A stretch of 64,000 nt of DNA, from positions 13,389 through 77,388 of the forward strand of contig JBJEJX010000074.1 of the NCBI GenBank assembly GCA_051878345.1. The letters run 5' to 3'. Each line of letters starts with the position of its first letter. Within the stretch, counting starts at the first letter, position 1. The notes below the pieces were generated by a model. That model had not been told where the DNA came from. It saw nothing but the letters and a program-made list of their open reading frames with translations, and made no database searches. Made by a program: the position numbers and the translations under genes. Shown here one piece after another: positions 1-64,000 of the stretch. The stretch comes from Paludibacteraceae bacterium (GTDB lineage: Bacteria; Bacteroidota; Bacteroidia; Bacteroidales; Paludibacteraceae).

Positions 1-548
1 TCAATCATCATATTTTCCGCCGGTTGAGTCTCGCCTTCGGTGTATGTCAACTTCACATTTCGTATCTGAAACTGACCTTTTTGATTACCTTCAGGGTTTA
101 CCATAAACCCTACTGCCACTATCTCCTCATCCCCATACTCATAATCTACCGTTGTCCATAACGGAGTACTCGGTAGCATACTTTGGGTAGTCCACTCGGT
201 AGGAGTGCCGCCAATGCTCGGCGAAGAAGCCCAACGGGTACCTTTCGCATCTTTCAAATAAATATGCAGAGTCGTCCAATTGGTATTTTGTAAATCACCT
301 ATCAAATCAAACGACAGATTTGTTACCTCGGACAGATAGTCCACACCGAACTCCAAACCGCCGTTAGGCCACGCCACACCGGTATTGAAGTCGTATTCTA
401 CCGTCAACTCGCCGGATGCGTTCACCGTGCCCGCGACCGGATACGAATTGTTGATTTGCTGACCTGTGGTAAGATCCACGTTCACAACAGCAGCATTCAT
501 TACACTGACTGCAAAAACCGTAATTGCACAAAGGGAAAGTTTTCTCAT
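1..548 (-). CDS. Secreted hypothetical protein, 3' end cut by window edge
   Basis: Own minus-strand translation from ATG at 548-546 (MRKLSLCAITVFAVSVMNAAVVNVDL...), open to position 1. Absent from the ORF track because no stop lies in the window. A -7 box (TATCTTTG, revcomp) sits at 602-609. Confidence 0.6.
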   Translation of the reverse strand, partial: MRKLSLCAITVFAVSVMNAAVVNVDLTTGQQINNSYPVAGTVNASGELTVEYDFNTGVAWPNGGLEFGVDYLSEVTNLSFDLIGDLQNTNWTTLHIYLKDAKGTRWASSPSIGGTPTEWTTQSMLPSTPLWTTVDYEYGDEEIVAVGFMVNPEGNQKGQFQIRNVKLTYTEGETQPAENMMI

Positions 549-834
549 AATGGTTGTTGTTTTTAGAGTTGATTATTTCGTTTTTTTGAAGAACTTTGCG
601 GCAAAGATACTGCTATTTCAACATACAGGCACGCCAAATAAATATGTTATTAAACATAGTTTTGAAAGGTTTCTCGTAATATGCTGATTTAATGATAATT
701 GTATAGTATTTCCATGCAAAAAATAACATTTCGAAACGTTACGAAACTATTTTTTTATAAAAACGATTGTTTTTCGCTTTTGCATATCATATTTTTTTCG
801 TAATTTTGCACACCGATCTAAACCCTATAAAATC

Positions 835-1644
835 ATGAATGAGATGTTTCTTGACATTGTCAACACCGAAAAAACTTACACTGCCAAAGAGCGCAGAGCG
901 TTGATTCTCAAACTGATAAATGGGAACGATGAGGTATCCGTCAATGACCTTAGTCAGGTATTCCATACCTCTACCGTTACCATTCGCAAGGACTTGACCA
1001 TCTTGCAACAGCGCAACCTCCTCAATCGTACCAGAGGAGGCGCTATCCGCAAGCCCGTGGAGAACCTGAACGAAGACAACAACATCGCCCAAAAGCGCAT
1101 GTTCAACGCGAGAGAAAAGGAGTGCATAGGTAAAGCAGCCGCCAAACTCATACGGAATGGCGACCATATCATGCTCGACTCGGGCACTACTACTCTCGAG
1201 ATAGCCAAAAACTTGGATAATTTCTACGACCTCACTATTATCACCAATTCAGTGAATATCGCGGAGGTATGTCTCCGATACAACCGTTTCACCGTGATAG
1301 TCTTGGGCGGACACCTGCGTATCAACAGCCACTCCACCGTCGGACCGCTGGCACTCAATACACTAAGCCATTTCAGCAACTACAAGTTGTTCCTCGGTGT
1401 GGACTCTTTCTCGCTGGAATCGGGTATCTCTACCCCCAACTTGGAAGAAGCCATGCTCAATCAGGCAATGATGGCTCAAGCCAGCCAGACAATTGCGGTG
1501 TTCGATGCTTCTAAGTTCAACAAACGCAGTTTCTGCCACATCGCGCAGGTACAGGAGATAAACACTATCATCACCGACAAGAGTATCCCCTCCCCCATAG
1601 CCACCCAACTCCGCGCACAATCCATCCAACTGATTGTGGTGTAA
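835..1644 (+). CDS. DeoR family transcriptional regulator
   Basis: 269-aa ORF with an N-terminal HTH (VSVNDLSQVFHTSTVTIRKDL) and a DeoR-type C-terminal sensor domain (MLDSGTTT). TAATTTTG -7 box at 801-808. Confidence 0.85.
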   Translation: MNEMFLDIVNTEKTYTAKERRALILKLINGNDEVSVNDLSQVFHTSTVTIRKDLTILQQRNLLNRTRGGAIRKPVENLNEDNNIAQKRMFNAREKECIGKAAAKLIRNGDHIMLDSGTTTLEIAKNLDNFYDLTIITNSVNIAEVCLRYNRFTVIVLGGHLRINSHSTVGPLALNTLSHFSNYKLFLGVDSFSLESGISTPNLEEAMLNQAMMAQASQTIAVFDASKFNKRSFCHIAQVQEINTIITDKSIPSPIATQLRAQSIQLIVV

Positions 1645-1849
1645 ACCAACAATGCAATACAAACTTATTGACAAAATATGCCGGATTGGTCATGTTTTAT
1701 CAACAAGTTGTTTTTACGCTAGCAACATCAAAGAGAAAATACTTAGTATCTTTTCGTTGCCGATGGTATTTGCGGAAACAATGCCTACAAAAACAACGTG
1801 AGCCCCGATGCATCGGGGCTCACTATCATTTGTGTTTACTAAAACCTGT

Positions 1850-3454
1850 TTAGAGTTGGGGACCTGCGGCTACGAGTGCTTTGCCTGCCTCGTTGCCTTC
1901 GTATTTCGCGAAGTTCTTGATGAAGCGGCCTGCCAAGTCTTTTGCCTTCTCCTCCCACTGTGCAGCATCTGCATAGGTGTCGCGGGGGTCGAGAATAGCG
2001 GGGTCAACGCCGGGGAGAGCCGTCGGTACTTCGAAGTTGAAGTAAGGAATGGTCTTGGTGGGCGCGGTGAGGATGTCGCCGCCGAGGATAGCATCAATGA
2101 TACCGCGGGTATCACGAATGGAGATACGCTTGCCCGTACCGTTCCAACCCGTGTTCACGAGGTATGCCTTCGCACCCGATTTCTCCATCTTCTTCACGAG
2201 TTCCTCAGCATACTTGGTAGGATGCAGTTCGAGGAATGCCTGTCCGAAGCAAGCGGAGAAGGTAGGCGTAGGCTCGGTGATACCGCGCTCCGTACCTGCC
2301 AACTTGGCGGTGAAGCCGGAGAGGAAGTAGTACTTGGTCTGCTCGGGAGTCAGGATGCTGACAGGAGGCAGCACGCCGAAAGCATCAGCAGAAAGGAAGA
2401 TAACGTTCTTGGCAGCGGGACCTGCGGACACGGGGCGGACAATCTTCTCAATGTGGTTGATAGGATACGAAACGCGGGTGTTCTCGGTCGTGCTCTTGTC
2501 TGCAAAGTCGATGGTGCCGTCCTCGGCTACGGTTACGTTCTCAAGAAGTGCGTTGCGACGGATAGCGTTGTAGATATCGGGCTCGCTCTCTTTGTCGAGG
2601 TTGATAACCTTGGCATAGCAGCCGCCCTCGAAGTTGAAGACGCCGTTGTCGTCCCATCCGTGCTCGTCATCACCGATGAGCAGACGCTTCGGGTCGGTGG
2701 AGAGAGTGGTCTTGCCGGTACCGGAGAGACCGAAGAAGATAGCGGTGTTCTCGCCGTTCATGTCGGTGTTGGCCGAGCAGTGCATGGAAGCGATGCCTTG
2801 GAGAGGGAGATAGTAGTTCATCATGGAGAACATACCTTTCTTCATTTCGCCGCCGTACCATGTGTTGATGATTACTTGCTCGCGGCTGGTGGTGTTGAAT
2901 GCCACGCAGGTCTCGGAGTTGAGTCCCAGTTCTTTGTAGTTCTCTACTTTGGCTTTGGAAGCGTTGTAGATAACGAAGTTCGGCTCAAAGTTCTCCAACT
3001 CCTCAGCGGTGGGTTGGATAAACATGTTTGCCACGAAGTGTGCCTGCCATGCTACCTCCACGATGAAACGAACCGCCATGCGGGTGTCTTTGTTGGCACC
3101 GCAGAAAGCGTCCACCACGAAGAGGCGCTTGTTGCTGAGTTCCTTCTTCGCAATGTCCTTTACGGTAGCCCATACCTCTTCGGACATGGGGTGGTTGTCG
3201 TTCTTGTAAGCGTCGGTAGTCCACCATACGTTGTCGTGGCTCTGTGCGTCATCCACGATGTATTTGTCCTTGGGCGAGCGACCTGTATATACACCGGTCA
3301 TTACGTTTACGGCACCAAGTTCAGTGAGTTGCCCTTTGTCAAAGCCGGTCAAACCTTCTTTAGTCTCTTCTGCGAAGAGAACTTCGTAGGAGGGGTTGTG
3401 CAGAATCTCGGTGGTACCGGTGATTCCGTACTGGGTTAAATCAAGATTTTTCAT
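1850..3454 (-). CDS. pckA: Phosphoenolpyruvate carboxykinase (ATP)
   Basis: 534-aa ORF with the P-loop [11 protein letters not shown] and the full-length pattern typical of ATP-dependent PEPCK. Confidence 0.95.
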
Positions 3455-3631
3455 AATTGTGTTTATTATTTAATTTATAATGTTAGACCTTTTGCGCCCT
3501 ATTTTAGCGGGTACAAAATTAGTATATTTTTTTGAAACGGGCAAATTTTTAGGGAAAAACCTTTTTTTTGCCACATTAAGTTGCCAAAAAACAGGAAAAT
3601 ATGCTGCAAAACATATTTTTTTGCAAAATTA

Positions 3632-3663
3632 TTTGGTGGTATCAAAAAAAAGCAGTACTTTTG
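3632..3663 (+). promoter_or_regulatory. Bacteroidota sigma-A type promoter (-33 TTTG, -7 TACTTTTG)
   Basis: TTTG at 3632-3635 and TACTTTTG at 3656-3663, 20 nt apart, upstream of the tsaC-like gene. Confidence 0.6.
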
Positions 3664-3815
3664 CACCGTGTTTTTCATGGTATTAGATTTAAGGTTAAGT
3701 AAAGATTGGGTTGTCGTGATGACAATCCTTCTTTTTTTATGGTTGAGTGTGTAGCGTTTGGAGGTTTCCGGAGTTTCCGAAAACGAACGTCCTGCTCTCA
3801 ACGGAAAATGGTATA

Positions 3816-4439
3816 ATGATTGGTCGTTACGAGAAATCTGATTTGGAAGCGGCTGTGCGCGTACTGCGGGCAGGCGGTGTGGTTGTGTACCCTACCGACA
3901 CGGTATGGGGTATCGGTTGTGATGCCACCAACGAAGAGGCGGTGAAGAAGGTGTATGCACTGAAACGGAGGGAAGACAGCAAGTCGATGCTCGTATTGCT
4001 GGATGCGCCGGGGAAACTGCAAGGATATGTGGCGGAAGTGCCGGACATAGCATGGGATTTGTTGGATTGTACGATGGAGGAAAAATCGCTCGACGCTCAA
4101 CCCTCAACGCTCAACTCACAACGCCCGCTGACCATTATTTACCCGGGTGCGAAGAACCTTGCCAAGAACCTGATAGCCGCAGACGGCAGCGTGGGTATTC
4201 GGATAACACAAGAGCCTTTCTCGAAAGCCCTCTGCGAGCGGCTGCGGCGGCCTGTCGTCTCTACCTCCGCCAATATCAGCGGCGAGCCTGCCGCCAAGAC
4301 TTTTCGGCAGATTTCCGAAGAAGTGTTGCGGCAAGCCGATTATGTGTGCCTGTTCCGCAGGGATGATGAGGAAGAGAAACAACCGAGCAGCATTATCAAA
4401 TTGGGATTGCACAACGAGATACAAATCATTCGCCCATGA
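3816..4439 (+). CDS. tsaC: L-threonylcarbamoyladenylate synthase (YrdC/Sua5 family)
   Basis: Motif VVVYPTDTVWGIGCDA. Start moved to ATG 3816 (MIGRYEKSD), which lies downstream of the promoter. Contains an in-frame CTCAAC repeat at 4093-4125. Confidence 0.8.
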   Translation: MIGRYEKSDLEAAVRVLRAGGVVVYPTDTVWGIGCDATNEEAVKKVYALKRREDSKSMLVLLDAPGKLQGYVAEVPDIAWDLLDCTMEEKSLDAQPSTLNSQRPLTIIYPGAKNLAKNLIAADGSVGIRITQEPFSKALCERLRRPVVSTSANISGEPAAKTFRQISEEVLRQADYVCLFRRDDEEEKQPSSIIKLGLHNEIQIIRP

Positions 4440-5704
4440 TAGCCCACCGCAAACAACAACTGATGTACATTTTTGCCGACCTCCTGTCTGCGGAGGCGGT
4501 GTGGCTGTTGTTCGCATTGTTTCGCAAACTGGTAAACGACGGAGTGGTCTTTGGCGTGGACACCATACTGATACCGATATTCAACTTCTATCCCCCGCTT
4601 ATCATTTATCCCCTTGTCTGCGTAGCCATTCATTACCTGTCGGGATATTATCTGCGCCCGTTCCGCAAGAGTGCCGTTCGGGAATTTGTCGTTACGTTCT
4701 GGAGCGCGGTATTCATATCATTGCTTTTCTTCTTTCTTATCATTATAGACGACGAAGTAACAAACTACGAGCGTTACTTGATTTCGTTGGCGGTGCTGTT
4801 TGTCCTGCAGTTCACGATTAGTTATCTGCCGCGTTGCCTTATTACCTACCTTACTCGCCGCAACGGTACTTACCGCACCCGCACTATCCACACCATTGCC
4901 GAAGCCAATCGTGTACGGAAGGGCACCGTGGAAGAAGTTATTATCGACCTGCCGAAGAATAGTTCCGAAAATACGCTGTACAGCATTATCAACAGACTTT
5001 ATCCTCTCGGTGTGGAGATTTCCGTTATTCCGCGGGTATACGACATGCTGACGGGTGCCGCCCGTATCGTGGAGATAGGCGGACAACCGTTGGTGCGCAT
5101 AACGGAGCATAAGATGAGCGATGCCGAACTGTGCATTAAGCGGGCAACGGATGTGGTTGTTTCGCTTTGCGTACTAGTACTCCTTTCGCCCTTGTATATC
5201 TTCCTGTATGTGCTGGTATATGCCACCTCCAAAGGCAAGGCCATTTATCGTCAGGAGCGTATAGGGTTGCATGGCATTCCCTTCCATATATTGAAGTTCC
5301 GCACGATGTGCGAAGATGCCGAGCAGGAAAAACCCATGCTGACCCATGACCACGACCCGCGTATTACCCGCGTAGGAGCCTTCCTGCGCAAATACCGGTT
5401 GGACGAGTTGCCGCAGATGTGGAATGTGCTGCGGGGTGATATGTCGTTGGTGGGACCGCGGCCCGAACGGGCATATTTCATACGGCAGATAGAGCAGAAA
5501 GCACCTTACTACTGCCTGCTCTACAAGATACGCCCGGGACTGACCAGTTGGGGACCTGTCAAAGTGGGCTATACCGATACGATTGACAAGATGGTGGATC
5601 GGCTGAACTACGACATTACATACATGGAGAATATGTCCCTCAGATTGGATTTGAAAATACTGTTTTTCACCATAGGAGTAATCATAGATGGCAAAGGAAA
5701 ATAA
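4436..5704 (+). CDS. Polyprenyl glycosylphosphotransferase (bacterial sugar transferase family)
   Basis: 422 aa with N-terminal TM helices and a C-terminal domain carrying KFRTM, DELPQ and GDMSLVGPRPE. ATGA overlap with the upstream gene. Confidence 0.85.
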   Translation: MIAHRKQQLMYIFADLLSAEAVWLLFALFRKLVNDGVVFGVDTILIPIFNFYPPLIIYPLVCVAIHYLSGYYLRPFRKSAVREFVVTFWSAVFISLLFFFLIIIDDEVTNYERYLISLAVLFVLQFTISYLPRCLITYLTRRNGTYRTRTIHTIAEANRVRKGTVEEVIIDLPKNSSENTLYSIINRLYPLGVEISVIPRVYDMLTGAARIVEIGGQPLVRITEHKMSDAELCIKRATDVVVSLCVLVLLSPLYIFLYVLVYATSKGKAIYRQERIGLHGIPFHILKFRTMCEDAEQEKPMLTHDHDPRITRVGAFLRKYRLDELPQMWNVLRGDMSLVGPRPERAYFIRQIEQKAPYYCLLYKIRPGLTSWGPVKVGYTDTIDKMVDRLNYDITYMENMSLRLDLKILFFTIGVIIDGKGK

Positions 5705-5909
5705 CAAAAAAACGACCACCCTAGTGGATAGCCGGCTCACCTACGACCAAGCAATGACGCGGGTGGAGACCATTGTGCAGCAGTTGGAGCAATCGGAGGC
5801 TGTCAGCCTCAGCGAGTACAAGCAACTGGCAGACGAAGCCCGCCGACTGCTTGCTTTTTGTCACAGCGAAGTTGAGAAAATCAGCAAAGAATTTACGGAC
5901 AACAACTGA
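5688..5909 (+). CDS. xseB: Exodeoxyribonuclease VII small subunit
   Basis: 73-aa helical protein (LTYDQAMTRVETIVQQLE) with size and pattern typical of XseB. Confidence 0.7.
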   Translation: MAKENNKKTTTLVDSRLTYDQAMTRVETIVQQLEQSEAVSLSEYKQLADEARRLLAFCHSEVEKISKEFTDNN

Positions 5910-5960
5910 CACACATTGTCCTCAAAAATTCTTGACTTCCTTGTGAAAAATCTTCTGTAT

Positions 5961-5996
5961 AAAAAATGTGCGGTTCGAAGACCGCACATTTTTTTC
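5961..5996. terminator. Bidirectional intrinsic terminator between xseB and nadA
   Basis: Stem aatgtgcggt / accgcacatt with loop tcgaag, flanked by an A-run and a T-run. Confidence 0.75.
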
Positions 5997-6921
5997 AACT
6001 CATTTCCAACATGCGTTGGATGGGTTTCAGGGCTTGAGCAGACAGTGTCTCATTCACTATTATTTCCGGCTGCTCATTTTGTAGGCAAGCGAGAAGTTTC
6101 TCCAATGTATTCATACGCATATACTCGCACTCGTTACAATGGCAACCCACGGTCTCTGCGGATTCCGGCGGCACGGGGATAAACTCCTTGTCGGGACAAG
6201 CCTTCTGCATTTCGTGCAGAATTCCGCTCTCTGTAACCACAATAAATCGCTTCTGCGGGCTCGAAATAGCAAAATCGAGCAATGCCTTGGTAGAACCTAT
6301 TTTGTCCGCCTGCGTCAAAATAACGGCTTTACATTCGGGGTGTGCCAGCACGGGTGCATTGGGATTTTCTTTCTTGAGCGCCAACAGCCCTTCTAGCGAG
6401 AATCGGCTATGCACGTGGCAGGCACCGTCCCATAGCAGCATTTGTCTGCCGGTGATACTGTTGATATAGTTTCCAAGGTTCTTGTCCGGTCCGAAGATTA
6501 TCTTCGCGTCCGCAGGCAGTTGCTCCACTATCTTACGCGCATTGGAAGAGGTAACCACCACATTAGTCAGGGCTTTCACCGCCGCCGTCGTATTCACGTA
6601 CGACACCACTATATGCTCCGGATGTTCTGCCTTGAACTTTGCCAAGTCCTCCGCCTTGCACGAATCGGCAAGGCTGCAACCCGCCGCCATATCTGGTATC
6701 AGCACTTTCTTGTCGGGGCAGAGTATCTTCATGGTCTCGCCCATAAAATGTACGCCGCACATTACGATAATGTCTGCGTCCACCGTAGTAGCCTTCTGCG
6801 CGAGCGCCAACGAGTCGCCTATGAAGTCAGCCACGTCTTGTATCTCAGGTCGGGTGTAGTAATGCGCCATGATAATTGCATTCTTCTCCCGGCAAAGTTG
6901 GCGGATATCGTCTTTTATCAT
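5995..6921 (-). CDS. nadA: Quinolinate synthase
   Basis: 308-aa ORF with a NadA-like pattern (IIMAHYY, VHFMGET, VVTSSN). Confidence 0.9.
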   Translation of the reverse strand: MIKDDIRQLCREKNAIIMAHYYTRPEIQDVADFIGDSLALAQKATTVDADIIVMCGVHFMGETMKILCPDKKVLIPDMAAGCSLADSCKAEDLAKFKAEHPEHIVVSYVNTTAAVKALTNVVVTSSNARKIVEQLPADAKIIFGPDKNLGNYINSITGRQMLLWDGACHVHSRFSLEGLLALKKENPNAPVLAHPECKAVILTQADKIGSTKALLDFAISSPQKRFIVVTESGILHEMQKACPDKEFIPVPPESAETVGCHCNECEYMRMNTLEKLLACLQNEQPEIIVNETLSAQALKPIQRMLEMS

Positions 6922-7113
6922 ATTATTATCTTTTTAATTAAAAATTTCTTTGATAGTATTACTGTGTTGAAACGGTTAATAACGATTGCAATCGATAGAA
7001 TATCAGTTGTTTTATGGGTCTTCTCAATGGTTGAATGAGAGTAGAATAAATTGAAAACTACTACTTTCTAAACGCCTTCGACAGGTTTTTGACACATATT
7101 GTAGAAAACTTGT

Positions 7114-8064
7114 TCAAAGCCACTTTTTCCATTTGAAATAGAGCAGGATAGCCACCGTGAAGACCACCATCAGCAGGATGGCAAACGGGTAACCCAAGTA
7201 CCAATGCAGTTCGGGCATGAAATCAAAGTTCATACCGTATAGGCTCGCTACCAGCGTCGGCGGCAGGAACACCACGTTCACCACGGTGAATATCTTGATA
7301 ATCTTGTTCTGTTCGATGTTTACCAAACCGAGGAAAGTATCTTGGAGGTAGTCCAATCGGTCGAATCCGAACCGCGTGTAGTCGAACAGCGAGTTTATAT
7401 CCTTGATAATCATGGTCAGTCGCGGTTGCAACTCGGCAGGGAAGAAATCGCATTTAAGGAAGTTGCTGATCACGCGCTGTTTGTCCATGATATTCTGTCG
7501 GATAATGGTAACCTTCTCCTGCAAGTCCTTGATTTGTATCAGCACGTCTTCATCCACACTTCCGTTGTGTCCGGTCAGTTTCTGAGAGAGGGTGGTAATC
7601 ATATCCGTTGCGTCCTCAATCATATCGGCGTCTTTCTCCACGCGCGTCTCCATAAGAGCCACCAGCACGTGATAGCCCGTCGGGAAATTACGGGTGTTCA
7701 CAAACATTTTCTTCACCGTCTCGTTGAACGATGCCAACTCCACGTCTCGGCTCGTAACCAATATGCTGTTTTTCAAGATGAAGTTCACGGGCTCCATTTC
7801 GTAGTTGGCAGTGAGGAAGTTGCTGTTGGCGACGATGGAATCGTCCGTCTGTATGTATCGCGAAGACATCTCAATCTCTTCCATTTCTTCATCCTCCTGA
7901 ATATCAATCTTCAGGAATCCTTCGAGCGTGTCCTCCGTCTTGTCGCTGACATCCAGCAGGTCAATCCAGATAATATCTTTCTTGTCCAATTCTTTCAGCG
8001 TGTTGATGGTCTTTGCCACCTTTATCTTCTCGCTGTCCTTATAGAATATCCTCAGTTCTGCCAT
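7114..8064 (-). CDS. corA: Magnesium/cobalt transporter CorA
   Basis: 316 aa with the YGMNF signature and two C-terminal TM helices. Confidence 0.9.
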   Translation of the reverse strand: MAELRIFYKDSEKIKVAKTINTLKELDKKDIIWIDLLDVSDKTEDTLEGFLKIDIQEDEEMEEIEMSSRYIQTDDSIVANSNFLTANYEMEPVNFILKNSILVTSRDVELASFNETVKKMFVNTRNFPTGYHVLVALMETRVEKDADMIEDATDMITTLSQKLTGHNGSVDEDVLIQIKDLQEKVTIIRQNIMDKQRVISNFLKCDFFPAELQPRLTMIIKDINSLFDYTRFGFDRLDYLQDTFLGLVNIEQNKIIKIFTVVNVVFLPPTLVASLYGMNFDFMPELHWYLGYPFAILLMVVFTVAILLYFKWKKWL

Positions 8065-8125
8065 GGTAATTGTAATTTATAAGTGAAAAGTTTTTAGTTT
8101 CAATTCAAGTTTGTCAAGTCTGATG

Positions 8126-8908
8126 TTACTTGCAATCGGCGACTTGAAACTTCTCTACCATATTCGTTAAATCCGCAAACTCCGCCACGCTCAGTTGCTC
8201 CGGTCGTTTGGTGAAGACGGGGTCTTCCAGTATGGGATTACCTTTCCCCACCAGCGCTTGCAACGAGTTGCGCATTTGTTTTCGCCGTTGGTTGAATGCG
8301 GTCTTCACTATCTGCTTGAACAGCATTTCGTTGCAGTCGAGTTGCCGCCTGTGGTTGCGCGTCATGCGGATAACGGCGGACTTCACTTTCGGCGGAGGGT
8401 TGAACACGTGTTCGTCCACCGTAAACAGATACTCTATATCATAGTACGCTTGCAGCAGCACCGACAGTATGCCGTAGGCTTTGTTGCCCGGCTTCGATGC
8501 CAACCGCTCCGCCACCTCTTTCTGTATCATGCCGGAGCAGACGGGGATACGGTCTTTGTTCTCCAATATCTTGAAGAATATCTGACTCGAGATGTTGTAC
8601 GGATAGTTGCCTATCACGCTGAACTCTCCTTCGGGGAACACCGTCTCCAAGTCCAATTTCAGAAAATCGCCCTCTATAAGGTGCAGTTCGGGGTACCACT
8701 CTCTGAGATAAACCACGCTCTCGCGGTCTATCTCTATGGCAGTCAAATCAATATCGGGATTTTTGAGTAAGAACTGCGTGAGCACTCCCATACCCGGTCC
8801 TATCTCCAGAACTCTTCCGGAGGATACGGTCTCAGCAATTCGTTGGGCGACACTCAGGTCCTTCAAGAAGTGCTGACCCAAAAACTTCTTGGCGCGTACT
8901 TGTTGCAT
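8126..8908 (-). CDS. rsmA: 16S rRNA (adenine1518/1519-N6)-dimethyltransferase
   Basis: 260 aa with KKFLGQHFL and the SAM motif EIGPGMGVLT. Confidence 0.9.
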   Translation of the reverse strand: MQQVRAKKFLGQHFLKDLSVAQRIAETVSSGRVLEIGPGMGVLTQFLLKNPDIDLTAIEIDRESVVYLREWYPELHLIEGDFLKLDLETVFPEGEFSVIGNYPYNISSQIFFKILENKDRIPVCSGMIQKEVAERLASKPGNKAYGILSVLLQAYYDIEYLFTVDEHVFNPPPKVKSAVIRMTRNHRRQLDCNEMLFKQIVKTAFNQRRKQMRNSLQALVGKGNPILEDPVFTKRPEQLSVAEFADLTNMVEKFQVADCK

Positions 8909-9041
8909 TCTCTTGGTGATAATCGTCCATAACTCTTAACGCTTAACTTTTTTCGCTCTACGCTTGCATATATCCGAAAATTATAGTAATTTTGCAAGCG
9001 GTTTCATTTCAGGCTGCAAAATTACCACTTTTTTTTCAGAA

Positions 9042-9530
9042 ATGCAAGCATTAGCGCGATTTATTACAAAAATTATTGATTTTTTCTATCTTCCTTTCCG
9101 CAAGTTTATCCCGGAACAGTTGTTTCGTTATGCCGTTTGCGGCGGGGGAAACATGGTGTTGGACTGGGTGCTGTATTTCCTTGTTTACAACTACGGAGTG
9201 GGACACGACTTGCAGTATTTCACGGTTTGCGGCTATGAAATGTGCATGACGCCGCATATCCTCACGCTTTGCATTGTCTTCCCTGTCACTTTGCTCACGG
9301 GCTTTTGGCTCAATAAGTATGTTACCTTCACCCAGTCTTCATTGCGCGGTTGGAGTCAGTTCGGACGCTATATCCTCATTGTCGCGATAAACCTGTTGGT
9401 GAACTATTTCGGCTTGAAACTCTGTGTGGAACTCTTGGGTTGGTATCCCACGCCGAGCAAGATGTTTATCACTTGTATCACGGTGGTTATCAGTTTTGTA
9501 GGACAAAAATACTATTCGTTTCGGAAATGA
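9042..9530 (+). CDS. GtrA family membrane protein
   Basis: Start moved to ATG 9042 (MQALARFITK). FRYAVCGGGNMVLDW is typical of GtrA, and about four TM helices are present. Confidence 0.75.
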   Translation: MQALARFITKIIDFFYLPFRKFIPEQLFRYAVCGGGNMVLDWVLYFLVYNYGVGHDLQYFTVCGYEMCMTPHILTLCIVFPVTLLTGFWLNKYVTFTQSSLRGWSQFGRYILIVAINLLVNYFGLKLCVELLGWYPTPSKMFITCITVVISFVGQKYYSFRK

Positions 9531-10429
9531 GAAAAGATGTTACCTATTCATGGCTTGCTATCTTGTTGGTAGGCATGGTTGCGGCGTTGTGTGGCGCCGT
9601 GCAGCGGCTCACCATGCCGCAGGTGCTTTGCAAGGAATACACTTTCGAGAAAACGGCATACCTCGTGGACGGACAGGAAAACAACCTCTCGTTCTCCATC
9701 CGCTATGCCTATCCCGTGGCTGTCAATGCGGGTATCTCTCTGTCTGCTGACACGCAGGCGTCCGATGTGCTTGCCAAACTGCAACGCGCGGTGTGCCAGA
9801 CCGTCTTGGGCGATGCGTTCCTCGATATGCGCCCGCAGCAGGCGATAGAGGCGTATGCCGCCATGAAGCATACCGAGTATATCCAAAACAACCTCCCGCT
9901 CCTACAAGAGTGGGCTATCGACCACGAGGACGAACCCCTCGGCGAGACCCTTTTCAACGAAGAACTTGTCATTTCCGCCGCACCGATAGGCAACCTCACC
10001 GACAACTCTCAACCCTCAACTCCCAACCCTCAACTCTCAACCCCTACCGCCTCCCTTTGGAGTTACGCCATAGATGTTTACGAGTATTCCGGCGGAGCGC
10101 ATGGCAACCACTATCTGCTCATTCAGAATTACGACTTGCAGACAGGCGCCGCGGTGAACGAGTCAGAGTTCTTTGCGGACGACTATTACGAACCGTTGCA
10201 GCGCCTCTTGCTCGATGCGCTCATTGCCCAAACGGACAATGCGGATAGCAAGAAAGACCTGCGCCGATTGGGCTATAGTGTGGCGGATGTGGTGCCCAAT
10301 GAGAATTTCTATGTAACCTCGGAAGGTATCACCTATGTGTATAATCCTTACGAGATAGCCCCTTACGCCATGGGTTGTATCCGTATCTTCCTCCCGTGGG
10401 ACTCCGTCCGCCACTTGCTCAGAGACTAA
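9527..10429 (+). CDS. DUF3298/DUF4163-like membrane-anchored protein
   Basis: Start at ATG 9527 (MRKDVTYSWLAILLVG...), in ATGA overlap with the GtrA stop. YEYSGGAHGNH is a DUF3298 hallmark. In-frame CTCAAC repeat at 10007-10045. Confidence 0.7.
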   Translation: MRKDVTYSWLAILLVGMVAALCGAVQRLTMPQVLCKEYTFEKTAYLVDGQENNLSFSIRYAYPVAVNAGISLSADTQASDVLAKLQRAVCQTVLGDAFLDMRPQQAIEAYAAMKHTEYIQNNLPLLQEWAIDHEDEPLGETLFNEELVISAAPIGNLTDNSQPSTPNPQLSTPTASLWSYAIDVYEYSGGAHGNHYLLIQNYDLQTGAAVNESEFFADDYYEPLQRLLLDALIAQTDNADSKKDLRRLGYSVADVVPNENFYVTSEGITYVYNPYEIAPYAMGCIRIFLPWDSVRHLLRD

Positions 10430-10466
10430 CTAAATCTCCTGCAAATCCGGAAGTAACAAAATGAGT

Positions 10467-10658
10467 CTGCCTGCCAATTCCGATAAAGCGCAGCCCACTG
10501 GGGACGCAGGCGTCCCGCAACCGGGGTCCCCGCAAGCAACGCGCAGTGGGGTGCTCTCTGCGGTCGTTTTGGAACAAAACGGAAGATTTAGCATTGCTTC
10601 TTGCCGTTCATAAACCAACAAGAGGCTGTCTAACAAGTCAAGTTAGGCAGCCTCTTGT
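10467..10658 (+). repeat. GC-rich ~190-nt element with terminal 17-bp hairpin, copy 1 (candidate structured RNA / 3' UTR element)
   Basis: Near-identical to 13738-13929 and shares core blocks with 53000-53166. Starts about 40 nt after a stop codon. Confidence 0.7.
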
Positions 10659-10667
10659 ATTTCATAC

Positions 10668-10832
10668 TGCCCACTAATCACTGCCCACTAATCACTAATC
10701 ACTAATCACTAACCACTAACCACTAACCACTAATCACTAATCACTAACTACTAACCACTAACCACTAATCACTAACCACTAACCACTAACTACTAATCAC
10801 TAACCACTAACCACTAACCACTAACCACTACC
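10668..10832. repeat. CACTAAY heptamer tandem array (about 22 units)
   Basis: Direct reading shows cactaat/cactaac units repeated without interruption. Confidence 0.9.
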
Positions 10833-10871
10833 CCCTTATCTGCAGCAGAAAGAATAAAAAAGTAAGTTTTA

Positions 10872-10903
10872 TTTGCACAATTCAGAAAAAAGCAGTATCT
10901 TTG
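10872..10903 (+). promoter_or_regulatory. Promoter (-33 TTTG, -7 TATCTTTG) with a ~570-nt leader to the LRR gene
   Basis: TTTG at 10872-10875 and TATCTTTG at 10896-10903. No credible ORF lies before 11473. Confidence 0.6.
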
Positions 10904-11330
10904 CCCCTGAAACTGAGCAATCGGTTTCAGGTGTTCTTTCCCGTTTGTCCGGAGGTTACAAAGGACAACGGTGTACATATTGATAAAAGCGTTTGTTGAC
11001 GCTTTGCGTTTGATCAACAGAAAACTTCGCAACTTTTCGGATTTAAGGTCAAAATCAAAGTGAGCAATAGATGCTTACAGATATGGTTTTACCATATCGC
11101 ATCGGCGTTTGCAGGTGCGTTATGTTGCCATATCAGCGTAGGCTTCTTGTTGTTTATTTGACCTTAAAGGCAATGCGAAGGCCTCTGTTGATGAATAACC
11201 AACATGAGGTCTGCGCTTTTTGTATGTGTATGGTGTGCCGCCTTGGCAATTAGCGACCTGTCATCCATCAATCTCGAAAACGACTCGAAGAAAAGACAAA
11301 ACATTATGCAAATCAATATACACACCGATC

Positions 11331-11425
11331 AAGCCCCAACGGGGCGACATAAAACAGCGTAGGGTGAAACCCTACGAAAACGACACCCCCTCAAAAGCAA
11401 GCCCTATAAGGGCGACATAACTCAA
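11331..11425 (+). repeat. Triple-hairpin element, copy A
   Basis: aagccccaacggggc, cgtagggtgaaaccctacg and agccctataagggc hairpins with GACATAA linkers. Matches the reverse complement of 23186-23283. Confidence 0.75.
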
Positions 11426-11472
11426 CACGGGAACACCGAAAATAACAAATAACCAACAAAATAACTAACAAT

Positions 11473-13593
11473 ATGAAACGATTATCCATTCTTTTGCTGT
11501 TGGCGCTATGCACCGCAGCCACCGCTTTCGCCTACGACTTCCAATCCGGCGACCTCTACTACAACATCACGAGCGACACCACCGTGGAAGTGAGTACCGC
11601 CAACTACCAAGGTCTAACCTCCGCCACCATCCCCGCAACCATTACCTACAACGGCACTACCTACTCCGTAACAAGCATTGGAGACAAGGCGTTCCTCGAT
11701 TGCTCCTCCCTCACCTCCGTCACCATCCCCAACTCTGTAACAAGCATTGGGAACTATGCTTTCAAAAATTGCTCAGAGCTAACAGAGTTTACTATTCCTG
11801 AAAATGTCAAGTATATTGGGAATCGAGTCTTTGAAGGATGTTCGGGTATTACTTCCATTATATGGAACGCAAGGAATTGCCAAGATAGGTGGAAAAATGT
11901 TTATTATTATTCAGACCTTTTGTTTTATGGAATATATCCGCAAATTACTTCATTTACTTTTGGCGAGACGGTTGACTCTATTCCAAGTTATCTATGTTAT
12001 GGAATGTCGAGTCTCTCTAACATCACTATACCAGAAAACATCAAGTATATAAGCGGAAGTGTATTCGAATACTGCACAGGACTGACTGTGGTAGAGTGGA
12101 ATGCCGTCCATTGCTCCAATGATGTAGGAGATGGTAGCGGAAGAATATGGCTTATTTTCAAGAATGCCAATGCTCATATCACCTCTTTCACCATAGGGGA
12201 GAAAGTAGAGGTCATACCGGGTACGCTTTGCGATGGTCTATCCGAACTAACTTCCATCTCTATCCCCAATGGTGTAAAAACAATTGGAAGTCATGCTTTC
12301 CGCGATTGCACAGGCTTGACCTCCATCAGCATTCCGAAAAATGTATCTTCTATATATGGAGCAGCCTTCCAAGGTTGTACAAACATCACCTCTATCGCTA
12401 TTCCGAAAAATGTGCGATTGATATCCCCTTATACTTTTGCAGATTGTGTGAACCTGTCTTCCATCGAAATGCCCAACGATATAGATACAATCGGGCGTTA
12501 TGCTTTTTCGGGTTGTAGGAGTTTAACTGATTTTAGCCTGCCAACAGCCACAACAACGATAGGCACAGGTTGCTTCTATAACTGCTCGAGTCTTACCTCA
12601 TTGCTACTTCCCGAGAGTGTAACCACGGTGAATGACTCGGCTTTCTATGGTTGCTCTGGTTTAACCAAATTAGTCTGCCAATCACATGTTGAGAACGCCG
12701 GCAAACAAACGATTATCGGATGTATTTCTTTGGATACGATATCCATCTTTGCACAAGCCTTTGATGTAACGGAAAGTAACTGGCCATACATGCCCAAAAA
12801 CATCCGCTATATCAAAGTAACAGGCGGGGAACTGACAGACAACGCTTTCAATGTGATACTGCGTAACTATAAAGTTTTGAGTACCTTAGACCTTGCTGCT
12901 GTTACCAATACCACTATCTCAGACGAGGCTTTCAAAGGCTGCTACAACTTGCAGACCTTGCCACTGCCTGCTGAACTGACCGCTATTCCTTACATGGCAG
13001 TAGCCGAATGTGTTAACCTGCAATCCGTCACTATCCCCGCCACCGTTACCGATATAGCGCAGCGTGCCTTCGAGAACTGTCGCAGCCTGTCCGCCGTAAC
13101 CTTTGAGGACGGTATCGCGTTGGAGCGCATTGGCGGCTGGGCATTCTACAACTGCCACGACTTGCAGTCTATCGCTATCCCCGAAGGCGTTACGGAGATA
13201 GGCAATGCCGCTTTCTACGGCTGCAACTATCTGCAAGACCTTGCTCTGCCGAGCACATTGCGCAAGATAGGCGACAACACTTTCGCCCTCTGCTCCAAAC
13301 TGCAGAAGATGCATGTGGGGGCTATGGTGCCGCCTGCGGTGGAAAGCAAGACTTTCCTTGATGTGTTGCGGACTATTCCCGTGATAGTGCCCGACGAGGC
13401 GGTGGAGGACTACAAAGCCGCAACTGTTTGGCAGGAGTTCAACATTGTAGGCGAATCCAATGCCCCGATGAGCATTGAGAACACCCGCAGCCACGGCACA
13501 CAAGGCGTGCAGAAACTCCTCCGCAACGGAAGGGTGCTTATCCTCCGCAACGGCGTAACCTACGACATGATGGGTCAGACGCAGGAAAAATAA
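11473..13593 (+). CDS. BspA-type leucine-rich repeat surface protein
   Basis: 706 aa with a signal peptide (MKRLSILLLLALCTAATAFA) and many IP..V..IG..AF..C..LTS repeats. Its C-terminal tail LLRNGRVLILRNGVTYDMMGQ is shared with 53187..56444. Confidence 0.85.
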   Translation: MKRLSILLLLALCTAATAFAYDFQSGDLYYNITSDTTVEVSTANYQGLTSATIPATITYNGTTYSVTSIGDKAFLDCSSLTSVTIPNSVTSIGNYAFKNCSELTEFTIPENVKYIGNRVFEGCSGITSIIWNARNCQDRWKNVYYYSDLLFYGIYPQITSFTFGETVDSIPSYLCYGMSSLSNITIPENIKYISGSVFEYCTGLTVVEWNAVHCSNDVGDGSGRIWLIFKNANAHITSFTIGEKVEVIPGTLCDGLSELTSISIPNGVKTIGSHAFRDCTGLTSISIPKNVSSIYGAAFQGCTNITSIAIPKNVRLISPYTFADCVNLSSIEMPNDIDTIGRYAFSGCRSLTDFSLPTATTTIGTGCFYNCSSLTSLLLPESVTTVNDSAFYGCSGLTKLVCQSHVENAGKQTIIGCISLDTISIFAQAFDVTESNWPYMPKNIRYIKVTGGELTDNAFNVILRNYKVLSTLDLAAVTNTTISDEAFKGCYNLQTLPLPAELTAIPYMAVAECVNLQSVTIPATVTDIAQRAFENCRSLSAVTFEDGIALERIGGWAFYNCHDLQSIAIPEGVTEIGNAAFYGCNYLQDLALPSTLRKIGDNTFALCSKLQKMHVGAMVPPAVESKTFLDVLRTIPVIVPDEAVEDYKAATVWQEFNIVGESNAPMSIENTRSHGTQGVQKLLRNGRVLILRNGVTYDMMGQTQEK

Positions 13594-13737
13594 GCCCGCA
13601 GACCGCCTGAAACCGAAGCACCCTCAGGGGAGGGAGAGACCGAAGACTTCCTTCTCTCCTCCTCTGAGGAATCAACGAACAGAACAAAGCAGCATATCAA
13701 TCGTAGATAATTCACAGGTGATTCATAGATGATTCGG

Positions 13738-13929
13738 CTGCCTGCCAATTCTGACGAAGCGCAGCCTACTGGGGACGCAGGCGTCCCGCAACCGGGGTCC
13801 CCGCAAGCAACGCGCAGTGGGGTGCTCTCTGCGGTCGTTTTGGAACAAAACGGGAGATTTTGCATTGGTTCTTGCCGTTCATAAACAAACAAGAGGCTGT
13901 CTAACAAGTCAAGTTAGACAGCCTCTTGT
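13738..13929 (+). repeat. GC-rich ~190-nt element with terminal hairpin, copy 2
   Basis: Aligns with 10467-10658 with only a few substitutions. Lies downstream of the LRR gene stop. Confidence 0.7.
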
Positions 13930-13936
13930 TATTTAT

Positions 13937-14003
13937 CCTAATCACTAACCACTAATCACTAACCACTAATCACTAACCACTGCCCACTAACCACTACTCA
14001 CTC
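13937..14003. repeat. CACTAAY heptamer array (short copy)
   Basis: Direct reading. Overlaps the stop region of the convergent gene 13994..15574. Confidence 0.85.
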
Positions 14004-15574
14004 CCCCCAATCCCCCTCTGCCGTGCGAGGGTGAGCAGATACTCTTTTGCGGCGTCATACTCATTGGGAATCACGCCGTCGAGGATGGCGTCTTTGATAG
14101 CCGTCTTTAGTTCCCCCACGGTGGAGCAGGGCGGCAGGTTCAGCAGTTGCATGATTTCCTCTCCCCGCACGGGCGGTTGGAAGTTGCGGATACGGTCGCG
14201 CTCCTCTAACTCCACCATTTTCTGCCGCACGAGTTGGTAGTTCCGATGAAACCGCGCCACTTTGTCGGCGTTCCGCGAAGTGATGTCGGCATTGCAGAGG
14301 AGCATTAGGTCTTCAATGTCGTCCCCCGCCTCGAAGAGCAGGCGGCGCACCGCTGAGTCGGTAACGGTGTCTTCGATGAGGTTGATAGGACGCATGTGGA
14401 GGTCCACCATCTTGATGACATAGTCCATCTTCTCGTTCTGCGGCAGTTTCATCTGCCGGAAGATACGCGGAATCATGCGGGCGCCGAGGTAGTTATGGTT
14501 GCGGAATGTCCACCCCGCCTGCGGGTCGTAGGCTTTGGATCGCGGCTTGCCGATGTCGTGCAGCAGCGCAGCCCACCGCAGCCACAGTTTGTCGGAACTC
14601 TCGGCGAGGTTGTCCAGCACTTGCAGCGTGTGATAGAACACGTCTTTGTGCCCCTTGCCGTTCTTCACCTCCACGCCTTTCAATGCTGCCAGTTCCGGGA
14701 AGACAAGCGGCAGCAGCCCCGTCTTATCCAGCAGCAGCCAGCCCGCGGAGGGCTTGCGCGAGAGCATTATCTTGTTCAGTTCATCGGCGATACGCTCGCG
14801 GGTGATGATACGAATCCGCTCGCGGTTGCGGGCGATGGCGTCGAAGGTGTCGGGATGCAGCGTGAAGCCCAGTTGCGTGGCGAAGCGTATCGCCCTCATC
14901 ATGCGCAGAGGGTCGTCGGAGAAGGTGATGTCGGGGTCGAGCGGCGTGCGGATAATCATGTCCTGCATGTCCTGTATGCCGTTGAAGGGGTCGAGCAGGG
15001 TGCCGTAGCGCCCGCCGTTGATACAGATGGCGAGGGCGTTGATGGTGAAGTCGCGGCGGTTCTGGTCTTCTTCGAGGGTGCCGTCTTCCACGATGGGGTT
15101 GCGCGAGTCGTGGCGGTAACTCTCCCTGCGCGCACCCACAAACTCCAACTCTGTCTCGCCGCGTTTCACCTGCGCCGTGCCGTAGGTGCGGAAGACCGAG
15201 AGGTGCGCCCCCTTGCCGAGACGCTTGGCAACGGCCTGCGCCAGTTCGATACCGATGGAGGGCTTGGACCCTCCAAACTCGGGACCCTCCCCATCCCTCC
15301 CTACGAGGGAGGGGGAAAGATTGCCATTTATAGACGAAGGTAATCTATTCTCTCCCTCCCTTTGTAGGGAGGGGCGGGGTGGGTCGCTTACCCTCCCCCT
15401 TTGCAGGGGGAGTTGGAGGGGGTCCTTGGTCTTCACCACCACGATGTCAATATCGGTGGAAGGGCGGTGCAGTATCAAGTCGCGCACCCAGCCGCCTATC
15501 ACGTAGCAGTCCAACTGCAAACGGTCTGCCTCCTCGCCTACCAGATGAAGAATGGGGTTATCTAACGATTGCAT
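13994..15574 (-). CDS. tRNA nucleotidyltransferase / poly(A) polymerase family protein with HD domain (CCA-adding type)
   Basis: Start moved to ATG 15574 (MQSLDNPILHLVGEEA). Motifs seen are GGWVRD, DIDIVV, RRDFTINAL and the HD-region HDIGKP. Carries a ~50-aa in-frame repeat insertion. Confidence 0.8.
   Translation of the reverse strand: MQSLDNPILHLVGEEADRLQLDCYVIGGWVRDLILHRPSTDIDIVVVKTKDPLQLPLQRGRVSDPPRPSLQREGENRLPSSINGNLSPSLVGRDGEGPEFGGSKPSIGIELAQAVAKRLGKGAHLSVFRTYGTAQVKRGETELEFVGARRESYRHDSRNPIVEDGTLEEDQNRRDFTINALAICINGGRYGTLLDPFNGIQDMQDMIIRTPLDPDITFSDDPLRMMRAIRFATQLGFTLHPDTFDAIARNRERIRIITRERIADELNKIMLSRKPSAGWLLLDKTGLLPLVFPELAALKGVEVKNGKGHKDVFYHTLQVLDNLAESSDKLWLRWAALLHDIGKPRSKAYDPQAGWTFRNHNYLGARMIPRIFRQMKLPQNEKMDYVIKMVDLHMRPINLIEDTVTDSAVRRLLFEAGDDIEDLMLLCNADITSRNADKVARFHRNYQLVRQKMVELEERDRIRNFQPPVRGEEIMQLLNLPPCSTVGELKTAIKDAILDGVIPNEYDAAKEYLLTLARQRGIGGSE
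15266..15425. repeat. Composite GGGAGGG-palindrome element inside a coding region
   Basis: ccctccctacgagggaggg, tccctccctttgtagggagggg and ccctccccctttgcaggggg hairpins with an AT-rich spacer. Same architecture as the intergenic copies at 48129-48240 and 52524-52631. Confidence 0.85.
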
Positions 15575-15583
15575 AGTTTCTTT

Positions 15584-15765
15584 GGATGAAGGACAAAGGA
15601 TAAAAGACGAAAAAAACGAGATGGTTTCGACCACGCGGTTTCGGACACGAGGGTTCCGGTCTTTCATTCCGTGTCCTGTATCTTTCATTCTAACAGACAG
15701 AGGTTGGTCTTTTATCCTTATTATCTTTTAGTAATCGTGGCGAACGGTCTTTTGTCCTTAAATCC
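15584..15765. repeat. Low-complexity inverted arms (GGACAAAGG / CCTTTGTCC family)
   Basis: ggatgaaggacaaaggataaaagacg faces gtcttttatcc and gtcttttgtcc. Shares cctgtatctttca with 27914-28055. Confidence 0.7.
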
Positions 15766-15806
15766 GGTGCAAAAGTACTGAAAAAAAACGAAAAAACCAA
15801 ATTTTA

Positions 15807-15838
15807 TTTGCGTATTCCAAAAAAAAGCAGTACCTTTG
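15807..15838 (+). promoter_or_regulatory. Promoter of rpsP (-33 TTTG, -7 TACCTTTG)
   Basis: TTTG at 15807-15810 and TACCTTTG at 15831-15838. Confidence 0.7.
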
Positions 15839-15925
15839 TGCGCTTTTTCGGGTAAAAAGCACTAACGATTTATTAACTCGGGCAGGCAACTCGTGCAGTT
15901 GTAGCCCATAAAAACAAAAGTCTAA

Positions 15926-16471
15926 ATGGCAACAAAGATTCGTTTGGCTCGTCATGGTCACAAAGACTACGCTTTCTACCACATTGTAGTAGCAGACAGC
16001 CGCTCGCCGCGTGACGGCAAAATTATCGAGCGTCTCGGTTCGTACAACCCCAACACCAACCCCAGTGCAGTCATTCTCAATTTCGACCGCGCGTTGTATT
16101 GGTTGGGCGTAGGTGCACAACCTACCGACACCGTTCGCAACATTCTCTCCGGAGAGGGCGTATTGCTGATGAAGCACCTCAATGGTGGTGTGGCAAAGGG
16201 CGCATTCTCGCAGGAGGAGGCTCAAAAGCGTTTCGACGCTTGGAAAGCACAGAAAGACGCTAAGAACGGCAAGATTTCGCAGGCTGAGGCTGACAAGAAA
16301 GTCGCTGCTGCAAAGGCTCTGCTCGCACAAGAGGTGGAGACCAATGCCAAGAAAGCCGCTGCTGTGGCTGAGAAGCGTGCCGCCGCTGCTGCCGCTTTGG
16401 CTGCTGCTGCGCAGGAAGCCGCTCAAGAGGCTGCTGCCGCTGAGGCTGAGGCACAAGAGACCGCAGAGTAA
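15926..16471 (+). CDS. rpsP: 30S ribosomal protein S16 with Ala/Glu/Lys-rich C-terminal extension
   Basis: N-terminus [31 protein letters not shown] is canonical S16. Confidence 0.95.
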
Positions 16472-16503
16472 TCGGTTTTTTCGGCAACACACAAGCCCGA
16501 ACG

Positions 16504-16541
16504 AGACTGTCCGACCAATATGTCGGACAGTCTTTTGTTTT
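16504..16541 (+). terminator. Intrinsic terminator after rpsP
   Basis: 12-bp stem agactgtccgac / gtcggacagtct followed by tttgtttt. Confidence 0.85.
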
Positions 16542-16559
16542 ATCGGAACTTTCTCAACT

Positions 16560-16955
16560 GCCCCTTGATTGTCTGTCCTTTGTCCCTCACCCTTTGTCCC
16601 TCGCCCTTTGTCCTTCGCCCTTTATCCTTTGTCCCTCCCCCGCCTCCCTCCTGCCTCGTCCCCTGCCTCCCGCCTATCCCTTGCCTACCTCTCGCCCGTC
16701 CCTCGCCAATCTTCCGCCTGTCTCTCGTCTGCCTCGTCCCTGCTACCTTCCCCCGCCCTTTTTCGGTCAAATCCCACCTTATCCTTTCCGCTACCTTTCC
16801 GCTACCCTTGCGCTACCTTCGCGCTACCTTTAGGCAACCTTCTGCCCGCCCGTAGAGTCACCGCACATTACGGCTCTACCGACCTGCGACCGACCCGCGA
16901 CAGACCCGCGACAGACCCGCGATAGACCCGCGATAGACCCGCGACAAAAAATCGG
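16560..16955. repeat. Composite simple-repeat block (CCTTTGTCC units, CGCTACCYTT 10-mers, GACCCGCGAYA 11-mers)
   Basis: Direct reading. The right half matches 36772-36903 and, inverted, 56869-57237. Confidence 0.85.
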
Positions 16956-17053
16956 CTGCGTTCGGGGAGCCTGAGGTTCGGACATACGATGGCGGCAAGC
17001 GATGCAATAGAAAACCTCCTTATCCCGTTTTTTATCAAAAAAAAGAGTTTTTG

Positions 17054-17085
17054 TTTGTGTATGTGGGAAAAATGTTGTACCTTTG
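17054..17085 (+). promoter_or_regulatory. Promoter of topA (-33 TTTG, -7 TACCTTTG)
   Basis: TTTG at 17054-17057 and TACCTTTG at 17078-17085. Confidence 0.6.
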
Positions 17086-17147
17086 CCCGCGGTTTCGGCC
17101 AAAACTACGCAAACAACGCATTCAACGAAAACTACGCAACGCAATAT

Positions 17148-19475
17148 ATGAGCAAGAACTTGGTTATAGTAGAGTCTCCTGCGAAAGCAAAGACCATAGA
17201 GAAATTCTTGGGCAAGGACTATCATGTACTGTCCTCGCAGGGACATATCCGCGATATTGAGCCGCTGGGTAAGAACAGCATGGGGATTGATTTTGCAAAC
17301 GGGTACGCACCCAACTATGTGATTGACCCTAAGAAACACCACCTCGTGGACACCCTCAAAGCAGAGGTGAAGAAAGCCGACACTGTATGGCTCGCGAGCG
17401 ATGAAGACCGCGAGGGGGAAGCCATTGCATGGCACCTGAAAGAGGTGCTCGGGCTCGACAAAAAGGATACCAAACGCATTGTCTTCCACGAGATTACCAA
17501 GCAGGCCATTCAGCGAGCCATTGAGCAGCCGCGCGATATAGACTACAACCTCGTGAACGCCCAGCAGGCACGCCGCGTGCTGGACAGGATTGTGGGTTTC
17601 GAGTTGTCGCCCGTACTGTGGAAAAAGGTTACGACGGGCTTGTCGGCAGGGCGCGTACAGTCGGTGGCAGTGCGCCTGATAGTCGAGCGTGAGCGCGAGA
17701 TAGCGCAGTTCAAGAGCACGGCGCAGTACCGCGTGACGGCGGAGTTCCTCCCCGCCGGGGGACAGGGAACGCCGTTGCGGGCGGAGTTGAACCACCGTTT
17801 CAACACTTTGGAGGACGCGCGTTCTTTCTTGGAAGCATGTGCGCAGGCGCAGTACCGCGTGCGCGATGTGCAGAAAAAGAGCGGCAAACGCAGTCCCGCA
17901 CCGCCGTTCACCACCTCCACATTGCAGCAGGAGGCGGCGCGTAAGTTGAAGTTCCCCGTGTCGAAGACCATGCGCTTGGCGCAGTCGCTCTACGAGGCGG
18001 GACACATTACTTATATGCGTACCGACTCGGTGAACCTCAGCAGTCTGGCGCTCGCCACGAGCAAGCAGGAGGTGCTCGCGGAGTACGGCGAGGCGTATCA
18101 GAAAACGCGCCAGTACCACACCTCCAGCAAGGGAGCGCAAGAGGCGCACGAGGCGATTCGCCCCAGTTATATGGACAAGCGCAAGGCGGGTGCCACCGCG
18201 GATGAGCAACGGCTCTACGAACTGATATGGAAGCGCACCATTGCCTCGCAGATGGCGGATGCCGAGGTAGAGACTACCCGTGTGGAGGTAAGCATTCTCT
18301 CTCCCTCTGCGGGAGAGTCGGAGCGGGTATTCGTTGCCACGGGCGAAGTCATTACCTTCGACGGTTTTATGCGTGCCTACATACAGGGCAACGATGAGCA
18401 GGAGGAGACGGCACAGACCTTGCCGCGCGTGGCGGCGGGGGAAACCTTGCAGGCACAGGAGATGACCGCGCAGCAGACTTTCACCAAGCCTCCCTATCGC
18501 TACACCGAAGCAACGCTTGTGAAGAAGATGGAGGAACTGGGTATCGGGCGCCCCTCCACCTATGCCACTATTATTGAGACCATTCAGTCGCGCAAGTATG
18601 TGGAGAAAGGCAATGTGGAAGGAAAGAAACGCAATCTGACGATACTGACGCTGCGGCACGGAACCGTCACCGAGAAGACCAAGCAGGAGATGGCGGGCGC
18701 TGACAACCAGAAACTATTGCCGACCGATTTGGGCTGTATCACCAACGACTTCCTCGTGGCGCAGTTCCCCGAGATTCTGAGTTACGACTTCACCGCCAAC
18801 GAAGAAGCCAACTTCGACAAGATAGCCGAGGGTGACGCCGACTGGGTGAAGACGGTGGATACCTTCTATAAGGCTTTCCACCCGATGTTGGCATCCGTCC
18901 CCGCGGGCAAGATTGCGGGACGCGAGTTGGGCAAAGACCCCGAGACGGGCGAACCCGTAGTGGCGAAGATAAGCAAGATGGGACCCTGCATACAGATTGG
19001 TAGTGTGGAGTCGGACAAGGTGCGTTTTGCTTCGCTACGGAAAGGGCAGTCTATTTTCACCATTACGCTGGACGAGGCGTTGGACCTCTTCCACACTGCG
19101 CTCCCCTACACTTTGGGCGAGTTGGACGGCGAGGAAGTGGTGGTCGGCGAAGGCAAGTTCGGTCCTTATATCCGCCACAAAGGCGCGTTTGTCAGCATAC
19201 CCAAGGGCATGGACCCTCTCACTATCACGCTGGACGATGCGCAGACGCTGATTGCCAAGAAAGCGCAGGCGCAGGAACCTATACATGTGTACGGCGGGAT
19301 AGAGGTGCTGAACGGACGCTTTGGTCCCTATATCAAGGCGGACGGCAACAACTATAAGATTCCTAAAGGACAGGACGCACAATCACTTACCGAGGAGGAC
19401 TGCCGCGAGATTATCGCCAATTCCGCACCTACAGGCGGCGGAAAACGTGCTTTTTCGAGAAAAAAAGCAAAATAA
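17148..19475 (+). CDS. topA: DNA topoisomerase I
   Basis: Start moved to ATG 17148 (MSKNLVIVESPAKAKTIEKFLG), which opens the Toprim domain. The active-site region ITYMRTDS is present. Confidence 0.95.
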   Translation: MSKNLVIVESPAKAKTIEKFLGKDYHVLSSQGHIRDIEPLGKNSMGIDFANGYAPNYVIDPKKHHLVDTLKAEVKKADTVWLASDEDREGEAIAWHLKEVLGLDKKDTKRIVFHEITKQAIQRAIEQPRDIDYNLVNAQQARRVLDRIVGFELSPVLWKKVTTGLSAGRVQSVAVRLIVEREREIAQFKSTAQYRVTAEFLPAGGQGTPLRAELNHRFNTLEDARSFLEACAQAQYRVRDVQKKSGKRSPAPPFTTSTLQQEAARKLKFPVSKTMRLAQSLYEAGHITYMRTDSVNLSSLALATSKQEVLAEYGEAYQKTRQYHTSSKGAQEAHEAIRPSYMDKRKAGATADEQRLYELIWKRTIASQMADAEVETTRVEVSILSPSAGESERVFVATGEVITFDGFMRAYIQGNDEQEETAQTLPRVAAGETLQAQEMTAQQTFTKPPYRYTEATLVKKMEELGIGRPSTYATIIETIQSRKYVEKGNVEGKKRNLTILTLRHGTVTEKTKQEMAGADNQKLLPTDLGCITNDFLVAQFPEILSYDFTANEEANFDKIAEGDADWVKTVDTFYKAFHPMLASVPAGKIAGRELGKDPETGEPVVAKISKMGPCIQIGSVESDKVRFASLRKGQSIFTITLDEALDLFHTALPYTLGELDGEEVVVGEGKFGPYIRHKGAFVSIPKGMDPLTITLDDAQTLIAKKAQAQEPIHVYGGIEVLNGRFGPYIKADGNNYKIPKGQDAQSLTEEDCREIIANSAPTGGGKRAFSRKKAK

Positions 19476-19507
19476 TTTGCATATTTAAAAAAAAAGCAGT
19501 ACCTTTG
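19476..19507 (+). promoter_or_regulatory. Promoter upstream of tRNA-Pro (-33 TTTG, -7 TACCTTTG)
   Basis: TTTG at 19476-19479 and TACCTTTG at 19500-19507, leaving a ~155-nt leader before the tRNA. Confidence 0.6.
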
Positions 19508-19539
19508 CACCCGCTTTTTAGGCGTAGTTGTCGTATTGG

Positions 19540-21270
19540 TTATCTTTTGTTGAGCGTTGTTATGTTCATTGTTTGTGCACAGGATATGTGTGCGGAACGT
19601 AGAAATGACGAACAATAATCGGTGGGTATGAAATGAAGAACGGCAACTGACGAATACAAAGTGCGAGAAGTAGCGCAGTTGGTAGCGCACCACGTTCGGG
19701 ACGTGGGGGTCGGGCGTTCGAGTCGCCTCTTCTCGACATACGGCGATTCCGAGAAATCGGAGTCGCTTTTTTCATTACTATCACCACTGTATTTCGCTGA
19801 TAATCTTGAAGATACACGAAATACCTCATTTACTACAGGTGTTCGATAATTCATATTTTTTTTATTATAGAACACTCCTTCTGGGAATATCAGCTCTTGC
19901 AATTTCTGTCGACCATGAAAATCTAACTCTTTCCAGCAATCTTCTAATCTACAAGCCATTAGCTCTGCAAACTCAGCCATCTTCTTGGTGTTCGATAGTG
20001 ATTCCTCCACTTCCTCCAGTTGTAATTGAATTTTGTTCTTCTCATCCGTCAATTTTTTTATTGCGATATTATATGTGTTTTGGTTAATATCGCCGATGGC
20101 AAACCTATATTCTACATTTTCTATTTGCGTTTCTATTTCTGTTAGATTCCTTTTGACTAAAGCACTATTTTGGGCTTTGGCACTATAATACTGTGTCATC
20201 TCATTATTGATAATCTCATTAACAATTGGAAATAATTCAATCTTGATTTGATACTGTGCTAATAATGTTTCATAATTTTCATGTAATTCCTTGGCGGATA
20301 TGTTTGCACAGCACCCCTTGGTATTACATTTGTAGTAATAATACGTTTTGTTTTGTCTGGAACGTGTATAACCAGTTAATGCCCCTCCGCAATCTTCACA
20401 AAATACATGCCTCTTCAGGGGGAAGGGTATTGTTTCTTTAGCCTGCGTATAGCCTATATGAGCTGCTGAATTTACTTGCTCAAAAGTAAGTTTATCAATA
20501 ATAGCCTCATGATTTCCTTGGATAATAGCCCCATCGCCCAACCTGGGATGAACTATCAATCCACAATAGAAAGGATTTTTTAAGATTTTGTTCAAATGTT
20601 TTGCTGTAACAGTTAATCCTATTGAATGTAATTTATTAACAATTTCCACTTCCCTTATTCCTTGCGCGCGCCAAATCCATGCTTTTTTTAAGATTTCGCC
20701 TTCTGGAGTAATACTAATCGTTGTAACTCCACCTATTTTTTTTCTTTCATAACCTAATGGAAGTTGAAACGGCCAGTTCCCTCTTTCTAATTGTGCTTGC
20801 TGTCCTTGCCTAATCTTATCGGTTCGCATAGCATTATCAAAATTCCCGAGTAGTAAAGAAAGATTCTCAACAAAGTCCCCAACTGAAGAATCTGGATCCG
20901 AGGCTTGAGTTGCCGAAATTACATATATTCCGTTTGCTTTCAATTTAGTTTTTGTTACAATTGCTTCGTTTGCACGGCTAAACCTATCAAAGGAATATAC
21001 AAGTATTATATTTACTTCTTTGTCTTTCAACGCCAATTGAATCATCTCTTTGTATAATTCACCTTCCGTCTTACCGCTTTCGTGCTGTCCCCCACAATAA
21101 TACTTAATATAAATACCATTATCAGCGGCATATTGTTCACAACGCTCCTTTTGAGTATTAAGAGAGCAATTCTCCTTTTCTTGTCTCTCACTAGATACTC
21201 GTGTCCAAACTATAGCCACTTTTCTAACTAATTTGCTGTATTGTATAGTTTCTCTTCTAACTTTGCTCAT
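19540..21270 (-). CDS. Large serine recombinase (native C-terminus probably near 19775; ORF runs on through host DNA)
   Basis: Resolvase catalytic N-terminus (VAIVWTRVSSERQ, SFDRFSR), recombinase domain, Cys-rich zinc ribbon (CEDCGG...YYKCNTKGC) and coiled coil. The last ~75 codons are antisense to the tRNA-Pro terminator, the tRNA and its leader. Confidence 0.85.
   Translation of the reverse strand: MSKVRRETIQYSKLVRKVAIVWTRVSSERQEKENCSLNTQKERCEQYAADNGIYIKYYCGGQHESGKTEGELYKEMIQLALKDKEVNIILVYSFDRFSRANEAIVTKTKLKANGIYVISATQASDPDSSVGDFVENLSLLLGNFDNAMRTDKIRQGQQAQLERGNWPFQLPLGYERKKIGGVTTISITPEGEILKKAWIWRAQGIREVEIVNKLHSIGLTVTAKHLNKILKNPFYCGLIVHPRLGDGAIIQGNHEAIIDKLTFEQVNSAAHIGYTQAKETIPFPLKRHVFCEDCGGALTGYTRSRQNKTYYYYKCNTKGCCANISAKELHENYETLLAQYQIKIELFPIVNEIINNEMTQYYSAKAQNSALVKRNLTEIETQIENVEYRFAIGDINQNTYNIAIKKLTDEKNKIQLQLEEVEESLSNTKKMAEFAELMACRLEDCWKELDFHGRQKLQELIFPEGVFYNKKNMNYRTPVVNEVFRVSSRLSAKYSGDSNEKSDSDFSESPYVEKRRLERPTPTSRTWCATNCATSRTLYSSVAVLHFIPTDYCSSFLRSAHISCAQTMNITTLNKR
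19664..19736 (+). tRNA. tRNA-Pro (anticodon CGG)
   Basis: Hand-folded cloverleaf. Acceptor CGAGAAG/CTTCTCG, D arm GCGC-AGTTGGTA-GCGC, anticodon arm CCACG-TTCGGGA-CGTGG, T arm GGGCG-TTCGAGT-CGCCT, discriminator A. Total 73 nt. Confidence 0.85.
19743..19772 (+). terminator. Intrinsic terminator after tRNA-Pro
   Basis: gcgattccga-gaaa-tcggagtcgc followed by tttttt. Confidence 0.7.
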
Positions 21271-21629
21271 GTTTACCTATCTTTTTTTGCCATAGATCAC
21301 AGACAATTATAGCATACAGATACAAAGAACTTAATACCCTTTGTTGCTCATCAGAATCTGTGATACCTGCTTTTAATAATAGATTGTTATACTTCTTATT
21401 ATCCAACATACAACACGACCATTATTTTCGTGCTGTGGGTTAGAAAACTGGTAGCAATGTTCATATAATATATCCTCATAGTAATACTGTTATTTGTGAG
21501 CAAATATAGGACTTTTATTTGAAATAAGAAATAGCTATGAATAATTTTTTTGAACAATAATGAAAATAAATAGGATATTTGTAATTGTTATCCGTTTTTT
21601 TTAGAACAGCAAAACAAATTTCTGCCTAA

Positions 21630-22280
21630 TCAGATTCTTTCAAAGATTTTTTTGACACGTTGAACTGTAGAAATTCCTTTACCAGTAATTTTTGCAACAT
21701 CACGTATTGACATACCTTTTTTAAGATAGCCAATAATATCCTCATGCTTCCGTATCACTTCCTCTCTACTCATTGTTGAACCCTTTCGCCTCCCGACAAC
21801 TTTCTCACCCTGATGTTGAGCTCTAAAATTATCATATCCGCTTTTTAATCTAAATTGAATACTCTCCCGCTCTATTTGTGCGCATGTAGATAGAGTAGCC
21901 AGCATGATGGGAGCAAAGACACTTGGCTTACCCTCGTCATCAAGCAATAAAAAATGTTCTTTTTGTAGGTATAGATTAATTTTATAATCCACAAACGCTT
22001 TCACAGTTTGGAGGACGTCAAAAGCGGAATGTCCTATTCTGCTTAATTCTGAACAAAGACAAATGTCTATGTTATTTTCTATGGCATACTCCATCGCTGT
22101 TCTCAGCACAACTCGATCTTGATTTTGTTTCCCGCCAGAAATATACTCTTCAAAAACACTCCTCACTTCATAGCCCATACTCATGGCATAGTGTTGCAAA
22201 TCCAACACCTGTCTATCTGTAGATTGTCGATTTCTCTCAATAGAGGACGAAACTCTTGCATAAATAATAGCCGTTTTCAT
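21630..22280 (-). CDS. Small serine recombinase (resolvase/invertase family) with C-terminal HTH
   Basis: 216 aa with the MKTAIIYARVSSS catalytic-Ser motif and the C-terminal HTH MSIRDVAKITGKGISTVQRV. Confidence 0.85.
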   Translation of the reverse strand: MKTAIIYARVSSSIERNRQSTDRQVLDLQHYAMSMGYEVRSVFEEYISGGKQNQDRVVLRTAMEYAIENNIDICLCSELSRIGHSAFDVLQTVKAFVDYKINLYLQKEHFLLLDDEGKPSVFAPIMLATLSTCAQIERESIQFRLKSGYDNFRAQHQGEKVVGRRKGSTMSREEVIRKHEDIIGYLKKGMSIRDVAKITGKGISTVQRVKKIFERI

Positions 22281-22683
22281 AATATGTTTTTATGTTCAAA
22301 TAATCCAACGAGTACAACTAAAACAGTATATTCTTATGTCCAATCAAGATTTTTTGAATACACATTTTTCTTGAATACACTTGCTTCTTACCAACGATAC
22401 AAAGTTACAAAAAATTATTGACATATGCAACTGGATATGTTTTAGAATCAATCTTTTTAAGTTATTTTTTCATCTTTCTTCGAAAATACAGGCATACACG
22501 AAAACAGGTGATAATTTTCAAAATAACGTCATAAAGAAAAAGAAACTCTTTTGAGTCTCTCGGATGGCTTCTATTACTTATTTGTTGAATTAGCACTCCT
22601 ATCTTGTAGGAATGGTCAGCAAACGATTCATGTAGTGAGAGTTTGTGAAAAGGCCTAATTGGAACTACCAAATTGCCATATTT

Positions 22684-23139
22684 TTAACATTCAGCCTTCT
22701 CTTTTCTTAACTTCATAAAAAACATAATAGCTATTATCAGCGCCATACACAGCGGCAGGGAGAGGAATACGGAGAAGTACCATAGTATGTCCACCCATAG
22801 CTTGGCATGGTTCACCTTGACGAGCCCGTCGGCGTTTATGTAGCGGTATTCGTTGATAGTCAGGGGATAGCCGTAGTTGTTGACCATCGCATTGTCGTAG
22901 ATTCTTACGGACTTGCCTGTTGTATCGGTGTATATGCCCGACTCAGGGAACTCGGTCTCCGCCCACGCTGAGTCGGAGGTAGTGAGCATCTTCCAGTCGC
23001 GCTGTAGGTGGGCATACTGTTCTTCCCAAGGGCTCGTAGCAAAACGATGGTACTGCGCATCGTAGTAGGAGCAACTCGTGAACAATGCGATTATCATCCC
23101 AACTTGAAGGGACACCAGAAAAAAAATCATTCTTTTCAT
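22684..23139 (-). CDS. Hypothetical lipoprotein with C-terminal TM helix
   Basis: 151 aa with signal peptide and lipobox (IIALFTSC) and a hydrophobic C-terminal segment. Confidence 0.55.
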   Translation of the reverse strand: MKRMIFFLVSLQVGMIIALFTSCSYYDAQYHRFATSPWEEQYAHLQRDWKMLTTSDSAWAETEFPESGIYTDTTGKSVRIYDNAMVNNYGYPLTINEYRYINADGLVKVNHAKLWVDILWYFSVFLSLPLCMALIIAIMFFMKLRKEKAEC

Positions 23140-23185
23140 ACGCTATTTTAAGGCAATGATATACAAGTTGACCAACAATTCAAAA

Positions 23186-23283
23186 TTGAGTTATGTCGCC
23201 CCGTTGGGGCTTACTTTAGGGGGGGGACTTCCCCACGTAGGGACGAGTCCCTACGCTGTTTTATGTCGCCCCTTCGGGGCTTT
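23186..23283 (-). repeat. Triple-hairpin element, copy B
   Basis: gccccgttggggc, cgtagggacgagtccctacg and gccccttcggggc hairpins. The reverse complement aligns with 11331-11425. Confidence 0.75.
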
Positions 23284-23880
23284 CGTTCTCTTCCATATCC
23301 TCTCGCGCAAAAGACAAAGTATTTTCCGTAGGGTCGGAGGGTGGCAGGTGATATGTAGTTTCTTGGATGCCGTTGTGGACTCACCTATCACGTTCAGCGT
23401 GAAAGTCTTATTGCGCCAAATACGAACGGATAGGCTTGTTTCACCATGCAGTTGGCTTTTCGAGATGCCATGGATGGCACATTCGCCGTTTTTTGTTTTC
23501 CACGAAAGACGGATGATATCTCCCCACTCCACTTCCGTTTTATCTGCCTCAAATGAGTAGATATACGCATCGTTGTTACCCAAGCGATAGGTATATTTTC
23601 GGTATCCGGCGGATGAACAGAAATAGAGCACAATATCTTCCTGACCGCCCCCGATAGGTATCTCCTTTTGCTTATTGGTTGTGAGATAAAATGTTCTTTC
23701 TCCACATACCGCAAATGCTGAGCGTATATTGGTACCATTCCAACGGAGAATAGCATTCGTTTTCGGCGCACCGTTCAGGTTTTCCCATGCTATGGACACG
23801 ACAGGCCATGTTGCACCACAAACCTCACATATCGCAGATGCATCATTGTTTGTTGATTCACAATGTTTACATGTCCACAT
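23251..23880 (-). CDS. Zinc-ribbon protein with beta-rich C-terminal repeats
   Basis: 209 aa with C4-x2-C7-x10-C18-x2-C21 at the N-terminus. Starts 11 nt downstream of the kinase gene. Its 3' end overlaps repeat copy B. Confidence 0.6.
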   Translation of the reverse strand: MWTCKHCESTNNDASAICEVCGATWPVVSIAWENLNGAPKTNAILRWNGTNIRSAFAVCGERTFYLTTNKQKEIPIGGGQEDIVLYFCSSAGYRKYTYRLGNNDAYIYSFEADKTEVEWGDIIRLSWKTKNGECAIHGISKSQLHGETSLSVRIWRNKTFTLNVIGESTTASKKLHITCHPPTLRKILCLLRERIWKRTKAPKGRHKTA

Positions 23881-23891
23881 TGCTTTCGCAT

Positions 23892-25124
23892 TTATTTGAT
23901 GAGAGTTCCTTTTAATTTCGGTTTTACAGATGCTTCAGCGGCAGAAGCCGAAGATGATTTTACCTTTAGTGAATGCTTATCCGGCTCTACGTGTTCTGGC
24001 TTATCCAGCGGCTTATCTATTTCTGACTCTTTCGATGAAGTAAGTACTGCATCAGAAGCATCTTTACGCAACTTTAAGACCAGCGACTTTGGCAATTTCA
24101 AGCGTGGAAACACAACCGGCAGTGATTTGTTTCCTTTGGGCTTGCGTTCTTCTTCTGTCATGGTAGCATAGTCAGGACGAGGGCATCGAGCGTCTTGCTT
24201 AGCGGGAACAGGCACTCTGGAGATGTCTATCTTCTTCAGTTCATTAAACACTTGCAGAATATTCGGTCGATGATTCGGATCCTTCTCAAGCATAGATACC
24301 AAAAGAGATTTTACGCCTCTTGTTATATTCTCGCTATAAGGGATTCCGACCGATTCTCCGGCATTGGTTGCCGCATAGGTATATATGTACTTGGATTTGT
24401 CGAATAAGGGTCTCTCGCCGCTGAGATATTCGCAGAAGATGATGCCGAGTGAATAAATATCCGCTTTTGTGGTTAACACACTGCCGGGGAGCTGTTCCTC
24501 TTCATCGGATATATAGTCAAATACTTCGGGTGCGTAATACTCAGGAGTGCCGACAACAGCCTGTCGGTCGGCAGGAGGAGCGGCTTCGAAATAGGAGTCA
24601 TCGAAATCAATCAGTTTGGTGGTATAAATACCTGATGCTGTTTTCTTGATGAGTATATTCTCCGGTTTCAAATCTCCGTGTACAATGTGGTTATTGTGAA
24701 GAATACGGAGGCTGGAAGCAAGGCTCCTCAAGATGATAATAATTTCTTTGAAAGACAGTTTCGCCACTTCTTTCGGGTTCATGGTAGTGGTGTCCACCCA
24801 CTCACTAATCTTGTAGTAGGAAGTATCATGGAGCATCAGTTCTTTCGCGCAGACAAGGTTGCTTCCCTCGGAGCATGCCGCATTGGTAATCCTCATTATG
24901 TTGCGTTGATGCGCTTCGAACTCAACGCACATATTCCGCTTATATGCTTTTGTTTTCTCACTTCCCGGGCTATCCGCAGTCGGATATTTGGGAGAGAGAA
25001 ACTCTTTTATGAACCAACGTTTCCCGTCTTTGGTTGCCGAAGTTATTCTGCTCCGTCCTCCGGCGACCCGAAAATCTGCTTCGAGCAAGTAGCGTCCAAG
25101 ATATTTTCCTTTTCCAAGTGTCAT
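23892..25124 (-). CDS. Ser/Thr protein kinase (Hanks type) with low-complexity C-terminal tail
   Basis: 410 aa with WFIKEF (Lys), HGDLKPENIL, IDFDDS and GTPEYYAPE. Confidence 0.85.
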   Translation of the reverse strand: MTLGKGKYLGRYLLEADFRVAGGRSRITSATKDGKRWFIKEFLSPKYPTADSPGSEKTKAYKRNMCVEFEAHQRNIMRITNAACSEGSNLVCAKELMLHDTSYYKISEWVDTTTMNPKEVAKLSFKEIIIILRSLASSLRILHNNHIVHGDLKPENILIKKTASGIYTTKLIDFDDSYFEAAPPADRQAVVGTPEYYAPEVFDYISDEEEQLPGSVLTTKADIYSLGIIFCEYLSGERPLFDKSKYIYTYAATNAGESVGIPYSENITRGVKSLLVSMLEKDPNHRPNILQVFNELKKIDISRVPVPAKQDARCPRPDYATMTEEERKPKGNKSLPVVFPRLKLPKSLVLKLRKDASDAVLTSSKESEIDKPLDKPEHVEPDKHSLKVKSSSASAAEASVKPKLKGTLIK

Positions 25125-25156
25125 ACCAAGTAGGAATTTATAGTTTTATCGGTTTG

Positions 25157-26185
25157 TCAGTTCTCTGAGCCAAGCAGCAGTTCTGCCCCTTCCTTATAGG
25201 CATTCCATATCGTATCCATTGCTTTGGGGAGTTCGTTCATCTGCGATTGATAGAGCTCGTATGGTCGGATAAACGCTTTCATTAGACATTGATGCCGTTT
25301 TACGAGTGCTTTTTTCCAATCCTCGAACGATAATCCAATCATGGTGATGGCGAAGGAGTAGTCATCGCCTGATATATCCAACAGCATGTTATCCATATGG
25401 TTTACCCAATCGTGTACATTGTCGGACATATACAACGTGTCGAGCAGCAGTTTTTCGAAATGCATCGGTGTCATCACATACCCGAAACATCCGTCTCTGC
25501 ATGATATGAGAATCACCGGCGCATCGGACAAGAATTGTAACTTGCTGATATAAAACGAGTCGCTTTGAGAAATAGCATTGCTCAAAGGCGGGTCGTTATG
25601 CAAATTGAATAAGGCATCTCCTCCCCCTCTGACATGGTCTTGCGAGGCTTGCAACAGCCCTTCTTCGCGTAAAATATAGTTACGCGAATCACCAGCCCAG
25701 TAACTATAGATATCTATGCCGCCTTTGCTCGTAGCCCACGACATCATCGCCATGGTGGTGGGCAAGATTTTGGACATCGTGGATCGGAGTTTTGACGGAA
25801 CGATATGTAGGTCTTCTTTGATATTCTCCATCGCAGCCTTAATGGTATTCTCTAAGGAGGTTGTATCAAAGTTCATGCCGTTACCACTATTCTCTTCCGC
25901 GAACGCCAACGTAGTTTCCCTAACGAGACGGGAGGCAATATATGCGTCTGTATGTATTTCTCCTGCTGGCAATGTTCTTATGGCACTTCCGGCGCCCCCC
26001 ATTCCGTCAAACGTAGCCAAAACGCCACAGGAGAAATCCGAAGAGAGCCATAGGATCGGATCGGCATCTTCTCCGGCATTTTCTTTTCGGGCATGATTTT
26101 TCGAGTCCGAGAGCACCTTGGTTACATCCGACATTGATAGTCCCGACCTGTCGGGACGACAAACAGAATAAGCAGATAGTATCAT
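25157..26185 (-). CDS. PP2C-family protein phosphatase-like protein
   Basis: 342 aa with FDGMGGAGSA, YWAGDSRNYILRE, QDH and SCRDGCFGY. The start may instead be the internal Met at 26134. Confidence 0.7.
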   Translation of the reverse strand: MILSAYSVCRPDRSGLSMSDVTKVLSDSKNHARKENAGEDADPILWLSSDFSCGVLATFDGMGGAGSAIRTLPAGEIHTDAYIASRLVRETTLAFAEENSGNGMNFDTTSLENTIKAAMENIKEDLHIVPSKLRSTMSKILPTTMAMMSWATSKGGIDIYSYWAGDSRNYILREEGLLQASQDHVRGGGDALFNLHNDPPLSNAISQSDSFYISKLQFLSDAPVILISCRDGCFGYVMTPMHFEKLLLDTLYMSDNVHDWVNHMDNMLLDISGDDYSFAITMIGLSFEDWKKALVKRHQCLMKAFIRPYELYQSQMNELPKAMDTIWNAYKEGAELLLGSEN

Positions 26186-26200
26186 GTCTCAGCATCCCCA

Positions 26201-26926
26201 TTAAATAGAGTTCATAATTGCATCCAAGATTTGGGTGTAGTCCGTATCGGACAATCCATCTCCTGCTTTAGCGGGCCAGTGGGTTACCTCGTTCCATGTG
26301 GAGGAAATAGTTGACCAAACTTCACATTCGGGTGCAAACAGACACAGTCGCTTGGAACTTTTCGGCATAAGTGCGCCTTGAGGCGCATCCCACATATCGG
26401 TGAGCTCGTCCATATCTTTCGGCATTTCGGACGGGTATTTTGCTCCGGCGAACTCACGTCCTTCCTCAAACGTTAGTGGAGTCACATCGGTGAAGAGCAC
26501 AATAATGTGTCGCCGTTTGTTTCCTCCCATGTCCCAATCGGAACGCATGGCTTCAGTCAATGCTTCCAATCCGTTTTCACGCCAACCTTGCGAAGAAGAC
26601 ATTGAGCCTCCCTTAGCATCCAGATGGTCCACATACGCTTTGAGCTGCCCTTCTTCGTTTTCCATTTGTTCTTCATTGCTCAGAACAAAGAACTCAGATT
26701 TTTTTAACGCATCTTGATTATCGTATTCAAAATTTTTGAAACTGATAACTCGAATACGCAGTTGGCTCACCGATTTCCCTTTCTCGTTAGCCACACGAAC
26801 TAAGTCGGGATAGAAACGGAGGATGTTTTCCTTAACCGTACTAAGGAGCGAACCCATAGAACCTGTGGTGTCCACCACAAAAACAATGTCAACGTGGTAC
26901 TTAAGACCAAAATTATTTTCTGCCAT
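26201..26926 (-). CDS. von Willebrand factor A domain protein (TerY-like)
   Basis: 241 aa. MIDAS-like VDIVFVVDTTGSMGS with a later LFTD strand. Confidence 0.75.
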   Translation of the reverse strand: MAENNFGLKYHVDIVFVVDTTGSMGSLLSTVKENILRFYPDLVRVANEKGKSVSQLRIRVISFKNFEYDNQDALKKSEFFVLSNEEQMENEEGQLKAYVDHLDAKGGSMSSSQGWRENGLEALTEAMRSDWDMGGNKRRHIIVLFTDVTPLTFEEGREFAGAKYPSEMPKDMDELTDMWDAPQGALMPKSSKRLCLFAPECEVWSTISSTWNEVTHWPAKAGDGLSDTDYTQILDAIMNSI

Positions 26927-26945
26927 ATTAGTAAAAATTTAAGTA

Positions 26946-27167
26946 TTATAAATCTATCCATTCATCCTCTGCTGACTCAGCAGAGTGTGTTTTCGGCTGA
27001 TGCTTTGCCGCAGCAGGTGGTATCTCATCCGTTGTTTCAATGGGTGTTTCGGCTGCTGCTCTGCCGGCAAAATAGGCATTGTATTCCCGAACGAAACTAT
27101 CGGGAAACATCTCGCGGTCTATCTCTTCATCAGTTACGTACCTAAGGTCCTTATAGTCTTCTTCCAT
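26946..27167 (-). CDS. Small acidic hypothetical protein
   Basis: 73-aa ORF packed between operon genes, overlapping the upstream ORF by 17 nt. No recognisable motif. Confidence 0.45.
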   Translation of the reverse strand: MEEDYKDLRYVTDEEIDREMFPDSFVREYNAYFAGRAAAETPIETTDEIPPAAAKHQPKTHSAESAEDEWIDL

Positions 27168-27903
27168 AACACTTCAGCAAGCAAATGTTAATACGTTCCT
27201 GCCACGAGCACTCAAATGAGAATCCACGCTTCTCAAGGCGGTAGGCAATTTCTTTACTTATAGTATCTAACTCCGGCAGACTCCATGCGCCTGATTCGGT
27301 GTTTTTATTCCGAAAGTGTTCCGAATATACATCCCACATCAACAAACGCAGACATCCAAACTCTTCCAACATCTCTTTCTGACGATCATAGTCATATTCG
27401 CGGAGATTGGTAAAGCAATATGCATACATGGCATCGAAACTTACCGCAGCATCCAGCATCACATCTCTTCTCTTTGTTCGAATCCGCTTGTTGACCTTTA
27501 TCTTGGTGAGATAGCGAGCCATTAACTCATTAAGTTCTAAGTCATGCGCTTGAATCATCTGACCCCAATAGCAATCCGGCAGTTGCTCAAATACCGCTTT
27601 CTTATAGGCGGACTTATCCGGATAGAACTCAGCAAAATATGCAAGCTGCTGTTTCTCCAATAGCAACATCGACTGCACCTGCTCCCTATCGAATAGGGTA
27701 ATTTCCGACATCACACGCAAACCTGATTTATTCTCTGCATAGTATTCGAAATGGATGGGTAACTTATTCCACCATAGGTCTGCTATCTCTGCCCAAACGG
27801 CTCTCATCAGCGCCTCATCTTCGGGGTGCTTTGGTAACCACTCTTGGGTTACCCAGTTATCTTCGAATGTACCTAAAATTGATATATCCATATCTTGTTT
27901 CAT
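27151..27903 (-). CDS. Hypothetical protein (first gene of the vWA-PP2C-kinase operon)
   Basis: 250-aa ORF that appears helical. No motif recognised. Confidence 0.6.
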   Translation of the reverse strand: MKQDMDISILGTFEDNWVTQEWLPKHPEDEALMRAVWAEIADLWWNKLPIHFEYYAENKSGLRVMSEITLFDREQVQSMLLLEKQQLAYFAEFYPDKSAYKKAVFEQLPDCYWGQMIQAHDLELNELMARYLTKIKVNKRIRTKRRDVMLDAAVSFDAMYAYCFTNLREYDYDRQKEMLEEFGCLRLLMWDVYSEHFRNKNTESGAWSLPELDTISKEIAYRLEKRGFSFECSWQERINICLLKCYGRRL

Positions 27904-27913
27904 AATAGTTTAT

Positions 27914-28055
27914 TGGATTAAGGATAAAGGACAATTTCTTTGAACAAAGGATTAAGGACATAGGATTAAAGACGAAATAGTTTTGACTCTGAAAACTCAT
28001 AGACGAAGGCAATAAGTCTTTCATCCTTCATCCTGTATCTTTCAAATCCTTAATC
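27914..28055. repeat. Low-complexity inverted arms (GGATTAAGGA / TCCTTAATCC family) inside the island
   Basis: ggattaaggataaaggac...ggattaaagacg faces gtctttcatccttcatcctgtatctttcaaatccttaatc. Related to 15584-15765. Confidence 0.7.
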
Positions 28056-28060
28056 AAAAT

Positions 28061-28297
28061 TTAGCATCCGGGGTACCAGCAATAGCCTCCGTCGTCCGAA
28101 TGTTGCATGCCTGACGATGTCTGAGCGATAATGCGGTTGCCCCGTACCATCAAGTCGTAGAAGTGGTCAGTGTACGATGTGTGTCGCGTCTGCCAATTGT
28201 AATAATTGCAGGAATTCAAGGTACCTGCCTCCAAGATTCGATCATTGTTCGAATCAATACGGATAATTTCCTCTCCGTACTGAACCATACTCGACAT
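28061..28297 (-). CDS. Small hypothetical protein with one Asp-box-like motif
   Basis: 78-aa ORF. SDDGGYCW fits the SxDxGxxW Asp-box pattern. A -7 box lies about 210 nt upstream. Confidence 0.4.
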   Translation of the reverse strand: MSSMVQYGEEIIRIDSNNDRILEAGTLNSCNYYNWQTRHTSYTDHFYDLMVRGNRIIAQTSSGMQHSDDGGYCWYPGC

Positions 28298-28508
28298 AAA
28301 GCAAATAATAGTTTATTAAAAATACACATAAAGGGAGTTCCATCTTCTGCCGACACATCGTAACTGCGACCAACTCTGTGTCATTAGAAAAAAGAACTTC
28401 CCTGTTATTCTTTTCGCTTAATAACTCCTTTTGCTCATCGACGTCGCAGGTCTCACAAAAGAAAGCACCCGCTTTCGTTCAGAAATCGTTCCTGTTCGAA
28501 AGCGAGTG

Positions 28509-28516
28509 CAAAGGTA
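28509..28516 (-). promoter_or_regulatory. Candidate -7 box (TACCTTTG on minus strand) inside the island
   Basis: The plus strand reads caaaggta within gcaaaggtactgc, the same context as the chromosomal promoters. No well-spaced -33 element is seen. Confidence 0.45.
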
Positions 28517-28600
28517 CTGCGTTTGCTCAAAGTTGGCAAGTGAGAGTTATGGGAAAGTTTGAAGACGACTCCCTGTTAAGAGAGGTTTTGAGGTCTCCAA

Positions 28601-29758
28601 TTATTTATACAAGATAGCGAAAAGTCTATCAAATTCTTTCTTGGAGATTTTTCCGGACTCCCACGCTTCGGAGATGCTTGGGTAGTCGGGTTGGGCTTGG
28701 AGCATTTTAGGATAATACCTACCATAGAATGCCATAAAATCTGTTTCAATGGTTTGTGTTTCCGCGGGATATAGTTCTTGGAAATGAAGATGCGATTGAT
28801 TCAAACTATCGCAATACGCAGAGGATATCCTGCCGACAAATTCACTATACGGATAGGGTGGGTTTTGAACGCACGTACAATACTTTTCGTATAAACGCAC
28901 ATACTCCTTGTGGGCATCTGCAGCATTAAATCCCTGCTGTTCGGTTGCAGTTTGAGGAGCAGGAATAGTCCAACAGAATATCCATACCAAGATTGCACCC
29001 AACAACAAGAGACAACTTATTATTGCTCGCCAAGCAGTAAGTGTTATTGCTTTGCGCAGTGCTGCAACCGTCTCGTATCTACGGTGTGGATTGGTTTGCC
29101 GGCATTTCCTTACTACCCGTCGGTATCTATGCGGAAATAGCAGTTGTATGATTTCCCCCAAAGCATAGATGTCGGCAGTAGGTGTTAGGCGGACGCTTTC
29201 CCCTGATTTCTGCTCTGGTGCGGCATATTGGGAAGTGTAGCCGATATTGGTGGCAACATACTCATCCTTATCTGCCATACCCAAGTCGATCAACCGAACA
29301 TGTCCATCGGTGGTAACAAGGATGTTTTGGGGCTTAATATCTGCGTGGATAATCTGTTTAGAGTGGAGATAATCTATCGCATCCAGCAGTTCATTCAGTA
29401 CCTTTTTGCGTTCAGTTATCGACCGATGGGGTAACCATTTGTCGATAGGTTGTCCATCCACATATTCCATGACAATAACCCAGCCTAAGTCCGAATAATG
29501 TTCCATCCGCCACACTCGCAAGATATGCGGGTTCTCGAGTTGCTGAAGTAGGTGATACTCTCGTTGTAGTTGGCTGAGCAACACTCCTTGATACGGATGA
29601 GAGGGCTGGATGGCTTTGAGAATTAGGCGTTGTCCGTTTTGGTGGGCGCAATAGATACGATGATGTTCCGTCTCGAACATCAGGGTGCATTGATTGACAG
29701 GGGCTGACTCCACTGAAGAAAAGTCCCTTGAGAATCCGGATGTAGTTTCTTCGCTCAT
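28601..29758 (-). CDS. Membrane-anchored Ser/Thr protein kinase with C-terminal extracytoplasmic domain
   Basis: 385 aa with LILKAI (Lys), HADIKPQNIL, IDLGMAD and YAAPE, one TM helix (IISCLLLLGAILVWIFCW) and then about 120 aa. Confidence 0.8.
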   Translation of the reverse strand: MSEETTSGFSRDFSSVESAPVNQCTLMFETEHHRIYCAHQNGQRLILKAIQPSHPYQGVLLSQLQREYHLLQQLENPHILRVWRMEHYSDLGWVIVMEYVDGQPIDKWLPHRSITERKKVLNELLDAIDYLHSKQIIHADIKPQNILVTTDGHVRLIDLGMADKDEYVATNIGYTSQYAAPEQKSGESVRLTPTADIYALGEIIQLLFPHRYRRVVRKCRQTNPHRRYETVAALRKAITLTAWRAIISCLLLLGAILVWIFCWTIPAPQTATEQQGFNAADAHKEYVRLYEKYCTCVQNPPYPYSEFVGRISSAYCDSLNQSHLHFQELYPAETQTIETDFMAFYGRYYPKMLQAQPDYPSISEAWESGKISKKEFDRLFAILYK

Positions 29759-30381
29759 TTGATTTTCACTTCACTAAGACCGTTACCCCGTCCTATCACA
29801 TACTCTCCCAAGTTTTGACCATGACGGGTTAGGTTGGTTAAAATAGCAGGTACCCCCACAATCATTTGTGAGCAATCAAACTCGTCTTCTGCCAATAGCA
29901 TGGTAGAGTGCGTTACCTGCTCAATACAAAAATGTTGATTGCCATCATATCTGACCTGCATTATTCTATTGGGTTGCCATACAATAAGCACTATCTGACC
30001 CACTGGTAGCGTTCTCATATCCACTCCGGCACAAGTGGCGACCCACCCCGAGTCTGCTTTTTCGTTGTTTGTTTGGTCAACAAAAATATCCCAATCAGGA
30101 TACCCTACATAACGACACAGAATATCCAACGACGAACGGTATATCGTTTGGGAATTGGTATGCCGCACTCCCCAAATACGGCGGATGGTATCAGCATTGA
30201 GTGCATTCTTGAGTTCTTCTTCGGCAAATAACTGTATCCGAAGTGTGGAATTCATATGCCCGTACTTCTTTTCAACAGCCATCCGCAGACGCGCAATAGC
30301 AGGGTGGGTATCTGGAATTTTTGATGGCATAACGGTTAGTTTTTGTATGGGGATATTCAAATTTCCAAGTCTCGACGGCAA
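29755..30381 (-). CDS. Hypothetical protein, possible N-terminal HTH, translationally coupled to the kinase
   Basis: 208-aa ORF whose stop overlaps the kinase start (ATGA). The segment TIRRIWGVRHTNSQTIYRSSLDILCRYVGYPDW resembles an XRE-like HTH, but weakly. The start codon is uncertain. Confidence 0.5.
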   Translation of the reverse strand: MPSRLGNLNIPIQKLTVMPSKIPDTHPAIARLRMAVEKKYGHMNSTLRIQLFAEEELKNALNADTIRRIWGVRHTNSQTIYRSSLDILCRYVGYPDWDIFVDQTNNEKADSGWVATCAGVDMRTLPVGQIVLIVWQPNRIMQVRYDGNQHFCIEQVTHSTMLLAEDEFDCSQMIVGVPAILTNLTRHGQNLGEYVIGRGNGLSEVKIK

Positions 30382-30440
30382 AATTACAACTATTTTTCGA
30401 TATAGCCAAAATTCATGTGTTTATTTGCGAATTTTTTCTT

Positions 30441-31196
30441 TTAATACTCTATAAGGGTGCACGCTTCAGGGATCTTGCCGACTAACGCTAATGCCTTCGG
30501 TGCTCTGATGGTACATTGGCAACCTTCGAAAGCCCTATCTCCAATGCTTATTACACCATTGGGGATGGTAATGGAGGTAAGAGAAGAGCAATCTTCGAAA
30601 GCCCTATCTCCAATGCTTGTTACGCTATTGGGAATAGTGATGGAGGTAAGAGCGGAGCAACCTTCGAAAGCCCTATCTCCAATGCTTGTTACACCATTGG
30701 GGATGGTAATGGAGGTAAGAGAAGAGCAATCTTCGAAAGCCCTATCTCCAATGTTTGTTACGCTATTGGGAATAATGATGGAAATAAGGGCGGAGCAACC
30801 AGAGAAAGCATAGTCGCCTATTTTGACAACACCATTCGGAATTATAAAGGCATCCCCGTGGTTAAGATGCTTACAACCACAAAAAGCATCATCGGGGATA
30901 ACTCTTAATGACGAAGGACTCTTAAACTCAATGCAAATTTCATTGCAACTATTTGCATCTATTCCCTCAAACTCTTCTAACGAACTTGGGAACTTAAAAG
31001 TCGTCCAATCAGGTATTTCGCAAAAATCAGATTTACGTATTGATTTGACCCCTTCCGGAATAATATAATCACTCTCAAACTGCCCATCAAAACTATCTGA
31101 CGTTACATGAGTTATTGGGCGCAAAGCCATCTTAAAATAGTCGCACTCATTAGGTGTCCATAGATACTTACCACTCTCTATTGTATCTATATCCAT
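30441..31196 (-). CDS. BspA-type LRR protein without signal peptide; frame stays open upstream to about 31486 with no ATG
   Basis: 251 aa from the first ATG, with near-identical 23-aa repeats (IPN.VTSIGDRAFE.CS.LTSIT). My translation shows the frame continuing ...IGYDKNAPINFRHIRVIKIYEDADDFEYKF... upstream. Confidence 0.7.
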   Translation of the reverse strand: MDIDTIESGKYLWTPNECDYFKMALRPITHVTSDSFDGQFESDYIIPEGVKSIRKSDFCEIPDWTTFKFPSSLEEFEGIDANSCNEICIEFKSPSSLRVIPDDAFCGCKHLNHGDAFIIPNGVVKIGDYAFSGCSALISIIIPNSVTNIGDRAFEDCSSLTSITIPNGVTSIGDRAFEGCSALTSITIPNSVTSIGDRAFEDCSSLTSITIPNGVISIGDRAFEGCQCTIRAPKALALVGKIPEACTLIEY

Positions 31197-31387
31197 AAAA
31201 TGCCATTTATAAGCATCTTTAAGTCTGTATATTCGGACTATTCCATTGGAAACGACTACTCTATGGGCTATGAACGGGTATTCAGAAAAATCATAATCAA
31301 AATCCTCTACACTGGTGAATTCGTAGGAAATTCTATCCGACCAAATTTCTACTGCTACTTCTAATGGATAGTATGTACATGCTCCGT

Positions 31388-32644
31388 TTATATAATAATA
31401 ATCAAATTTGTACTCAAAGTCATCCGCATCTTCATATATCTTAATAACTCGAATATGCCTAAAATTAATTGGAGCATTTTTATCGTACCCAATGTGGCGG
31501 CGGCACCTCCTAAGCCTGCAAGCGAGCCCACGTTCTTGCCTGTGTACATATCGCTCGCCAAGGTCTGGATATTATTCATCGTGAATTGGAAACCGAAGAG
31601 AATAATCGCCATGCAACATACAGCAACCATCGCTTCTTGCACAAAAGCTACATAAATAAGAGCCGGCAAGGTGATACAAGCACCTATTAGAATGGAGGTC
31701 TTCCGTGCAAAATTGATGCTTTTTCCGCTACTTACCAAATGGCTTGACACCCATCCGCCTGCTATAGAGCCGAGCGCGGCGCCTACATATGGTATCCACA
31801 TGTGGGCAGCCAACGCCTTTAGGTCCATTTGGTATTTCTGCCCAAGATAAATAGGTAACCATGTAACGAACATCCACCATACAGGATCTAGAAAGAATCG
31901 TGCTAAAATGACGGCATAACTCTTCGGCTTCACCAACAACTGCCCCCAGCTCAAACCCTTGTCCTGCTTGATGGTAGTCTCCGGCTGACCGCTTGTGATG
32001 TACTCGCGCTCCGCATCCGTAATCATTGGATGTTCTTTCGGACCTTTCTTGTTCAATACCAACCAGGGAATAACCCATAAAGGTGCAAGCAAACCAATAA
32101 TGACAAATGTTAGTTTCCAACCTACTGCTGTGCAGATAAGCGCAATCAAGATAGGAGCCAATATAGCACCGACCGATGCTCCGGCATTGAATAAGCCTTG
32201 TGCCATGGCACGCTCTTTCTGTGGGAACCACTCGGCATTGCTCTTCACCGTACCGGGCCATGGACCGGCTACGCCAAGTCCTAATCCGGCACGAAAACCG
32301 CATATTGACTTTACGCCCCCCGCCAAACTCATCAGCGCATCGGAGATACCCCATACGAGTGCGGATACGGTGAAACCTTTGCGAGTTCCAATCTTGTCAT
32401 ATAGTTTGCCCGAGAGCATCTGCGAGATACCATAAGCTACCATGAAGAACATGTTGATATAGGCAAACAGTTCTTTGCTGCGGCTGTTGAACTCCGCTTC
32501 GCTCAGTCCTTCGGCATCAATCAGCCCAAGATCGCGCACAATCTCCGCCCACATGATACCAAGGGTATTGCGGTCAAGGTAGTTGATAATCGTAACAATA
32601 ACGATTAACGAAAGCACCCACCATCTTAATCCTCTGATTTTCAT
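31388..32644 (-). CDS. MFS transporter (hexuronate/ExuT-like), C-terminal end apparently replaced at the island junction
   Basis: About eleven TM helices are recognisable. The last ~33 codons (KMLQLILGIFELLRYMKMRMTLSTNLIIII) are encoded by AT-rich island DNA. Confidence 0.7.
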   Translation of the reverse strand: MKIRGLRWWVLSLIVIVTIINYLDRNTLGIMWAEIVRDLGLIDAEGLSEAEFNSRSKELFAYINMFFMVAYGISQMLSGKLYDKIGTRKGFTVSALVWGISDALMSLAGGVKSICGFRAGLGLGVAGPWPGTVKSNAEWFPQKERAMAQGLFNAGASVGAILAPILIALICTAVGWKLTFVIIGLLAPLWVIPWLVLNKKGPKEHPMITDAEREYITSGQPETTIKQDKGLSWGQLLVKPKSYAVILARFFLDPVWWMFVTWLPIYLGQKYQMDLKALAAHMWIPYVGAALGSIAGGWVSSHLVSSGKSINFARKTSILIGACITLPALIYVAFVQEAMVAVCCMAIILFGFQFTMNNIQTLASDMYTGKNVGSLAGLGGAAATLGTIKMLQLILGIFELLRYMKMRMTLSTNLIIII

Positions 32645-32650
32645 AGCCCG

Positions 32651-32992
32651 CTATTTTAAAAAGTCTGCACGCATAGGCGAGAACGTGTCTATCAATATGC
32701 CCTCCTCCAAACATACACACCCATGCAATTCATCGGGGGCAACATAGTAAGCATCGCCTGCCTCAAGAATCTTCTTTTCCTCTCCTATTTGTAGCTCAAA
32801 TTTCCCGCTTGCCACGTATGTTGCCTGCGAGTGGTAATGCTCATGAGACGTGCCTACGGCACCCTTCTCGAAACACACTTTGACCAACATCAGTTGACCA
32901 TCATACGCCATCACCTGACGACGAATACCGGGAGCAGGATTCTCCCATTGTACATCTTTCTCATAAACAAAACTTTGGCTGCAAGTTTTCAT
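32651..32992 (-). CDS. Cupin domain protein (KdgF-like size and context)
   Basis: 113 aa with the cupin motifs GTSHEHYH and GDAYYVAPDELHG. Adjacent to the lyase and the uronate-type MFS gene. Confidence 0.7.
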   Translation of the reverse strand: MKTCSQSFVYEKDVQWENPAPGIRRQVMAYDGQLMLVKVCFEKGAVGTSHEHYHSQATYVASGKFELQIGEEKKILEAGDAYYVAPDELHGCVCLEEGILIDTFSPMRADFLK

Positions 32993-33010
32993 AATTTGTT
33001 AGATTTTATG

Positions 33011-35191
33011 TTAATAAATAAGGTGGTAATTGCCTGTCCAACGATACGTGTTACCGCCAATGTTTAGGGAGTGCTTTTGAGTGTTTGATTGATTTTGGTA
33101 TGCTATTATCAGCAACATTGGAGACACCTGTTGGCGGAATTGAAAGCGCACAGCGGTATATTGCTCATCGTCGTAGAGCAGTTCTATTTGCTGCACTTGG
33201 CTATATGCATTCTTGGTGAGTTCTAAATTCAAATCATATACTCCGTGAGGTTCCAATACGCTGACAAACGTGTAACTCTCTTGCGCGGGTTGGCGGAGAA
33301 TCACCGCGGGTTCATTACGCAGGTTCATATCGGGGTCATTGGCTCCCGAACGTGTAAGGTACACTTCTCCGTGATTCAACAGTGAACTGACGCTGTAGAA
33401 ACGGTCATCAAGCAGCCATGTAAACTGCACCAAACCGTTTACATCCTCGTTCTTCTGCTCAAGCCAAAGGTGTTCATATCCGAACTGCGTCCCCATGGGA
33501 ACCAACATTTGACTTTCTCTTTTGCAAGGGAACGAACTCCATATCAGTTGACCATTATAGTGAAAAGGCAGGTCGTATGTGTGGGGCTCGCTTGCATGTG
33601 CACGCATGATATCGATTGTTATAGGGAAATCCAAGTTAGGATTCTCTACGAGCGCAATAGTCCTGTCTATTCCGATTCTTTCGGGTAGATAAGCATTATT
33701 GTCAGTGGCGGACACTATCTGTATACTGTCAGTAAACTGTGCAAAGTTGATACGACTGGCATAACGCATGGAAGTGTTGTAGTCTGCATGGAAATGGGAG
33801 GTTTCATCTGCCACCAGCGTATTGTGAGCTACGGTTTGCATGGCATAGGTGTCATTTTCGTGGGTGTATCTTCCACCTGATTTCGACTCGATATTCAAGA
33901 AGCGGGCAGCACCGTAATCGGTCAGAATTTCATGGTGGTTGTCATACATGGCAACGGTCAATTTGTCATAATGCCCGTGGGATAGCCCGTGAGACGTAGC
34001 TTTCAGCGTAAGTAACATGTTTTTATCGGTACGGCTGCGCATGAGTGCTACGCCGCCTTTGTCGCCATATTCTCCGTCACACAGTAGCATGGAGTGGTAC
34101 TCAAACGGTTTGCTTTTACCTTCAGCCACAGCGATGGCAGTGGAGATTCCGGCTGCCGATAAAGTATAGGTCGTTTGTTGGGCGGCTATATCCAACAGCT
34201 CCGGACTGCGGCTGACGTAGTAGGCGATATTCAGGGCACATACTATCTCCTGTGTAGAGAACGTTTTCTCCAAAGCATCGTTCATACGTAAGATAGTGCC
34301 GTCATAAGATTGTTCTATCAGTCCGTTCATTGCTTTCAGCAGAATCCCGTCCCTACGCTCGAATATCGCCAATTCGGGTTGACAAAGTTCAATGGCTTGA
34401 CCAAAGAGCATAAATGGCCAGATAGCATACCGCAGATAGTAAGCTCCCTCTGTAAAATAGCCGTCAGGCGAGAATAGTTTTTCCAATTGTAGCAGGAATC
34501 CGCCTTTTCCGTCTTTCTCACTCCCGTACAAAGCACGGTCTATGAGGTCTTGATTACCCATGACATAGCCTATCATACCCACAGCGGCATTTGCCCATGT
34601 GGCATGGTTGTGCATGCGGTTGAACGTCTTGTAGTTGGCAGGGGTTCCTTGCTCAATGAAGCGGGCAATCGGTAAAAACAAATTCTTCTCCACAAAAGCC
34701 CTCTCTTTGGCGGACATATAGTCGTATACACAATCGTATGCCATCGCTGTGTGCACTAACCACACCGATTCATTCAGCGTCTGCCAAAACAAACGTCCTG
34801 GTACAGGAGAACCTACATAGGGGTGTTGACCCAGCGTGGGGTATAATTGGGCATACTCGTGCAACATTTGACATACAAAATCGGCATATTTCTGTTCCCC
34901 GCTCACTTGGTAAACAATGCCCGCATAGTACATGGCATAGTAGTTCTTCTTGTGTTGCTCATGCGTATAGCCTCCGGCAGCGTCTTTGGGTACAGGAACA
35001 TCAATCCCGCTTTCCAATGCGGCATCTGCTTCTGCTAAGGCGTAAGCATACGATTGGTCGAAACGTTCGTACTTCCCCAACGATTCGCGTATCATCCGTA
35101 CACCGTCTGGACTAAGAGAGATACAGGGGTGCCCTGCTCGAACGCCGAGAGAAAGTACTAAAAAGAAGAAAAGCAAATTCGTCTTACGCAT
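33011..35191 (-). CDS. Heparinase II/III-like / alginate-lyase-like polysaccharide lyase
   Basis: Start moved to ATG 35191 (MRKTNLLFFFLVLSLGVRAG, a signal peptide). SHGLSHGHYDKL is typical of the heparinase II/III domain. Confidence 0.75.
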   Translation of the reverse strand: MRKTNLLFFFLVLSLGVRAGHPCISLSPDGVRMIRESLGKYERFDQSYAYALAEADAALESGIDVPVPKDAAGGYTHEQHKKNYYAMYYAGIVYQVSGEQKYADFVCQMLHEYAQLYPTLGQHPYVGSPVPGRLFWQTLNESVWLVHTAMAYDCVYDYMSAKERAFVEKNLFLPIARFIEQGTPANYKTFNRMHNHATWANAAVGMIGYVMGNQDLIDRALYGSEKDGKGGFLLQLEKLFSPDGYFTEGAYYLRYAIWPFMLFGQAIELCQPELAIFERRDGILLKAMNGLIEQSYDGTILRMNDALEKTFSTQEIVCALNIAYYVSRSPELLDIAAQQTTYTLSAAGISTAIAVAEGKSKPFEYHSMLLCDGEYGDKGGVALMRSRTDKNMLLTLKATSHGLSHGHYDKLTVAMYDNHHEILTDYGAARFLNIESKSGGRYTHENDTYAMQTVAHNTLVADETSHFHADYNTSMRYASRINFAQFTDSIQIVSATDNNAYLPERIGIDRTIALVENPNLDFPITIDIMRAHASEPHTYDLPFHYNGQLIWSSFPCKRESQMLVPMGTQFGYEHLWLEQKNEDVNGLVQFTWLLDDRFYSVSSLLNHGEVYLTRSGANDPDMNLRNEPAVILRQPAQESYTFVSVLEPHGVYDLNLELTKNAYSQVQQIELLYDDEQYTAVRFQFRQQVSPMLLIIAYQNQSNTQKHSLNIGGNTYRWTGNYHLIY

Positions 35192-35339
35192 GACTTGTAT
35201 ATAGATTTTAAGGTGTACAACGTACTCTGAAGGATTGAGTATAGCAAAACAAATTTGGTCAACCAATTTGTTTTTCGTGCAAAGATACAAAAAATAAATT
35301 GGTTGACCAAATTATTTGTAGAAAAAAAGTCTTTTTTTA

Positions 35340-36047
35340 TTATTTTCTCAATTTCTGGGCGTAGTTGAGCATACCGGAAAGGTGTTGTTGCATTAGTTCT
35401 GCGGCATCCGAACTCCGACGTTCGCGAATGAGGCGTACTAATTCGCAATGTTGTAGATAAGCGGTTTTGTCTAATGTATCGCACACATTCTCACTATGAA
35501 AGATATCTGTTATTTCGGGTGTGATAATTAGCATCATAGAATTTAGTACCGAGTTGTGTGCCCCACGGGCAATACAGCGGTGCAATTGGAAATCAGTTGC
35601 GTTTATTTCGTTAGGCTGTTGTCTATCGTAAGCCTGCTTGTAGTTTTCCAATGCTTCCTCTATTTCTTGCATCTCTTCAGCGGTATGGCGCTCCGCGCAG
35701 AAACGAGCGGAGTTGACTTCCAATAGCACACGCATCTCTGCCAATGCGGCAAAATCAGGTTTGTGAAGACGGAGCACGTCTGTTAACAATCCGTCTATGG
35801 CGGATATATCCAACCCTACAATCACACTTCCGCTTTGTGGGCGGGTTCTAATAATGCCATAGGTTTCCAATTTACTCAATGCTTCGCGCACATGTATCCT
35901 GCCTACTCCAAACCGTTCCGCCATCTTACGCTCTGCAGGCAACCGCATACCGGGTTGTAACACACCGGACTGCAAATCATCACGAATAGAGCGAATAATC
36001 ATCTCGTCGGGACGCATCGACTCTTCTTCTACCACTATATTATCCAT
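35340..36047 (-). CDS. GntR family transcriptional regulator (FadR-type C-terminal domain)
   Basis: 235 aa. LPAERKMAERFGVGRIHVREALSKLETYGII is a GntR winged helix. Confidence 0.85.
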   Translation of the reverse strand: MDNIVVEEESMRPDEMIIRSIRDDLQSGVLQPGMRLPAERKMAERFGVGRIHVREALSKLETYGIIRTRPQSGSVIVGLDISAIDGLLTDVLRLHKPDFAALAEMRVLLEVNSARFCAERHTAEEMQEIEEALENYKQAYDRQQPNEINATDFQLHRCIARGAHNSVLNSMMLIITPEITDIFHSENVCDTLDKTAYLQHCELVRLIRERRSSDAAELMQQHLSGMLNYAQKLRK

Positions 36048-36299
36048 CTTGCTCTATGTATAACCAACTATTGTCTATTTTTTTTAATGTGCTTTTTAAT
36101 ATCTTTTCTCACTTCGGTCCGCAAAGGTACAAAAAAAAAAGAATATATACAAATTTTTTGGCAATAATGTTAGGAAATAAAATGACGAATATCCCTTGTG
36201 TAGTGTCTGCTGGCAAGTATAATTCTGTGTGCAAAGTTCGTCAAATTTATTGAAAAAGCAAAATTTAAGATGTTTTCAAGTTCAATTTTTCTCTTGCCC

Positions 36300-36640
36300 C
36301 ATTGTTTAACTTTTTCTGCATTGCCATAATTTTCTGTAGCGAGAAATGGTCAAAGTTGGGTGTTTTTGTGATGTACCGTCGTATCTGAGTTTACTGGTAT
36401 TTTCAATATATCCTTTCTACCACGAAGAGTAGGCATCCGCAAAATATACAATCATATCTTTTTTGCCTTTCATGTACAACCCTTCGATAATCAATTGATG
36501 TGCCGCAAACTCACCTCCATTATCCGTAATGGTTGCTTTTACGCTCTGTCTATGCCGCATCAGCTGTCTCAAAACCGCCTTTGCAATGAAACATCGCTCA
36601 TCTGATGAAGAGGCTGGTTGTCCTTTATAATCATTTGTTC
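36300..36640 (-). pseudogene. IS30-family transposase fragment
   Basis: Own translation gives ...ITDNGGEFAAHQLI...VYFADAYSSW*KGYIENTSKL, with an in-frame TAG at 36417-36419 inside the SWQKG..EN.N motif. Only about 110 codons remain, and the ORF track has no entry of 60 aa or more here. Confidence 0.65.
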
Positions 36641-36771
36641 AATACGCCATCACAAGATACCATCTTTACGGTGCTTAAGTAAGACATATATGGTATATAT
36701 ACATTTACGATTGTTACATTTCTCTTTGGTAACATTGAAAACATATTGATTATCTTCTGAAGCAGACCAGG

Positions 36772-36903
36772 TTTCCTTTCCGCTACCCTTGCGCTACCTT
36801 TCCGCTACCCTCGCGCTACCCTTAGGCTGTCTTCCACCGACCCGCGACAGACCCGCGACAGACCCGCGACAGACCCGCGAAAGACCCGCGAAAATCCGCG
36901 GGC
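36772..36903. repeat. CGCTACCYTT 10-mers plus GACCCGCGAYA 11-mers (copy 2 of composite repeat)
   Basis: Direct reading. Matches 16783-16955. Confidence 0.85.
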
Positions 36904-37113
36904 AAGACACCCGCCCCCTCGGTGGTGCCCCGTATGCCGCTTTTGGCAAGGGCACCCTTTGGAAAACCGTTGCTCCTTTGTAGGCAGAAGCCACTGCGAA
37001 ATAATGCGCGACGAAAAGTCCCGCAATCATAGCCGATTGATTATGCAACCTCCAAAGCAACACCCGCCGCACGCAGGGTTATGCGTGCGGCGGGTAATCG
37101 GTACCGCGGAGGG

Positions 37114-38829
37114 TCAGGTGGTGTGCATATCCACAACCACCATTTGTATGGTGGTGGATCCGTTGTAAGTGTTGGGTTCTATGTGGTAGCACATATCCGC
37201 ACTGCCGCCGTTCTGCAGGTGGAGCGCTTTGTCGCCCTGTCCGAAAGCAATGCCCGTGATGGCTGCCGTGCGGTCGGTAATGTCCAGCCGCAGGTGCTCG
37301 CCCGCCTTGCCGACACGGCGCGTGCCGTGATTGTTGATCAAGCCGCGCGTGAGGAAGACGGGACGGGGATTGCCCGGACCGAAAGGTTCCAGACAGGAAA
37401 GGATATTGAAGAACTGCGGAGTGATGTCTTCCAGCGCTATCTCCGCTTCCACACGGACAACGGGCTGCATCTGCTCCGCCGTGATATGGGCGGCTACATA
37501 CTCCTCGAAACGCCTCTTGAACTCCGGCAAGTCGCGCTCTTGCATGCTCAATCCCGCGGCGAACTTATGCCCTCCGAAATTGGTCAGGAGGTCGCGGCAG
37601 GAGTCTATCGCCGAGTATATGTCGAAGGTACTCACCGAACGCGCCGAGCCGGAGATGATACCGTTCTCGCCTGCCGTGAGGACAATGGTGGGACGGTAAT
37701 AGGTTTCGGTCAGGCGCGAGGCGGCTATGCCCACCACACCCTTGTGCCACGCGGGCGAATAGACGACGGTGGTGTGCTTCTGCTCGTTGTCAGGGTCTTG
37801 GCGGAGCATGGCGAGTGCTTCCTCAGTGGTGCGGGTATCGTAGTCCTTGCGCTCGGTATTGTAGGTGTTGACCTCCTCGGCACGGCAGCGGGCGAAAGCC
37901 TCATCATCGGTTATCAGCAGTTCCACCGCCGCCTTGCCCGAATGGATTCTGCCGCAAGCGTTGATACGGGGACCTATTTTGAATACAAGATCGGAGATAT
38001 TGATTCCCTTTTCGCCTATGCCTGCCACCTGCATGATGGCGCGGATACCCACCGAAGGGTGAGCGTTCATCTGCCGCAAACCGTAGAAAGCGAGTACGCG
38101 GTTCTCGCCCGTAACGGGCACTATATCCGAGGCAATCGCCATGGCGGTCAGCGGCAGGAGCGGGTAAATCTCCTCCATGGCTATCCCTGCCCGCAGGGCA
38201 TACGCCTGCACCAACTTGAATCCCACGCCGCAACCGCTCAACTCCTTGAAAGGATAGCCGCAGTCGGCGCGCTTCATGTTGAGCACCGCCACCGCGCGGG
38301 GCAACTCATCACCGGGAGTATGGTGGTCGCAGACAATGAAGTCGATATGGCGTTCGGCGGCATAATCCACCTTGTCCACCGCCTTAATGCCGCAGTCGAG
38401 CGCGACAATCAGTGTGCAACCCTCCGCCTCGGCGGTGTCGATACCCTGAAAAGAGATACCGTAACCCTCTTTGTAGCGGTCGGGAATGTAGTAAATGAGG
38501 TTGTCGGTCTGCGTGCGCAGGAAGGTGTACATCAGCGCCACGGCGGTGGTACCGTCCACATCATAATCACCATAGACCATGATACGCTCGCGCTTCGCTA
38601 TCGCGCGCCGCAGGCGCTCCACCGCCTGCTCCATATCCTGCATAAGGAAAGGGTCGTGCAACGCTTTGAGCGAGGGGCGTACAAACGCCCGCGCCTCATC
38701 GCCTGTGGTTATGCCGCGCGCCGCCAACAGACGCGCCGACGCCTCGCTGATACGCAGTTCGCGGGTCAACAGCCTGCAGGCGGCGTTCTGTTGGTCGCTG
38801 AGGGAGGATATTTGCCAATGTGCAGTCAT
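37114..38829 (-). CDS. recJ: Single-stranded-DNA-specific exonuclease RecJ
   Basis: Start moved to ATG 38829 (MTAHWQISS). DHH motifs are present (YGDYDVDGTT, DCG, DHH in VCDHHTP) along with the DHHA1 motif GGH. Confidence 0.9.
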   Translation of the reverse strand: MTAHWQISSLSDQQNAACRLLTRELRISEASARLLAARGITTGDEARAFVRPSLKALHDPFLMQDMEQAVERLRRAIAKRERIMVYGDYDVDGTTAVALMYTFLRTQTDNLIYYIPDRYKEGYGISFQGIDTAEAEGCTLIVALDCGIKAVDKVDYAAERHIDFIVCDHHTPGDELPRAVAVLNMKRADCGYPFKELSGCGVGFKLVQAYALRAGIAMEEIYPLLPLTAMAIASDIVPVTGENRVLAFYGLRQMNAHPSVGIRAIMQVAGIGEKGINISDLVFKIGPRINACGRIHSGKAAVELLITDDEAFARCRAEEVNTYNTERKDYDTRTTEEALAMLRQDPDNEQKHTTVVYSPAWHKGVVGIAASRLTETYYRPTIVLTAGENGIISGSARSVSTFDIYSAIDSCRDLLTNFGGHKFAAGLSMQERDLPEFKRRFEEYVAAHITAEQMQPVVRVEAEIALEDITPQFFNILSCLEPFGPGNPRPVFLTRGLINNHGTRRVGKAGEHLRLDITDRTAAITGIAFGQGDKALHLQNGGSADMCYHIEPNTYNGSTTIQMVVVDMHTT

Positions 38830-38831
38830 AT

Positions 38832-38930
38832 AAGGAGCAAGGAGCAAAGAACAGGGAACAAAGACCGATTGGTTTCTCATACCGTCCGCTTTGTAATGAC
38901 TCTCGGTTCTTGGCTCACGGTTCTCGGTTC
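38832..38930. repeat. Low-complexity inverted arms (GGAGCAAAGAAC / GGTTCTTGGCTC family)
   Basis: Direct reading. Related to 63555-63663. Confidence 0.65.
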
Positions 38931-38933
38931 ATT

Positions 38934-39728
38934 TTAGGGTCTTTTATCGGTGAAGCCAAACTCGTCTGCGTCTTTCCAAAGCGGGAGTATGTCTCGGAAA
39001 TGCCATAGTTTCTGCATGTCGAAATCCGCTATCTGCGTCCCCGATTCATCGTCGGCGAAGTGCACAACGGGTTGCAGACGCGTGTCGTAGGCAACGGAGT
39101 GCCCGTTGTAGTGCAACCCCATCCCGTCATCTCCCACGGGGTTCACCGCGGCTATATAACACTGATTCTCTATCGCACGCGCGGGCACCAGCACGTCCCA
39201 GTATTGTATTCGTATGGACGGCCAGTTAGCCATCACCAACAGAATGTCGTACTCGTTGTCCCGTCGGCTCCGTGTCCAGACGGGGAAACGCAGGTCATAG
39301 CATACCAAGAGGCGGAACCGCGCTCCGCGGTAGGTGATTACCCTGTCGTCTTTCTCCAACGCTCCCGCCGTGAAGAACTCCGCCTCGCCGCCGTGGGCGT
39401 AGAGGTGGCGCTTGTCCACGAATATGGGCGACTCCGTCGGACGAAGGAAGAACGCGCGGTTATAGAGCCGCCCGCCGTCCTCACAGATGAACGAACCCGC
39501 GACAGCCAAATGGTAACGGTCGGCGCAGCGTTGCAGGCGCCGTATCGTCTCGCCGCGGACGCTCTCCGCCAAGTCGGGGCGGTCGGTGCAGAAACCCGTG
39601 CTGAACATCTCAGGCAGCAAGGCTACATCGGCGTTTCCTGCCAATGTAGCCAAGCGTTCTTCTGTCAAGAGCAGATTGGTCTCTTTGTCTGCCCAAGCAA
39701 TAGGGTATTGCAGTAGTGCTACTTTCAT
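38934..39728 (-). CDS. Carbon-nitrogen hydrolase family amidohydrolase
   Basis: Start at ATG 39728 (MKVALLQYPIAW). E-K-C triad context: PEMFSTGF, DKRHL and LVCYDLRFP. Confidence 0.8.
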   Translation of the reverse strand: MKVALLQYPIAWADKETNLLLTEERLATLAGNADVALLPEMFSTGFCTDRPDLAESVRGETIRRLQRCADRYHLAVAGSFICEDGGRLYNRAFFLRPTESPIFVDKRHLYAHGGEAEFFTAGALEKDDRVITYRGARFRLLVCYDLRFPVWTRSRRDNEYDILLVMANWPSIRIQYWDVLVPARAIENQCYIAAVNPVGDDGMGLHYNGHSVAYDTRLQPVVHFADDESGTQIADFDMQKLWHFRDILPLWKDADEFGFTDKRP

Positions 39729-39826
39729 ACGACTATGAACCATGAATGTCTGAACTACGGGCGCATTGGGACGGAGCACCGACGCCTATGCCCCTCATTC
39801 TCCATTCATAATTCCGAATTAGAGCA

Positions 39827-40792
39827 TCACTTTGCAGCGGGTTTGGCGATGGTCTCGCGCATAGCGGTGTCGGCTTGGATGTTCTGCATACGGTAGTAGT
39901 CCATGATGCCGAGGTTGCCGTTGCGGAACGCCTCCGCCATCGCTTGGGGCACGAGAGCCTCCGCTTCTATCACGCGGGCACGCGCCTCCTGCGCTTTGGC
40001 TTTCATCTCCTGCTCGCTGGCGATAGCCATTGCACGACGCTCCTCGGCTTTGGCTTGGGCGATGTTCTTGTCTGCCTGCGCTTGATCCATCTGCAACTGT
40101 GCACCGATGTTCTTGCCTACATCGATATCCGCAATATCAATACTCAGTATCTCGAATGCCGTACCCTCGTCCAAGCCCTTGCTCAGCACCAGTTTGGAGA
40201 TACTATCGGGATTTTCCAGCACTTGCTTGTGGCTCTCTGCCGAACCAATCGAACTGACGATACCTTCGCCTACGCGCGCCAGGACGGTGTCCTCACCGGC
40301 ACCACCCACCAACTGACGGATGTTCGCACGCACCGTTACGCGTGCCTTCGCAATCAACTGAATACCGTCTTTCGCCACTGCGGTTACGGGCGGAGTGTCA
40401 ATCACCTTCGGGTTCACCGACATCTGCACCGCCTCAAACACGTCGCGTCCCGCCAAGTCGATAGCCGTAGCCATCTGGAAGGGCAACTCCATGCTCGCTT
40501 TGTTGGCGGACACCAGCGCATGCACCACGCGCTCTATATGCCCTCCGGCGAGGTAATGCGCCTCCAAACCGTCGCGCTTCACGTCCTGTAACCCCGCTTT
40601 GTGCGCCTCAATGAGGCAGTTCACAATCTTCGTGGGCGGCACCTTACGAATGCGCATCAGGAACAACTGCACCAAAGAGATGCGTACACCGCTCACCTGT
40701 GCGTTTATCCACAACATAAACGGCACATAGTAGAAAAAGATAATCAAAAAGATGCCGAGAATAACCAGCAAAACAATTGTTAAGATATCCAT
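39827..40792 (-). CDS. floA: Flotillin-like protein FloA (UPF0365 family)
   Basis: 321 aa with an N-terminal TM helix and an SPFH-like body. The pattern [29 protein letters not shown] is typical of the family. Confidence 0.85.
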
Positions 40793-40937
40793 AATTATTT
40801 AGAAATTAGTTTGTTATTTCATGTCAAGCACTGCGTGTTAGGCCTTTCATGTTAAATGCGAAACGCCAACAGGAACAGACCAACACGGAGTGACTAACAG
40901 GCACCGATTAACACAGGTGTCAAACGGGAACTCCGTC

Positions 40938-41294
40938 TTACTCCTCCATCTCCTTGGCGGCTTTCTCCAAGTTCTTGATTTTCTTCCCCGGTTTCGCAAG
41001 GGGCACCTGAGCGTCTATCTTCGTGTCAAGCCCCATCTTCTCCAAGGCTCTGCTTTTCACGAACCAGAATATAGCGAGCGCAGCCAGGAGCAAAGAGGCT
41101 CCGAGGGTGATATGTCCCGCCAGCGAACTGATAAGGCTGTACGCCACCCAGACCGCGCCGCCAAGACAAGCAAACCCGGCTATGCCCCCTATGCCGAACC
41201 CCGGCAACAGAAACATCTCCACCAATAGCAGTCCTACACCTGCCAATACCAGTATAACAACCAATGCGATATACATAATAAAATCCCCTTTCAA
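40938..41294 (-). CDS. Small membrane protein upstream of floA (NfeD-like TM region only)
   Basis: 118-aa ORF with two or three TM helices and a charged tail. No OB-fold-like C-terminus is evident. The start may be ATG 41276. Confidence 0.5.
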   Translation of the reverse strand: MKGDFIMYIALVVILVLAGVGLLLVEMFLLPGFGIGGIAGFACLGGAVWVAYSLISSLAGHITLGASLLLAALAIFWFVKSRALEKMGLDTKIDAQVPLAKPGKKIKNLEKAAKEMEE

Positions 41295-41375
41295 CTCCCC
41301 TCAGGGGAGGGCTTTTTAGTTAAACAGTAACAGTATTCATCAACTCCCTTCCTTTGCAGAGAGGGACGGGATGGG
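41295..41375. repeat. GGGAGGG-type palindromes (ctcccctcaggggaggg; ctcccttcctttgcagagagggacggg)
   Basis: Direct reading. Fills the entire spacer between two genes. Confidence 0.8.
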
Positions 41376-42059
41376 TCAAAATTGCTTCACCACTTCCGGC
41401 ACGCCTTCGGAGGCTTTCTTGCGGATGTGCGTTACGCGGTCGCGGTAGATACCGAACTCCGGCATGCCGGGGTCTATCACGTATATGGGTGCCTGCCTCG
41501 GCACATACTCCAAGAGCGAAGCCGCAGGATAGACGTTCAGGCTCGTCCCGACAACTATCATCACCTCCGCCTGCGACGCTATCTCACACGCCCGCGGGAA
41601 GTTGGGCACTCCCTCGCCAAAGAACACGATATAGGGGCGCAGCAGACTGCCGTCGGGATGCCTGCCGCCGTAGTGTTGCTCCCAGCCCTGCAAGTCCACC
41701 GTAGCGGTCTCGTCAATGTCCGACCTGAGTTTCCGTATCTCGCCGTGCAGGTGCAGCACATCATGCGCGCCGGCACGCTCGTGCAGGTCGTCAATGTTCT
41801 GCGTGATGATTTGCGTCTCGGGGTATCTCGCCTGCAATTCGGCTATCGCCATGTGGGCGGCATTCGGCTGTGCGGCTAAGGTATCGCGGCGACGGGCGTT
41901 GTAGAAATCCACGCACAACTGCGGGTTGCGCAGCCATGCCTCGTGCGTGCACACATCCTCCACGCGGTACCGCTCCCACAGTCCGTCCGCATCGCGGAAC
42001 GTGCCCAAGCCGCTCTCTGCGCTCACTCCCGCACCCGTAAACACTACTATTCGTTTCAT
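41376..42059 (-). CDS. cobB: NAD-dependent protein deacylase (sirtuin, CobB type)
   Basis: 227 aa with GAGVSAESGLGTFR, QNIDDLHERAG and HG. Confidence 0.9.
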   Translation of the reverse strand: MKRIVVFTGAGVSAESGLGTFRDADGLWERYRVEDVCTHEAWLRNPQLCVDFYNARRRDTLAAQPNAAHMAIAELQARYPETQIITQNIDDLHERAGAHDVLHLHGEIRKLRSDIDETATVDLQGWEQHYGGRHPDGSLLRPYIVFFGEGVPNFPRACEIASQAEVMIVVGTSLNVYPAASLLEYVPRQAPIYVIDPGMPEFGIYRDRVTHIRKKASEGVPEVVKQF

Positions 42060-42284
42060 ATTCCCATGCGCTCAGTTTGCGCCGCAAAGGTAGTACTTTT
42101 TTTTTACATACACAAATCTTTCCGCAAAAAAAGTAAAAATCCTTGTCTCACTCTTCCGTCTGCCGCCATCGCCGTCCCAAGACTATGCCGGGACTTTATC
42201 AAGATCGGATGATGCCATGCGTTGACTACCCGCACGAACCAACCATGGGAAGAGACAGCGCAAAGGAAGCACACACCCCTTGCT

Positions 42285-42352
42285 ATCCTACGTATATCCT
42301 ACGTATATCCTACGTGTATCTTACGTATATCCTGCGTGTTAGTATGCGTAGG
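42285..42352. repeat. TACGTATATCC 11-bp tandem repeat (about 5 units)
   Basis: Direct reading. Confidence 0.8.
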
Positions 42353-42517
42353 GACTGTGTGTTCAAACGGATTACGGTATTCGTCGAAACAAGCAAATTC
42401 AGTACTCCAAGCCGTCTTTGACCCATGACTTTCGTTGCCGATTCGTAGCGCCCTTTTTACTTTTTTAAGAAACAATAGCCCGTAAATTGCCTAAAACACC
42501 TAAAAAATGCAGAAAAA

Positions 42518-42549
42518 TTTGCATATTCCAAAAAAATATGGTACTTTTG
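42518..42549 (+). promoter_or_regulatory. Promoter (-33 TTTG, -7 TACTTTTG)
   Basis: TTTG at 42518-42521 and TACTTTTG at 42542-42549. ATG follows at 42574. Confidence 0.65.
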
Positions 42550-42573
42550 CACCCGCATTTTAATAAAACATCT

Positions 42574-43704
42574 ATGGCTATAGAAATCCGCGAAGTCAAC
42601 ACCAAGCGCCAACTTCGGCAGTTCATCGAGTTTGCCAACGACCTTTACAAGGATTGTCCCCACTATTGTCCGCCGCTATTCTTCGATGAGATGAATACCT
42701 TTGACGACGAGAAGAATCCCGCACTGCAAGTATGTGAGAAACAGTTGTTTATGGCATTCCGAGACGACAAGCCCGTGGGGCGTATCGCCGCTATCATCAA
42801 CCGCAAAGCCAACGAGAAATGGCAGCACGAGCACGTGCGCTTTGGCTGGATGGACTTCATAGATGATTTGGAGGTGAGCCGTGCACTGCTGGACAAAGTG
42901 GCGGAATGGGGACGTGAGCGAGGCATGAAGCAGATAAACGGTCCTGTCGGCTTTACCGATTTCGACCATGAGGGTCTCCTTATAGAAGGCTACGACTACC
43001 TCGCACCGATGGCGTCGCTCTACAACTTCCCTTACTATGTGCGCCACATGGATGCCTACGGGTTAGTGAAAGAGGCGGACTGGATAGAGTTTCAGGTGTT
43101 CCCTCCCAAAGAGGTGCCCGAGCGTCTGCAACGGATTGCCAACATCGTTATGGAGCGCACGCACGTGCGCGTGGACAAGGTGCAGAGCACCAAAGAGTTG
43201 ACAGAGAAATACGGCATCGAGTACATGGACGTGATAGACGCCGCCTACCAGAAACTCTACAACTTCCAGCCCATGACCAAGAAGCAGAAAGAGTACTACC
43301 GCGACATGTACTTCCCTGCTATCAACTTCGATTTCGTAACGCTGGTGGTGAACGACAAGGATGAGATAGTGGGTGTGGGCGTAGGTATGCCCGACATCTC
43401 CAAAGCGCTGCGCAAGTGCGGCGGACATCTCTTCCCGACAGGATGGTATCATGTGCTCAAAGCGCTGAAGACAAAGCACATAGAAGTGTTCGACCTTCTG
43501 CTGATAGCCGTCCGCCCCGACTACCAGGACAAGGGTATCAACGCCCTTTTCTTCGTGGATCAGATACCGTATATGAACAAATACGGCGTGAAGTACGCAG
43601 AGACCACTTCTATTCTGGAAACCAACTGGAAGAACCAAGCCAACTGGACACAGTTTGAGCACAAGCAACACAAACGCCGTCGCGCATATATCAAAGATAT
43701 CTGA
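42574..43704 (+). CDS. GNAT-like N-acetyltransferase family protein
   Basis: Start moved to ATG 42574 (MAIEIREVNTKRQLRQFIEF). The pattern is recalled from conserved Bacteroidota proteins annotated as GNAT and was not verified. Confidence 0.55.
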   Translation: MAIEIREVNTKRQLRQFIEFANDLYKDCPHYCPPLFFDEMNTFDDEKNPALQVCEKQLFMAFRDDKPVGRIAAIINRKANEKWQHEHVRFGWMDFIDDLEVSRALLDKVAEWGRERGMKQINGPVGFTDFDHEGLLIEGYDYLAPMASLYNFPYYVRHMDAYGLVKEADWIEFQVFPPKEVPERLQRIANIVMERTHVRVDKVQSTKELTEKYGIEYMDVIDAAYQKLYNFQPMTKKQKEYYRDMYFPAINFDFVTLVVNDKDEIVGVGVGMPDISKALRKCGGHLFPTGWYHVLKALKTKHIEVFDLLLIAVRPDYQDKGINALFFVDQIPYMNKYGVKYAETTSILETNWKNQANWTQFEHKQHKRRRAYIKDI

Positions 43705-43779
43705 TTGGCACGCTTTTTGTAGCAACAACACGCGGGCAACCCCGCCTGCCAAACACCAAACACTAAACTTTCAACTGAC

Positions 43780-44475
43780 ATGGAAACAGCCATTAACCCA
43801 AATACTATCTATTGGATACTATTCATCGGGATAGCATTGTTGTCGTGGATAGTGTCCGCGACGCTGAATAGCAAGTTCAAACGATATTCCAAGGTACCTA
43901 TCGCCCTCACGGGCAAGCAGGTGGCAGAGAAGATGCTGCGCGACCACGGGCTGACGGATGTGCAGGTAACATGTATCCCCGGACGCTTGACCGACCACTA
44001 CAACCCCACGGACAAGACTGTCAACCTGTCAGAGTCGGTATATAACAACGCCTCCGTGGCAGCCGCAGCCGTAGCCGCCCACGAGTGCGGACATGCCGTG
44101 CAACACGCCACCGCCTATGCACCTTTGCGGATGCGGTCGGCACTTGTGCCTGCGGTGAGTTTTGCGAACAAATGGGTGATGTGGGTACTGCTCGCAGGTA
44201 TGGTCTTGATAAACGTCTTCCCCGGGCTGATGATTATCGGTATCTGCCTCTTTGCGCTCACCACGCTTTTCTCGTTCATCACACTCCCCGTGGAGATTAA
44301 CGCGAGCCAGCGGGCTGTCAACTGGTTGCAGGAAGCAGGTATCACCGACCGTGAGACCACCCCTCTCGCCACCAGCGCTCTGCGATCGGCTGCTTACACC
44401 TATGTGGTAGCCGCCCTCTCTTCCCTTGCCACATTGATATACTATATCCTGATAGCTGTAGGCAAGAAAAATTAA
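43780..44475 (+). CDS. Putative neutral zinc metallopeptidase (membrane, Zn_peptidase_2-like)
   Basis: 231 aa with HECGHAVQH and flanking TM helices. Confidence 0.8.
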   Translation: METAINPNTIYWILFIGIALLSWIVSATLNSKFKRYSKVPIALTGKQVAEKMLRDHGLTDVQVTCIPGRLTDHYNPTDKTVNLSESVYNNASVAAAAVAAHECGHAVQHATAYAPLRMRSALVPAVSFANKWVMWVLLAGMVLINVFPGLMIIGICLFALTTLFSFITLPVEINASQRAVNWLQEAGITDRETTPLATSALRSAAYTYVVAALSSLATLIYYILIAVGKKN

Positions 44476-44600
44476 CTTGTGTTCTAACATGTACTGATAC
44501 AAAACCAAATTGGCAAAATATGTTTTGCCAGTTTGAGAGGAGGAGTCGCGAAGCATAAAACGGGGACAGCCCGTTTCTGCCGCGAAGCGCACTCCGACGA

Positions 44601-44674
44601 GGCTCCGTAGCTTAGTTGAATAGAGCGTCAGATTCCGGTTCTGAAGGTCCTGGGTTTGAGTCCCAGCGGGGTCA
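44601..44674 (+). tRNA. tRNA-Arg (anticodon CCG)
   Basis: Hand-folded cloverleaf. Acceptor GGCTCCG/CGGGGTC (two G-U pairs), D arm GCTT-AGTTGAATA-GAGC, anticodon arm TCAGA-TTCCGGT-TCTGA, T arm CTGGG-TTTGAGT-CCCAG. Total 74 nt. Confidence 0.8.
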
Positions 44675-44680
44675 CATAGA

Positions 44681-44730
44681 AAAAGACAGCACAAAAGTGG
44701 TTCTATCCGCTATTTGTGCTGTCTTTTTTT
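44681..44730. terminator. Bidirectional terminator between tRNA-Arg and mrdA
   Basis: aaaagacagcacaaa / tttgtgctgtctttt stem with an A-run and a T-run. Confidence 0.75.
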
Positions 44731-44743
44731 ATGCCATTCTTCT

Positions 44744-46570
44744 TTACTGCGGCATCAAAACGGTTTCACGAATGCGCTTGCGCAAGTCTTTACGCACCAC
44801 GCTGCCGTTGAGGTACTGCTCCATCATCATGCTCGCCACGGGTGCTGCCCACGTGGCACCGAAGCCTGCATTCTCCACCACTACCGCCACGGCTATCTGC
44901 GGGTTCTCCAACGGTGCAAAGCCAATGAAGATAGCATGGTCTTTGCCGTGCGGGTTCTGCACGGTGCCCGTCTTGCCCGCACTCTCCACGCCCGGCACTT
45001 TGTACCAGCGCCCTGTGCCGTTCGTCATCACACGGTGCATACCCTCTTGCACCACGCCGAAATAACAACTGTCAATGGGTGTTTGGTGGCGGCGCAGACG
45101 CATGGAGTCGGCTTTGTTCAGGTGCGGCGTGATGAAATAGCCCTTGTTGGCAATCATTGCCGCCTGGTTCGCCAACTGCAACGGCGTTACCAGCACCTCG
45201 CCCTGTCCGATACTGAGCGAGCGGACAGTAATGGCTTTCCAACCTTTCTTGCCGTAGTACTTATCGTAGAACTGTGTGGTCGGAATGCTGCCCGACGACT
45301 GATAGCCCACATCCGAATCCTCGAAGCGTTGCCCGAAGCCGAACGAGAGCATGTCCTCGCGCCACTGTTCGTAGTTGTGGCGGAAATTCTCGTTCTCCTC
45401 GCCGTAGCCGCCGCGCTGCAACATGTCGCGGAAGGCGCACCAGAAATAGGGGTTGCAACTCTGCTCTATCGCCTCTTCCAGCGAGACGGGGCTGCCGTGG
45501 TGGTGCGTACACTTGATAGGCGTGGAGCCGGGACCGCTGCAAGGGTACTGCGTCCGCGCGGTGATACCTTTCTCCTGCAAGCAGACCAGCGCCTGCACGG
45601 TCTTGAAGGTGGAGCCCGGAGGATAAGTGGCTTGCGTGGCGCGGTTCAGCAGGGGCTTGGAGGCATCGTTGAGCAAGGCGTTGTAGTTGGCGTTGCGCTC
45701 TCTGCCGACCAGCACCTGCGGGTCCCATGCGGGAGACGACACCAGCGCCAGTATCTCGCCCGTCTGCGGCTCTATCGCCACCGCGCTGCCCACCTTATTC
45801 GCCAGCAACTCCTCCGCCAACAGTTGCAACCGTATGTCGAGGGTTATCGTCAGGTCTTTCCCTGCCTGTGCGGGACGGTCCAACTCCCCGTCGTGGTACG
45901 AGCCCTGCAAGCGTCCTTTCGAGTCACGCATCAACACCTCCATGCCTTTCTCCCCGCGCAACGCCAACTCGTAGGTCTGCTCCAGTCCGTCGCGTCCCGA
46001 ATAGTCGCCGCGGCTGTAATAGGAGTCTTTGTCCAAATCGCTCTGGCTCACCTCGCCCACGCTGCCGAGCACATGCGCCGCTGCGTTGTAGGTATAGTCG
46101 CGCAGGGTGCGCTTGCGTATCTGCACGCCGGGGAAACGGAAGAGCGACTCTTGCAGCGTGGCTACATCTTCTTTTTTCAGTTGGCTCAGGAACACCTGCG
46201 GCGTGTAACTCGAATAACCGCGGTTCTTCTTGCGGTTCTTTATGTCGGCTATACGGCTGTCAAACTCTTCGCGGTCTATCGCCAAAGTCTTGCAGAAAGC
46301 CGTGGTGTCGAACTGCTTGCCCATCTCGCGCATAATCATCGTAACCTCGTAAATGGGCTGGTTGAAGACCAACAACTCGCCGTTGCGGTCGTATATCAAG
46401 CCGCGGGAAGGATAGATAGTCTGCCGCACCAAGGCGTTGCTGTCCGCCTTGTCGCCACTCGTAGAATCAATGATTTGCAGGAAAAACAAGCGTATGATAT
46501 ACACCAACACCACACCAACGGCTATCCCGCTGATAACATACCGCCGCTTATAGTTGTTGTCGTTAATCAT
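44744..46570 (-). CDS. mrdA: Penicillin-binding protein 2 (elongasome transpeptidase)
   Basis: 608 aa with STFK, SGN-like and KTGT motifs. Located in the mreBCD-mrdA cluster. Confidence 0.9.
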   Translation of the reverse strand: MINDNNYKRRYVISGIAVGVVLVYIIRLFFLQIIDSTSGDKADSNALVRQTIYPSRGLIYDRNGELLVFNQPIYEVTMIMREMGKQFDTTAFCKTLAIDREEFDSRIADIKNRKKNRGYSSYTPQVFLSQLKKEDVATLQESLFRFPGVQIRKRTLRDYTYNAAAHVLGSVGEVSQSDLDKDSYYSRGDYSGRDGLEQTYELALRGEKGMEVLMRDSKGRLQGSYHDGELDRPAQAGKDLTITLDIRLQLLAEELLANKVGSAVAIEPQTGEILALVSSPAWDPQVLVGRERNANYNALLNDASKPLLNRATQATYPPGSTFKTVQALVCLQEKGITARTQYPCSGPGSTPIKCTHHHGSPVSLEEAIEQSCNPYFWCAFRDMLQRGGYGEENENFRHNYEQWREDMLSFGFGQRFEDSDVGYQSSGSIPTTQFYDKYYGKKGWKAITVRSLSIGQGEVLVTPLQLANQAAMIANKGYFITPHLNKADSMRLRRHQTPIDSCYFGVVQEGMHRVMTNGTGRWYKVPGVESAGKTGTVQNPHGKDHAIFIGFAPLENPQIAVAVVVENAGFGATWAAPVASMMMEQYLNGSVVRKDLRKRIRETVLMPQ

Positions 46571-46655
46571 GATTGTCGGATGAAGGACCGCTCGCTGTGT
46601 TCGCTGAAAGCCTTGATTACTCTCGACTACGCCAAACTAATGCGTCTTTGTTCCC

Positions 46656-47153
46656 TTATCGTTTATTTATCAATGCCGCGCACCCCAATATCAGTACCAA
46701 ACTGACTATGCTGCTGACAAGGATTGTCAAGAGTGTGTGCCACCATAGTTGCAGCGTCCATGCCGTCAGGAAGAAGACCATCAGATGGTGCGCCACTACC
46801 AGTATGGAGGCATATTTGATGAACGGAGCGACACCCATCGTCTGCATGCCGATCACATCGGTCAGTCGGTCAATGTCGTTCACCCACAGCGGGATGAGAT
46901 GCCGCCGGGCATACATCAGCATGATACACGCCGCGGTATGCACTCCCAGCGAGTTACAGAACACATCCATCAGCAGTCCGACCGCCGCCCCTATCAGCAT
47001 ATCCGCCCAGCGGGGCAGCGTGATAGGCATCATCAGCAGCGGCAGGATATAGATAAACGGATGGCACACGCCGCCCAACTGCAACTGGTTAATCAGCAGC
47101 ACTTGCAGCACCATCGCCACCAACCATTGTCCTATTTGTCGTAACCAAAGCAT
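46656..47153 (-). CDS. mreD: Rod shape-determining protein MreD
   Basis: Start moved to ATG 47153 (MLWLRQIGQW). Polytopic membrane protein lying between mreC and mrdA. Confidence 0.75.
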   Translation of the reverse strand: MLWLRQIGQWLVAMVLQVLLINQLQLGGVCHPFIYILPLLMMPITLPRWADMLIGAAVGLLMDVFCNSLGVHTAACIMLMYARRHLIPLWVNDIDRLTDVIGMQTMGVAPFIKYASILVVAHHLMVFFLTAWTLQLWWHTLLTILVSSIVSLVLILGCAALINKR

Positions 47154-47229
47154 GTTTTTATCGGAGCAAAGAACAAAGACACATTCGTTTTGTATAATCA
47201 AGTACTCTTCATTCTTGGTGCCCTGTTCA

Positions 47230-48111
47230 TTATATCTTCAATCCGTTTATCTCTTCCACATCCTCATTATCAATCACTTCTATGTAGCGCAGTCGGCGGA
47301 AATCCGTTGCCAGCCGCACACGCACGGTGTAGTATGATGCGCCCTCTTCCAGTCGGCACTCTTCCACCACGCCCACGGGCACCCCTGCGGGGAAACTGGT
47401 GCTCAAGCCGCTCGTTACTATCGTGTCGCCTATGTTCACCTCCAAATGGGTAGCCACGTCCGCCAACTCGGCAAAGCGCGTGTCGCGACCGTCCCACTGC
47501 AGCGTACCGATATAATCGTTTTTCAGGAATCGGCAACTCAAATGCGTCTCTATGTTGATAAGCGGCAGCACCACCGAGTAGTGTTTGCCCACGGTTGCCA
47601 CGATACCTACCGCCCCTTCATCGTTGCGCACACCCATGCCCTCATATACGCCGTCTTCTTCCCCGCGGTTGACGGTCAGGTAGTTGCGCATGCCGTTCAT
47701 CGTCATCTGCACCACTTTACCCTCGCGATACACTATCGGCTCGCGACCCGCAAGACCTTCTGAATCCCCCTTAAAGGGGGACTTGCTGTCCGCTGACAGT
47801 ACCTCCGTGCTATCCATGCCCTCGCCGACAGCCAGACCACTGACCACTGACCACTGATTGCTGTTCTCCGCCCGGCTCCTCAGTATCGCGTTCTCGGCTG
47901 CCAAGCGGTCGTTCACCCCTTTCAGCCCGAAATAGCCCGTAACCTCCGACACCATCTCATACTGCCATGCCACCAGCCTGTTGGCGGTGCTCAGCACACT
48001 GCTGCGGGGGTAGGCATTGCACCACACCACCAGCAAAAACGCGGCAACTTCCAGCAGGATGAACAGCAGGAAGTTGCCATAGCGCAGTATGAATTTGAGC
48101 AAAGTTTGCAT
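47230..48111 (-). CDS. mreC: Rod shape-determining protein MreC
   Basis: Start moved to ATG 48111 (MQTLLKFILRYGNF). TM helix, coiled coil and beta domains, in the expected position. In-frame repeats at 47765-47857. Confidence 0.85.
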   Translation of the reverse strand: MQTLLKFILRYGNFLLFILLEVAAFLLVVWCNAYPRSSVLSTANRLVAWQYEMVSEVTGYFGLKGVNDRLAAENAILRSRAENSNQWSVVSGLAVGEGMDSTEVLSADSKSPFKGDSEGLAGREPIVYREGKVVQMTMNGMRNYLTVNRGEEDGVYEGMGVRNDEGAVGIVATVGKHYSVVLPLINIETHLSCRFLKNDYIGTLQWDGRDTRFAELADVATHLEVNIGDTIVTSGLSTSFPAGVPVGVVEECRLEEGASYYTVRVRLATDFRRLRYIEVIDNEDVEEINGLKI

Positions 48112-48128
48112 AAGAAGGAAAGATGGAA

Positions 48129-48240
48129 CCCACCCCAACCCTCCCTACGAAGGGAGGGAGTAGGAGAATTACATTTGTCTATAGATTCTAATTTTTCTCC
48201 CTCCCTCTGTAGGGAGGGACGGGGTGGGTCCTGGGGTCCT
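48129..48240. repeat. Composite GGGAGGG-palindrome element between mreB and mreC
   Basis: ccctccctacgaagggaggga, an AT-rich spacer, then tccctccctctgtagggagggacggggtggg. Confidence 0.85.
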
Positions 48241-48247
48241 GAAGGTC

Positions 48248-49267
48248 TTATCTAATCAAGAATCCGAAGTTATTCACATTCTTCAGGGCGATACCCGTGC
48301 CGCGTGCCACGGAGAGCAACGGCTCGTCTGCCACGTGGAAAGGAATGGTAATCTTATCCGTCAGGCGCTTTGCCAGTCCGCGGAGCAGCGCACCGCCACC
48401 CGCAAGGTAGATACCCTTGTTCACAATGTCGGCATACAACTCAGGCGGCGTAGCCTCCAGCGCTTGCAGCACGGCGCTCTCTATCTTCGAGATACTCTTC
48501 TCCAAGCAGTGCGCCACCTCCTGGTAACTTACCGGCACCGACATAGGCAATGCCGTTACCTTGTTCGGACCCACCACGATATAGTCCTCCGGCGCGTCCT
48601 CCAACTCCGGCAGCGCGGCGCCCACGTTTATCTTGATACGCTCCGCCGTCGGCTCGTCAATCTTGAGGTTGTGCATACGGCTCATGTACTCGATTATGTC
48701 TTGGTTGAAATCGTCGCCCGCCACCTTAATGGACTTGTTCGCCACGATACCGCCCAGCGAGATAACGGCAATCTCCGTCGTACCACCGCCTATGTCCACT
48801 ATCATGCACCCTTCGGGACTCTCCACATCGATACCGATACCTATCGCCGCCGCCATCGGCTCGTAGAGCATATACACATCGCGTCCGCCGGCGTGCTCTG
48901 AACTGTCGCGCACGGCGCGTATCTCCACCTCCGTGCAGCCCGACGGGATACCTACCACCATGCGAATGCTCGGCGTGAACAGCAGGCTCTGCTTGGGTAT
49001 CATCTTTATCATGCCGCGTATCATCATCTCGCACGCTTGGAAGTCGGCTATCACGCCTTCTTTGAGCGGGCGAATGGTCTTCACCATCATGCCGCCGCGA
49101 CCTATCATCTGCTGTGCTTTCCTGCCCACGGCGAGACACTTGTTGTCCGCCATACTAATCGCCACCACCGACGGCTCGTTCACCACCACCTTGTCGTTGC
49201 ACATAATCAGCGTGTTCGCGGTGCCTAAATCAATCGCAATCTCTTGCGTAAACGAAAAAAGTCCCAT
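48248..49267 (-). CDS. mreB: Rod shape-determining protein MreB
   Basis: 339 aa with the actin-fold motifs IAIDLGTANT and VDIGGGTTE. Confidence 0.95.
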   Translation of the reverse strand: MGLFSFTQEIAIDLGTANTLIMCNDKVVVNEPSVVAISMADNKCLAVGRKAQQMIGRGGMMVKTIRPLKEGVIADFQACEMMIRGMIKMIPKQSLLFTPSIRMVVGIPSGCTEVEIRAVRDSSEHAGGRDVYMLYEPMAAAIGIGIDVESPEGCMIVDIGGGTTEIAVISLGGIVANKSIKVAGDDFNQDIIEYMSRMHNLKIDEPTAERIKINVGAALPELEDAPEDYIVVGPNKVTALPMSVPVSYQEVAHCLEKSISKIESAVLQALEATPPELYADIVNKGIYLAGGGALLRGLAKRLTDKITIPFHVADEPLLSVARGTGIALKNVNNFGFLIR

Positions 49268-49419
49268 GTCTTATTTATAGAGTTGAAAGAAATTTTCACT
49301 TTGAGGGCGCAAAGTTACAACTTTTTTTCCATATATGCAAGCATTATCGCAAAAACTTTTTCCCTCTTTTTCCAAATCCCCCGCGGAGAAATTCACCCTA
49401 ACCTGCGCTCAAAACGCAG

Positions 49420-49456
49420 TTTGCAACCGAGTTGCACGAAAAAAGCAGTACCTTTG
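49420..49456 (+). promoter_or_regulatory. Promoter (-7 TACCTTTG) of the CDF gene
   Basis: TACCTTTG at 49449-49456 and TTTG at 49420-49423. The spacing is somewhat long. Confidence 0.55.
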
Positions 49457-49483
49457 CACCCGAAATCGAAAAACTATACACTC

Positions 49484-50113
49484 ATGGCACATCGGCACCA
49501 ACATACTTCTTCGGTCGGGATTCTCGGACTCTGCATAGGTGTGAACCTGGTATTTGTGGCGGCAGAGGCGGTCGTCGGCTGGTACGGCAACTCGTCGGGT
49601 CTGCTCTCCGACGCGGGGCACAACCTGAGCGATGTGCTGGGACTGATACTGTCGCTCGTGGCTATCCTGCTTGCCCGCCGCGGCAACCCGAACAGCCGTC
49701 GGGTCTCTCTGCGCGTTACGCTGGCGAACGGGCTCCTGCTGCTCCTGACCATCGGACTGATAGTGGCGGACTGCGTGGAGCAGATACTGTACCCCAAGGA
49801 GGTGAACAGCACCGCCATCATCCTGACCGCGGGCATAGGTATCGTGATTAACGGACTGACGGCATGGTGGCTCACCCGCAGCGGAGAGGAAGACCTGAAT
49901 ATCCGCGCCGCATTCCTGCATGCAGCCACCGACACACTGGTCTCCGTGGGCGTGGTGGCGGCAGGCGTAGCCATCCGCTTCACGGGCTGGACGCTCCTCG
50001 ACCCGATAGTGAGCCTTGTCATCTCCGTGGTGATATTGGTGCCTACCGTGCGGCTGCTGCGGGATACGATACGGACTATGAAACAAGACAACAATGAATC
50101 CATAGAGCCTTGA
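49484..50113 (+). CDS. Cation diffusion facilitator transporter, membrane domain only
   Basis: Start moved to ATG 49484 (MAHRHQHTSS). Six TM helices with the HNLSD and HAATD motifs. It ends about 25 aa after TM6, so there is no cytoplasmic C-terminal domain. Confidence 0.75.
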   Translation: MAHRHQHTSSVGILGLCIGVNLVFVAAEAVVGWYGNSSGLLSDAGHNLSDVLGLILSLVAILLARRGNPNSRRVSLRVTLANGLLLLLTIGLIVADCVEQILYPKEVNSTAIILTAGIGIVINGLTAWWLTRSGEEDLNIRAAFLHAATDTLVSVGVVAAGVAIRFTGWTLLDPIVSLVISVVILVPTVRLLRDTIRTMKQDNNESIEP

Positions 50114-50177
50114 AACAGAGGCGCAAAACATGGATACACCCATAACTATTCTTAAATTAAATGACCACCAACCACTT

Positions 50178-52523
50178 ATGAAACCGAACTTAACATTCCT
50201 TATAGCCTTGCTTCTTCTGCCCCTTGCCGCTTTGGCAAAGCCTGTCAGCGGCGTAGTAACGGACGACAGAGGCGAACCGCTGATAGGCGCGAATGTCTAT
50301 TGGGCGGGTACCGGCACGGGTGTCGCCACCGACATAGACGGGGCGTTCTCGCTGCCTGTCGTCAGCAGCACGAACCTGCTGGTTACCAGTTATATGGGTT
50401 ACCACAACGACACCACCAAAGTGCACGGCGGCGAGCAACTGACCATCGTCCTCGTGTCTGACCTTGTGCTGGACGAGGTAACCATCACGGAGCGCAAAAT
50501 GGCGGTGCTCCGCTCGCGCACCGCTGCCTTCGACACGCAGACGCTGACGGGCGATGAACTATGCAAAGCCGCCTGCTGCAACCTGTCGGAGAGTTTCGAG
50601 ACCAGTGCGTCGGTGGATGTGGCATACGCCGATGCCGCCACGGGAGCGAAGCAGATACGCCTGCTCGGACTGAGCGGCACCTATGTGCAACTGCTCACGG
50701 AAAACACCCCTAATGTGCGCGGACTGGCGCAGTCGTTCGGCATGGAGTATATCCCCGGCGCGTGGATGGAAGCCATACAGGTGAGCAAAGGCACATCCTC
50801 CGTCATCAACGGCTACGAGGCGATAGCGGGGCAGATAAACGTGGAGTTCCTCAAGCCGCAGAAGCAAGACCCTATTGCCGTGAACCTATACCTTAACACC
50901 GAACTCATGGCGGAGATAAACGCCACAGGCGGCTGGGACATCAACGACAAAGTCTCCACGGGCGTGCTGTTGAACGCCAAAGACATGGAGTTGGAAATGG
51001 ACCACAACCACGACGGCTTTGCGGACATGCCCCGCAACCGCAACCTCAACCTGCTCAACCGCTGGTATATCAAGTCGGGCGACTACACGGGGCAAGTGCT
51101 CGTCCGCACCCTCTACGACCAACGCCTCGGCGGGACGCTGTCTTCTCTCAACGCTCAACTCTCAACGCTCAACGCTGCGCAATCTTATCCTATCGACCTG
51201 CGCACGCGGCGGATAGACGGCTTTGTGAAGAACGGCTATGTGTTCGACCAGGAGACGGGCATGTCTGTCGGCGTCATCGCATCCGCATCCTACCATAGCC
51301 AAAGCAACCGCTACGGCTCGCGCCTGTGGGACGCCAACCAGACCAACGCCTACCTGAACGCCATCTTCCAGACCTCGTTTGAAGACCCCGAATTGGACCC
51401 CTTCGACTACCACGAGCACAAACTCTCCGCCGGTATATCCGTCAACTACGACCGCTACGATGAGCGGTACAACGGGATTTTTGGCGGCATGAACGCCCCG
51501 TTGGGTATGCTCCTGAACGAACTCACGCCGGGTATGTTCGCCGAGTACACCTATTCCTACAAAGACAAGGTTACGCTCCTTGTGGGTCTGCGGGAGGACT
51601 ACTCCACCCGCTACGGCTTCTTCACCACGCCGCGTATGAACCTGCGCTATGCGCCCTTCGAGTGGTGGACGCTGCGCGGAAGCGTGGGCTTGGGTTACCG
51701 CTCGCCCAACATCGTTGCCGACAATGCCGCCTACCTGCCTTCCAACCGGGTCTATACAATGGACAAGAGCCTGAAGCAGGAACGCTCGCTCAACACGGGT
51801 CTCACCACCACTTTCTATATCCCCGTCGGCAAGCGTGAACTGACGCTCTCCGCCGAGTACTACTACACCCGCTTCCTCGACGGCGTGATAGCCGACATCG
51901 ACCAATACCTGCACGGCGTGCGGCTGTTCAACATAAGCGACATCCCCGGCGCCGAATCCTACTCGCACAACTATCAGATAGAGGCGAACATGGAGATACT
52001 GCGCGGCTGGACCATGACGGCAGCCTTCCGCTATACGGATGTGAAGCAGAGCACCTTTCTGCCCACGGGCGAACTGGTCCTAATGGACAAGGCGCTGCAA
52101 AATCAGTTCAAGGCGGTGCTCACCACCAGTTACCAAACGCCGCTGAAGACATGGCAGTTCGACTTCACGGCGCAGTTCAACGGTCCCGGTCGTATGCCCA
52201 CGGGCTTCACCATACCCGAAGGCAGCAAACAGTACTATACGGCTCCCTCCCTTGTAGGGAGGGATGGGGAGGGTCCTATCTATCACAAGTGGTATCCACA
52301 GTTGCTCGGACAGATTACCAAGTACTGGCGCACCTGCTCGCTCTATCTCGGCGCGGAGAACATGACCAACTTCACCCAAGACAGCCCGCTCAAAGGCGAC
52401 CGGTACGAGAACAGCACCCATGTGAACCCCTACTCGTCCGACTTTGACGCCTCCATGGTATGGGCACCCATCAACGGATGGAAAATCTACCTCGGCTTCC
52501 GCTGGAACTTGGAAAGAGAATGA
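50178..52523 (+). CDS. TonB-dependent receptor with carboxypeptidase-regulatory-like N-terminal domain
   Basis: Start at ATG 50178 (MKPNLTFLIALLLLPLAALA). GVVTDDRGEPLIGANV, a plug domain and a beta-barrel ending ...LGFRWNLERE. Two in-frame repeat insertions. Confidence 0.85.
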   Translation: MKPNLTFLIALLLLPLAALAKPVSGVVTDDRGEPLIGANVYWAGTGTGVATDIDGAFSLPVVSSTNLLVTSYMGYHNDTTKVHGGEQLTIVLVSDLVLDEVTITERKMAVLRSRTAAFDTQTLTGDELCKAACCNLSESFETSASVDVAYADAATGAKQIRLLGLSGTYVQLLTENTPNVRGLAQSFGMEYIPGAWMEAIQVSKGTSSVINGYEAIAGQINVEFLKPQKQDPIAVNLYLNTELMAEINATGGWDINDKVSTGVLLNAKDMELEMDHNHDGFADMPRNRNLNLLNRWYIKSGDYTGQVLVRTLYDQRLGGTLSSLNAQLSTLNAAQSYPIDLRTRRIDGFVKNGYVFDQETGMSVGVIASASYHSQSNRYGSRLWDANQTNAYLNAIFQTSFEDPELDPFDYHEHKLSAGISVNYDRYDERYNGIFGGMNAPLGMLLNELTPGMFAEYTYSYKDKVTLLVGLREDYSTRYGFFTTPRMNLRYAPFEWWTLRGSVGLGYRSPNIVADNAAYLPSNRVYTMDKSLKQERSLNTGLTTTFYIPVGKRELTLSAEYYYTRFLDGVIADIDQYLHGVRLFNISDIPGAESYSHNYQIEANMEILRGWTMTAAFRYTDVKQSTFLPTGELVLMDKALQNQFKAVLTTSYQTPLKTWQFDFTAQFNGPGRMPTGFTIPEGSKQYYTAPSLVGRDGEGPIYHKWYPQLLGQITKYWRTCSLYLGAENMTNFTQDSPLKGDRYENSTHVNPYSSDFDASMVWAPINGWKIYLGFRWNLERE

Positions 52524-52631
52524 CCCAACCCTACCCTCCCTGCAAAGGGAGGGAGAAAATATAATTACTTATTGTTTAACTAAAACTAATTAACCTTCTC
52601 TCCCCCTTTGTAGGGGGAGTTGGAGGGGGTC
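52524..52631. repeat. Composite GGGAGGG-palindrome element
   Basis: ccctccctgcaaagggaggga, an AT-rich spacer, then ctccccctttgtagggggagttggaggggg. Confidence 0.85.
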
Positions 52632-52639
52632 CGTTTCTT

Positions 52640-52993
52640 ATGAAAAAGTATCTCATTCTCCTCTTGGCACTCTTGCCAATGGCGGCTATCCAAGCCAAGC
52701 CGAACAAACAAACCGTCGTCCTCTACTGCGACCTGCATTGCCAGGGCTGCTGCGACAAGATTATGAAGAATATCGCTTTCGAGAAGGGAGTGAAAGATAT
52801 CCGGTTCGATATGGAGCAGCAGGCGGTTACCGTCACTTTCGATGCCAATAAGACCGATGTCCCCACCTTGCAGAAAGCCTTTGCCAAGATAGGCAAACCC
52901 GCCACCACCCGCAAGCCCGAACCGCAAAAGCCCGAAGACCACGACCACCGCAAGGACGCCCGCCAAGCCGGACACGAAGGGCATAAGCACTAA
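52640..52993 (+). CDS. Secreted heavy-metal-associated (HMA) domain protein with His-rich tail
   Basis: 117 aa with a signal peptide, CDLHCQGCCDKI (CxxC) and the tail HDHRKDARQAGHEGHKH. Confidence 0.8.
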   Translation: MKKYLILLLALLPMAAIQAKPNKQTVVLYCDLHCQGCCDKIMKNIAFEKGVKDIRFDMEQQAVTVTFDANKTDVPTLQKAFAKIGKPATTRKPEPQKPEDHDHRKDARQAGHEGHKH

Positions 52994-52999
52994 GCATCG

Positions 53000-53166
53000 G
53001 CTCCGCAGGCGTCCCGCCTGCGGACTCCCCGCGAGCAACGCGCAGCGGACTGCTCTCTGCGGGCGGTGTGGAACAAACCGAAAAGTCTTGCGCTGGTCCT
53101 AACTCCTTGCTAACAGTTAACATACAAAGGGGGTGTCTAACTTGACTCGTTAGACACCCTCTTTGT
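53000..53166 (+). repeat. GC-rich element with terminal hairpin, divergent copy 3
   Basis: Shares CGCAGGCGTCCCGC, CCCCGCGAGCAACGCGCAG, GCTCTCTGCGG and GGAACAAA with copies 1 and 2. Terminal hairpin at 53125-53166. Confidence 0.6.
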
Positions 53167-53186
53167 CGGTATACAGAATGGTCTGT

Positions 53187-56100
53187 TTATTGAATCGTCT
53201 CGCCCAAAACGGTGTAGGTCTTGTCGCCGCGGAGGATGAGCACTTGTCCGTTGCGAACCACCTTACGCAAGCCCTTTGCCTCGTCGGCTGCAGTGTTGAG
53301 ATTGCCCGTAGGAGCATCGTACTCCGTCATGTTGAAGAACTCGCTCCAGTACTCATCGGCTTGGTATAGCCCGATGGTGCCACGAGGCACAAAGACGGGT
53401 GTCTCACGGTCAACGTCCTCAAAGGTCTTTGCCTCGATGGTCGGCGGCACGAGGGCGTTGACATACATCATTTGCATCCTCTCGCAACCTGCGAAGCCGT
53501 TGTCAGCAATCTTCTTCATGGTAGAGGGGATGACCAGTTCGTTGAGGTATGTGCAACCGTAGAAAGCAGCCAAACCTACTTCTTCCACGCCTTCGGGCAA
53601 AGTGAGATTGCGTAGGCTGTGGCAGTTGTAGAACGCCCAGTCGCCAATAGTCTCTACCTTGTTGCCCGCGAAGGTTACGCTCGTCATCGAACGGCAATCC
53701 TCGAAAGCACTCACGCCGATATAGGTTACTCCCGCGGGGATAGTGATAGCGGACAGATAGCGGCAACTGCGTAAAGCGTTATCGTCTATTACCTCCAAAT
53801 CATTTGGCAAGATATAGGTTCGAAGTACATCCGAGTGGTATGTGATGGCTATCCGAGACATATCGGTATTGCTTGCAGCCGACAAGTCCACATACGGGCA
53901 GGTAGAGTAACTCATAGATGCCTCACCATTAGTGATAATCAAGGTGTCTTGTATATCTAACTCACTGACAAATCCGGCAGGCACTTTTAAGTAGCGAACT
54001 TTCTTTCCAGCCATAGCCCAGCCATCTACTTTGGCTGTATTTCCAAGATACTCAATGCGGTCCATGGAACCTCCAAATCCTCTGAAGCAACCATAACCCA
54101 TAAATCCGACGGACGCAGGAATGATAAGTTCTTTCACAAGATATGTGGGATAGTTGTAATCAATTGTTGTGAAAGCGTTCTCTGCAATAGTCGTAATGCC
54201 ATCCGCGAATTGGATTCTACATAAAGTATCTATGCGCTCACGGTAAGTATCCGATTTCCATGCAGGATAGGTCTCCAAGTCCATGGCTCCTGTACCTGTA
54301 ATGGAAAGTTCTTTGGTAGTCTTGTCCCATGTCCAATAGAGGTCTGTACCACATTTGCCGCCGAAGTCTCCTGCTGCGAAAGTGGCGTAGAGCGTGGTGT
54401 CGGAGATGAGTCGGAAAGTGCGCTCGGGACGTCCATTGCCGTCTGACCACTCAACGAAATGGTAACCCTCATTTGGAGTAGCGGTAATCGTTACGTAGTC
54501 GCCGGTATTGTATGCGCCACCACCGCTAACCGTACCCATGGAAGCACACGCAGCAGTTGGTGCGACTACAACTGAGGCAGGAACGATTTCGGCGAACAAT
54601 GCTACCACGATGGTATCGGAATAAATATCCATACTCAGATAGGTGTCAGTCTCTCCGTTGCTCCAACCTACAAAATAGTAACCATCATAAGGATAGGCTC
54701 TGCGGCTGATGTAGTTGTCACAGTCGTATATTTTTCCCTCAAAACCGCCATTAGATAAATAGCCGCCTTCGCCTGCGGTAATGCTTATTTCGTATGATTT
54801 TGCATCAAACAGCGATTCTATCACGGTGTCAGAAGTTATGGTAATAATGCGGTCATATTTCTCCGTATTGCCATCGCTCCAACCGAGCCAATTGCCGCAA
54901 CTACCGTTTTCACTAATTATGACCTGCATACCTTCCAGTACGTTCTTTGTGGTATTCCCCCAAAAATCGTATGTATAAACAGAATTGCTATTATAGTCCA
55001 CATATTGAATATCCCCTTCTATGGAATACCCTTTTAGTACTACTTTGTGGAAAGGAACGGCAGTAAAATCAGCAGTGAGTTTTGTGTCTTCGGTAAGTGC
55101 GAGGGTGCGAGGATTCTCTGTGTTACCATCACTCCATTGGGAGAACTTGTAGTAATAAGTATTGTTAGATGCTGCGTAAATAGTAGCGATATTATTGTCG
55201 CAATCGGAGTACAATACATATGCATATCCTCCCGGTGTTGCAGACAAATCCAATGGATAAGACAATCCGTATAGGTTCATATACTGCCATATATCTGCCT
55301 CATTGTAGGCACTTAGTGCGGAGCAAAGAACACATATTTTTGCATCGGACTTAAACGTATTACTTTTTATGGTTGGAGGTGTCATACTTTTTAGATACAC
55401 TTGTTTACAACTGCTGAAAGCATATTCACCAATTTCGGTAACGGTAGAAGGAATGGTGACAGAGGTTAGGTCAGAGCAATTGTCGAAAGCACAAGAGTTA
55501 ATAGTTGTTACCCCCTCGGGGATGTTTACATACCTAAGAGCAGGGCAATCGGCAAAAGAGTATGCTTCAATCCTTGTGAGATTAGAAGGGATGGTCACAG
55601 AATCCATATTACAACCGACAAAAGCCCGCTGCCCAATTGATGTGATGCTTTCTGGAAGGACTAAATTCGTTAACCATGTACAGCCATAGAATGTAGCTAC
55701 TCCTATGCTGTCCACACCATTGGGAATGCTAATAGTATGGAGTGAGGTATTATTGCAAAATGCATAGTTCCCAATCTTAATTACATTAGCAGGGATAGTC
55801 GCATCCGTAACTAATACATCGTTGATATACAAATTCTTAGAACGTACAGCAGGGTTTGCGTAAGAATCTGCAAAACGAATAGCACACCACCCGGCTAAAT
55901 CACCTGTGTAGTTTGTTTTTACCAAACGGTTACCGTAAAACGACTCATATCCAAAGGCATCTTCGCCTATTTCGGTTACACCACTACCGATAGTAACGGA
56001 AGTTATCGCATTGTTGTAATAAAAAGCAGAACTACCAATGCTTGTTACACTGTTGGGTATGGTAATTGTGTATAAGGGGCAATCACTAAATGCAGAATTA

Positions 56101-56444
56101 CCAATTGTTGTCACCGTGTTAGGAATTGTTACAGAAGTTAGGTTTGTACAATTCCAAAACGCACAAGTACCAATAGAGGTTAGTCCCTCTGGTAAAGAGA
56201 GCGAAGTGATGTTGCTTCGTACAAAAGACCACGGTGCTACAATCAAAGGTTCTTCCTCATCATCTGGGTTCCAATAACCATCTCTAACATAGTCCGTCAT
56301 CGCTCCTGTGCCTTCAATGGTGAGGGCTTGGGTCTCGGTGTCATAAGACCATGTGAGGTTGTCGCCGCAGGTGCCGCTTACGACATTTGCGTGCAGGGCT
56401 ATGCTACATAGCACCATACACAGAAAAAGAGTTAGTTTTCTCAT
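53187..56444 (-). CDS. Large BspA-type LRR surface protein with Listeria-Bacteroides-type repeats
   Basis: 1085 aa with a signal peptide and LRR_5-like repeats at both ends. Central repeats follow the G(Y/W).F.(G/E)WSDGN pattern. The C-terminal tail is VVRNGQVLILRGDKTYTVLGE. Confidence 0.85.
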   Translation of the reverse strand: MRKLTLFLCMVLCSIALHANVVSGTCGDNLTWSYDTETQALTIEGTGAMTDYVRDGYWNPDDEEEPLIVAPWSFVRSNITSLSLPEGLTSIGTCAFWNCTNLTSVTIPNTVTTIGNSAFSDCPLYTITIPNSVTSIGSSAFYYNNAITSVTIGSGVTEIGEDAFGYESFYGNRLVKTNYTGDLAGWCAIRFADSYANPAVRSKNLYINDVLVTDATIPANVIKIGNYAFCNNTSLHTISIPNGVDSIGVATFYGCTWLTNLVLPESITSIGQRAFVGCNMDSVTIPSNLTRIEAYSFADCPALRYVNIPEGVTTINSCAFDNCSDLTSVTIPSTVTEIGEYAFSSCKQVYLKSMTPPTIKSNTFKSDAKICVLCSALSAYNEADIWQYMNLYGLSYPLDLSATPGGYAYVLYSDCDNNIATIYAASNNTYYYKFSQWSDGNTENPRTLALTEDTKLTADFTAVPFHKVVLKGYSIEGDIQYVDYNSNSVYTYDFWGNTTKNVLEGMQVIISENGSCGNWLGWSDGNTEKYDRIITITSDTVIESLFDAKSYEISITAGEGGYLSNGGFEGKIYDCDNYISRRAYPYDGYYFVGWSNGETDTYLSMDIYSDTIVVALFAEIVPASVVVAPTAACASMGTVSGGGAYNTGDYVTITATPNEGYHFVEWSDGNGRPERTFRLISDTTLYATFAAGDFGGKCGTDLYWTWDKTTKELSITGTGAMDLETYPAWKSDTYRERIDTLCRIQFADGITTIAENAFTTIDYNYPTYLVKELIIPASVGFMGYGCFRGFGGSMDRIEYLGNTAKVDGWAMAGKKVRYLKVPAGFVSELDIQDTLIITNGEASMSYSTCPYVDLSAASNTDMSRIAITYHSDVLRTYILPNDLEVIDDNALRSCRYLSAITIPAGVTYIGVSAFEDCRSMTSVTFAGNKVETIGDWAFYNCHSLRNLTLPEGVEEVGLAAFYGCTYLNELVIPSTMKKIADNGFAGCERMQMMYVNALVPPTIEAKTFEDVDRETPVFVPRGTIGLYQADEYWSEFFNMTEYDAPTGNLNTAADEAKGLRKVVRNGQVLILRGDKTYTVLGETIQ

Positions 56445-56779
56445 AAATGTTTAACTTTTGATTTGATAATATATATTGTATTGTTTTGGTTTTGTGCGTG
56501 AGGTGGGCTTATTCTTACTCTCTGATGAGTGGCGTTCTACTACAAAGGTATATACACAAAAAAAGCGTGAACTTTCGTTTCGCTTCATTTGATTCTTTGA
56601 GGTTCTGGACTACCTTATGTATTCAAATTTACGCACAGAAAACTCACGCCAACACGTGAGCGTGCATAAACCTGTGCTTGAATACATAAAATTCTTGAAA
56701 GTGTCCAGTTTTCAAAGAATCAAGTGAGGCTTATAACGCTTTTACTAAAATATGTACTCCCACTAATCAACTGCGGATG

Positions 56780-56812
56780 CAAAGGTACTGCTTTTTTACG
56801 AAATATGCAAGG
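56780..56812 (-). promoter_or_regulatory. Promoter (-7 TACCTTTG on minus strand) with a ~335-nt structured leader
   Basis: The plus strand reads caaaggta at 56780-56787 in the context gcaaaggtactgctttttt. Confidence 0.6.
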
Positions 56813-56868
56813 GCATTGGGAGAAAAAATGTGTTTTTGTGCCACAAAACATGTTTTCCCGCGCGCAGA

Positions 56869-57237
56869 TTTTTCGCGAGTCTATCGCGGGTCTATCGGAA
56901 CATTACCGCAGGTCTGTCGCAGGTCGGTCGCAGGTCGTCTCCTGCCGCAGAACCGTAACACATTAAGGCGCTACACTCACGACCGACCCGCGATAGACTC
57001 ACGACCGACCCGCGATAGACCCGCGAAAAGTGTGCTTGTTCGTAATGCAGAAAAGTGTATCGGTGAACCAGTGAACCAGCGAACCGGCAGTTTCCATAAA
57101 TACACCCGCGCGCGTACGCATATATGTTTTAGAAAAGTGCTGGTTCACTGGTTCACCGGTTCACCTCCCCTCCCTTTGCCCCGCCCCCGCAAGAGTAGCG
57201 CAAGGGTAGCGGAAAGGTAGCGCAAGGGTAGCGGAAA
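56869..57237. repeat. Composite repeat block, copy 3 (GACCCGCGATA units in both orientations, GGTGAACC inverted arms, CGCTACCCTT units inverted)
   Basis: Direct reading. Related to 16783-16955 and 36772-36903. Confidence 0.8.
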
Positions 57238-57411
57238 CTGACTTAGGGTTGAGGGTGGAATGTGGGTGGATTGAGGGAGGAATGTTGGAATGGGTGGGTA
57301 GGGAATGAGTGGGTAGGGAATGAGTGGGTAGAGAATGAGTGGGTGGGGAATGGAGCACGGGCTTTTTTTGTGGGAGGGGGGGCGGGAATGGGCGGGTGAG
57401 GGCGTTTGGGG

Positions 57412-58104
57412 TTAGAAGCGGTAGCCAATGCCTATGTAGCCTTTCTGCGGGAGGGCGTAGGAAACGGTGTGCGGATAGTTGAGTATGTCGCTAATGGCAC
57501 ACTGGTAGCCGAGGTTTATCTGCAACCCGAACCAAAACTCGTAACCCACCGTGATACCCAGCCCGGAATAGTTGTCCGCCAACACCATGTGCTCCTCACC
57601 CGTCAGTTCATCGGAGGAATAGATACGCTTGAACGGGTCGGTGTGTTCGGAGGACGAGTCGCCGTACATCAGCCCGCGGAAGACAAAGGTACTGAAAGGT
57701 CCTCCGCCGAACTGGACGGCTCCGCGCTTGCCGAACTCGTAGCGTCCGAGCAGATAGACGGGCATATTCATGCCGAAAATCCACAGGTCGTCCCGCGTGG
57801 CACCGTTGCGCAGGAGCATGTGCTCCGCGCCCAGCAGCAAGTTTACCTGCACCACCAAGTGCGGCGTGCAGTTGAAGTCAATGAACCCTCCTATCTCGCC
57901 CGACATACGCGGGGCGGCGGTGATAGGGGACGCCTGCGCGGCGACCACCTCGTGGAGCAACATGCCGCTCATGGTGGCACTCAGTTTGAAGCCGCCTGTT
58001 ACCACTTTGCGCACCTGCTCCGTGCTGTCGTTGGGAATGAACACACGCGCTTGGAGAGTCGCGGCGAGGAGCGTTGCCAACAGGGATAGCGTCAATCGTT
58101 TCAT
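57412..58104 (-). CDS. Outer-membrane beta-barrel protein (porin-family/OMP_b-brl-like)
   Basis: 230 aa with a signal peptide, alternating hydrophobic strands and the C-terminal GIGYRF. Confidence 0.7.
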   Translation of the reverse strand: MKRLTLSLLATLLAATLQARVFIPNDSTEQVRKVVTGGFKLSATMSGMLLHEVVAAQASPITAAPRMSGEIGGFIDFNCTPHLVVQVNLLLGAEHMLLRNGATRDDLWIFGMNMPVYLLGRYEFGKRGAVQFGGGPFSTFVFRGLMYGDSSSEHTDPFKRIYSSDELTGEEHMVLADNYSGLGITVGYEFWFGLQINLGYQCAISDILNYPHTVSYALPQKGYIGIGYRF

Positions 58105-58107
58105 GGG

Positions 58108-58215
58108 GTTGAGGGTTGAGAGTTGAGGGTTGAGAGTTGAGGGTTGAGAGTTATCGGAGTATTCGGAGTACTCAGAGTATTCTGAGTATTCTGAGTATTC
58201 AGAGTATTCTGATTA
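58108..58215. repeat. GTTGAG(R) array followed by a ~9-bp GAGTATTCT array
   Basis: Direct reading. The array begins 4 nt upstream of the OMP start codon. Confidence 0.85.
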
Positions 58216-58226
58216 TTCAGAGTCTC

Positions 58227-60870
58227 TTACAGCGAGAAGCGGAAAGTGAAGCGTATGCCGTTCTTCTTCCAGCCGCTCAGTCCGTCGTTGTAGTTGAGGC
58301 GGCGCACATAGTCCACACGCAGGAACTTGAAGATATTTTCCACACCCGCCGTGAGTTCCATGTAAGGCACCTTTCCCATCGGGCTGCAACCGTCCGGCAG
58401 CACATACAGCCCTTCGCCCGATATGAGGGGGTTGTTCTTCGCCGACAATCCGCCGTAAATGCCGCTGAACGAGACGACCTCGCGCAGTTTGAGTTTCTTC
58501 CACCCCGGTATGCGGTTGAATATCCATCCTTTCAGGTAGTAGGTCATGTACCACGCCACATAGTGGTCCATCGTGAACTCCATGGGTTTCATCATGTTGA
58601 AAGTGTTGGGCGTCATGAAGAGCGACTGGTTGCTGTTGGGGATAAAGAGTTTCGGGAACGGCACCTTGTTCCACACGATACCCGTCTGCACCATCAGGTC
58701 GATATGTCCGAAAGAGGAGAGCCAGAACCGTTTCTCGGCGGAAATCTCGGTGTAGTTGTACAGCCGGTTGAAGTCGAACACGCCTATTTGGTGTTTCAGC
58801 CGTATCACGGGTGCGTCTTTCGCGAGGTTGAAGACCGACTCTTTGCCCATGCGGTTTTTGTACATCGGCTGTCCGGGCGTGAAGCGCAACTCCGCCGTGA
58901 GGCTCAGGTCGTGGAACATCCGGACGGGCTGCGTGGTGCCGTCGGCGAGGATACGGTCAGCGGAGCGAGCCCGCCGCCTCGTTGTTCTGGTACTGCGCGC
59001 TGAGGTCTATCGCCAGCCTGTTCTCCCACTCCTTCTCATAGCGCAGGCACGCGGTATAGACATACTGCATCGCGGTGGGCACGGAGCCCGTGGGAATGGA
59101 CATAATGACATTGTCCCGGTCGAACTGCGCAAACGACTGCCCGGGCACCTCCATATCGTATTGGCTGCTCAGGTACAGCGCGTGGCGGAGCGACTCGTAG
59201 GGGTGGTACTCCTTCTCGTTGAAAGAGTAAATGAGCGTGGCGTTGTGCTTCACGCGCAGGTCGCTGCAGCCGAGTGCGACATAGCCGCTCAGGAACCAGT
59301 GTTTGTTCATGTTGGCGGTCGTCATGCCTCCCACGCGCAGGCGCACGCCCTCCACCTTGTTGTAACTAATCAGGTTCCAAATGGGTCCGAAGTCGAACTT
59401 GCTGTCCGCGAAGTCCTTGCTCGTGGGGATATACTCCGCCACGAACACATCTATCGTCCGCACAATGCCCTGAAACTTCTTCACGCCGCGCAACTCCTTA
59501 ATGAGCGAGTCCATAACTGACTCTTTCTGCGTGAGCGGCACGGGTCGGATATGCGTCCATTGCTGTTTGGTGTATTCCATCGCGCTGTCCAGCATCACCG
59601 ACTTGTCTTTCATGCCCGCAAAGAGCGAGTCGGGCACCTCCGCCGCGAAGTCGTAGCCGCTGAAGAGTCGGCGGTTGTGCGTGTAGAGTTGGCGCATCTT
59701 CTTGAAGAGGTAGAAACGCGAGTAGGTGTTTATCTCCTCTGGCGCCCACATCCCGTTCTCCAACTGCCGAAACGACTGCTCTATGCTCAAATCGCGCACG
59801 AAGTTCATGTTGATATGCGGCGGCACATTAATGCTGTATTTCTTCAGCGCGTAGGTCGAGTCGCACACCACATACAAATGCCCCGTGAAGCCGAAACTCT
59901 CCGAGTTGACGGGCACGAAGGCGAGGTCGATACAGCGCGTCCCCTCCACCGTCAGCGTGTCTTGGATATAGTAGTGGTAGAAGCCGACCGCCAGCGCAGA
60001 CGACAAGGGCGACACGAAGCGGTTGAGCATAATCTCTATGTCGTCCTCGAAGATATCCACGCGCGTGAACATCGCGTCAATGTTGCCGTCCAGTCCGTTC
60101 TTCGCCAGCATCTTCTCCACGCCCTGTATCCGCTTGGCTTTCACCACCTGCCGCTCCTGCCGGGGCTTGCGGCGGTAGTAGCGGTCGCTCAGCGTCTCGC
60201 GAATGGAAATGGTCAGCACGGGGTTGTTGTTGAACTGCGCCGTGTCCACATAGTGCTCGATAAAGTCGAAGTTGCGCCAGAACTTGTTTTTCTGAAAGTC
60301 GAAGTCGAACTGGTCAAGCGCCATTATCAACTTCTCGTACTCCTCCACTTTGTAGCGGTCGGCGGCTTCCAGACGGTTGTCTTTCTTGTGCGCAATCACA
60401 TTCTTCACCAGTTCCACGGCGGGGTTTCCCTTGCGCGTGTAGTGCTCACGCCGCTTGGGAGTGGGGGCGACCACCACCTCCTGCAACCCGTACACATCGG
60501 GCTCCAGCCGCAGGGTGTAGTTCTTCTGGAAATGTCCGGGGCGCAGGTTGACGAGCGCGGTCTTGTAGCCGACCATGGAGGCCTGCACCGTGGTCAGCCC
60601 CTGCGTGTTGCCCAGCGTGAAACGCCCCTCCAAGTCGGAGGTGGTACCTATCGAAGAACCGACGAACAACATCTGCACAAAAGGAATGGTGTCGCCCGTC
60701 TCCGCGTCCAGCGTAATGCCGGAGAACCCCGTCGTGCTCCCTCGTTCCGACGACGGCACGGGACGAGAAGTGCGGGGCACGCTGTCCTGCGTCTGCCCCG
60801 CACACACATTACACAACCCGTTCAGCACCCATATCGTAAAAAGCAAGGTAAAGGTCTTTCTGATCTTCAT
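58227..60870 (-). pseudogene. DUF5686-like / carboxypeptidase-regulatory-like outer membrane protein split by a frameshift
   Basis: Two ORFs (58957..60870 and 58227..58919) sit in adjacent frames. My translation shows the downstream frame open from about 59000 (..DRILADGTTQPVRMFHDL..). The summed length of about 870 aa fits a single protein. Confidence 0.7.
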
Positions 60871-61041
60871 AGTAACAAGCCTTCGGTTGTTATTCCGTTT
60901 CGGCTGCAAAGGTACTGCCTTTCCGCCGCCCCCGCAATATCATTTCTTCCCAAAAACATGGCAAAACCGAACAAAACCGCCACCAAAGCCCCGCCGCCGG
61001 ACAATCGCCCGACGGCGAAGCGGTCTTTGTCGCTCGGCGTG

Positions 61042-61209
61042 TTACCACCATCCTACCGATTTGGTGAACAGCAGGAAGCCCAGCAGGGCGGCAACCGGCG
61101 TGATAATGACATAGTGGTACCAGGCATAGTGCCAGCAACCACCCATGCAAAAGAAGAATACGGTTGCGGCTAACCATAAAAGCCACAGGATAATCCATTT
61201 CGTGTACAT
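61042..61209 (-). CDS. Possible 55-aa two-TM membrane peptide
   Basis: Own translation gives MYTKWIILWLLWLAATVFFFCMGGCWHYAWYHYVIITPVAALLGFLLFTKSVGWW. It lies 41 nt downstream of the preceding gene and is below the ORF-track size cutoff. Confidence 0.35.
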   Translation of the reverse strand: MYTKWIILWLLWLAATVFFFCMGGCWHYAWYHYVIITPVAALLGFLLFTKSVGWW

Positions 61210-61250
61210 AGTCGTTGCGTTTTTATTATCACAAGGTTAATCGCCGGTGC

Positions 61251-62405
61251 TTACAGGGTATCGAACTTCTCGCCCGTCAGTTTGGCGTCCGAGTACAACT
61301 CCCGCGGCAGCACATTCGGGTAGGCATGCCACTGGCGAATCGACATCGTCCCGCGTCCGTTGTGGAGCGTCTGCCGCGTGCCGTCGTTGTGCAGCCACTC
61401 GCCCTCCACGCGGTCGAACATCAGCGTGGCAACGGGGTTGTCGGGCACTTGGAAGGTTACGCCCCATGTCGTCGCGTTCGCCACATGCGCTTTCACATGC
61501 AGCACGCCGCCTTCCGTGGCGATATAGATATGGTAGTTCTCGGGGAAGAAGCCGTCCAACTCGCGGAAGAACACCCAGTCGGAGTGGCGGATATTCATCA
61601 CATCGCCGTCGTGGTAGCCGCCGCGCAACTTGCCGTTGGAGGCGTAGTGTTTCTGCGTCAGCAGGTCGAAGACGGAGAAGTCTTTCATGCCCGCCCGCAT
61701 GTCGTAGAGCGAGCAGTGCACCTCGTCGAAAGCCACCCATCCCCAGTCTTCCCATGCGCCTAACTCGGCAGCCGAGGAGTCCACCGCCACATAGCGTTCG
61801 CGGATACCCTGACCCTTCACCGCGATGGCGTTCGCCTCTGCGCCGAGCCGAATCCAACCTTCCACATTGCCTGCCCAGTTGTAGCCGTAGGTAATGCTGT
61901 GTTGCGTCAGCGCGGACGGCACCGTCTTGCCGTACCAGAGCGGACGCCCCTCGGGACGGTGCCACAGGTCTGCCTGATAAGCGTTCTCCTTGCTGTGCAA
62001 CTCAAGGTGCCAACTATGGTCGGCGTAGCAGGTAACACGATACGACGAACCGCAGGTAACAATCACTCGGTCAGACAGTTGCTCTATCTGCAACGACCCT
62101 TTCGGCTCGCGGTACATCTGCTCGTAGTGGGTCTGATTCGAGAAGTCCGCCACCCGATAAATGGAACTCTCCAACTGACGAATGTTGCCTGTCCCCTTCG
62201 TCCAGTTCAGGTTCACCACATCCAACTGCTCCTGTGCCAGCGAGAGAATGGATCCGCCCACGAAATAGCGCTCCCCGTCCTCGCCCGTCAGAGAGAATTG
62301 GTGCAACCAATCCAAGAATCCGCTTCGCACTTGTTCTTCCACGCCGCTGCGCGCCTCGTCGGCAAGTGTTACCTCCAAGTGTTTCTCTTCTGCCAATGTT
62401 TTCAT
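61251..62405 (-). CDS. Hypothetical protein
   Basis: Start moved to ATG 62405 (MKTLAEEKHLEV). 384 aa, no motif recognised. A -7-like box (TATTTTTG, revcomp) lies near 62472-62479. Confidence 0.6.
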   Translation of the reverse strand: MKTLAEEKHLEVTLADEARSGVEEQVRSGFLDWLHQFSLTGEDGERYFVGGSILSLAQEQLDVVNLNWTKGTGNIRQLESSIYRVADFSNQTHYEQMYREPKGSLQIEQLSDRVIVTCGSSYRVTCYADHSWHLELHSKENAYQADLWHRPEGRPLWYGKTVPSALTQHSITYGYNWAGNVEGWIRLGAEANAIAVKGQGIRERYVAVDSSAAELGAWEDWGWVAFDEVHCSLYDMRAGMKDFSVFDLLTQKHYASNGKLRGGYHDGDVMNIRHSDWVFFRELDGFFPENYHIYIATEGGVLHVKAHVANATTWGVTFQVPDNPVATLMFDRVEGEWLHNDGTRQTLHNGRGTMSIRQWHAYPNVLPRELYSDAKLTGEKFDTL

Positions 62406-62656
62406 AACAGTGAAAGTTTTTTGGTTAATAATATGAGGAGTATAGAAAAAATACCCTCGGAATTTCGAGGGCAAAAATACTGCTTTTCAAGAATACGGGA
62501 AATAGTAGAATAGGGAAAAGAGTAGGCAAAAAGGCGGAAAAGTGAAAGAACAGGTACGCAAAAGCGGGGAAATAGTAGGCAAAATGTCGCCTGAATTTTG
62601 CAAAAACAAATTATTATCCGTATCTTTGCACCGCAAACAACAAACGAAGCGCCGCA

Positions 62657-63552
62657 ATGGAAATCATTGACCACAACTTTATCATCCGCGAGGACTGCCC
62701 GCACATGGGACGCGACTTTGTGCTCTACCACGACGCCCATCCGCGGCGAAAACTCGGCAAAGCCTTCTCCCTGCAAAACTATGCGCTGGTTACCATCGTG
62801 GAAGCGGGGGAGTTGGATCTCAACATCAACGGTATCTTCACATGCCGCATTCGCGGCAAGGGATTGCTCTACCATCTCCCCGACCAAATCTTCACCCTCG
62901 AACACATGTCGGACGACTTCGCGGGCAGGTTATCATCATGTCCAACGATTTCATCTCACACTTGGGTTTGGAGGTGCAAATGGAGACCAGTTGGCACCTT
63001 ATGCAACAACCTTTCCTGCCGCTGAACAACCAGGCAATGGACGCCATCCTCAATGTGTACGAGATGTATGCCGCCATGCTGTTGCAGACCAACAACCCGC
63101 ACCGCTTCACCATCGTGCAGCACCTCACGAGGGCGTATTTCCTGAGTTTCGACTTCTACTACCACTCCCACTTTCCCGACACCATGTCGCGGAACCGCAA
63201 CCATGCCCTCACGCAGCAGTTCTTCAACCTCCTGCGGCAGCATGTCCACAAGGAGCATACCGTGCAGTACTATGCCGACCGCCTGCACATAACCCCCAAG
63301 TATCTGAGTGCCTGTATCAAACAGGCGACGGGGCAGAACGCCAAGCAGTGTATCGACAAATACCTCGTCAAATACGCGCAACATCTGCTCACCACCGAAA
63401 TGCGCCCCGCCAAGCCGGACACGCTCCCCGTGGCGCGCACCGTTGCCCAAGTGGCATACGAACTCGGCTTCTCAGACCCCGCCACCTTCAGCCGCTACTT
63501 CTACAACCAAACAGGCATCCGTCCCCGCGACTGGCGCGAACGCATACGCTAA
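62657..63552 (+). pseudogene. AraC family transcriptional regulator split by a frameshift near 62921-62930
   Basis: The N-terminal ORF 62657..63025 and the C-terminal ORF (..VIIMSNDFISHLG.. to the HTH YYADRLHITPKYLSACIKQ, VAYELGFSDPATFSRYF) overlap in different frames. Confidence 0.7.
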
Positions 63553-63554
63553 AG

Positions 63555-63663
63555 TAGAACAAGGAACCAAGAACCAGGAGCCAAGACTGATTACCTTTGA
63601 CTATACAAGTCTAATCGGTCTTGACTCCTGGTTCTTGGCTCTTGGTTCCTTGCTCCTGGCTCC
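63555..63663. repeat. Long imperfect palindrome of GGAACCAAGAACC-type low-complexity arms
   Basis: aacaaggaaccaagaaccaggagccaagactgatta faces taatcggtcttgactcctggttcttggctcttggttccttg, with an ~18-nt spacer. Confidence 0.8.
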
Positions 63664-63668
63664 GAAAA

Positions 63669-64000
63669 CTATATCGCGTCCACGAACTTCACCAGTGCCT
63701 CGCGGTCTTCTTTTGGGAGGTTATAGAACTGCACGGTGCTCTCGTAGGCGTCTGACTCGGCGGAGTAGCCGTGCCAGAGGATAGCCTCCACGGCGTTGCG
63801 GGCGCGGGTATCGTGGAGCCGTGCGGCGTAGTCATCGCCCGTAACTTTCTGGTGCAGTCCGCGTCCCCAGAGCGGCGTGGTGCGGCACCAGCCCGTGCGG
63901 ATGTCGTTCTCCATGCAGAGTTTATGCTGCACCATGTCGGTGTATGGCCAAATGGTCTGGTAGGGGTAGCGCGGCATGTCGCTGTTGCGGGTGAAGAAGC
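63669..64000 (-). CDS. Di-haem oxidoreductase-like protein (DUF1111-like), 5' end outside window
   Basis: The C-terminal RTTPLWGRGL ... AILWHG ... LPKEDREALVKFVDAI resembles DUF1111 proteins. The frame is open to the window edge. Confidence 0.55.
   Translation of the reverse strand, partial: FFTRNSDMPRYPYQTIWPYTDMVQHKLCMENDIRTGWCRTTPLWGRGLHQKVTGDDYAARLHDTRARNAVEAILWHGYSAESDAYESTVQFYNLPKEDREALVKFVDAI

Follow-up and report, generated by a model that had tools for sequence, protein, structure and literature searches.

A GC-rich repeat at gene 3' ends in an uncultured gut Paludibacteraceae bacterium: probably a nested mosaic of palindromic units

We have analyzed a GC-rich element that occurs three times in a 64-kb stretch of DNA (64,000 nt; here called the window) from an uncultured gut member of the Paludibacteraceae (Bacteroidales), and in our view it is probably a noncoding, nested mosaic repeat of the REP/BIME/MITE-like kind that is confined to one Paludibacteraceae lineage and is composed of a terminal hairpin (the T-unit) and a GC-rich insert. 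The complete arrangement would run from the stop codon of a gene through the GC-rich insert, which is about 120 to 150 nt long and has a mini-module termed beta at its center, to the T-unit. The element is probably transcribed as part of the 3' untranslated region (UTR) of the upstream gene; its effect may be neutral or, at most, REP-like on the mRNA 3' end, with no dedicated regulatory RNA involved. As the findings favor a mosaic repeat restricted to one lineage, the element matters little as a regulatory RNA candidate, and it illustrates a pitfall, namely, that conserved GC-rich blocks and a terminator placed after genes can mimic a small RNA.

Copies of the repeat and their distribution

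The features on which the analysis rests are as follows.

10467 to 10658, plus strand: copy 1, comprising a 5' extension, a GC-rich core, and a terminal hairpin, 37 nt past the stop codon of the DUF3298 gene
10523 to 10558, plus strand: beta mini-module of copy 1, GGGGTCCCC-GCAAGCAACGCGCAGT-GGGGTGCTCTC
10565 to 10581, plus strand: small hairpin of copy 1, CGUUUUG-GAA-CAAAACG, which contains the GGAACAAA block
10618 to 10658 (arms 10618 to 10634 and 10642 to 10658), unstranded: T-unit of copy 1, a 17-7-17 palindrome, ACAAGAGGCTGTCTAAC / GTTAGGCAGCCTCTTGT
10665 to 10837, plus strand: (CACTAAY)n heptamer array after copy 1, within the 265-nt duplication shared by copies 1 and 2
13738 to 13929, plus strand: copy 2, 144 nt past the stop codon of the BspA-type LRR gene and convergent with the CCA-enzyme gene
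13794 to 13829, plus strand: beta mini-module of copy 2, identical to that of copy 1
13888 to 13930, unstranded: T-unit of copy 2, with a terminator-like score on both strands, between the convergent LRR and CCA-enzyme genes
13931 to 13993, plus strand: (CACTAAY)n heptamer array after copy 2, abutting the stop codon of the CCA gene
13994 to 15574, minus strand: CCA-enzyme gene, the convergent neighbor of copy 2
52994 to 53123, plus strand: GC-rich insert of copy 3, ~120 to 130 nt (boundaries within about 6 nt either way), from the stop codon of the HMA gene to the terminator hairpin
53022 to 53057, plus strand: beta mini-module of copy 3, the GGACT...GGACT variant (GCGGACT...GCGGACT)
53064 to 53080, plus strand: small hairpin of copy 3, CGGUGUG-GAA-CAAACCG, in which, compared with copy 1, one pair is compensatory and another is broken
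53124 to 53166 (arms 53124 to 53141 and 53149 to 53166), unstranded: T-unit of copy 3, orthologous to a solo hairpin 15 nt past the HMA stop codon in sister locus L062

The first-pass annotation had reported three plus-strand copies, each just downstream of a plus-strand gene, and all three are present (the third taken as 53004 to 53166) and co-oriented with the gene that precedes them, at distances from the stop codon of 37, 144, and ~8 nt. The upstream genes are unrelated; they encode a DUF3298 protein (stop at 10429), a BspA-type LRR protein (stop at 13593), and a heavy-metal-associated (HMA) domain protein, whose TAA stop codon (52991 to 52993) lies just 5' of the copy 3 insert. Copies 1 and 2, which had been called nearly identical, differ at 9 of 192 positions and have an 86-nt run in common (10497 to 10582) that is unchanged between them (P of ~0.04), and the third copy, which had been called divergent, shows 78% identity over an ungapped 97-nt core block (53004 to 53100). 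Although the overall divergence is 22%, blocks of 14, 19, and 11 nt are intact in copy 3, and the sequences previously listed as common to the three copies, CGCAGGCGTCCCGC, CCCCGC(A/G)AGCAACGCGCAG, GCTCTCTGCGG, and GGAACAAA, were all recovered. The two long block patterns each have exactly three matches in the window, compared with 0.02 and 0.00 expected from shuffled sequences. The GC content of the core is 66 to 70%, compared with 50% for the window as a whole. The 5'-terminal 30 nt of copies 1 and 2 (10467 to 10496) is without an equivalent in copy 3, in which the extra DNA starts straight after the HMA stop codon.

The likeness between copies 1 and 2 runs on into the heptamer array, for a total of 265 nt at 90% identity; the flanks of the two copies have nothing in common. 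The array is native to the 3' site of the CCA gene, since a short version of it, GTTAGTAGTTAGT, sits at the CCA 3' end in sister locus L052. Because copy 1 carries this array, the sequence comparison indicates that copy 1 arose by segmental duplication of the copy 2 region. The copies available for study are thus three in number, effectively two of them independent, plus one trace at the protein level. That trace is a probable fourth copy, deduced from a 53-amino-acid open reading frame (ORF) call (P0242) on a 740-nt ENA contig, and its 5' boundary differs both from that of copies 1 and 2 and from that of copy 3.

The family is rare, and no homologue of the element was recovered in searches of genomes, metagenomes, viruses, plasmids, or phages. 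The genome collections were searched with the exact pattern CAACGCGCAGN{4,9}GCTCTCTGC, which is specific to the flanks found in the window and would miss the beta copy of sister locus L056 (GCTCTCGTA); among 185,579 species genomes it gave 50 matches, all of them chance occurrences in unrelated phyla that did not have the flanking blocks, and in the JGI metagenomes it gave one, a chance match in a coding region. Viral contigs had no matches to the core, the termini of the alpha and beta modules, or the T-unit, a blastn search with copy 1 against plasmids and phages found nothing, and neither did the translated minus-strand ORFs when they were used as protein queries for copies miscalled as genes. 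The observed copy density is three in the 64 kb of the window and none in ~109 kb of sister genomes. Looser candidate patterns for the repeat family are GCGGGGTCCCCN{14,20}GGGGTGCTCT and GGCTGTCTAACN{6,9}GTTAGRCAGCC. Weak nhmmer matches at 18102 in L054, 18057 in L053, and 49337 in the window were judged to be noise, and a likeness of positions 63391 to 63423 to the tail of the HMA gene was dismissed, as these positions fall within an unrelated ORF.

The terminal hairpin and the GC-rich insert

Each copy does end in a long hairpin, as had been noted, with 17 to 18 pairs, 94% complementarity, and a 7-nt loop. T-units without the core were located with nhmmer in L052, L054, and L062; the solo T-unit after the CCA gene in L052 is homologous to the copy 2 hairpin, and a T-unit alone follows the orthologous HMA gene in the sister lineage. 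Over six sequences, the T-unit is 96% paired, three pairs have changed on both sides, and every one-sided change yields a G-U pair on the sense strand. These alignments show that the T-unit exists independently and that its pairing has been maintained by compensatory changes, which identifies it as a terminator-type palindrome. T-rich tracts follow the solo hairpins in L052 and L054, and the tails after copies 1 and 3 are only weakly T-rich. In sister species the T-unit stands alone directly past genes, where it is most likely an intrinsic, partly bidirectional transcription terminator.

The same palindrome could instead be viewed as the crossover (GTCTAAC...GTTAGRC) of an integron attC-like site-specific recombination site, with the LRR gene as the cassette, a proposal to which we give very little credence. 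The attC core consensus is RYYYAAC / GTTRRRY, and an inverted repeat followed by a 7-nt spacer and a second inverted repeat is the layout typical of tyrosine recombinase sites. The hairpin holds exact matches to both motifs and has this layout, the element resembles attC in following a gene, in being co-oriented with it, and in being palindromic, and copies 1 and 2 are direct repeats around a single gene, with a spacing of 3,271 nt. However, its motifs are proximal to the loop of a near-perfect stem that is 94 to 100% paired, whereas in attC they sit outermost in a palindrome that is imperfect and bulged. Integrases of the tyrosine or integron type are absent from the window, and its recombinases are all serine recombinases, located ~6 to 8 kb away in an island beside a tRNA-Pro gene. 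In sister species the hairpin stands alone after housekeeping genes and is followed by a T-rich tract, in the fashion of a terminator, and the compensatory changes preserve its pairing, not its sequence. Finally, the duplication that links copies 1 and 2 takes in the flanking heptamers, which fits homologous recombination better.

The behavior of the GC-rich insert is consistent with the mosaic interpretation. In the window, the stop codon of the HMA gene is followed by ~130 nt of GC-rich DNA and then by the hairpin. The insert is absent from the orthologous site in four sister loci: in L062, the stop codon is followed by 15 nt and the same type of hairpin, and in L054, L059, and L060, it is followed by 8 to 29 nt and a hairpin without the GC-rich core. 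At the sequence level, the insert has therefore been shown to be present or absent at one orthologous site. Alignment of copy 3 with the empty sites of L062, L059, and L060 places the junctions at CACTAA/GCATCGG...CAGTTA/ACATAC (junctions marked by slashes), with either no duplication or an ambiguous duplication of TAA or GCACTAA. When inverted repeats were sought from a 6-nt seed, internal hairpins alone were returned, with no terminal inverted repeats; the lone end-to-end match, 10 nt between the left edge and the hairpin arm in copy 1, is missing from copy 3.

A MITE-like mobile repeat and a 3' UTR or small-RNA module were the candidates put forward in the first-pass annotation, and the insertion polymorphism favors the former, although not in the form of a classical MITE, that is, a deletion derivative of an insertion sequence that is moved in trans by the transposase of its parent. 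Such an origin would account for an element that is small, noncoding, present in several copies, and polymorphic for presence or absence, and insertion sequences are active in these genomes, to judge from an IS3-family element in L059. We nevertheless regard a classical MITE as very improbable. The element has no terminal inverted repeats and no clear target site duplication, its 5' boundary is unlike among copies 1 and 2, copy 3, and the P0242 copy, the flanking heptamer repeats were copied along with copy 1, and the window encodes no transposase. Under the mosaic interpretation, the insert would have spread through recombination at hairpins or templated copying there, or by means of a trans-acting single-strand DNA enzyme, and not by classical cut-and-paste transposition. 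The mobilizing mechanism is a matter of pure inference, since no transposase, RAYT (HUH/Y1-type), tyrosine recombinase, or integron integrase is found in the 64-kb window.

The central mini-module

The 36 nt at the center of the insert (GGGGT-CCCC...loop...GGGG-T-GCTCTC) is a separate mini-module, the members of whose family range from 36 to 40 nt, and the short GC-rich segments that flank the beta module can pair with each other (CCGC/GCGG). In L056 (12536 to 12571), the beta module lies within the loop of a REP-like CTCCCCC/GGGGGAG hairpin; the same hairpin site in the window, L055, and L059 has an empty loop, TTTGTA. A sibling module, alpha, which has the same termini, forms a clean 39-nt in-frame insertion in mreC of L056 relative to the window and was further found in L059, L057, and L058. 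Sequence comparison has thus shown the beta and alpha modules to be discrete 38- to 39-nt hairpin-loop insertions in a sister lineage, one of them in frame within mreC, and these clean insertions offer a tractable entry to the question of how mini-modules move. The 13-nt loop, RAGCAACGCGCAG, is constant in four copies that come from two lineages, the one variable position being its first base, which is A or G.

The pentamers that had been described as changing in concert are indeed GGGGT...GGGGT in copies 1 and 2 and GGACT...GGACT in copy 3, where the true repeated unit is 7 nt long (GCGGACT). This concerted pentamer is a signature of the 36- to 40-nt mini-module, which a sister lineage also has in other hairpin settings. 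Two other explanations of it were rejected: it does not represent covariation or compensatory change, as the change in copy 3 breaks pairs in the RNAalifold consensus fold, and it is not a target site duplication, since GGGGT is absent from the empty hairpin loops.

We tentatively suggest that the GGGGT...GGGGT unit may belong to mini-elements of 38 to 40 nt that insert specifically into existing DNA or RNA hairpin loops without target site duplication, so that nested palindromes result and the 190-nt element is the largest product; we see this as a rather doubtful possibility that would nonetheless have several consequences. REP-like hairpins, terminators, and hairpins within ORFs would all be among those entered, the pair of identical pentamers would be the recognition or cleavage signature of loop-directed insertion, and the mechanism, whether templated strand switching or the action of an HUH/Y1-type single-strand DNA enzyme, would be one not yet described in Bacteroidales.

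There are features that sit less comfortably with a mosaic repeat. The center of the element is better conserved than its flanks, and selection on a function might account for both the 86-nt identical run and the unchanged blocks in copy 3. A purely selfish DNA element would be free to lie either way around, yet the three copies share one orientation with respect to the upstream gene, and the mosaic interpretation leaves the identical pentamers within each copy unexplained.

RNA and coding potential and comparison with known repeats

The first two of these features would be expected of a functional 3' UTR RNA module or a 3' UTR-derived small RNA, the core of which would be transcribed with the upstream gene, would end at its own terminator, and would act in cis on mRNA stability or translation or in trans through a seed such as the exposed AAGCAACGCGCAG. 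The copies lie 8 to 144 nt past a stop codon and finish in a terminator-type hairpin, the 13-nt loop has hardly varied, and the fold of the whole element is markedly more stable than that of shuffled sequences (z of -4.6 and -5.1). The RNAalifold model contains several G-U pairs on the plus strand and six pairs changed on both sides; these covariation counts carry little weight, as they come from three sequences and a structure derived from the same ones. Despite this support, we consider a dedicated RNA module unlikely. The scores of the whole element arise from the terminal hairpin, and the core alone gives z values of -0.85 and -1.9, no better than shuffles; moreover, the minimum free energy fold of the core differs between copies 1 and 3, and the core folds about equally well on either strand. 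The comparison with Rfam that had been proposed at first pass (Rfam 15; a scan of the whole window at the gathering threshold and permissive scans of copies 1 and 3) yielded no family for the element: the matches in the window, to FopS, two tRNAs, and two Acido-Lenti-1 sites, all lie outside it, and the permissive scans returned hairpin-driven noise with E values of ~0.7 or higher. Inspection by eye revealed no Bacteroidetes-type promoter before the copies, and therefore any RNA produced from them would need read-through from the upstream gene. In addition, the window has no sites complementary to the conserved loop AAGCAACGCGCAG, and matches to it or to its complement, counted on both strands of the window with up to two mismatches, are no commoner than chance. 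The insert is missing from the orthologous HMA 3' end in the four sister loci, and in the sister lineage the central module occurs in both orientations and within coding sequence. Of the small-RNA candidate, then, the 3' UTR location stands, but the conserved module is unsupported, given the absence of an Rfam match, an insert that is not conserved, and a core fold comparable to that of shuffles.

The substitution pattern also bears on coding potential. The minus-strand ORFs across the element, earlier judged to look noncoding, are open but show 1 to 2 synonymous versus 14 to 15 nonsynonymous codon changes, and no reading frame of the core has a coding-like pattern. We regard as extremely unlikely a small protein of ~50 amino acids encoded on the plus strand from ATG codons at 10461 and 13729. 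It is true that copies 1 and 2 both contain an ATG-initiated ORF of 50 or 51 codons, that in their upstream part these ORFs differ by a 3-nt in-frame indel, that approximately four of the seven differences within the ORF are synonymous when read by hand, and that the 53-amino-acid ENA ORF has 76% identity over 33 amino acids. Copy 3, however, has no start codon in frame, and between copies 2 and 3 there are 2 synonymous and 14 nonsynonymous changes, with an amino acid identity of 56% compared with a nucleotide identity of 78%. Both termini of the P0242 product are unrelated, as one would expect if a conserved block of DNA had been spuriously called as a gene; neither ORF of the window is recorded as a called gene, and a search of 1.84 billion representative proteins gave only two matches, one of which is a repetitive protein of 2,339 amino acids.

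A modular noncoding repeat of this kind has parallels in other bacteria. The pneumococcal BOX and enterobacterial ERIC/IRU elements are noncoding, transcribed intergenic repeats of ~100 to 200 nt with submodules, some of them with internal insertions at fixed positions, and they have no obvious transposase. The element described here is similarly modular, on a comparison drawn from general knowledge, and has no sequence relation to them; it differs in that its internal module also occurs solo in other hairpins and in ORFs and in that the repeat is tied to a terminator hairpin. The REP/BIME repeats of Proteobacteria, of which REPINs are moved by RAYT transposases, are likewise mosaics of short, GC-rich palindromes that lie in transcribed DNA outside genes, often at gene 3' ends or between two convergent genes, and effects on termination and on the stability of mRNA 3' ends have been suggested for them (PMC3733652). 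As in such mosaics, the T-unit, the inner GC-rich hairpin module, and the small hairpin follow stop codons in a fixed order, and the units are also found apart in sister genomes. In contrast to REP/BIME, the unit here is composite and 120 to 190 nt long, belongs to another phylum, has an apparently low copy number, and is accompanied by no RAYT gene in the window. REP palindromes bear, at one of their ends, a conserved tag, GTAG or CGTC (PMC3733652); the ends of the T-unit and core hairpins show no such tag.

Within the Bacteroidales, the BrickBuilt MITE of Porphyromonas gingivalis has a 23-nt minisatellite, small inverted-repeat ends, and promoter activity (PMC4596501). BrickBuilt and other P. 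gingivalis MITEs resemble the present element in being intergenic, species restricted, and associated with tandem arrays (here, the 7-nt array after copies 1 and 2); unlike BrickBuilt, the element lacks terminal inverted repeats, and the tandem array that accompanies it is external to it and native to a single locus.

Companion repeats were also observed, namely, CCCTCCC/GGGAGGG hairpin units and the 39-nt alpha module, in frame in the CCA-enzyme, MreC, and TonB receptor genes. In being small palindromes in frame in genes that seemingly still function, these are like the Rickettsia palindromic elements (RPEs), which are mentioned in PMC3733652; the likeness is limited to the companion repeats, since the 190-nt element is extragenic in all three copies, and there is no sequence relation. 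As far as our searches went, RPE-like in-frame palindromic repeats have not been described in Bacteroidales. In uncultured gut Paludibacteraceae there are several families of small palindromic repeats that interact; they sit at gene ends, break assemblies, and insert in frame even into housekeeping genes, those for the CCA enzyme, MreC, and a TonB-dependent receptor. In the companion CCCTCCC hairpins, the sequence is often ...TTTGTAGGGAGGG, which places GTAG where the loop meets the stem and not at an end. In L059, an IS3-family element lies beside the orthologous TonB-dependent receptor gene, which is located just upstream of the HMA gene.

Copies of the element and their origin

Three copies of the GC-rich element are present in the window, as the first-pass annotation had claimed, each 3' of a plus-strand gene:

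10467-10658, copy 1, after the gene for a DUF3298 protein
13738-13929, copy 2, after the gene for a BspA-type leucine-rich-repeat (LRR) protein
53004-53166, copy 3, after the gene for a small heavy-metal-associated (HMA) domain protein

These genes are unrelated, and the core of the element, the GC-rich insert without its terminal hairpin, has a GC content of 66 to 70% versus 50% for the window. The long blocks common to all copies gave exactly 3 matches in the window, against ~0 expected from shuffles. Copies 1 and 2 are the same at all but 9 of 192 bases, and the differences all fall outside an identical run of 86 nt (10497-10582); an identical run of at least 86 nt is expected in ~4% of random placements of nine differences. 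Their likeness extends 3' into a (CACTAAY)n heptamer array, for a total of 265 nt (repeat family D7), and copy 3 has in common with them a 97-nt ungapped block of 78% identity (repeat family D9) and the terminal hairpin.

The heptamer array beside copy 2 abuts the stop codon of the convergent CCA-enzyme gene, and a short version lies at the CCA 3' end in L052, a locus from a related genome; therefore, the array is native to the CCA locus. Since copy 1 has the same array, it arose when a segment extending beyond the element was duplicated or recombined, which leaves only two independent copies in the window. Copies 1 and 2 are direct repeats 3271 nt apart with one gene, the LRR gene, between them; Campbell-type integration of an LRR-gene circle would explain the pair, and a segmental duplication would explain it equally. 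This arrangement argues for spread by recombination, not by precise transposition, and it is this mode of spread that we infer. That the element is itself a recombination site is unlikely, with the likeness of the pair running on past the element into the array.

A modular insert, present or absent

Approximately 109 kb of sequence from related genomes, taken from the neighbourhoods of the TonB-dependent receptor, HMA, and CCA-enzyme orthologues, was compared with the window and subjected to a profile search with the element. At the 3' end of the HMA gene, the window has CACTAA, ~130 nt, and then ACATACAAAGGGGGTGTCTAAC..., L062 reads CACTAA-GCACTAAACACACCC-AAAGAGGCTGTCTAAC..., and L059 and L060 read CACTAA-ACATACACAAAGGGGC... 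The C terminus of the HMA protein and its stop codon are ancestral; therefore, the insert begins directly after the stop codon. It is missing in 4/4 sister loci covering this site, and the GC-rich part is extra DNA, present or absent at an orthologous site. Its junctions have no inverted repeats and, compared with empty sites, at most an ambiguous short duplication; a classical MITE, one form of the MITE-like repeat that had been proposed, is unlikely.

The terminal hairpin (T-unit) is a unit of its own, independent of the core. A near-identical hairpin with an A/C-rich 5' lead (TAAACANC) lies 3' of the L052 CCA gene, with a T-rich tract behind it; the T-unit hairpin lies 15 nt past the HMA stop codon in L062; a degenerate T-unit and then a T-rich tract follow the HMA gene in L054; and a different hairpin takes its place in L059 and L060. 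Across six sequences, its 17-pair stem is 96% paired, with 3 pairs changed on both sides and all one-sided changes leading to G-U on the sense strand. The copy 2 hairpin, positioned between convergent genes, has a terminator-like score on both strands, and we read the T-unit as a predicted intrinsic terminator.

The centre of the insert is likewise a separate mini-module that exists independently of the element. L056 has, 5' of its HMA gene, an intergenic hairpin that reads CTCCCCC-TT[GCGGGGTCCCCACAAGCAACGCGCAGTGGGGTGCTCTC]GTA-GGGGGAG, and the bracketed 38 nt (the beta module) are the central block of the window element; the same site is an unfilled hairpin, CTCCCCC-TTTGTA-GGGGGAG, in the window, L055, and L059. 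When filled, the hairpin is lengthened to one long stem (z = -4.3). A sibling, the alpha module, has the same termini (GCGGGGTCCCC ... GGGGTGCTCTC) around a different middle, GAAAAATCTTTGATTTTT, and is found in the hairpin neighbouring the beta-bearing one in L056 and also in L057, L058, and L059. In L056 mreC (7296-7351), it forms a clean in-frame insertion of 39 nt (13 aa), AGSPKNLDFWGAL / GCGGGGTCCCCGAAAAATCTTGATTTTTGGGGTGCTCTC, that occupies a TCCCCC/GGGGGA hairpin loop and lacks a target-site duplication; in mreC of the window, the loop at this position (47780) is empty and reads TTTAA. The precise placement of 38- to 40-nt modules in hairpin loops, open reading frames included, is the more unusual aspect of these data and remains a lead, resting on three to four comparisons of filled with empty sites in a single sister lineage.

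The pentamers reported to change in concert do so (GGGGT/GGGGT in copies 1 and 2, GGACT/GGACT in copy 3), and the true repeated unit in copy 3 is GCGGACT; they are a family signature of the alpha and beta modules. A target-site duplication was rejected because the empty loops lack GGGGT, and compensatory change was rejected because the copy 3 changes break three pairs in the RNAalifold model. A third kind of nested hairpin, with a CCCTCCCCC/GGGGGAGGG stem and inner sequence TGTTATCCCTGTGAAGGGTATCGAAACAGGGCTAACA, occurs in L056 (9083-9137) and L057 (47-101); therefore, module types beyond alpha and beta exist.

Coding, RNA structure, and occurrence

The earlier judgement that the minus-strand ORFs across the element look non-coding holds, and no frame has a coding-like substitution pattern. 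In the plus-strand ORF frame, copies 2 and 3 differ by 2 synonymous versus 14 non-synonymous codon changes, and a start codon is missing from copy 3; a small-protein gene is unlikely.

The good fold of the whole element (z = -4.6 and -5.1) comes from the T-unit; the core alone gave z values of -0.85 (copy 1) and -1.9 (copy 3), with the minus strand about equal. The minimum-energy structure of the copy 1 core is unlike that of copy 3, which has a perfect 10-bp hairpin of its own (UCCGCAGGCG/CGCCUGCGGA). Covariation counts formally exceeded those of shuffles for three sequences that are effectively two independent copies and from which the structure was itself derived. No Rfam family matches the element. 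The small-RNA or 3'-UTR module of the first-pass annotation survives as the main rival, a functional 3'-UTR RNA, for which the uniform orientation of the copies, the better-conserved centre, and an unchanged 13-nt loop sequence speak; we consider it improbable and infer the absence of a dedicated function.

The closest relatives of the CCA-adding enzyme and TonB-dependent receptor of the window have 88 to 90% amino acid identity and come from uncultured Paludibacteraceae MAGs; the related contig L055 is from a pig-gut metagenome. An exact-pattern scan of one genome per GTDB species and JGI metagenomes gave chance matches only, searches of viral contigs, plasmids, and phages gave no match, and no described family matches the element. 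The sole trace of a further copy is P0242, a 53-aa ORF on a 740-nt ENA contig, whose residues 17 to 49 have 76% identity to the plus-frame translation of the core and whose termini are unrelated.

Species-specific intergenic palindromic or mosaic repeats are a well-known kind. We moderately favour the view that the element is a mosaic repeat of the REP/BIME/MITE-like kind, non-coding and confined to one lineage, and it is in this form that the MITE-like proposal stands. Such a repeat would consist of a GC-rich insert with a nested mini-module at its centre, placed between stop codons and a common terminator palindrome, and would presumably be carried in 3' UTRs.

Other repeats and neighbouring features

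GC-rich hairpin units of one family (GGACCCNCCCC..CCCTCCC-TACAAAG-GGGAGGG) are found both in intergenic positions and, in frame, within housekeeping genes, where the CCCTCCC/GGGAGGG units resemble Rickettsia palindromic elements:

15281-15425, in the CCA-enzyme gene (13994-15574, minus strand)
47780, in mreC
52244-52264, in the TonB-dependent receptor gene
48139-48219, between genes
52534-52553, between genes
52600-52632, between genes

Three such units make up an insertion of ~45 aa in the CCA enzyme, which is missing in homologues at 80% identity and shorter in an 89% relative. Contigs of the sister lineages frequently stop within a few nucleotides of the repeats described here (L061, 4439-4453; the L057 and L058 ends; L063), either 14 nt past the HMA stop codon or midway through an alpha module; these repeats seem to interrupt short-read assemblies.

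Intergenic regions abound in short tandem arrays (periods of 7, 11, and 15 nt), such as (CACTAAY)n, (ACCCGCGACAG)n, and (GGAATGAGTGGGTAG)n, several of which are found again at distant loci and in both orientations:

10665-10837, tandem array
13931-13993, tandem array
16771-16960, tandem array
36763-36905, tandem array
56864-57040, tandem array
57287-57346, tandem array
58105-58157, tandem array

A candidate unannotated ncRNA (10870-11228) lies between copy 1 and the LRR gene: after a promoter motif of the Bacteroidetes type (TTTG...TAtcTTTG, 10870-10912), ~310 nt form one very long imperfect hairpin (z = -5.7), with a terminator-like stem and T run at the end. The region has no Rfam match. Acido-Lenti-1 RNA is matched twice above its gathering score (11331-11425, minus strand; 23186-23282, plus strand), in ~95-nt inverted repeats ~11.8 kb apart; enclosed by these repeats are the LRR gene, copy 2, the CCA-enzyme and topoisomerase genes, tRNA-Pro, and two serine recombinase genes. 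The region ~19540-31200, beside tRNA-Pro (19664-19737), is a probable integrated island. Its genes code for a large serine recombinase, a resolvase, and two Ser/Thr protein kinases; several of its other ORFs lack a Pfam match, and it also contains a short BspA-type LRR gene in which 69-nt repeats occur internally.

A DUF5686/CarboxypepD_reg-like protein is split over two adjacent minus-strand ORFs (58227-58919 and 58957-60870), a split that may be due to a frameshift, to pseudogene status, or to misassembly. At 3668-3741, the window matches the Bacteroidetes FopS small-RNA family over its full length (77 bits; gathering score, 56).

Follow-up and report, generated by a model that had tools for sequence, protein, structure and literature searches.

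A palindromic repeat family, apparently undescribed in Bacteroidales, with a probable in-frame copy in the CCA tRNA nucleotidyltransferase gene of a Paludibacteraceae bacterium

According to the summaries in PMC10969869 and PMC3733652, palindromic repeats that lie in frame within genes are represented in Rickettsia by the elements RPE-1 to RPE-10 (Ogata et al., 2000, 2002). Among REPs, GTAG- and CGTC-tagged families have been described (Di Nocera et al., 2013; PMC3733652). REPINs are mobilised by RAYT transposases. Bacteria other than Rickettsia are known to have REPs in frame within genes (PMC3733652). Some copies of bacterial MITEs also lie in frame within genes, as in ERIC/RU, Correia/NEMIS, the Anabaena MITEs, and QMITE1 (PMC10969869; PMC2759123). 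For the repeat family of Bacteroidales reported here, no published description was found, and the earlier reading of this DNA, made from the sequence alone, had likewise known of none.

The building block of the family is a module of ~33–35 nt, in which an 8-bp C/T-rich hairpin is followed by a G-rich terminus. Type A modules have the form CCCTCCCT-loop-AGGGAGGG-NN-GGGG[T/A]GGGTC, and type B modules the form CTCCCCCT-loop-AGGGGGAG-TT-[G/A]GAG[G/A]GGGTC. Lineages differ in the sequence of the hairpin loop (TTGT, TTAA, CACA, or AAAC). A full element of ~66–150 nt consists of two inverted modules around a conserved AT-rich spacer and folds as one long hairpin. Standard units measure ~104–112 nt, and solo modules and nested composites are also present. 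The G-rich arms are predicted to be G-quadruplex-capable, and a G-quadruplex formed by GGGAGGGAUGGGGAGGG, as RNA or DNA, could compete with the hairpin.

Six element clusters were found in the window, that is, the whole 64-kb stretch of DNA that was analysed (Table 1). The motif CCCTCCCT-N4-AGGGAGGG occurs in it five times with at most two mismatches, compared with a mean of 0.02 in shuffled sequences, none of 100 of which reached five. Both intergenic copies are kept in the available relative. The A-A copy is predicted to fold as DNA at -33.4 kcal/mol (z = -6.5). At the A-B copy, the TGA stop of the receptor gene overlaps the first bases of the element, and the next ATG lies 7 nt past its end. 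The solo module makes the same receptor 11 residues longer than orthologues without it, while the short hairpin in the mreC-like ORF reads ..KSPFKGDSEG.. and falls in a length-variable loop.

Table 1. Positions of the repeat copies, their parts and the cca host gene within the window.
Feature	Position	Strand	Details
cca gene	13994..15574	-	526 aa; PolyA_pol head, RNA-binding and HD domains; Paludibacteraceae MAG
Composite palindromic insert	15266..15425	-	160 nt; three hairpin-plus-terminus modules
Lone B-type terminus	15266..15280		GGACCCTCCAAACTC, sequence on + strand; pairs with 15411-15425 in the predicted fold
Terminus and hairpin	15283-15313		GACCCTCCCC-AT-CCCTCCCT-ACG-AGGGAGGG, + strand reading
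AT-rich spacer	between 15313 and 15354		with TCTATAAATGGCAATCT/ACGAAGGTAAT, + strand reading
Hairpin and terminus	15354-15385		CCCTCCCT-TTGT-AGGGAGGG-GC-GGGGTGGGTC, + strand reading
B-type module	15391..15425		CTCCCCCT-TTGC-AGGGGGAG-TT-GGAGGGGGTCC at 15393-15425, + strand reading; 40.0 bits
Inner complete two-ended unit	15283..15385		A module 15283-15316 (reverse orientation), conserved spacer, A module 15351-15385
Degraded copy	41290..41377		CTCCCCTCAGGGGAG, spacer, CTCCCTTCCTTTGCAGAGAGGGACGGGATGGGTC; outside coding sequence or at gene end; 30.2 bits
Short B-like hairpin	47760..47781	-	TCCCCCTTTAAGGGGGA; in frame in mreC-like ORF 47230-48138; weak match, 15.9 bits
Intergenic A-A copy	48126..48231		exactly fills the mreB-like/mreC-like gap; kept in relative L120
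Solo A module	52243..52275	+	in frame in TonB-dependent receptor gene (50130-52523); ..YYT-APSLVGRDGEGP-IYHKWY..
Intergenic A-B copy	52522..52632		between TonB-dependent receptor gene and HMA-domain gene

The product of the cca gene is 100% identical to the NCBI protein ‘MAG: CCA tRNA nucleotidyltransferase [Paludibacteraceae bacterium]’. Its Pfam domains (PF01743, PF12627, and PF01966) comprise the PolyA_pol head and RNA-binding domain of the class II CCA-adding enzyme/poly(A) polymerase family and also an HD domain. The sequence-only reading had placed in this gene an in-frame composite palindrome of about 160 nt that adds some 50 residues between DIDIVV and the downstream segment. The sequence is as it described: bases 15266–15424 form exactly 53 in-frame codons (DPLQLPLQRGRVSDPPRPSLQREGENRLPSSINGNLSPSLVGRDGEGPEFGGS, residues 51–103), with no stop and no frameshift. 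The reading had also spoken of a two-hairpin element, whereas the cca copy has three hairpins. In the protein, the insert is flanked by DIDIVVVKTK and KPSIGIELAQAVAKRLG, with the catalytic DIDIVVV strand before it and the IGIELAQAVAKRLG helix after it. Its residues are rich in Pro, Gly, Ser, and Arg, starting with DPLQ and ending in ..GGS, then K. Peptides predicted from the insert region are VSDPPRPSLQR, LPSSINGNLSPSLVGR, and DGEGPEFGGSKPSIGIELAQAVAK.

The same element had been recognised in the two intergenic gaps, and those copies do align with the cca insert module by module and in both orientations. DNA identity covers the non-repetitive spacer (ATTACCTTCGTCTATA..) and the termini, and a profile HMM built from the copies of other genomes matches the cca insert at 33–40 bits. 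The A modules of the inner unit, which aligns to the intergenic copies, score 33.3 and 34.8 bits with nhmmer. This inner unit looks complete and two-ended, and seems to lie within, or to be joined to, another unit, the two termini of which (15266–15280 and 15415–15425) pair with each other.

Orthologue alignment identifies the segment as an insertion, as had been proposed. Many orthologues in Paludibacteraceae and Bacteroidales are 469 aa long and lack it, running from DIDVVVV straight to GSGI (“VVVGSGI”), and no equivalent conserved segment is common to Bacteroidales orthologues. The site is length-variable across the whole protein family, with 0-aa loops, 14–18-aa loops, and unrelated longer ones. 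Unrelated loops in other orthologues span 14–70 aa, and other Paludibacteraceae have unrelated low-complexity inserts of 30–70 aa. In three independent assemblies the element lies at the same cca site with a different internal make-up each time, and the length from VVV to IGI is 177, 126, and 231 nt, every one a multiple of three. In alleles that share 90% identity or more with a carrier, an unrelated, element-free loop of 60 nt stands at the site. In the nearest element-free alleles (L122 and L123) this loop is wholly different, so that the insertion boundaries are approximate and a short duplication at them is possible; a clean empty site with flanks identical to those of the filled one was not found among the available alleles. 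With the genomes involved all being MAGs, a consistent assembler artefact at repeats keeps a remote probability, but the three assemblies come from different projects and agree on the site.

AlphaFold assigns residues 51–102 a pLDDT below 50, between a confident strand (42–48) and a confident helix (107–119). Alignment to solved A-adding and CCA-adding enzymes, among which the PDB relatives include 3wfo, 1vfg, and 1miv, skips query residues 57–108, which have no counterpart there. The insert is accordingly modelled as a floppy, disordered loop of 53 residues at the turn right after the strand with the catalytic DxD motif, where a surface loop had been expected.

At the protein level, a word-index search with the 53-aa insert gave no candidate, and a full HMMER scan of 1.84 billion representatives yielded only a single repetitive protein of no relevance. 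Since the insert peptide is short, compositionally biased, and untraceable by such searches, the census was run on DNA. It covers 848 kb in 8-kb stretches around perfect A-module pattern matches, among the matches listed, and is thus a biased sample. In this sample, 255 modules fall into 172 clusters, 65 of which have at least two modules. Members of the family occur widely among MAGs of uncultured Paludibacteraceae, Prevotellaceae, and Bacteroidaceae from gut and rumen. A cluster was called in frame when both ORF flanks scored best in one same frame, which holds for 38 of 162 clusters in real ORFs, with three more near locus edges (38–41 of 162). Pfam-confirmed host proteins include GH97, histidine kinase, SpoU, RsmE, Maf, RlmN, a DEAD/DbpA helicase, and LeuRS. 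All intragenic copies examined have a length divisible by three and are stop-free in the host frame, and no gene split out of frame by an element was found in the 848 kb. Coding sequence holds 3.5-fold fewer elements than expected (25% observed versus a coding background of 88%). Multi-module elements have 1.7–1.9 open frames of six, the same as composition-matched shuffles, and because of this equality a special adaptation of the element to coding was rejected. Given the depletion and the shuffle-like open frames, in-frame copies would reflect survivorship rather than design.

The segment in cca is very probably a nested or fused copy of a non-autonomous Bacteroidales palindromic repeat family, tolerated in frame as passenger DNA in a working gene. 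Copies would land, or spread by recombination, all over the genome, and those in coding sequence would survive only where the frame is kept, no stop is introduced, and the loop tolerates extra residues. In cca, the insert would be part of the transcript and, once translated, form a disordered loop of 53 residues, while the enzyme, we infer, keeps working. It would most likely be neutral or slightly deleterious, with no adaptation of the enzyme.

Selection could instead have kept the insert if its stable mRNA hairpin or G-quadruplex-capable arm tuned cca translation or mRNA stability, or if the loop had a protein role. We consider such co-option unlikely. The predicted RNA structure of the insert is very stable (-97.2 kcal/mol, z = -7.2), a four-run G3+ motif occurs in 187 of the 255 modules, and the element persists across relatives at a dS of ~0.4–0.6; intergenic copies also sit precisely inside operons (mreB/mreC), as REP/BIME elements do. 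No two of the three carriers, however, have an insert of the same internal make-up, and the element is missing altogether from close alleles, a pattern that indicates turnover rather than conservation. Co-option also fits poorly with the presence of the same modules in many unrelated proteins, with an open-frame number equal to that of shuffles, and with the predicted disorder of the insert.

It is very improbable that cca is a pseudogene, or has been inactivated by the insert, with an open frame by coincidence. The insert does begin only seven residues past the second catalytic aspartate, and in a MAG a second cca copy is possible. Between carriers, however, dN/dS with the insert left out is 0.04–0.07 (dS 0.43–0.59, ~460 codons), and these codon comparisons show strong purifying selection on the gene while it bears the insert. 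The frame is intact in all three independent carrier assemblies despite the different insert lengths, the catalytic motifs GGWVRD and DIDIVV are intact, and neither of the two tRNA genes in the window (tRNA-Pro and tRNA-Arg) encodes a CCA end. Because of the low dN/dS and these tRNA genes, the insert-bearing cca looks functional and is apparently still working; the disruption that the earlier reading had named as a possible objection is not what the assemblies contain.

Just as slight is the probability that the segment is removed or skipped in expression, be it by RNA splicing, protein splicing, or ribosomal bypassing. The insert is a compact, very stable hairpin, and such hairpin structures accompany translational bypassing elements in other systems. 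The frame constraint on intragenic copies would be needless if the segment were removed, and therefore counts against removal. Inteins have at least about 130 aa, an N-terminal Cys or Ser, and a C-terminal His-Asn followed by Cys, Ser, or Thr, whereas the 53-aa insert begins with Asp, ends with Ser, and has no Pfam domain on it. Rfam has no intron or other family match to the element at gathering threshold; in E-value mode only eukaryotic miRNA-precursor models were returned, at 14–38 bits against thresholds of 42–120, because the element is a generic long hairpin. Least probable of all is a native, lineage-specific loop expansion by low-complexity growth that resembles the intergenic repeats in composition only, which the length variability of the site and the 30–70-aa inserts of other Paludibacteraceae might suggest but which is refuted by the module-by-module DNA identity and the profile HMM matches, unless the copies are assembly chimeras.

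That this passenger DNA is mobile we infer from copy number, presence/absence polymorphism, and the occurrence of more than one element type at a given protein loop. Terminal inverted repeats GACCC[A/T]CCCC ... GGGG[T/A]GGGTC were present on 35 two-ended copies, at none of which a target-site duplication was found. The flanks of such copies mostly read ...A|GACCC...GGGTC|T..., with an A before the left end and a T after the right end. A CCAAG repeat beside the cca copy was considered as a duplication and rejected as chance, since relatives do not share it. Only one pair of inverted ends lies 250–3,500 nt apart in the sample. This pair encloses a 63-aa ORF that does not look like a transposase. 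The pair at L007 proved to consist of independent solo modules with ordinary genes between them; no autonomous parent or transposase ORF between distant inverted ends was found in the sample, and no RAYT gene flanked by modules in the 8-kb stretches around pattern matches. Because of the hairpin ends, the lack of target-site duplications, the A...T flanks, and the nesting in hairpin loops, a REP/REPIN-like single-strand mechanism (HUH/RAYT-type) would fit better than that of a classical cut-and-paste MITE.

More tentatively, and as a possibility rather than a probability, the modules could constitute an undescribed, order-wide Bacteroidales system of hairpin/G-quadruplex mobile palindromes moved by an HUH-like single-strand enzyme. 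Protein loop lengths in gut and rumen commensals would then be hypervariable in large part because such palindromes are repeatedly inserted, nested, and lost. If this is true, turnover would occur in essential RNA enzymes and in surface-exposed loops of TonB-dependent receptors, and could matter for phage or immune recognition. Selfish DNA in protein genes is best known from Rickettsia, and our results suggest that abundant, free-living Bacteroidales of gut and rumen commonly have it as well, essential genes (cca, leuS, and rlmN) included. Loops there vary in presence/absence and length between genomes that are ~90% identical. In annotation, the repeat inflates protein clusters, can break MAG assemblies, and yields spurious low-complexity segments (PSLCREGRGGS, SLPLREGRGGS, DPPQPSLKGRE, and TLSNSPLKGE). 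Research on mobile elements gains a large modular family whose ends are G-quadruplex-capable and for which no transposase is known, and for protein engineering its insertion sites are naturally permissive positions in well-studied folds.

Among the known systems, bacterial MITEs with in-frame copies are likewise short and non-coding, with terminal inverted repeats, RNA hairpins, and occasional in-frame fusions. Unlike them, the Bacteroidales family has no target-site duplication at its two-ended copies, a parent insertion sequence sharing its ends was not found in the sample, and its modular hairpin-plus-terminus design is unlike a deleted IS. With REP, BIME, and REPIN elements it shares imperfect palindromes of 20–40 nt (here 33–35 nt), inverted doublets that fold to a longer hairpin (65 of 172 clusters are multi-module), placement mostly between co-directional or convergent genes right after stops, and the absence of target-site duplication. 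As with REPs, some copies lie in frame in replication, repair, and RNA-enzyme genes. REPs have a GTAG or CGTC tag at the end (PMC3733652), whereas the termini here are GACCC/GGGTC; GTAG arises only where the TTGT loop meets the stem and is absent in the TTAA, CACA, and AAAC lineages. The intragenic share of ~25% also appears much higher than in typical REPs.

The family resembles RPEs in being palindromic, dispersed, and ~100–150 bp long (units of ~104–112 nt, a composite of 160 nt, and 172 clusters in 848 kb), in having no transposase of its own in the sample, and in occurring both between genes and in frame in unrelated housekeeping genes, where tens of residues are added and the protein is kept. 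Its in-frame copies are frequent (38–41 of 162) and compatible with the fold, as the Pfam-confirmed hosts and the disordered loop of a constrained cca indicate. RPE hosts are obligate intracellular Alphaproteobacteria, whereas these Bacteroidales are free-living in gut and rumen and belong to a different phylum. The arms here are G/C-rich and G-quadruplex-capable, there are two interchangeable end types, and copies are often solo 33-nt modules or nested composites. Sequence homology to RPEs is unlikely in view of host phylum and base composition, and the likeness would be one of behaviour. The RPE likeness proposed in the sequence-only reading therefore stands as far as behaviour goes, while the phenomenon is less singular than it implied, because intragenic in-frame REPs are known elsewhere. 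We are dealing with an apparently undescribed RPE-like or intragenic-REP-like repeat family of Bacteroidales, a kind of element that is itself already known.

Between the DIDxVVV motif and the following (G)IGI, the Cca protein of the window carries an insertion rather than a native segment. Many Cca orthologues, at 469 aa, have zero extra residues at this site ('VVVGSGI'), the closest element-free clade (80% identity) has a loop of 14-18 aa, and other Paludibacteraceae carry unrelated inserts of 30-70 aa. Element-derived sequence occurs at the site only in the two closest relatives, P0002 (89%) and P0003 (88%). The insertion proposed by the sequence-only reading is thus confirmed by the orthologue alignment, which holds no equivalent conserved segment at the site. 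In a DNA comparison, the three cca genes that carry the element (the window and loci L001 and L002 of other genomes) have it in the same place with different internal builds, and each VVV-IGI length is a multiple of three. Some alleles within the P0002 cluster (at least 90% identical) instead have an unlike loop of 60 nt (KNAASGYAGVPACSQGGPVS or KTTASGCAPTGRDSQGGAVS), so that presence of the element at this site varies even over a short evolutionary distance. Sequence at this site turns over; the filled and empty alleles compared differ in their flanks and do not fix the exact insertion boundaries.

The element is built from modules, each a hairpin with a G-rich terminus of type A or B. In the cca copy, an A-A unit is flanked by a B hairpin-terminus and a lone B terminus, and both B parts pair together. 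The palindromic composite described from sequence alone therefore stands, but its two hairpins do not, since the cca copy has three. The element had also been placed at 48129-48240 and 52524-52631, and each module of the cca insert aligns with its counterpart in intergenic copies there (48126-48231 and 52522-52632); since the unit is palindromic, the match holds in either orientation. The CCCTCCCT-N4-AGGGAGGG hairpin occurs five times in the window (up to two mismatches), against 0.02 expected from shuffles. As mRNA, the insert folds at -97.2 kcal/mol (z = -7.2), and its G-quadruplex motif falls on the mRNA strand (GGGAGGGAUGGGGAGGG).

Bases 15266-15424 correspond to 53 codons with no remainder (Cca residues 51-103), so that about 50 residues are indeed added in frame without a stop; the minus-strand ORF 13994-15688 is open across the insert, and the annotated protein begins at 15574 (MQSLDNPILH...). 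An NCBI MAG protein of a Paludibacteraceae bacterium, 'CCA tRNA nucleotidyltransferase', has the identical sequence; its domains are a PolyA_pol head, an RNA-binding and an HD domain. The host gene is under constraint, with a dN/dS among carriers of 0.04-0.07 at dS 0.43-0.59 (insert excluded) and intact catalytic motifs GGWVRD and DxD. Disruption of the gene, raised by the sequence-only reading as the alternative, is contradicted by these MAG data, in which all three carriers are in frame. Both tRNA genes of the window lack an encoded CCA end, and CCA addition is therefore needed; a second cca copy may be present elsewhere in the MAG. The Cca fold predicted by AlphaFold2 from the orthologue alignment is confident overall (mean pLDDT 78); residues 51-102, flanked by strand 42-48 and helix 107-119, have pLDDT <50 and no secondary structure. 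Query residues 57-108 are skipped when Cca is aligned with solved structures of A-adding and CCA-adding enzymes (3wfo, 1vfg, 1miv and others). Because of this profile and gap, a disordered loop is predicted for the insert, in the strand-to-helix turn directly past the catalytic aspartates, in line with the surface loop expected earlier. We infer that it is translated and tolerated as a passenger.

Features of the cca insert, its alleles and other repeats and RNAs of the window
Feature	Position	Strand	Detail
Outer terminus of cca insert	15266-15280	read on +	GGACCCTCCAAACTC; lone B terminus
Left A hairpin and end	within 15266-15425	+	GACCCTCCCC-AT-CCCTCCCT-ACG-AGGGAGGG, after outer terminus
AT-rich spacer			~40 nt, between the two A ends
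Right A end		+	CCCTCCCT-TTGT-AGGGAGGG-GC-GGGGTGGGTC
B module		+	GCTTAC, then CTCCCCCT-TTGC-AGGGGGAG-TT-GGAGGGGGTCC
Complete A-A unit	15283-15385
B hairpin-terminus	15391-15425
Window cca, VVV to IGI			177 nt; B + A-A + B terminus
L001 cca, VVV to IGI			126 nt; decayed left part + one A end
L002 cca, VVV to IGI			231 nt; B-A unit + two further solo A modules
Solo A module, TonB-dependent receptor	52243-52275	+	in ORF 50130-52523; adds APSLVGRDGEGP
Short B-like hairpin, mreC-like gene	47760/47765-47781	-	TCCCCCTTTAAGGGGGA; in ORF 47230-48138
tRNA-Pro(CGG)	19664-19737		no encoded CCA end
tRNA-Arg(CCG)	44601-44675		no encoded CCA end
Rfam Acido-Lenti-1	23236-23281	+	45.3 bits
Rfam Acido-Lenti-1	11332-11376	-	43.2 bits
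Rfam Bacteroidetes FopS sRNA	3668-3741	+	77.2 bits (gathering score 56)
Palindrome past rpsP-like gene	16508-16535		TGTCCGACCAATATGTCGGACA
C/T-rich units downstream of rpsP	16560-16760		CCTTTGTCC-like
Complement upstream of cca	15590-15760		GGACAAAGG

One genome per species was scanned for the A end with the perfect-match pattern CCCTCCCT-N3-5-AGGGAGGG-NN-GGGG-N-GGGTC, which gave at least 115 stretches. Among the matches listed, nearly all are uncultured Paludibacteraceae, Prevotellaceae, Bacteroidaceae and unclassified Bacteroidales MAGs, from rumen, horse, deer, reindeer, yak and human gut; one Lewinella and one Sphingobium are also included. The matched loci define end type A as CCCTCCCT-loop-AGGGAGGG-NN-GGGG[T/A]GGGTC and type B as CTCCCCCT-loop-AGGGGGAG-TT-[G/A]GAG[G/A]GGGTC. 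Both are freely combined (AA, AB, BA) on either side of a spacer conserved within Paludibacteraceae (..ATTACCTTCGTCTATAGA.ACTAATCTTTCT), the loop tetranucleotide varies by lineage (TTGT, TTAA, CACA, AAAC), and solo modules, doublets of 66-150 nt and nested composites are seen. A doublet forms one long hairpin (DNA fold -33.4 kcal/mol, z = -6.5). The G-rich strand carries a canonical G-quadruplex motif of four G3+ runs (GGGAGGGnnGGGGnGGG) in 187 of 255 modules (window and L001-L118). The A-module pattern was also observed in eight stretches of six IMG/VR viral or proviral contigs (L124-L131), as phage DNA or host flanks.

Profile HMMs of both modules, run on the window and 118 loci picked by the perfect-match A pattern (848 kb, MAG sequence throughout), placed the 255 modules in 172 clusters. 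Clusters were called intragenic only where a stop-free frame crossed them, ran on for 150 nt or more to both sides and had the best score of all six in both flanks; frames were scored by codon usage, with long ORFs as the training set. The census of in-frame copies suggested by the sequence-only reading gives 38 of 162 non-edge clusters in these sampled loci, with three more in frame near locus edges. Nine sampled host ORFs are real proteins by Pfam: GH97, a sensor histidine kinase (two inserts), SpoU methylase, RsmE, Maf, a Gate-domain membrane protein, RlmN (two inserts), DEAD/DbpA helicase (several) and leucyl-tRNA synthetase. Recurring module peptides are (S)PSLCREGRGGS, SLPLREGRGGS, DPPQPSLKGRE, TLSNSPLKGE and SPFKGE.E, while the spacer gives LPSSI(D/E)TNL.

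Two other genes of the window hold in-frame copies. The TonB-dependent receptor is 11 residues longer at its solo A module than orthologues without the module; distant orthologues read 'SG-DY' in this loop, and in close relatives it is occupied by a B module (SPSVGGVGGGPE) or by a different, unrelated palindrome (LSDRSAEGPRSALSDGQ), so the loop is a turnover hotspot. The latter palindrome, apparently translated in P0129, P0130 and P0132, is related to TGTCCGACCAATATGTCGGACA. The hairpin in the mreC-like gene reads KSPFKGDSEG and lies in a length-variable loop; in a relative (locus L120) it holds another small palindrome in its own loop (KSPFAGSPKNLDFWGALKGDLEG).

A further 19 clusters sit between co-directional genes, typically filling the gap almost to the base, with a stop codon 1-9 nt ahead of the element or overlapping its TGACCC end and the next ATG 3-16 nt beyond; both intergenic copies of the window likewise fill such gaps. 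No copy splitting one gene into two frames was found among the clusters of the 848-kb sample. ORFs cover 88% of the sampled DNA but coding sequence holds approximately 25% of the clusters, a depletion that loss of most insertions into genes would produce. Of the six frames, 1.7-1.9 are stop-free in multi-module elements, which is no different from composition-matched shuffles, and hand translation of a solo A module whose loop is TTGT leaves five open. In-frame copies thus appear to have survived a filter rather than to have been designed.

No target-site duplication was found at the element flanks, which are mostly GACCC...GGGTC preceded by A and followed by T, and the sampled loci showed neither a transposase-sized ORF between inverted ends nor a RAYT gene. 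Smaller palindromes are nested in hairpin loops of elements. A smaller palindrome of a second kind (GAGCACCCCAAAAATC..GATTTTTCGGGGACCCCGC, with variants) was observed within A/B hairpin loops at L120 8400-8560, L047, L049, L114 and L008, which suggests that these loops are themselves targets of insertion, or that the stem is a variant, extended one. Given the loop nesting and the lack of duplication and transposase ORF, REP/REPIN-type single-strand mobilisation would fit better than a classical MITE.

Other repeats and RNAs were also observed in the window. The two Acido-Lenti-1 matches, both above the gathering score, and neighbouring TTATGTCGCCCC-TTCG-GGGGC hairpins resemble a further dispersed repeat of two hairpins rather than a gene dedicated to an sRNA. 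A FopS sRNA match and a low-complexity, C/T-rich intergenic repeat were also seen.

Rfam has no family matching the element, and a full-text literature search on Bacteroidales, Prevotella and Paludibacteraceae found nothing on such elements, in agreement with the sequence-only reading, which knew of no description for Bacteroidales. In-frame palindromic repeats are already known as the RPEs of Rickettsia and the intragenic REPs of Opitutus, Thauera and others (PMC10969869, PMC3733652). Known REP superfamilies are defined by a GTAG/CGTC tag (PMC3733652), whereas this tag is absent from the Bacteroidales modules. The interest of the latter lies in their breadth across gut and rumen Bacteroidales, their high intragenic share and their presence in essential genes.

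Follow-up and report, generated by a model that had tools for sequence, protein, structure and literature searches.

Which kind of system is encoded by the packed row of six genes that lies near two serine recombinases in the window, the 64,000-nucleotide stretch analysed here? The preliminary description had read it as a TerY-P-like triad of vWA protein, PP2C phosphatase and Ser/Thr kinase inside a larger six-gene operon. The features of the region, with positions counted along the window, are as follows.

19540-21270, minus strand: large serine recombinase (Pfam Resolvase, Recombinase and Zn_ribbon_recom; NCBIfam XisF-like)
19664-19737: tRNA-Pro, overlapped by the 3' end of the large serine recombinase
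21630-22280, minus strand: small serine recombinase or invertase (Pfam Resolvase; NCBIfam Mpi-like)
23186-23287, no strand assigned: repeat element of ~100 nt with two GCCCC-loop-GGGGC hairpins, spanning the 3' end of the last gene and continuing beyond it
23251-23880, minus strand: zinc-finger protein, 209 aa, with an N-terminal RanBP2-type zinc finger; fourth conserved component
23892-25124, minus strand: kinase gene, 410 aa (ORF list)
24234-25124, minus strand: Hanks-type Ser/Thr kinase domain, ~aa 1-297 (Pfam Pkinase)
23892-24233, minus strand: C-terminal tail of the kinase, disordered and K/S/P-rich, ending in LKGTL
25157-26185, minus strand: PP2C-type (PPM) Ser/Thr phosphatase, 342 aa, divergent PP2C_2 branch
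26201-26926, minus strand: stand-alone vWA protein, 241 aa, VWA_4 / integrin-beta-I-like subfamily
26946-27167, minus strand: acidic protein, 73 aa, pI 4.2 (ORF list)
27151-27903, minus strand: 250-aa ORFan, first gene of the packed row (ORF list)

The six minus-strand ORFs match the ORF list exactly in their coordinates and are separated, in order, by -17, +19, +15, +32 and +11 nt. The motifs initially quoted are all present in the translations: VVDTTGS in the vWA protein, FDGMGGAGSA, WAGDSRNY and SCRDGCFGY in the phosphatase, HGDLKPENIL, IDFDDS and GTPEYYAPE in the kinase, and the CxxC-x10-CxxC zinc ribbon as C4-x2-C7-x10-C18-x2-C21. The low-complexity tail of the kinase is K/S/P-rich from ~aa 300 to 410. 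The ORFs of the row are real genes; homologues of four of them occur in the same order in many genomes. We recovered 84 non-redundant loci with the PP2C profile, from a family of more than 1,600 homologues (1,649 PP2C sequences), and counted neighbours with crude six-frame ORF calls. vWA, PP2C and kinase genes occur together in 64 of the 84 loci, with a vWA family member adjoining the PP2C gene in 66 and the kinase adjoining it in 75. The triad is thus real and conserved, as first proposed.

The domain assignments stood directly for the kinase, and for the other two proteins at the level of families, not of single sequences. The kinase matches Pfam Pkinase at 4e-31. Its alignment has nine invariant residues (K40, H149, D151, K153, N156, D173, D175, P199 and D222) and four near-invariant ones (E70, G150, E200 and R286). 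It is a clear Hanks kinase of the non-RD type, HGD replacing HRD, with all catalytic residues present. The phosphatase taken alone has no Pfam match and a weak match to Stp1 (2e-5). PP2C_2 (PF13672) is matched by 15 of 31 aligned relatives, and the family profile finds the solved PP2Cs Stp1 (6ihl) and tPphA (2j82) at 2e-4 to 1e-3. The invariant residues G38-E39-D40, D60-G61-x-G63-G64, G165-D166-S167-R168, D231-G232 and D274-D275 mark a divergent PP2C_2 branch with intact metal-binding motifs and catalytic residues. The single vWA sequence remains below the Pfam threshold (VWA_2 1e-3, VWA_4 8e-3). Among 32 aligned relatives, 31 match VWA_4 (PF25106; best 3e-13), 19 VWA_2 and 17 Integrin_beta, and integrin beta I domains are the top PDB matches of the family profile (4.5e-4). 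The MIDAS residues of the window protein, D19-x-T21-x-S23, E117 and D147, are invariant in the family, together with D13. The protein belongs to a VWA_4 / integrin-beta-I-like subfamily, and its MIDAS metal site is complete.

The gene after the kinase has homologues in the same place in other loci (54% identity, 1e-35 in L010; 39%, 1e-40 in L002; 26%, 2e-8 in L004). Its product carries a RanBP2-type finger at the N-terminus (aa 2-21, nt 23818-23877), along with two beta-rich stretches of PKD/Ig-like type and a C-terminal helix that is basic; its AF2 model is too poor for use (pLDDT 40). Across 25 family members the sole invariant columns are W2, C4, C7, N11, C18 and C21. Among the 8,901 ORFs in the loci, 48 contain the pattern W-x-C-x2-4-C-x3-N-x6-C-x2-C, every one of them encoded on the strand of the triad and 45 with the pattern at the N-terminus. 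At least 44 of the 64 triad loci have an ORF with an N-terminal RanBP2-type zinc finger on that strand, and none of the loci has one on the opposite strand. The looser N-terminal CxxC..CxxC arrangement occurs on the same strand within 6 kb in 62 of the 84. One relative, in L054, scores 35.1 bits with Pfam Zn_ribbon_RanBP (cut-off 27), and that of L004 matches PKD at 5e-5. The zinc-finger protein is a fourth conserved component, made of a constant RanBP2-type finger and a lineage-variable body. Three extra genes had been put forward as possible conserved parts: the zinc-ribbon gene holds that place, and the 250-aa and 73-aa genes do not. A zinc-ribbon plus beta-rich element beside kinase, PP2C and vWA genes had been described earlier in actinobacteria by Kaur et al. 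2020 (PMC7159879).

Hosts of the loci include Bacteroidota, Actinomycetota, Chloroflexota and Bacillota, and one locus is on a Herpetosiphon plasmid. This patchy spread across phyla is typical of mobile conflict systems. We found no relative in 2.9 million IMG/VR contigs, and phage carriage is therefore not supported. Neighbouring genes of mobile or defence type include an integrase and a MazF-like gene (L094), PIN/FitA (L096), MNT/HEPN (L097), UvrD and TOTE domains (L095), and CHAT proteases and a resolvase (L007). Accessory genes vary between loci: DUF4407 membrane proteins occur in six (L004, L022, L034, L038, L095 and L097), TerD and CW_7 in three (L023, L024 and L027), PLDc_2 in L004 and an ADP-ribosylglycohydrolase in L034. 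None of the accessory genes—DUF4407, TerD-domain, PLD nuclease—is found in the window, and no effector domain of classical type is recognisable there, in agreement with the preliminary description. The recombinase-bearing island without ter genes was likewise confirmed: GC content is 33-46% over ~20 to 37 kb of the window (33-39% across the recombinase region, 19540-22280) and 52-60% in the flanks, two serine recombinases and tRNA-Pro are present, and the scanned island ORFs contain no Ter-family domain.

On balance, and with moderate confidence, we read the locus as one copy, carried on a mobile island, of a four-gene phospho-signalling cassette that is widespread, and we infer that it works as a conflict or defence phospho-switch. 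Kinase and phosphatase would form a push-pull switch kept off by the PP2C, and the vWA MIDAS and the zinc-finger protein may serve as the sensor side, binding a ligand or acting as a scaffold. The switch would be tipped towards phosphorylation of host or invader proteins by some trigger, for which an invading phage or another genetic element is the most plausible candidate, and growth would be arrested or the invader blocked. In relatives, DUF4407 membrane proteins, a TerD-domain protein or a PLD nuclease would perhaps aid the output; in the window, which has no such accessory, the output may be phosphorylation itself or lie with the lineage-specific 250-aa and 73-aa genes. The roles of the vWA protein, the zinc finger and the kinase tail motif described below are ones we infer.

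We consider it improbable that the whole row of six genes is a single, larger system not described before, with the 250-aa and 73-aa proteins as integral parts such as effector and partner. The spacing of the ORFs is tight, from -17 to +32 nt, with the 73-aa and 250-aa ORFs overlapping by 17 nt, and the order A-B-vWA-PP2C-kinase (A and B being the two upstream genes) is repeated in L009 at 87-97% identity, where the 73-aa protein is kept (86%). The slot upstream of the vWA gene holds a PLD nuclease in L004 and can therefore carry effector-like cargo, and the acidic-aromatic C-terminus of the 73-aa protein (EDEWIDL) could, speculatively, be a MIDAS ligand. Against this, the 250-aa protein finds itself and one 87%-identical copy among 5.8 billion proteins, and a HMMER search through all 1.84 billion representatives recovers its own cluster alone. 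It has no Pfam or NCBIfam match and is predicted to be all-helical; its AF2 model failed (pLDDT 49.6), and a CARF/Csx1 identity, hinted at by weak PADLOC matches (2e-3), is not credible. An unrelated 240-aa gene fills its slot in L002 and in L010 and L011, the next-closest relatives (vWA 84% identical). The sole other homologue of the 73-aa protein (L010, 4939-5121; 70% over 37 aa) does not adjoin the vWA gene: it follows a metallophosphatase gene and lies downstream of the zinc-finger gene, at a distance of ~0.85 kb. Jackhmmer found neither protein in the other 80+ loci, and the genes upstream of the vWA gene share no family across the loci. The 250-aa gene is a lineage-specific ORFan rather than a conserved part of the system, and the 73-aa gene is loosely linked rather than a fixed part; the six-gene functional unit first suggested does not hold. 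It is also unlikely, in our view, that the four-gene cassette serves the mobile element or the cell as a regulatory module instead of being an immune system. It might control excision or lysogeny, like the KKP kinase-kinase-phosphatase module of Pf prophages, or act as a phospho-relay in a stress response, in the manner of the Deinococcus DRA0331-0334 vWA-kinase-FHA-PP2C operon. Recombinases adjoin the cassette on the island, the window has no effector domain, and regulatory roles have been described for kinase plus PP2C modules (PMC11341870; 10.64898/2026.01.23.701218). However, many family loci are chromosomal with no recombinase near, for example the actinomycete loci with ~750-aa and ~380-aa genes upstream. 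The variable zinc-finger bodies and swapped accessories (membrane protein, nuclease, TerD) are also better explained by a conflict system that diversifies than by a regulatory circuit that stays fixed.

There is a similarly small chance that the locus is an ordinary canonical TerY-P locus of the kind first defined in tellurite-resistance gene clusters, which would act as the metal-sensing phosphorylation switch proposed for them and lie among unrelated neighbours. Bell et al. 2024 (PMC11090510) summarise TerY-P triads (Anantharaman, Iyer & Aravind 2012) as predicted switches, and protection against T7-like phages was shown for a module resembling TerY-P (Gao et al. 2020, as summarised in PMC7699616). 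The architecture is alike: one tight operon encodes a stand-alone vWA protein, a phosphatase of PP2C_2 type and a Ser/Thr kinase, with a zinc ribbon tied to the kinase, and the setting is in mobile or conflict islands. [quoted passage not shown] A TerD-domain gene directly follows the zinc-finger gene in three related Bacteroidales loci. Yet the hhalign probability is only 73%, and R478 TerY matches VWA, VWA_2 and TerY_C, whereas the window family matches VWA_4 and Integrin_beta and has no TerY_C. Overall similarity to the ter-linked R478 triad is marginal: tblastn of the vWA protein against 72,556 plasmids gave no IncHI2 TerY, the window PP2C has no BLAST similarity to that of R478, and the kinases are 28% identical over 130 aa only. 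The RanBP2-type finger of the window is N-terminal on a separate protein; the TerY-P ribbon is a C-terminal kinase fusion, lacks the RanBP2 pattern in R478 and is replaced by an OB fold in the version tested by Gao. A fused ribbon is present in none of the kinases of 75 loci. The window has no ter genes, and the zinc-finger gene, far from being an unrelated neighbour, is a conserved one. PADLOC gives no match for the window vWA or PP2C, and equally none for the canonical R478 proteins. Because its vWA belongs to another, integrin-β-like subfamily and no zinc ribbon is fused to its kinase, the cassette is not canonical TerY-P; membership was overstated, and TerY-P is its nearest named, though distant, relative.

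Three other systems invite comparison with the four-gene cassette. The third theme of the GAP1-N2 GTPase-centred conflict systems is confined to actinobacteria by Kaur, Burroughs, Iyer & Aravind 2020 (eLife, PMC7159879), and the actinomycete loci of our set appear to represent it, with the same protein families as the window. Their order is PP2C-kinase-vWA-x-zinc-finger protein, preceded by the ~750-aa and ~380-aa genes, putative GAP1-N2 or GTPase genes for which the sole match is a weak nSTAND3 P-loop (3.6e-4). In contrast, the order in the window and in the other loci from Bacteroidota, Chloroflexota and Bacillota is vWA-PP2C-kinase-zinc finger, and these have no GAP1 or GTPase genes. In Esr of oral Actinomycetes, a vWA protein and a kinase/phosphatase pair signal threat by phosphorylating a variable-domain protein (10.64898/2026.09.08.750141). 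That protein resembles the zinc-finger family in that a single constant domain is combined with many different output domains, zinc fingers among them. The constant domain is FHA in Esr and a RanBP2 zinc finger here, and Esr depends on a MoxR ATPase, a surface sensor of beta-propeller type and a target with an FHA domain, all absent from the window. The Pseudomonas H1-T6SS threonine-phosphorylation pathway (PpkA, PppA, Fha1) is similar in that a vWA-linked Hanks kinase and a PP2C phosphatase work against each other to switch a conflict apparatus on and off. Its vWA is kinase-fused and periplasmic, it acts on an FHA protein and it lies among T6SS genes; none of these features is seen in the window.

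A new detail of the family is a conserved motif of LRGKGL/LKGTL type in the kinase tails. LKGTL closes the tail of the window kinase (aa 404-408, nt 23901-23915), and the pattern [LVIM][RK][GI][KTSNR][GLM] (LRGKGL, LKGTL, VRINL), drawn up after looking at the data, occurs in 31 of 40 family tails, against 0.76 on average and 4 at most in 500 shuffles. At the 3' end of the row, the repeat element contains a direct repeat (23191-23217 and 23261-23287) and has an inverted copy of its whole length at 11331-11425; Rfam Acido-Lenti-1 matches both (23236-23281 and 11332-11376). It encodes the final ~10 codons of the zinc-finger gene (..KAPKGRHKTA), has terminator-like hairpins on the plus strand and probably marks the end of the operon.

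The low-GC island of the window (33–48% GC between about 20 and 37 kb, against 52–60% in the flanks) carries six packed minus-strand ORFs, here called A to F, which the preliminary description had read as a vWA/PP2C/kinase triad within a six-gene operon, possibly a larger system. The ORFs lie exactly at the positions reported there, and all the motifs that it quoted were found in their translations. The gaps between successive ORFs, from A to F, are −17, +19, +15, +32, and +11 nt.

Features of the locus and of the adjacent part of the island
27151–27903, minus strand: ORF A, 250 aa
26946–27167, minus strand: ORF B, 73 aa
26201–26926, minus strand: ORF C, 241 aa, vWA
25157–26185, minus strand: ORF D, 342 aa, PP2C
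23892–25124, minus strand: ORF E, 410 aa, kinase
23251–23880, minus strand: ORF F, 209 aa, zinc-finger protein
23186–23287: ~100-nt double-hairpin repeat (GCCCC-loop-GGGGC, twice), after or at the 3′ end of F
21630–22280: second serine recombinase
19540–21270: large serine recombinase, its 3′ end passing through tRNA-Pro
19664–19737: tRNA-Pro(CGG), on the strand opposite to the large recombinase

The two serine recombinases, the low GC content, and the tRNA gene bear out the earlier view of a recombinase-bearing island. Because the 3′ end of the large recombinase ORF runs through the tRNA on the opposite strand, this arrangement suggests that the island integrated at tRNA-Pro; a search for a direct repeat of the tRNA 3′ end marking the far end of the island found none. 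Beyond F lies the ~100-nt repeat, from which the final ~10 codons of F are read, followed by a gene for a small membrane protein and by the recombinase genes. The repeat has an inverted copy at 11331–11425, 11.8 kb away, and both copies match the Rfam Acido-Lenti-1 RNA (45 and 43 bits). We regard it as a probable REP-like element or terminator. Between the two copies there is an Mpi-like invertase gene, but there are housekeeping genes as well.

The domain assignments of C and D were settled by family alignments only. Scans of the single sequences against Pfam, NCBIfam, PADLOC, and PDB were null or sub-threshold, so the failure of HMMs that the preliminary description had anticipated as a possible objection is real for these two proteins taken singly and disappears at the level of their families. 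The vWA is sub-threshold in Pfam, and 31 of its 32 relatives match PF25106 (VWA_4), 19 match VWA_2, and 17 match Integrin_beta. The best PDB matches of the family profile are integrin beta I domains, and the MIDAS residues (D19-x-T21-x-S23, E117, and D147) are invariant. The phosphatase matches no Pfam family and reaches only 2e-5 with the Stp1 model. It has 1,649 homologues, and 15 of the 31 that were aligned match PF13672 (PP2C_2), the Pfam family of the phosphatase of R478, the IncHI2 plasmid whose ter-linked TerY-P triad we used as canonical reference. The profile of the family matches the solved PP2Cs Stp1 and tPphA, and the metal-binding motifs of PPM phosphatases are invariant (GED40, D60-G-x-G-G, GDSR168, D231-G, and D274-D275).

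The kinase is recognised from its single sequence (Pfam Pkinase, 4e-31). In a family alignment of 31 sequences, K40, D151, K153, N156, D173, and D222 are invariant, and E70, E200, and R286 nearly so; the catalytic loop reads HGD, which makes this a non-RD kinase. We rejected its identification as PD-T4-6, Mad6 of MADS, or MkoA of Mokosh: the PADLOC and NCBIfam matches span the generic kinase domain only and stay well short of the family cut-offs (the MAD6 model, for example, scores 75 bits against a cut-off of 460 bits), and partner genes of MADS or Mokosh are absent. In 31 of 40 cases, the disordered tails of the family contain a short motif with the variants LRGKGL, LKGTL, and VRINL (LKGTL at residues 404–408 in the window kinase), compared with a mean of 0.76 and a maximum of 4 in shuffled tails, an enrichment that is indicative only since the pattern was set after looking at the data.

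The PP2C profile retrieved 80 genome loci, to which we added others through exact-protein look-ups; their genes, taken as six-frame ORFs, were compared with phmmer and jackhmmer. Among 84 non-redundant loci, 75 have a kinase adjoining the PP2C, 66 have a vWA of the C family, and 64 have all three genes together; the triad had been called correctly in kind. Gene order is mainly of two kinds: the arrangement vWA-PP2C-kinase-F is found in Bacteroidota, Chloroflexota, Bacillota, some Actinomycetota, and the Herpetosiphon plasmid CP000876, and [~750 aa][~380 aa]-PP2C-kinase-vWA-x-F in actinomycetes.

The fate of the three additional genes, which were all proposed to be linked to the triad, is divided: the linkage holds for F and fails for A and B. 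F is homologous to the gene that follows the kinase in L002 (1e-40) and L010 (1e-35), the two metagenome contigs nearest to the window after the related locus L009, and in the more distant locus L004 (2e-8). The only invariant columns across 25 homologues of F are W2, C4, C7, N11, C18, and C21 of the window protein. They follow W-x-C-x(2,4)-C-x3-N-x6-C-x2-C, the pattern of RanBP2-type zinc fingers (Pfam PF00641). This pattern occurs in 48 of the 8,901 ORFs of the loci, all 48 on the strand of the triad and 45 of them at the N-terminus, and at least 44 of the 64 loci with the triad have an ORF with the N-terminal pattern. When CxxC..CxxC is accepted as a looser criterion, the number is 62 of 84 loci. 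Pfam itself places Zn_ribbon_RanBP above its cut-off in one relative (L054, 35.1 bits) and below it in L004 and L002, and finds only DZR at 0.018 in the window protein. Behind the finger, the body of the protein differs between lineages: in the subgroup of the window it is PKD-like and rich in beta strands (the L004 protein matches PKD at 5e-5), in L030 Sel1-like, and in L023, L024, and L027 helical, whilst in actinomycetes it consists of a proline-rich region, a transmembrane segment, and a C-terminal domain. We rejected the idea that the 209-aa form was recently shortened from one of 400 aa, as relatives at 84–92% identity share its length and a conserved tail. An AF2 model of F built from 3 sequences has a pLDDT of 40. 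F is a true fourth component, and the conserved unit consists of four genes: vWA, PP2C, kinase, and F.

A and B keep their place in L009 only, at 87–97% identity. In L010 and L011 the vWA is 84% identical to that of the window, yet an unrelated 240-aa gene stands in place of both. A search of 5.8 billion clustered proteins and a full HMMER scan of 1.84 billion representatives returned a single relative of A, 87% identical, and the sole other homologue of B is found in L010, where it comes after a metallophosphatase gene, further downstream than F. The genes upstream of the vWA in the other loci showed no common family. A and B are lineage-specific and no conserved parts, and the larger six-gene system is not supported. 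Weak PADLOC matches of A to CARF/Csx1 proteins (2e-3) were judged not credible, having neither a supporting motif nor homologues behind them; the AF2 model of A, from 2 sequences, has a pLDDT of 49.6.

The copy of TerY linked to the triad often carries TerY_C, and linkage to ter genes is not obligatory for TerY-P. According to Bell et al. 2024 (PMC11090510), TerY-P combines a TerY-like vWA and a PP2C with a kinase that has a zinc ribbon fused to its C-terminus; in the variant that Gao et al. showed to be anti-phage, an OB fold takes the place of the ribbon. The window resembles this arrangement in its adjoining MIDAS vWA, PP2C-family phosphatase, and Ser/Thr kinase. The vWA family differs: it is of the VWA_4/Integrin_beta kind, whereas the TerY proteins of R478 match VWA, VWA_2, and TerY_C, the triad copy having VWA plus TerY_C. 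Compared with R478 TerY, the window vWA gives 0.01 by BLAST and its family a probability of 73% (E 3e-5) by hhalign, falling to 6% for the TerY_C-bearing copy, a similarity that is generic only. A tblastn search of 72,556 plasmids with the window vWA did not find any IncHI2 TerY. The phosphatases share no BLAST similarity (that of R478 matches PP2C_2 at 9.5e-46), and the kinases are 28% identical over 130 aa. [quoted passage not shown] PADLOC does not match the vWA or PP2C of the window, which is uninformative because the TerY and PP2C of R478, our positive control, are not matched either. The reported absence of ter genes is in line with the island ORFs that we scanned, where no Ter domain was found. 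The sole Ter-family link seen in the triad family is in three loci from Muribaculaceae and Bacteroides MAGs (L023, at 7955–9153, L024, and L027), where genes for a TerD-domain protein (3e-21) and a protein with CW_7 repeats come directly after F. The three domain types speak for membership in TerY-P, and the type of vWA, the place of the ribbon, and the missing ter genes speak against it.

Of published descriptions, the nearest is theme 3, the third theme among GAP1-N2 GTPase systems of actinobacteria (Kaur et al. 2020, PMC7159879), to which the actinomycete loci of our family appear to correspond. The window shares with it an intact kinase, an intact PP2C, a stand-alone vWA, here with an intact MIDAS, and a zinc ribbon with a beta-rich part, which here form a separate polypeptide. 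Neither a GAP1-N2 protein nor a GTPase with N-terminal zinc ribbons was found among the ORFs at 19.5–36 kb, and the window is a stand-alone relative of theme 3 without GTPase genes. The cassette is a variant of a computationally known theme and does not form a new class.

The genomic context of the cassette is of the mobile or conflict type: its neighbours include toxin-antitoxin pairs (PIN/FitA, MNT/HEPN, and MazF-like), integrases, resolvases, CHAT proteases, and UvrD and TOTE genes. We consider it slightly better than an even bet that the cassette is a conflict or defence phospho-switch of mobile elements with push-pull and trigger logic. The kinase and the PP2C would form the switch, kept off by the phosphatase, with ligand binding or scaffolding as the task of the vWA and the zinc-finger protein, and a trigger such as phage infection would tip it so that host or invader proteins are phosphorylated. 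In some lineages, accessory genes for membrane proteins or nucleases would add an output; in the window, the output would be phosphorylation itself or lie with the orphan genes. Precedents for such logic are TerY-P (PMC11090510 and PMC7699616), the Esr pathway (10.64898/2026.09.08.750141), and KKP. Three other explanations share what probability remains: a canonical TerY-P, which has the three domain types on its side and the vWA family, the separate ribbon, and the missing ter genes against it; a true six-gene system, which the conservation of A and B in L009 would fit and their replacement in L010 and L011 speaks against; and a non-immune regulatory role. The copy in the window itself is one ordinary member of the family plus two orphan genes, and its role in defence is inferred.

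Beyond the phospho-switch, we more tentatively consider, as an idea that is rather less probable than its opposite, that the whole is an unnamed four-component system of immune type (vWA, PP2C, kinase, and RanBP2 finger) with a docking head, a variable body, and swapped cargo. The zinc finger may then be the constant head, possibly docking an LRGKGL-type motif of the kinase tail, and the exchangeable body of F (PKD/Ig repeats, Sel1 repeats, helical, or proline-rich plus TM) may be an arm for sensing or output that diversifies. Rapidly swapped cargo may occupy the slot upstream of the vWA, and the ORFan and small acidic protein of the window may be a lineage-specific effector or modulator.

Few bacterial defence or conflict modules are, to our knowledge, as poorly understood as kinase/phosphatase switches, and we know of no sensing or output mechanism for TerY-P. 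With more than 1,600 phosphatase homologues in at least four phyla, the family offers a compact and separable form of such a switch, in which the stand-alone zinc-ribbon protein, with its constant head and swappable body, and the kinase tail motif provide experimental handles. Annotation pipelines currently miss its signature, which combines a VWA_4 vWA and a divergent PP2C_2 with a kinase that has an HGD loop and an LRGKGL tail and with a RanBP2 finger at the N-terminus of a separate protein.

Some relatives carry accessory genes, namely DUF4407 membrane proteins downstream of F (L004, L022, L034, L038, L095, and L097), a nuclease-type protein of the PLDc_2 family ahead of the vWA (L004), and an ADP-ribosylglycohydrolase between kinase and F (L034). 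No recognisable accessory gene of these relatives (DUF4407, TerD, PLDc_2, and others) occurs in the window. Downstream of the cassette, L002 and L010 encode ThyX-like, NAPRTase, phosphoribosyltransferase, epimerase, and two metallophosphatase genes, a nucleotide-metabolism cluster that recalls large phages or the biosynthetic genes linked to ter operons. A phage-borne triad was considered and set aside: no relatives were found in IMG/VR, and the sole INPHARED match looks like an integrative element. This match, L094 (MT836186, an unverified, virome-derived 'Bacteriophage sp.' entry), has PP2C-kinase-vWA beside one tyrosine-integrase-like gene, one MazF-like gene, and regulators of the XRE type, and may be an integrative element instead of a phage, as no obvious phage structural genes were seen among the ORFs inspected.

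Just upstream of the operon, in the region 28601–30410 on the minus strand, there is a second Hanks kinase of 385 aa, in which a hydrophobic segment and a C-terminal domain accompany the kinase domain. PADLOC matches this protein best to the single-gene defence kinase PD-T4-6 (5.7e-31), and its ORF overlaps one of 208 aa by 4 nt. The sole full match near the operon to the Bacteroidetes-type promoter, TTTG-N17-21-TAnnTTTG, lies before this pair (30379–30410), and a terminator-like hairpin lies at 28461–28476. The whole window has 16 copies of the promoter pattern, where 1.04 would be expected; most of them have the form AAAAAAAGCAGTACCTTTG and lie directly upstream of genes. One copy of the pattern (3632–3663) immediately precedes a match to the Bacteroidetes sRNA family FopS of Rfam (3668–3741, 77 bits). 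Intergenic arrays of an 11-nt tandem repeat (ACAGACCCGCG) flank the low-GC region at 16867–16954 and 36836–36890, and further arrays of 11- to 14-nt units are found at 13938–14007, 16574–16655, and 36775–36829. Two genes encode BspA-type leucine-rich-repeat proteins (11473–13593 and 30441–31196), the second of which contains 69-nt tandem DNA repeats at 30519–30863.
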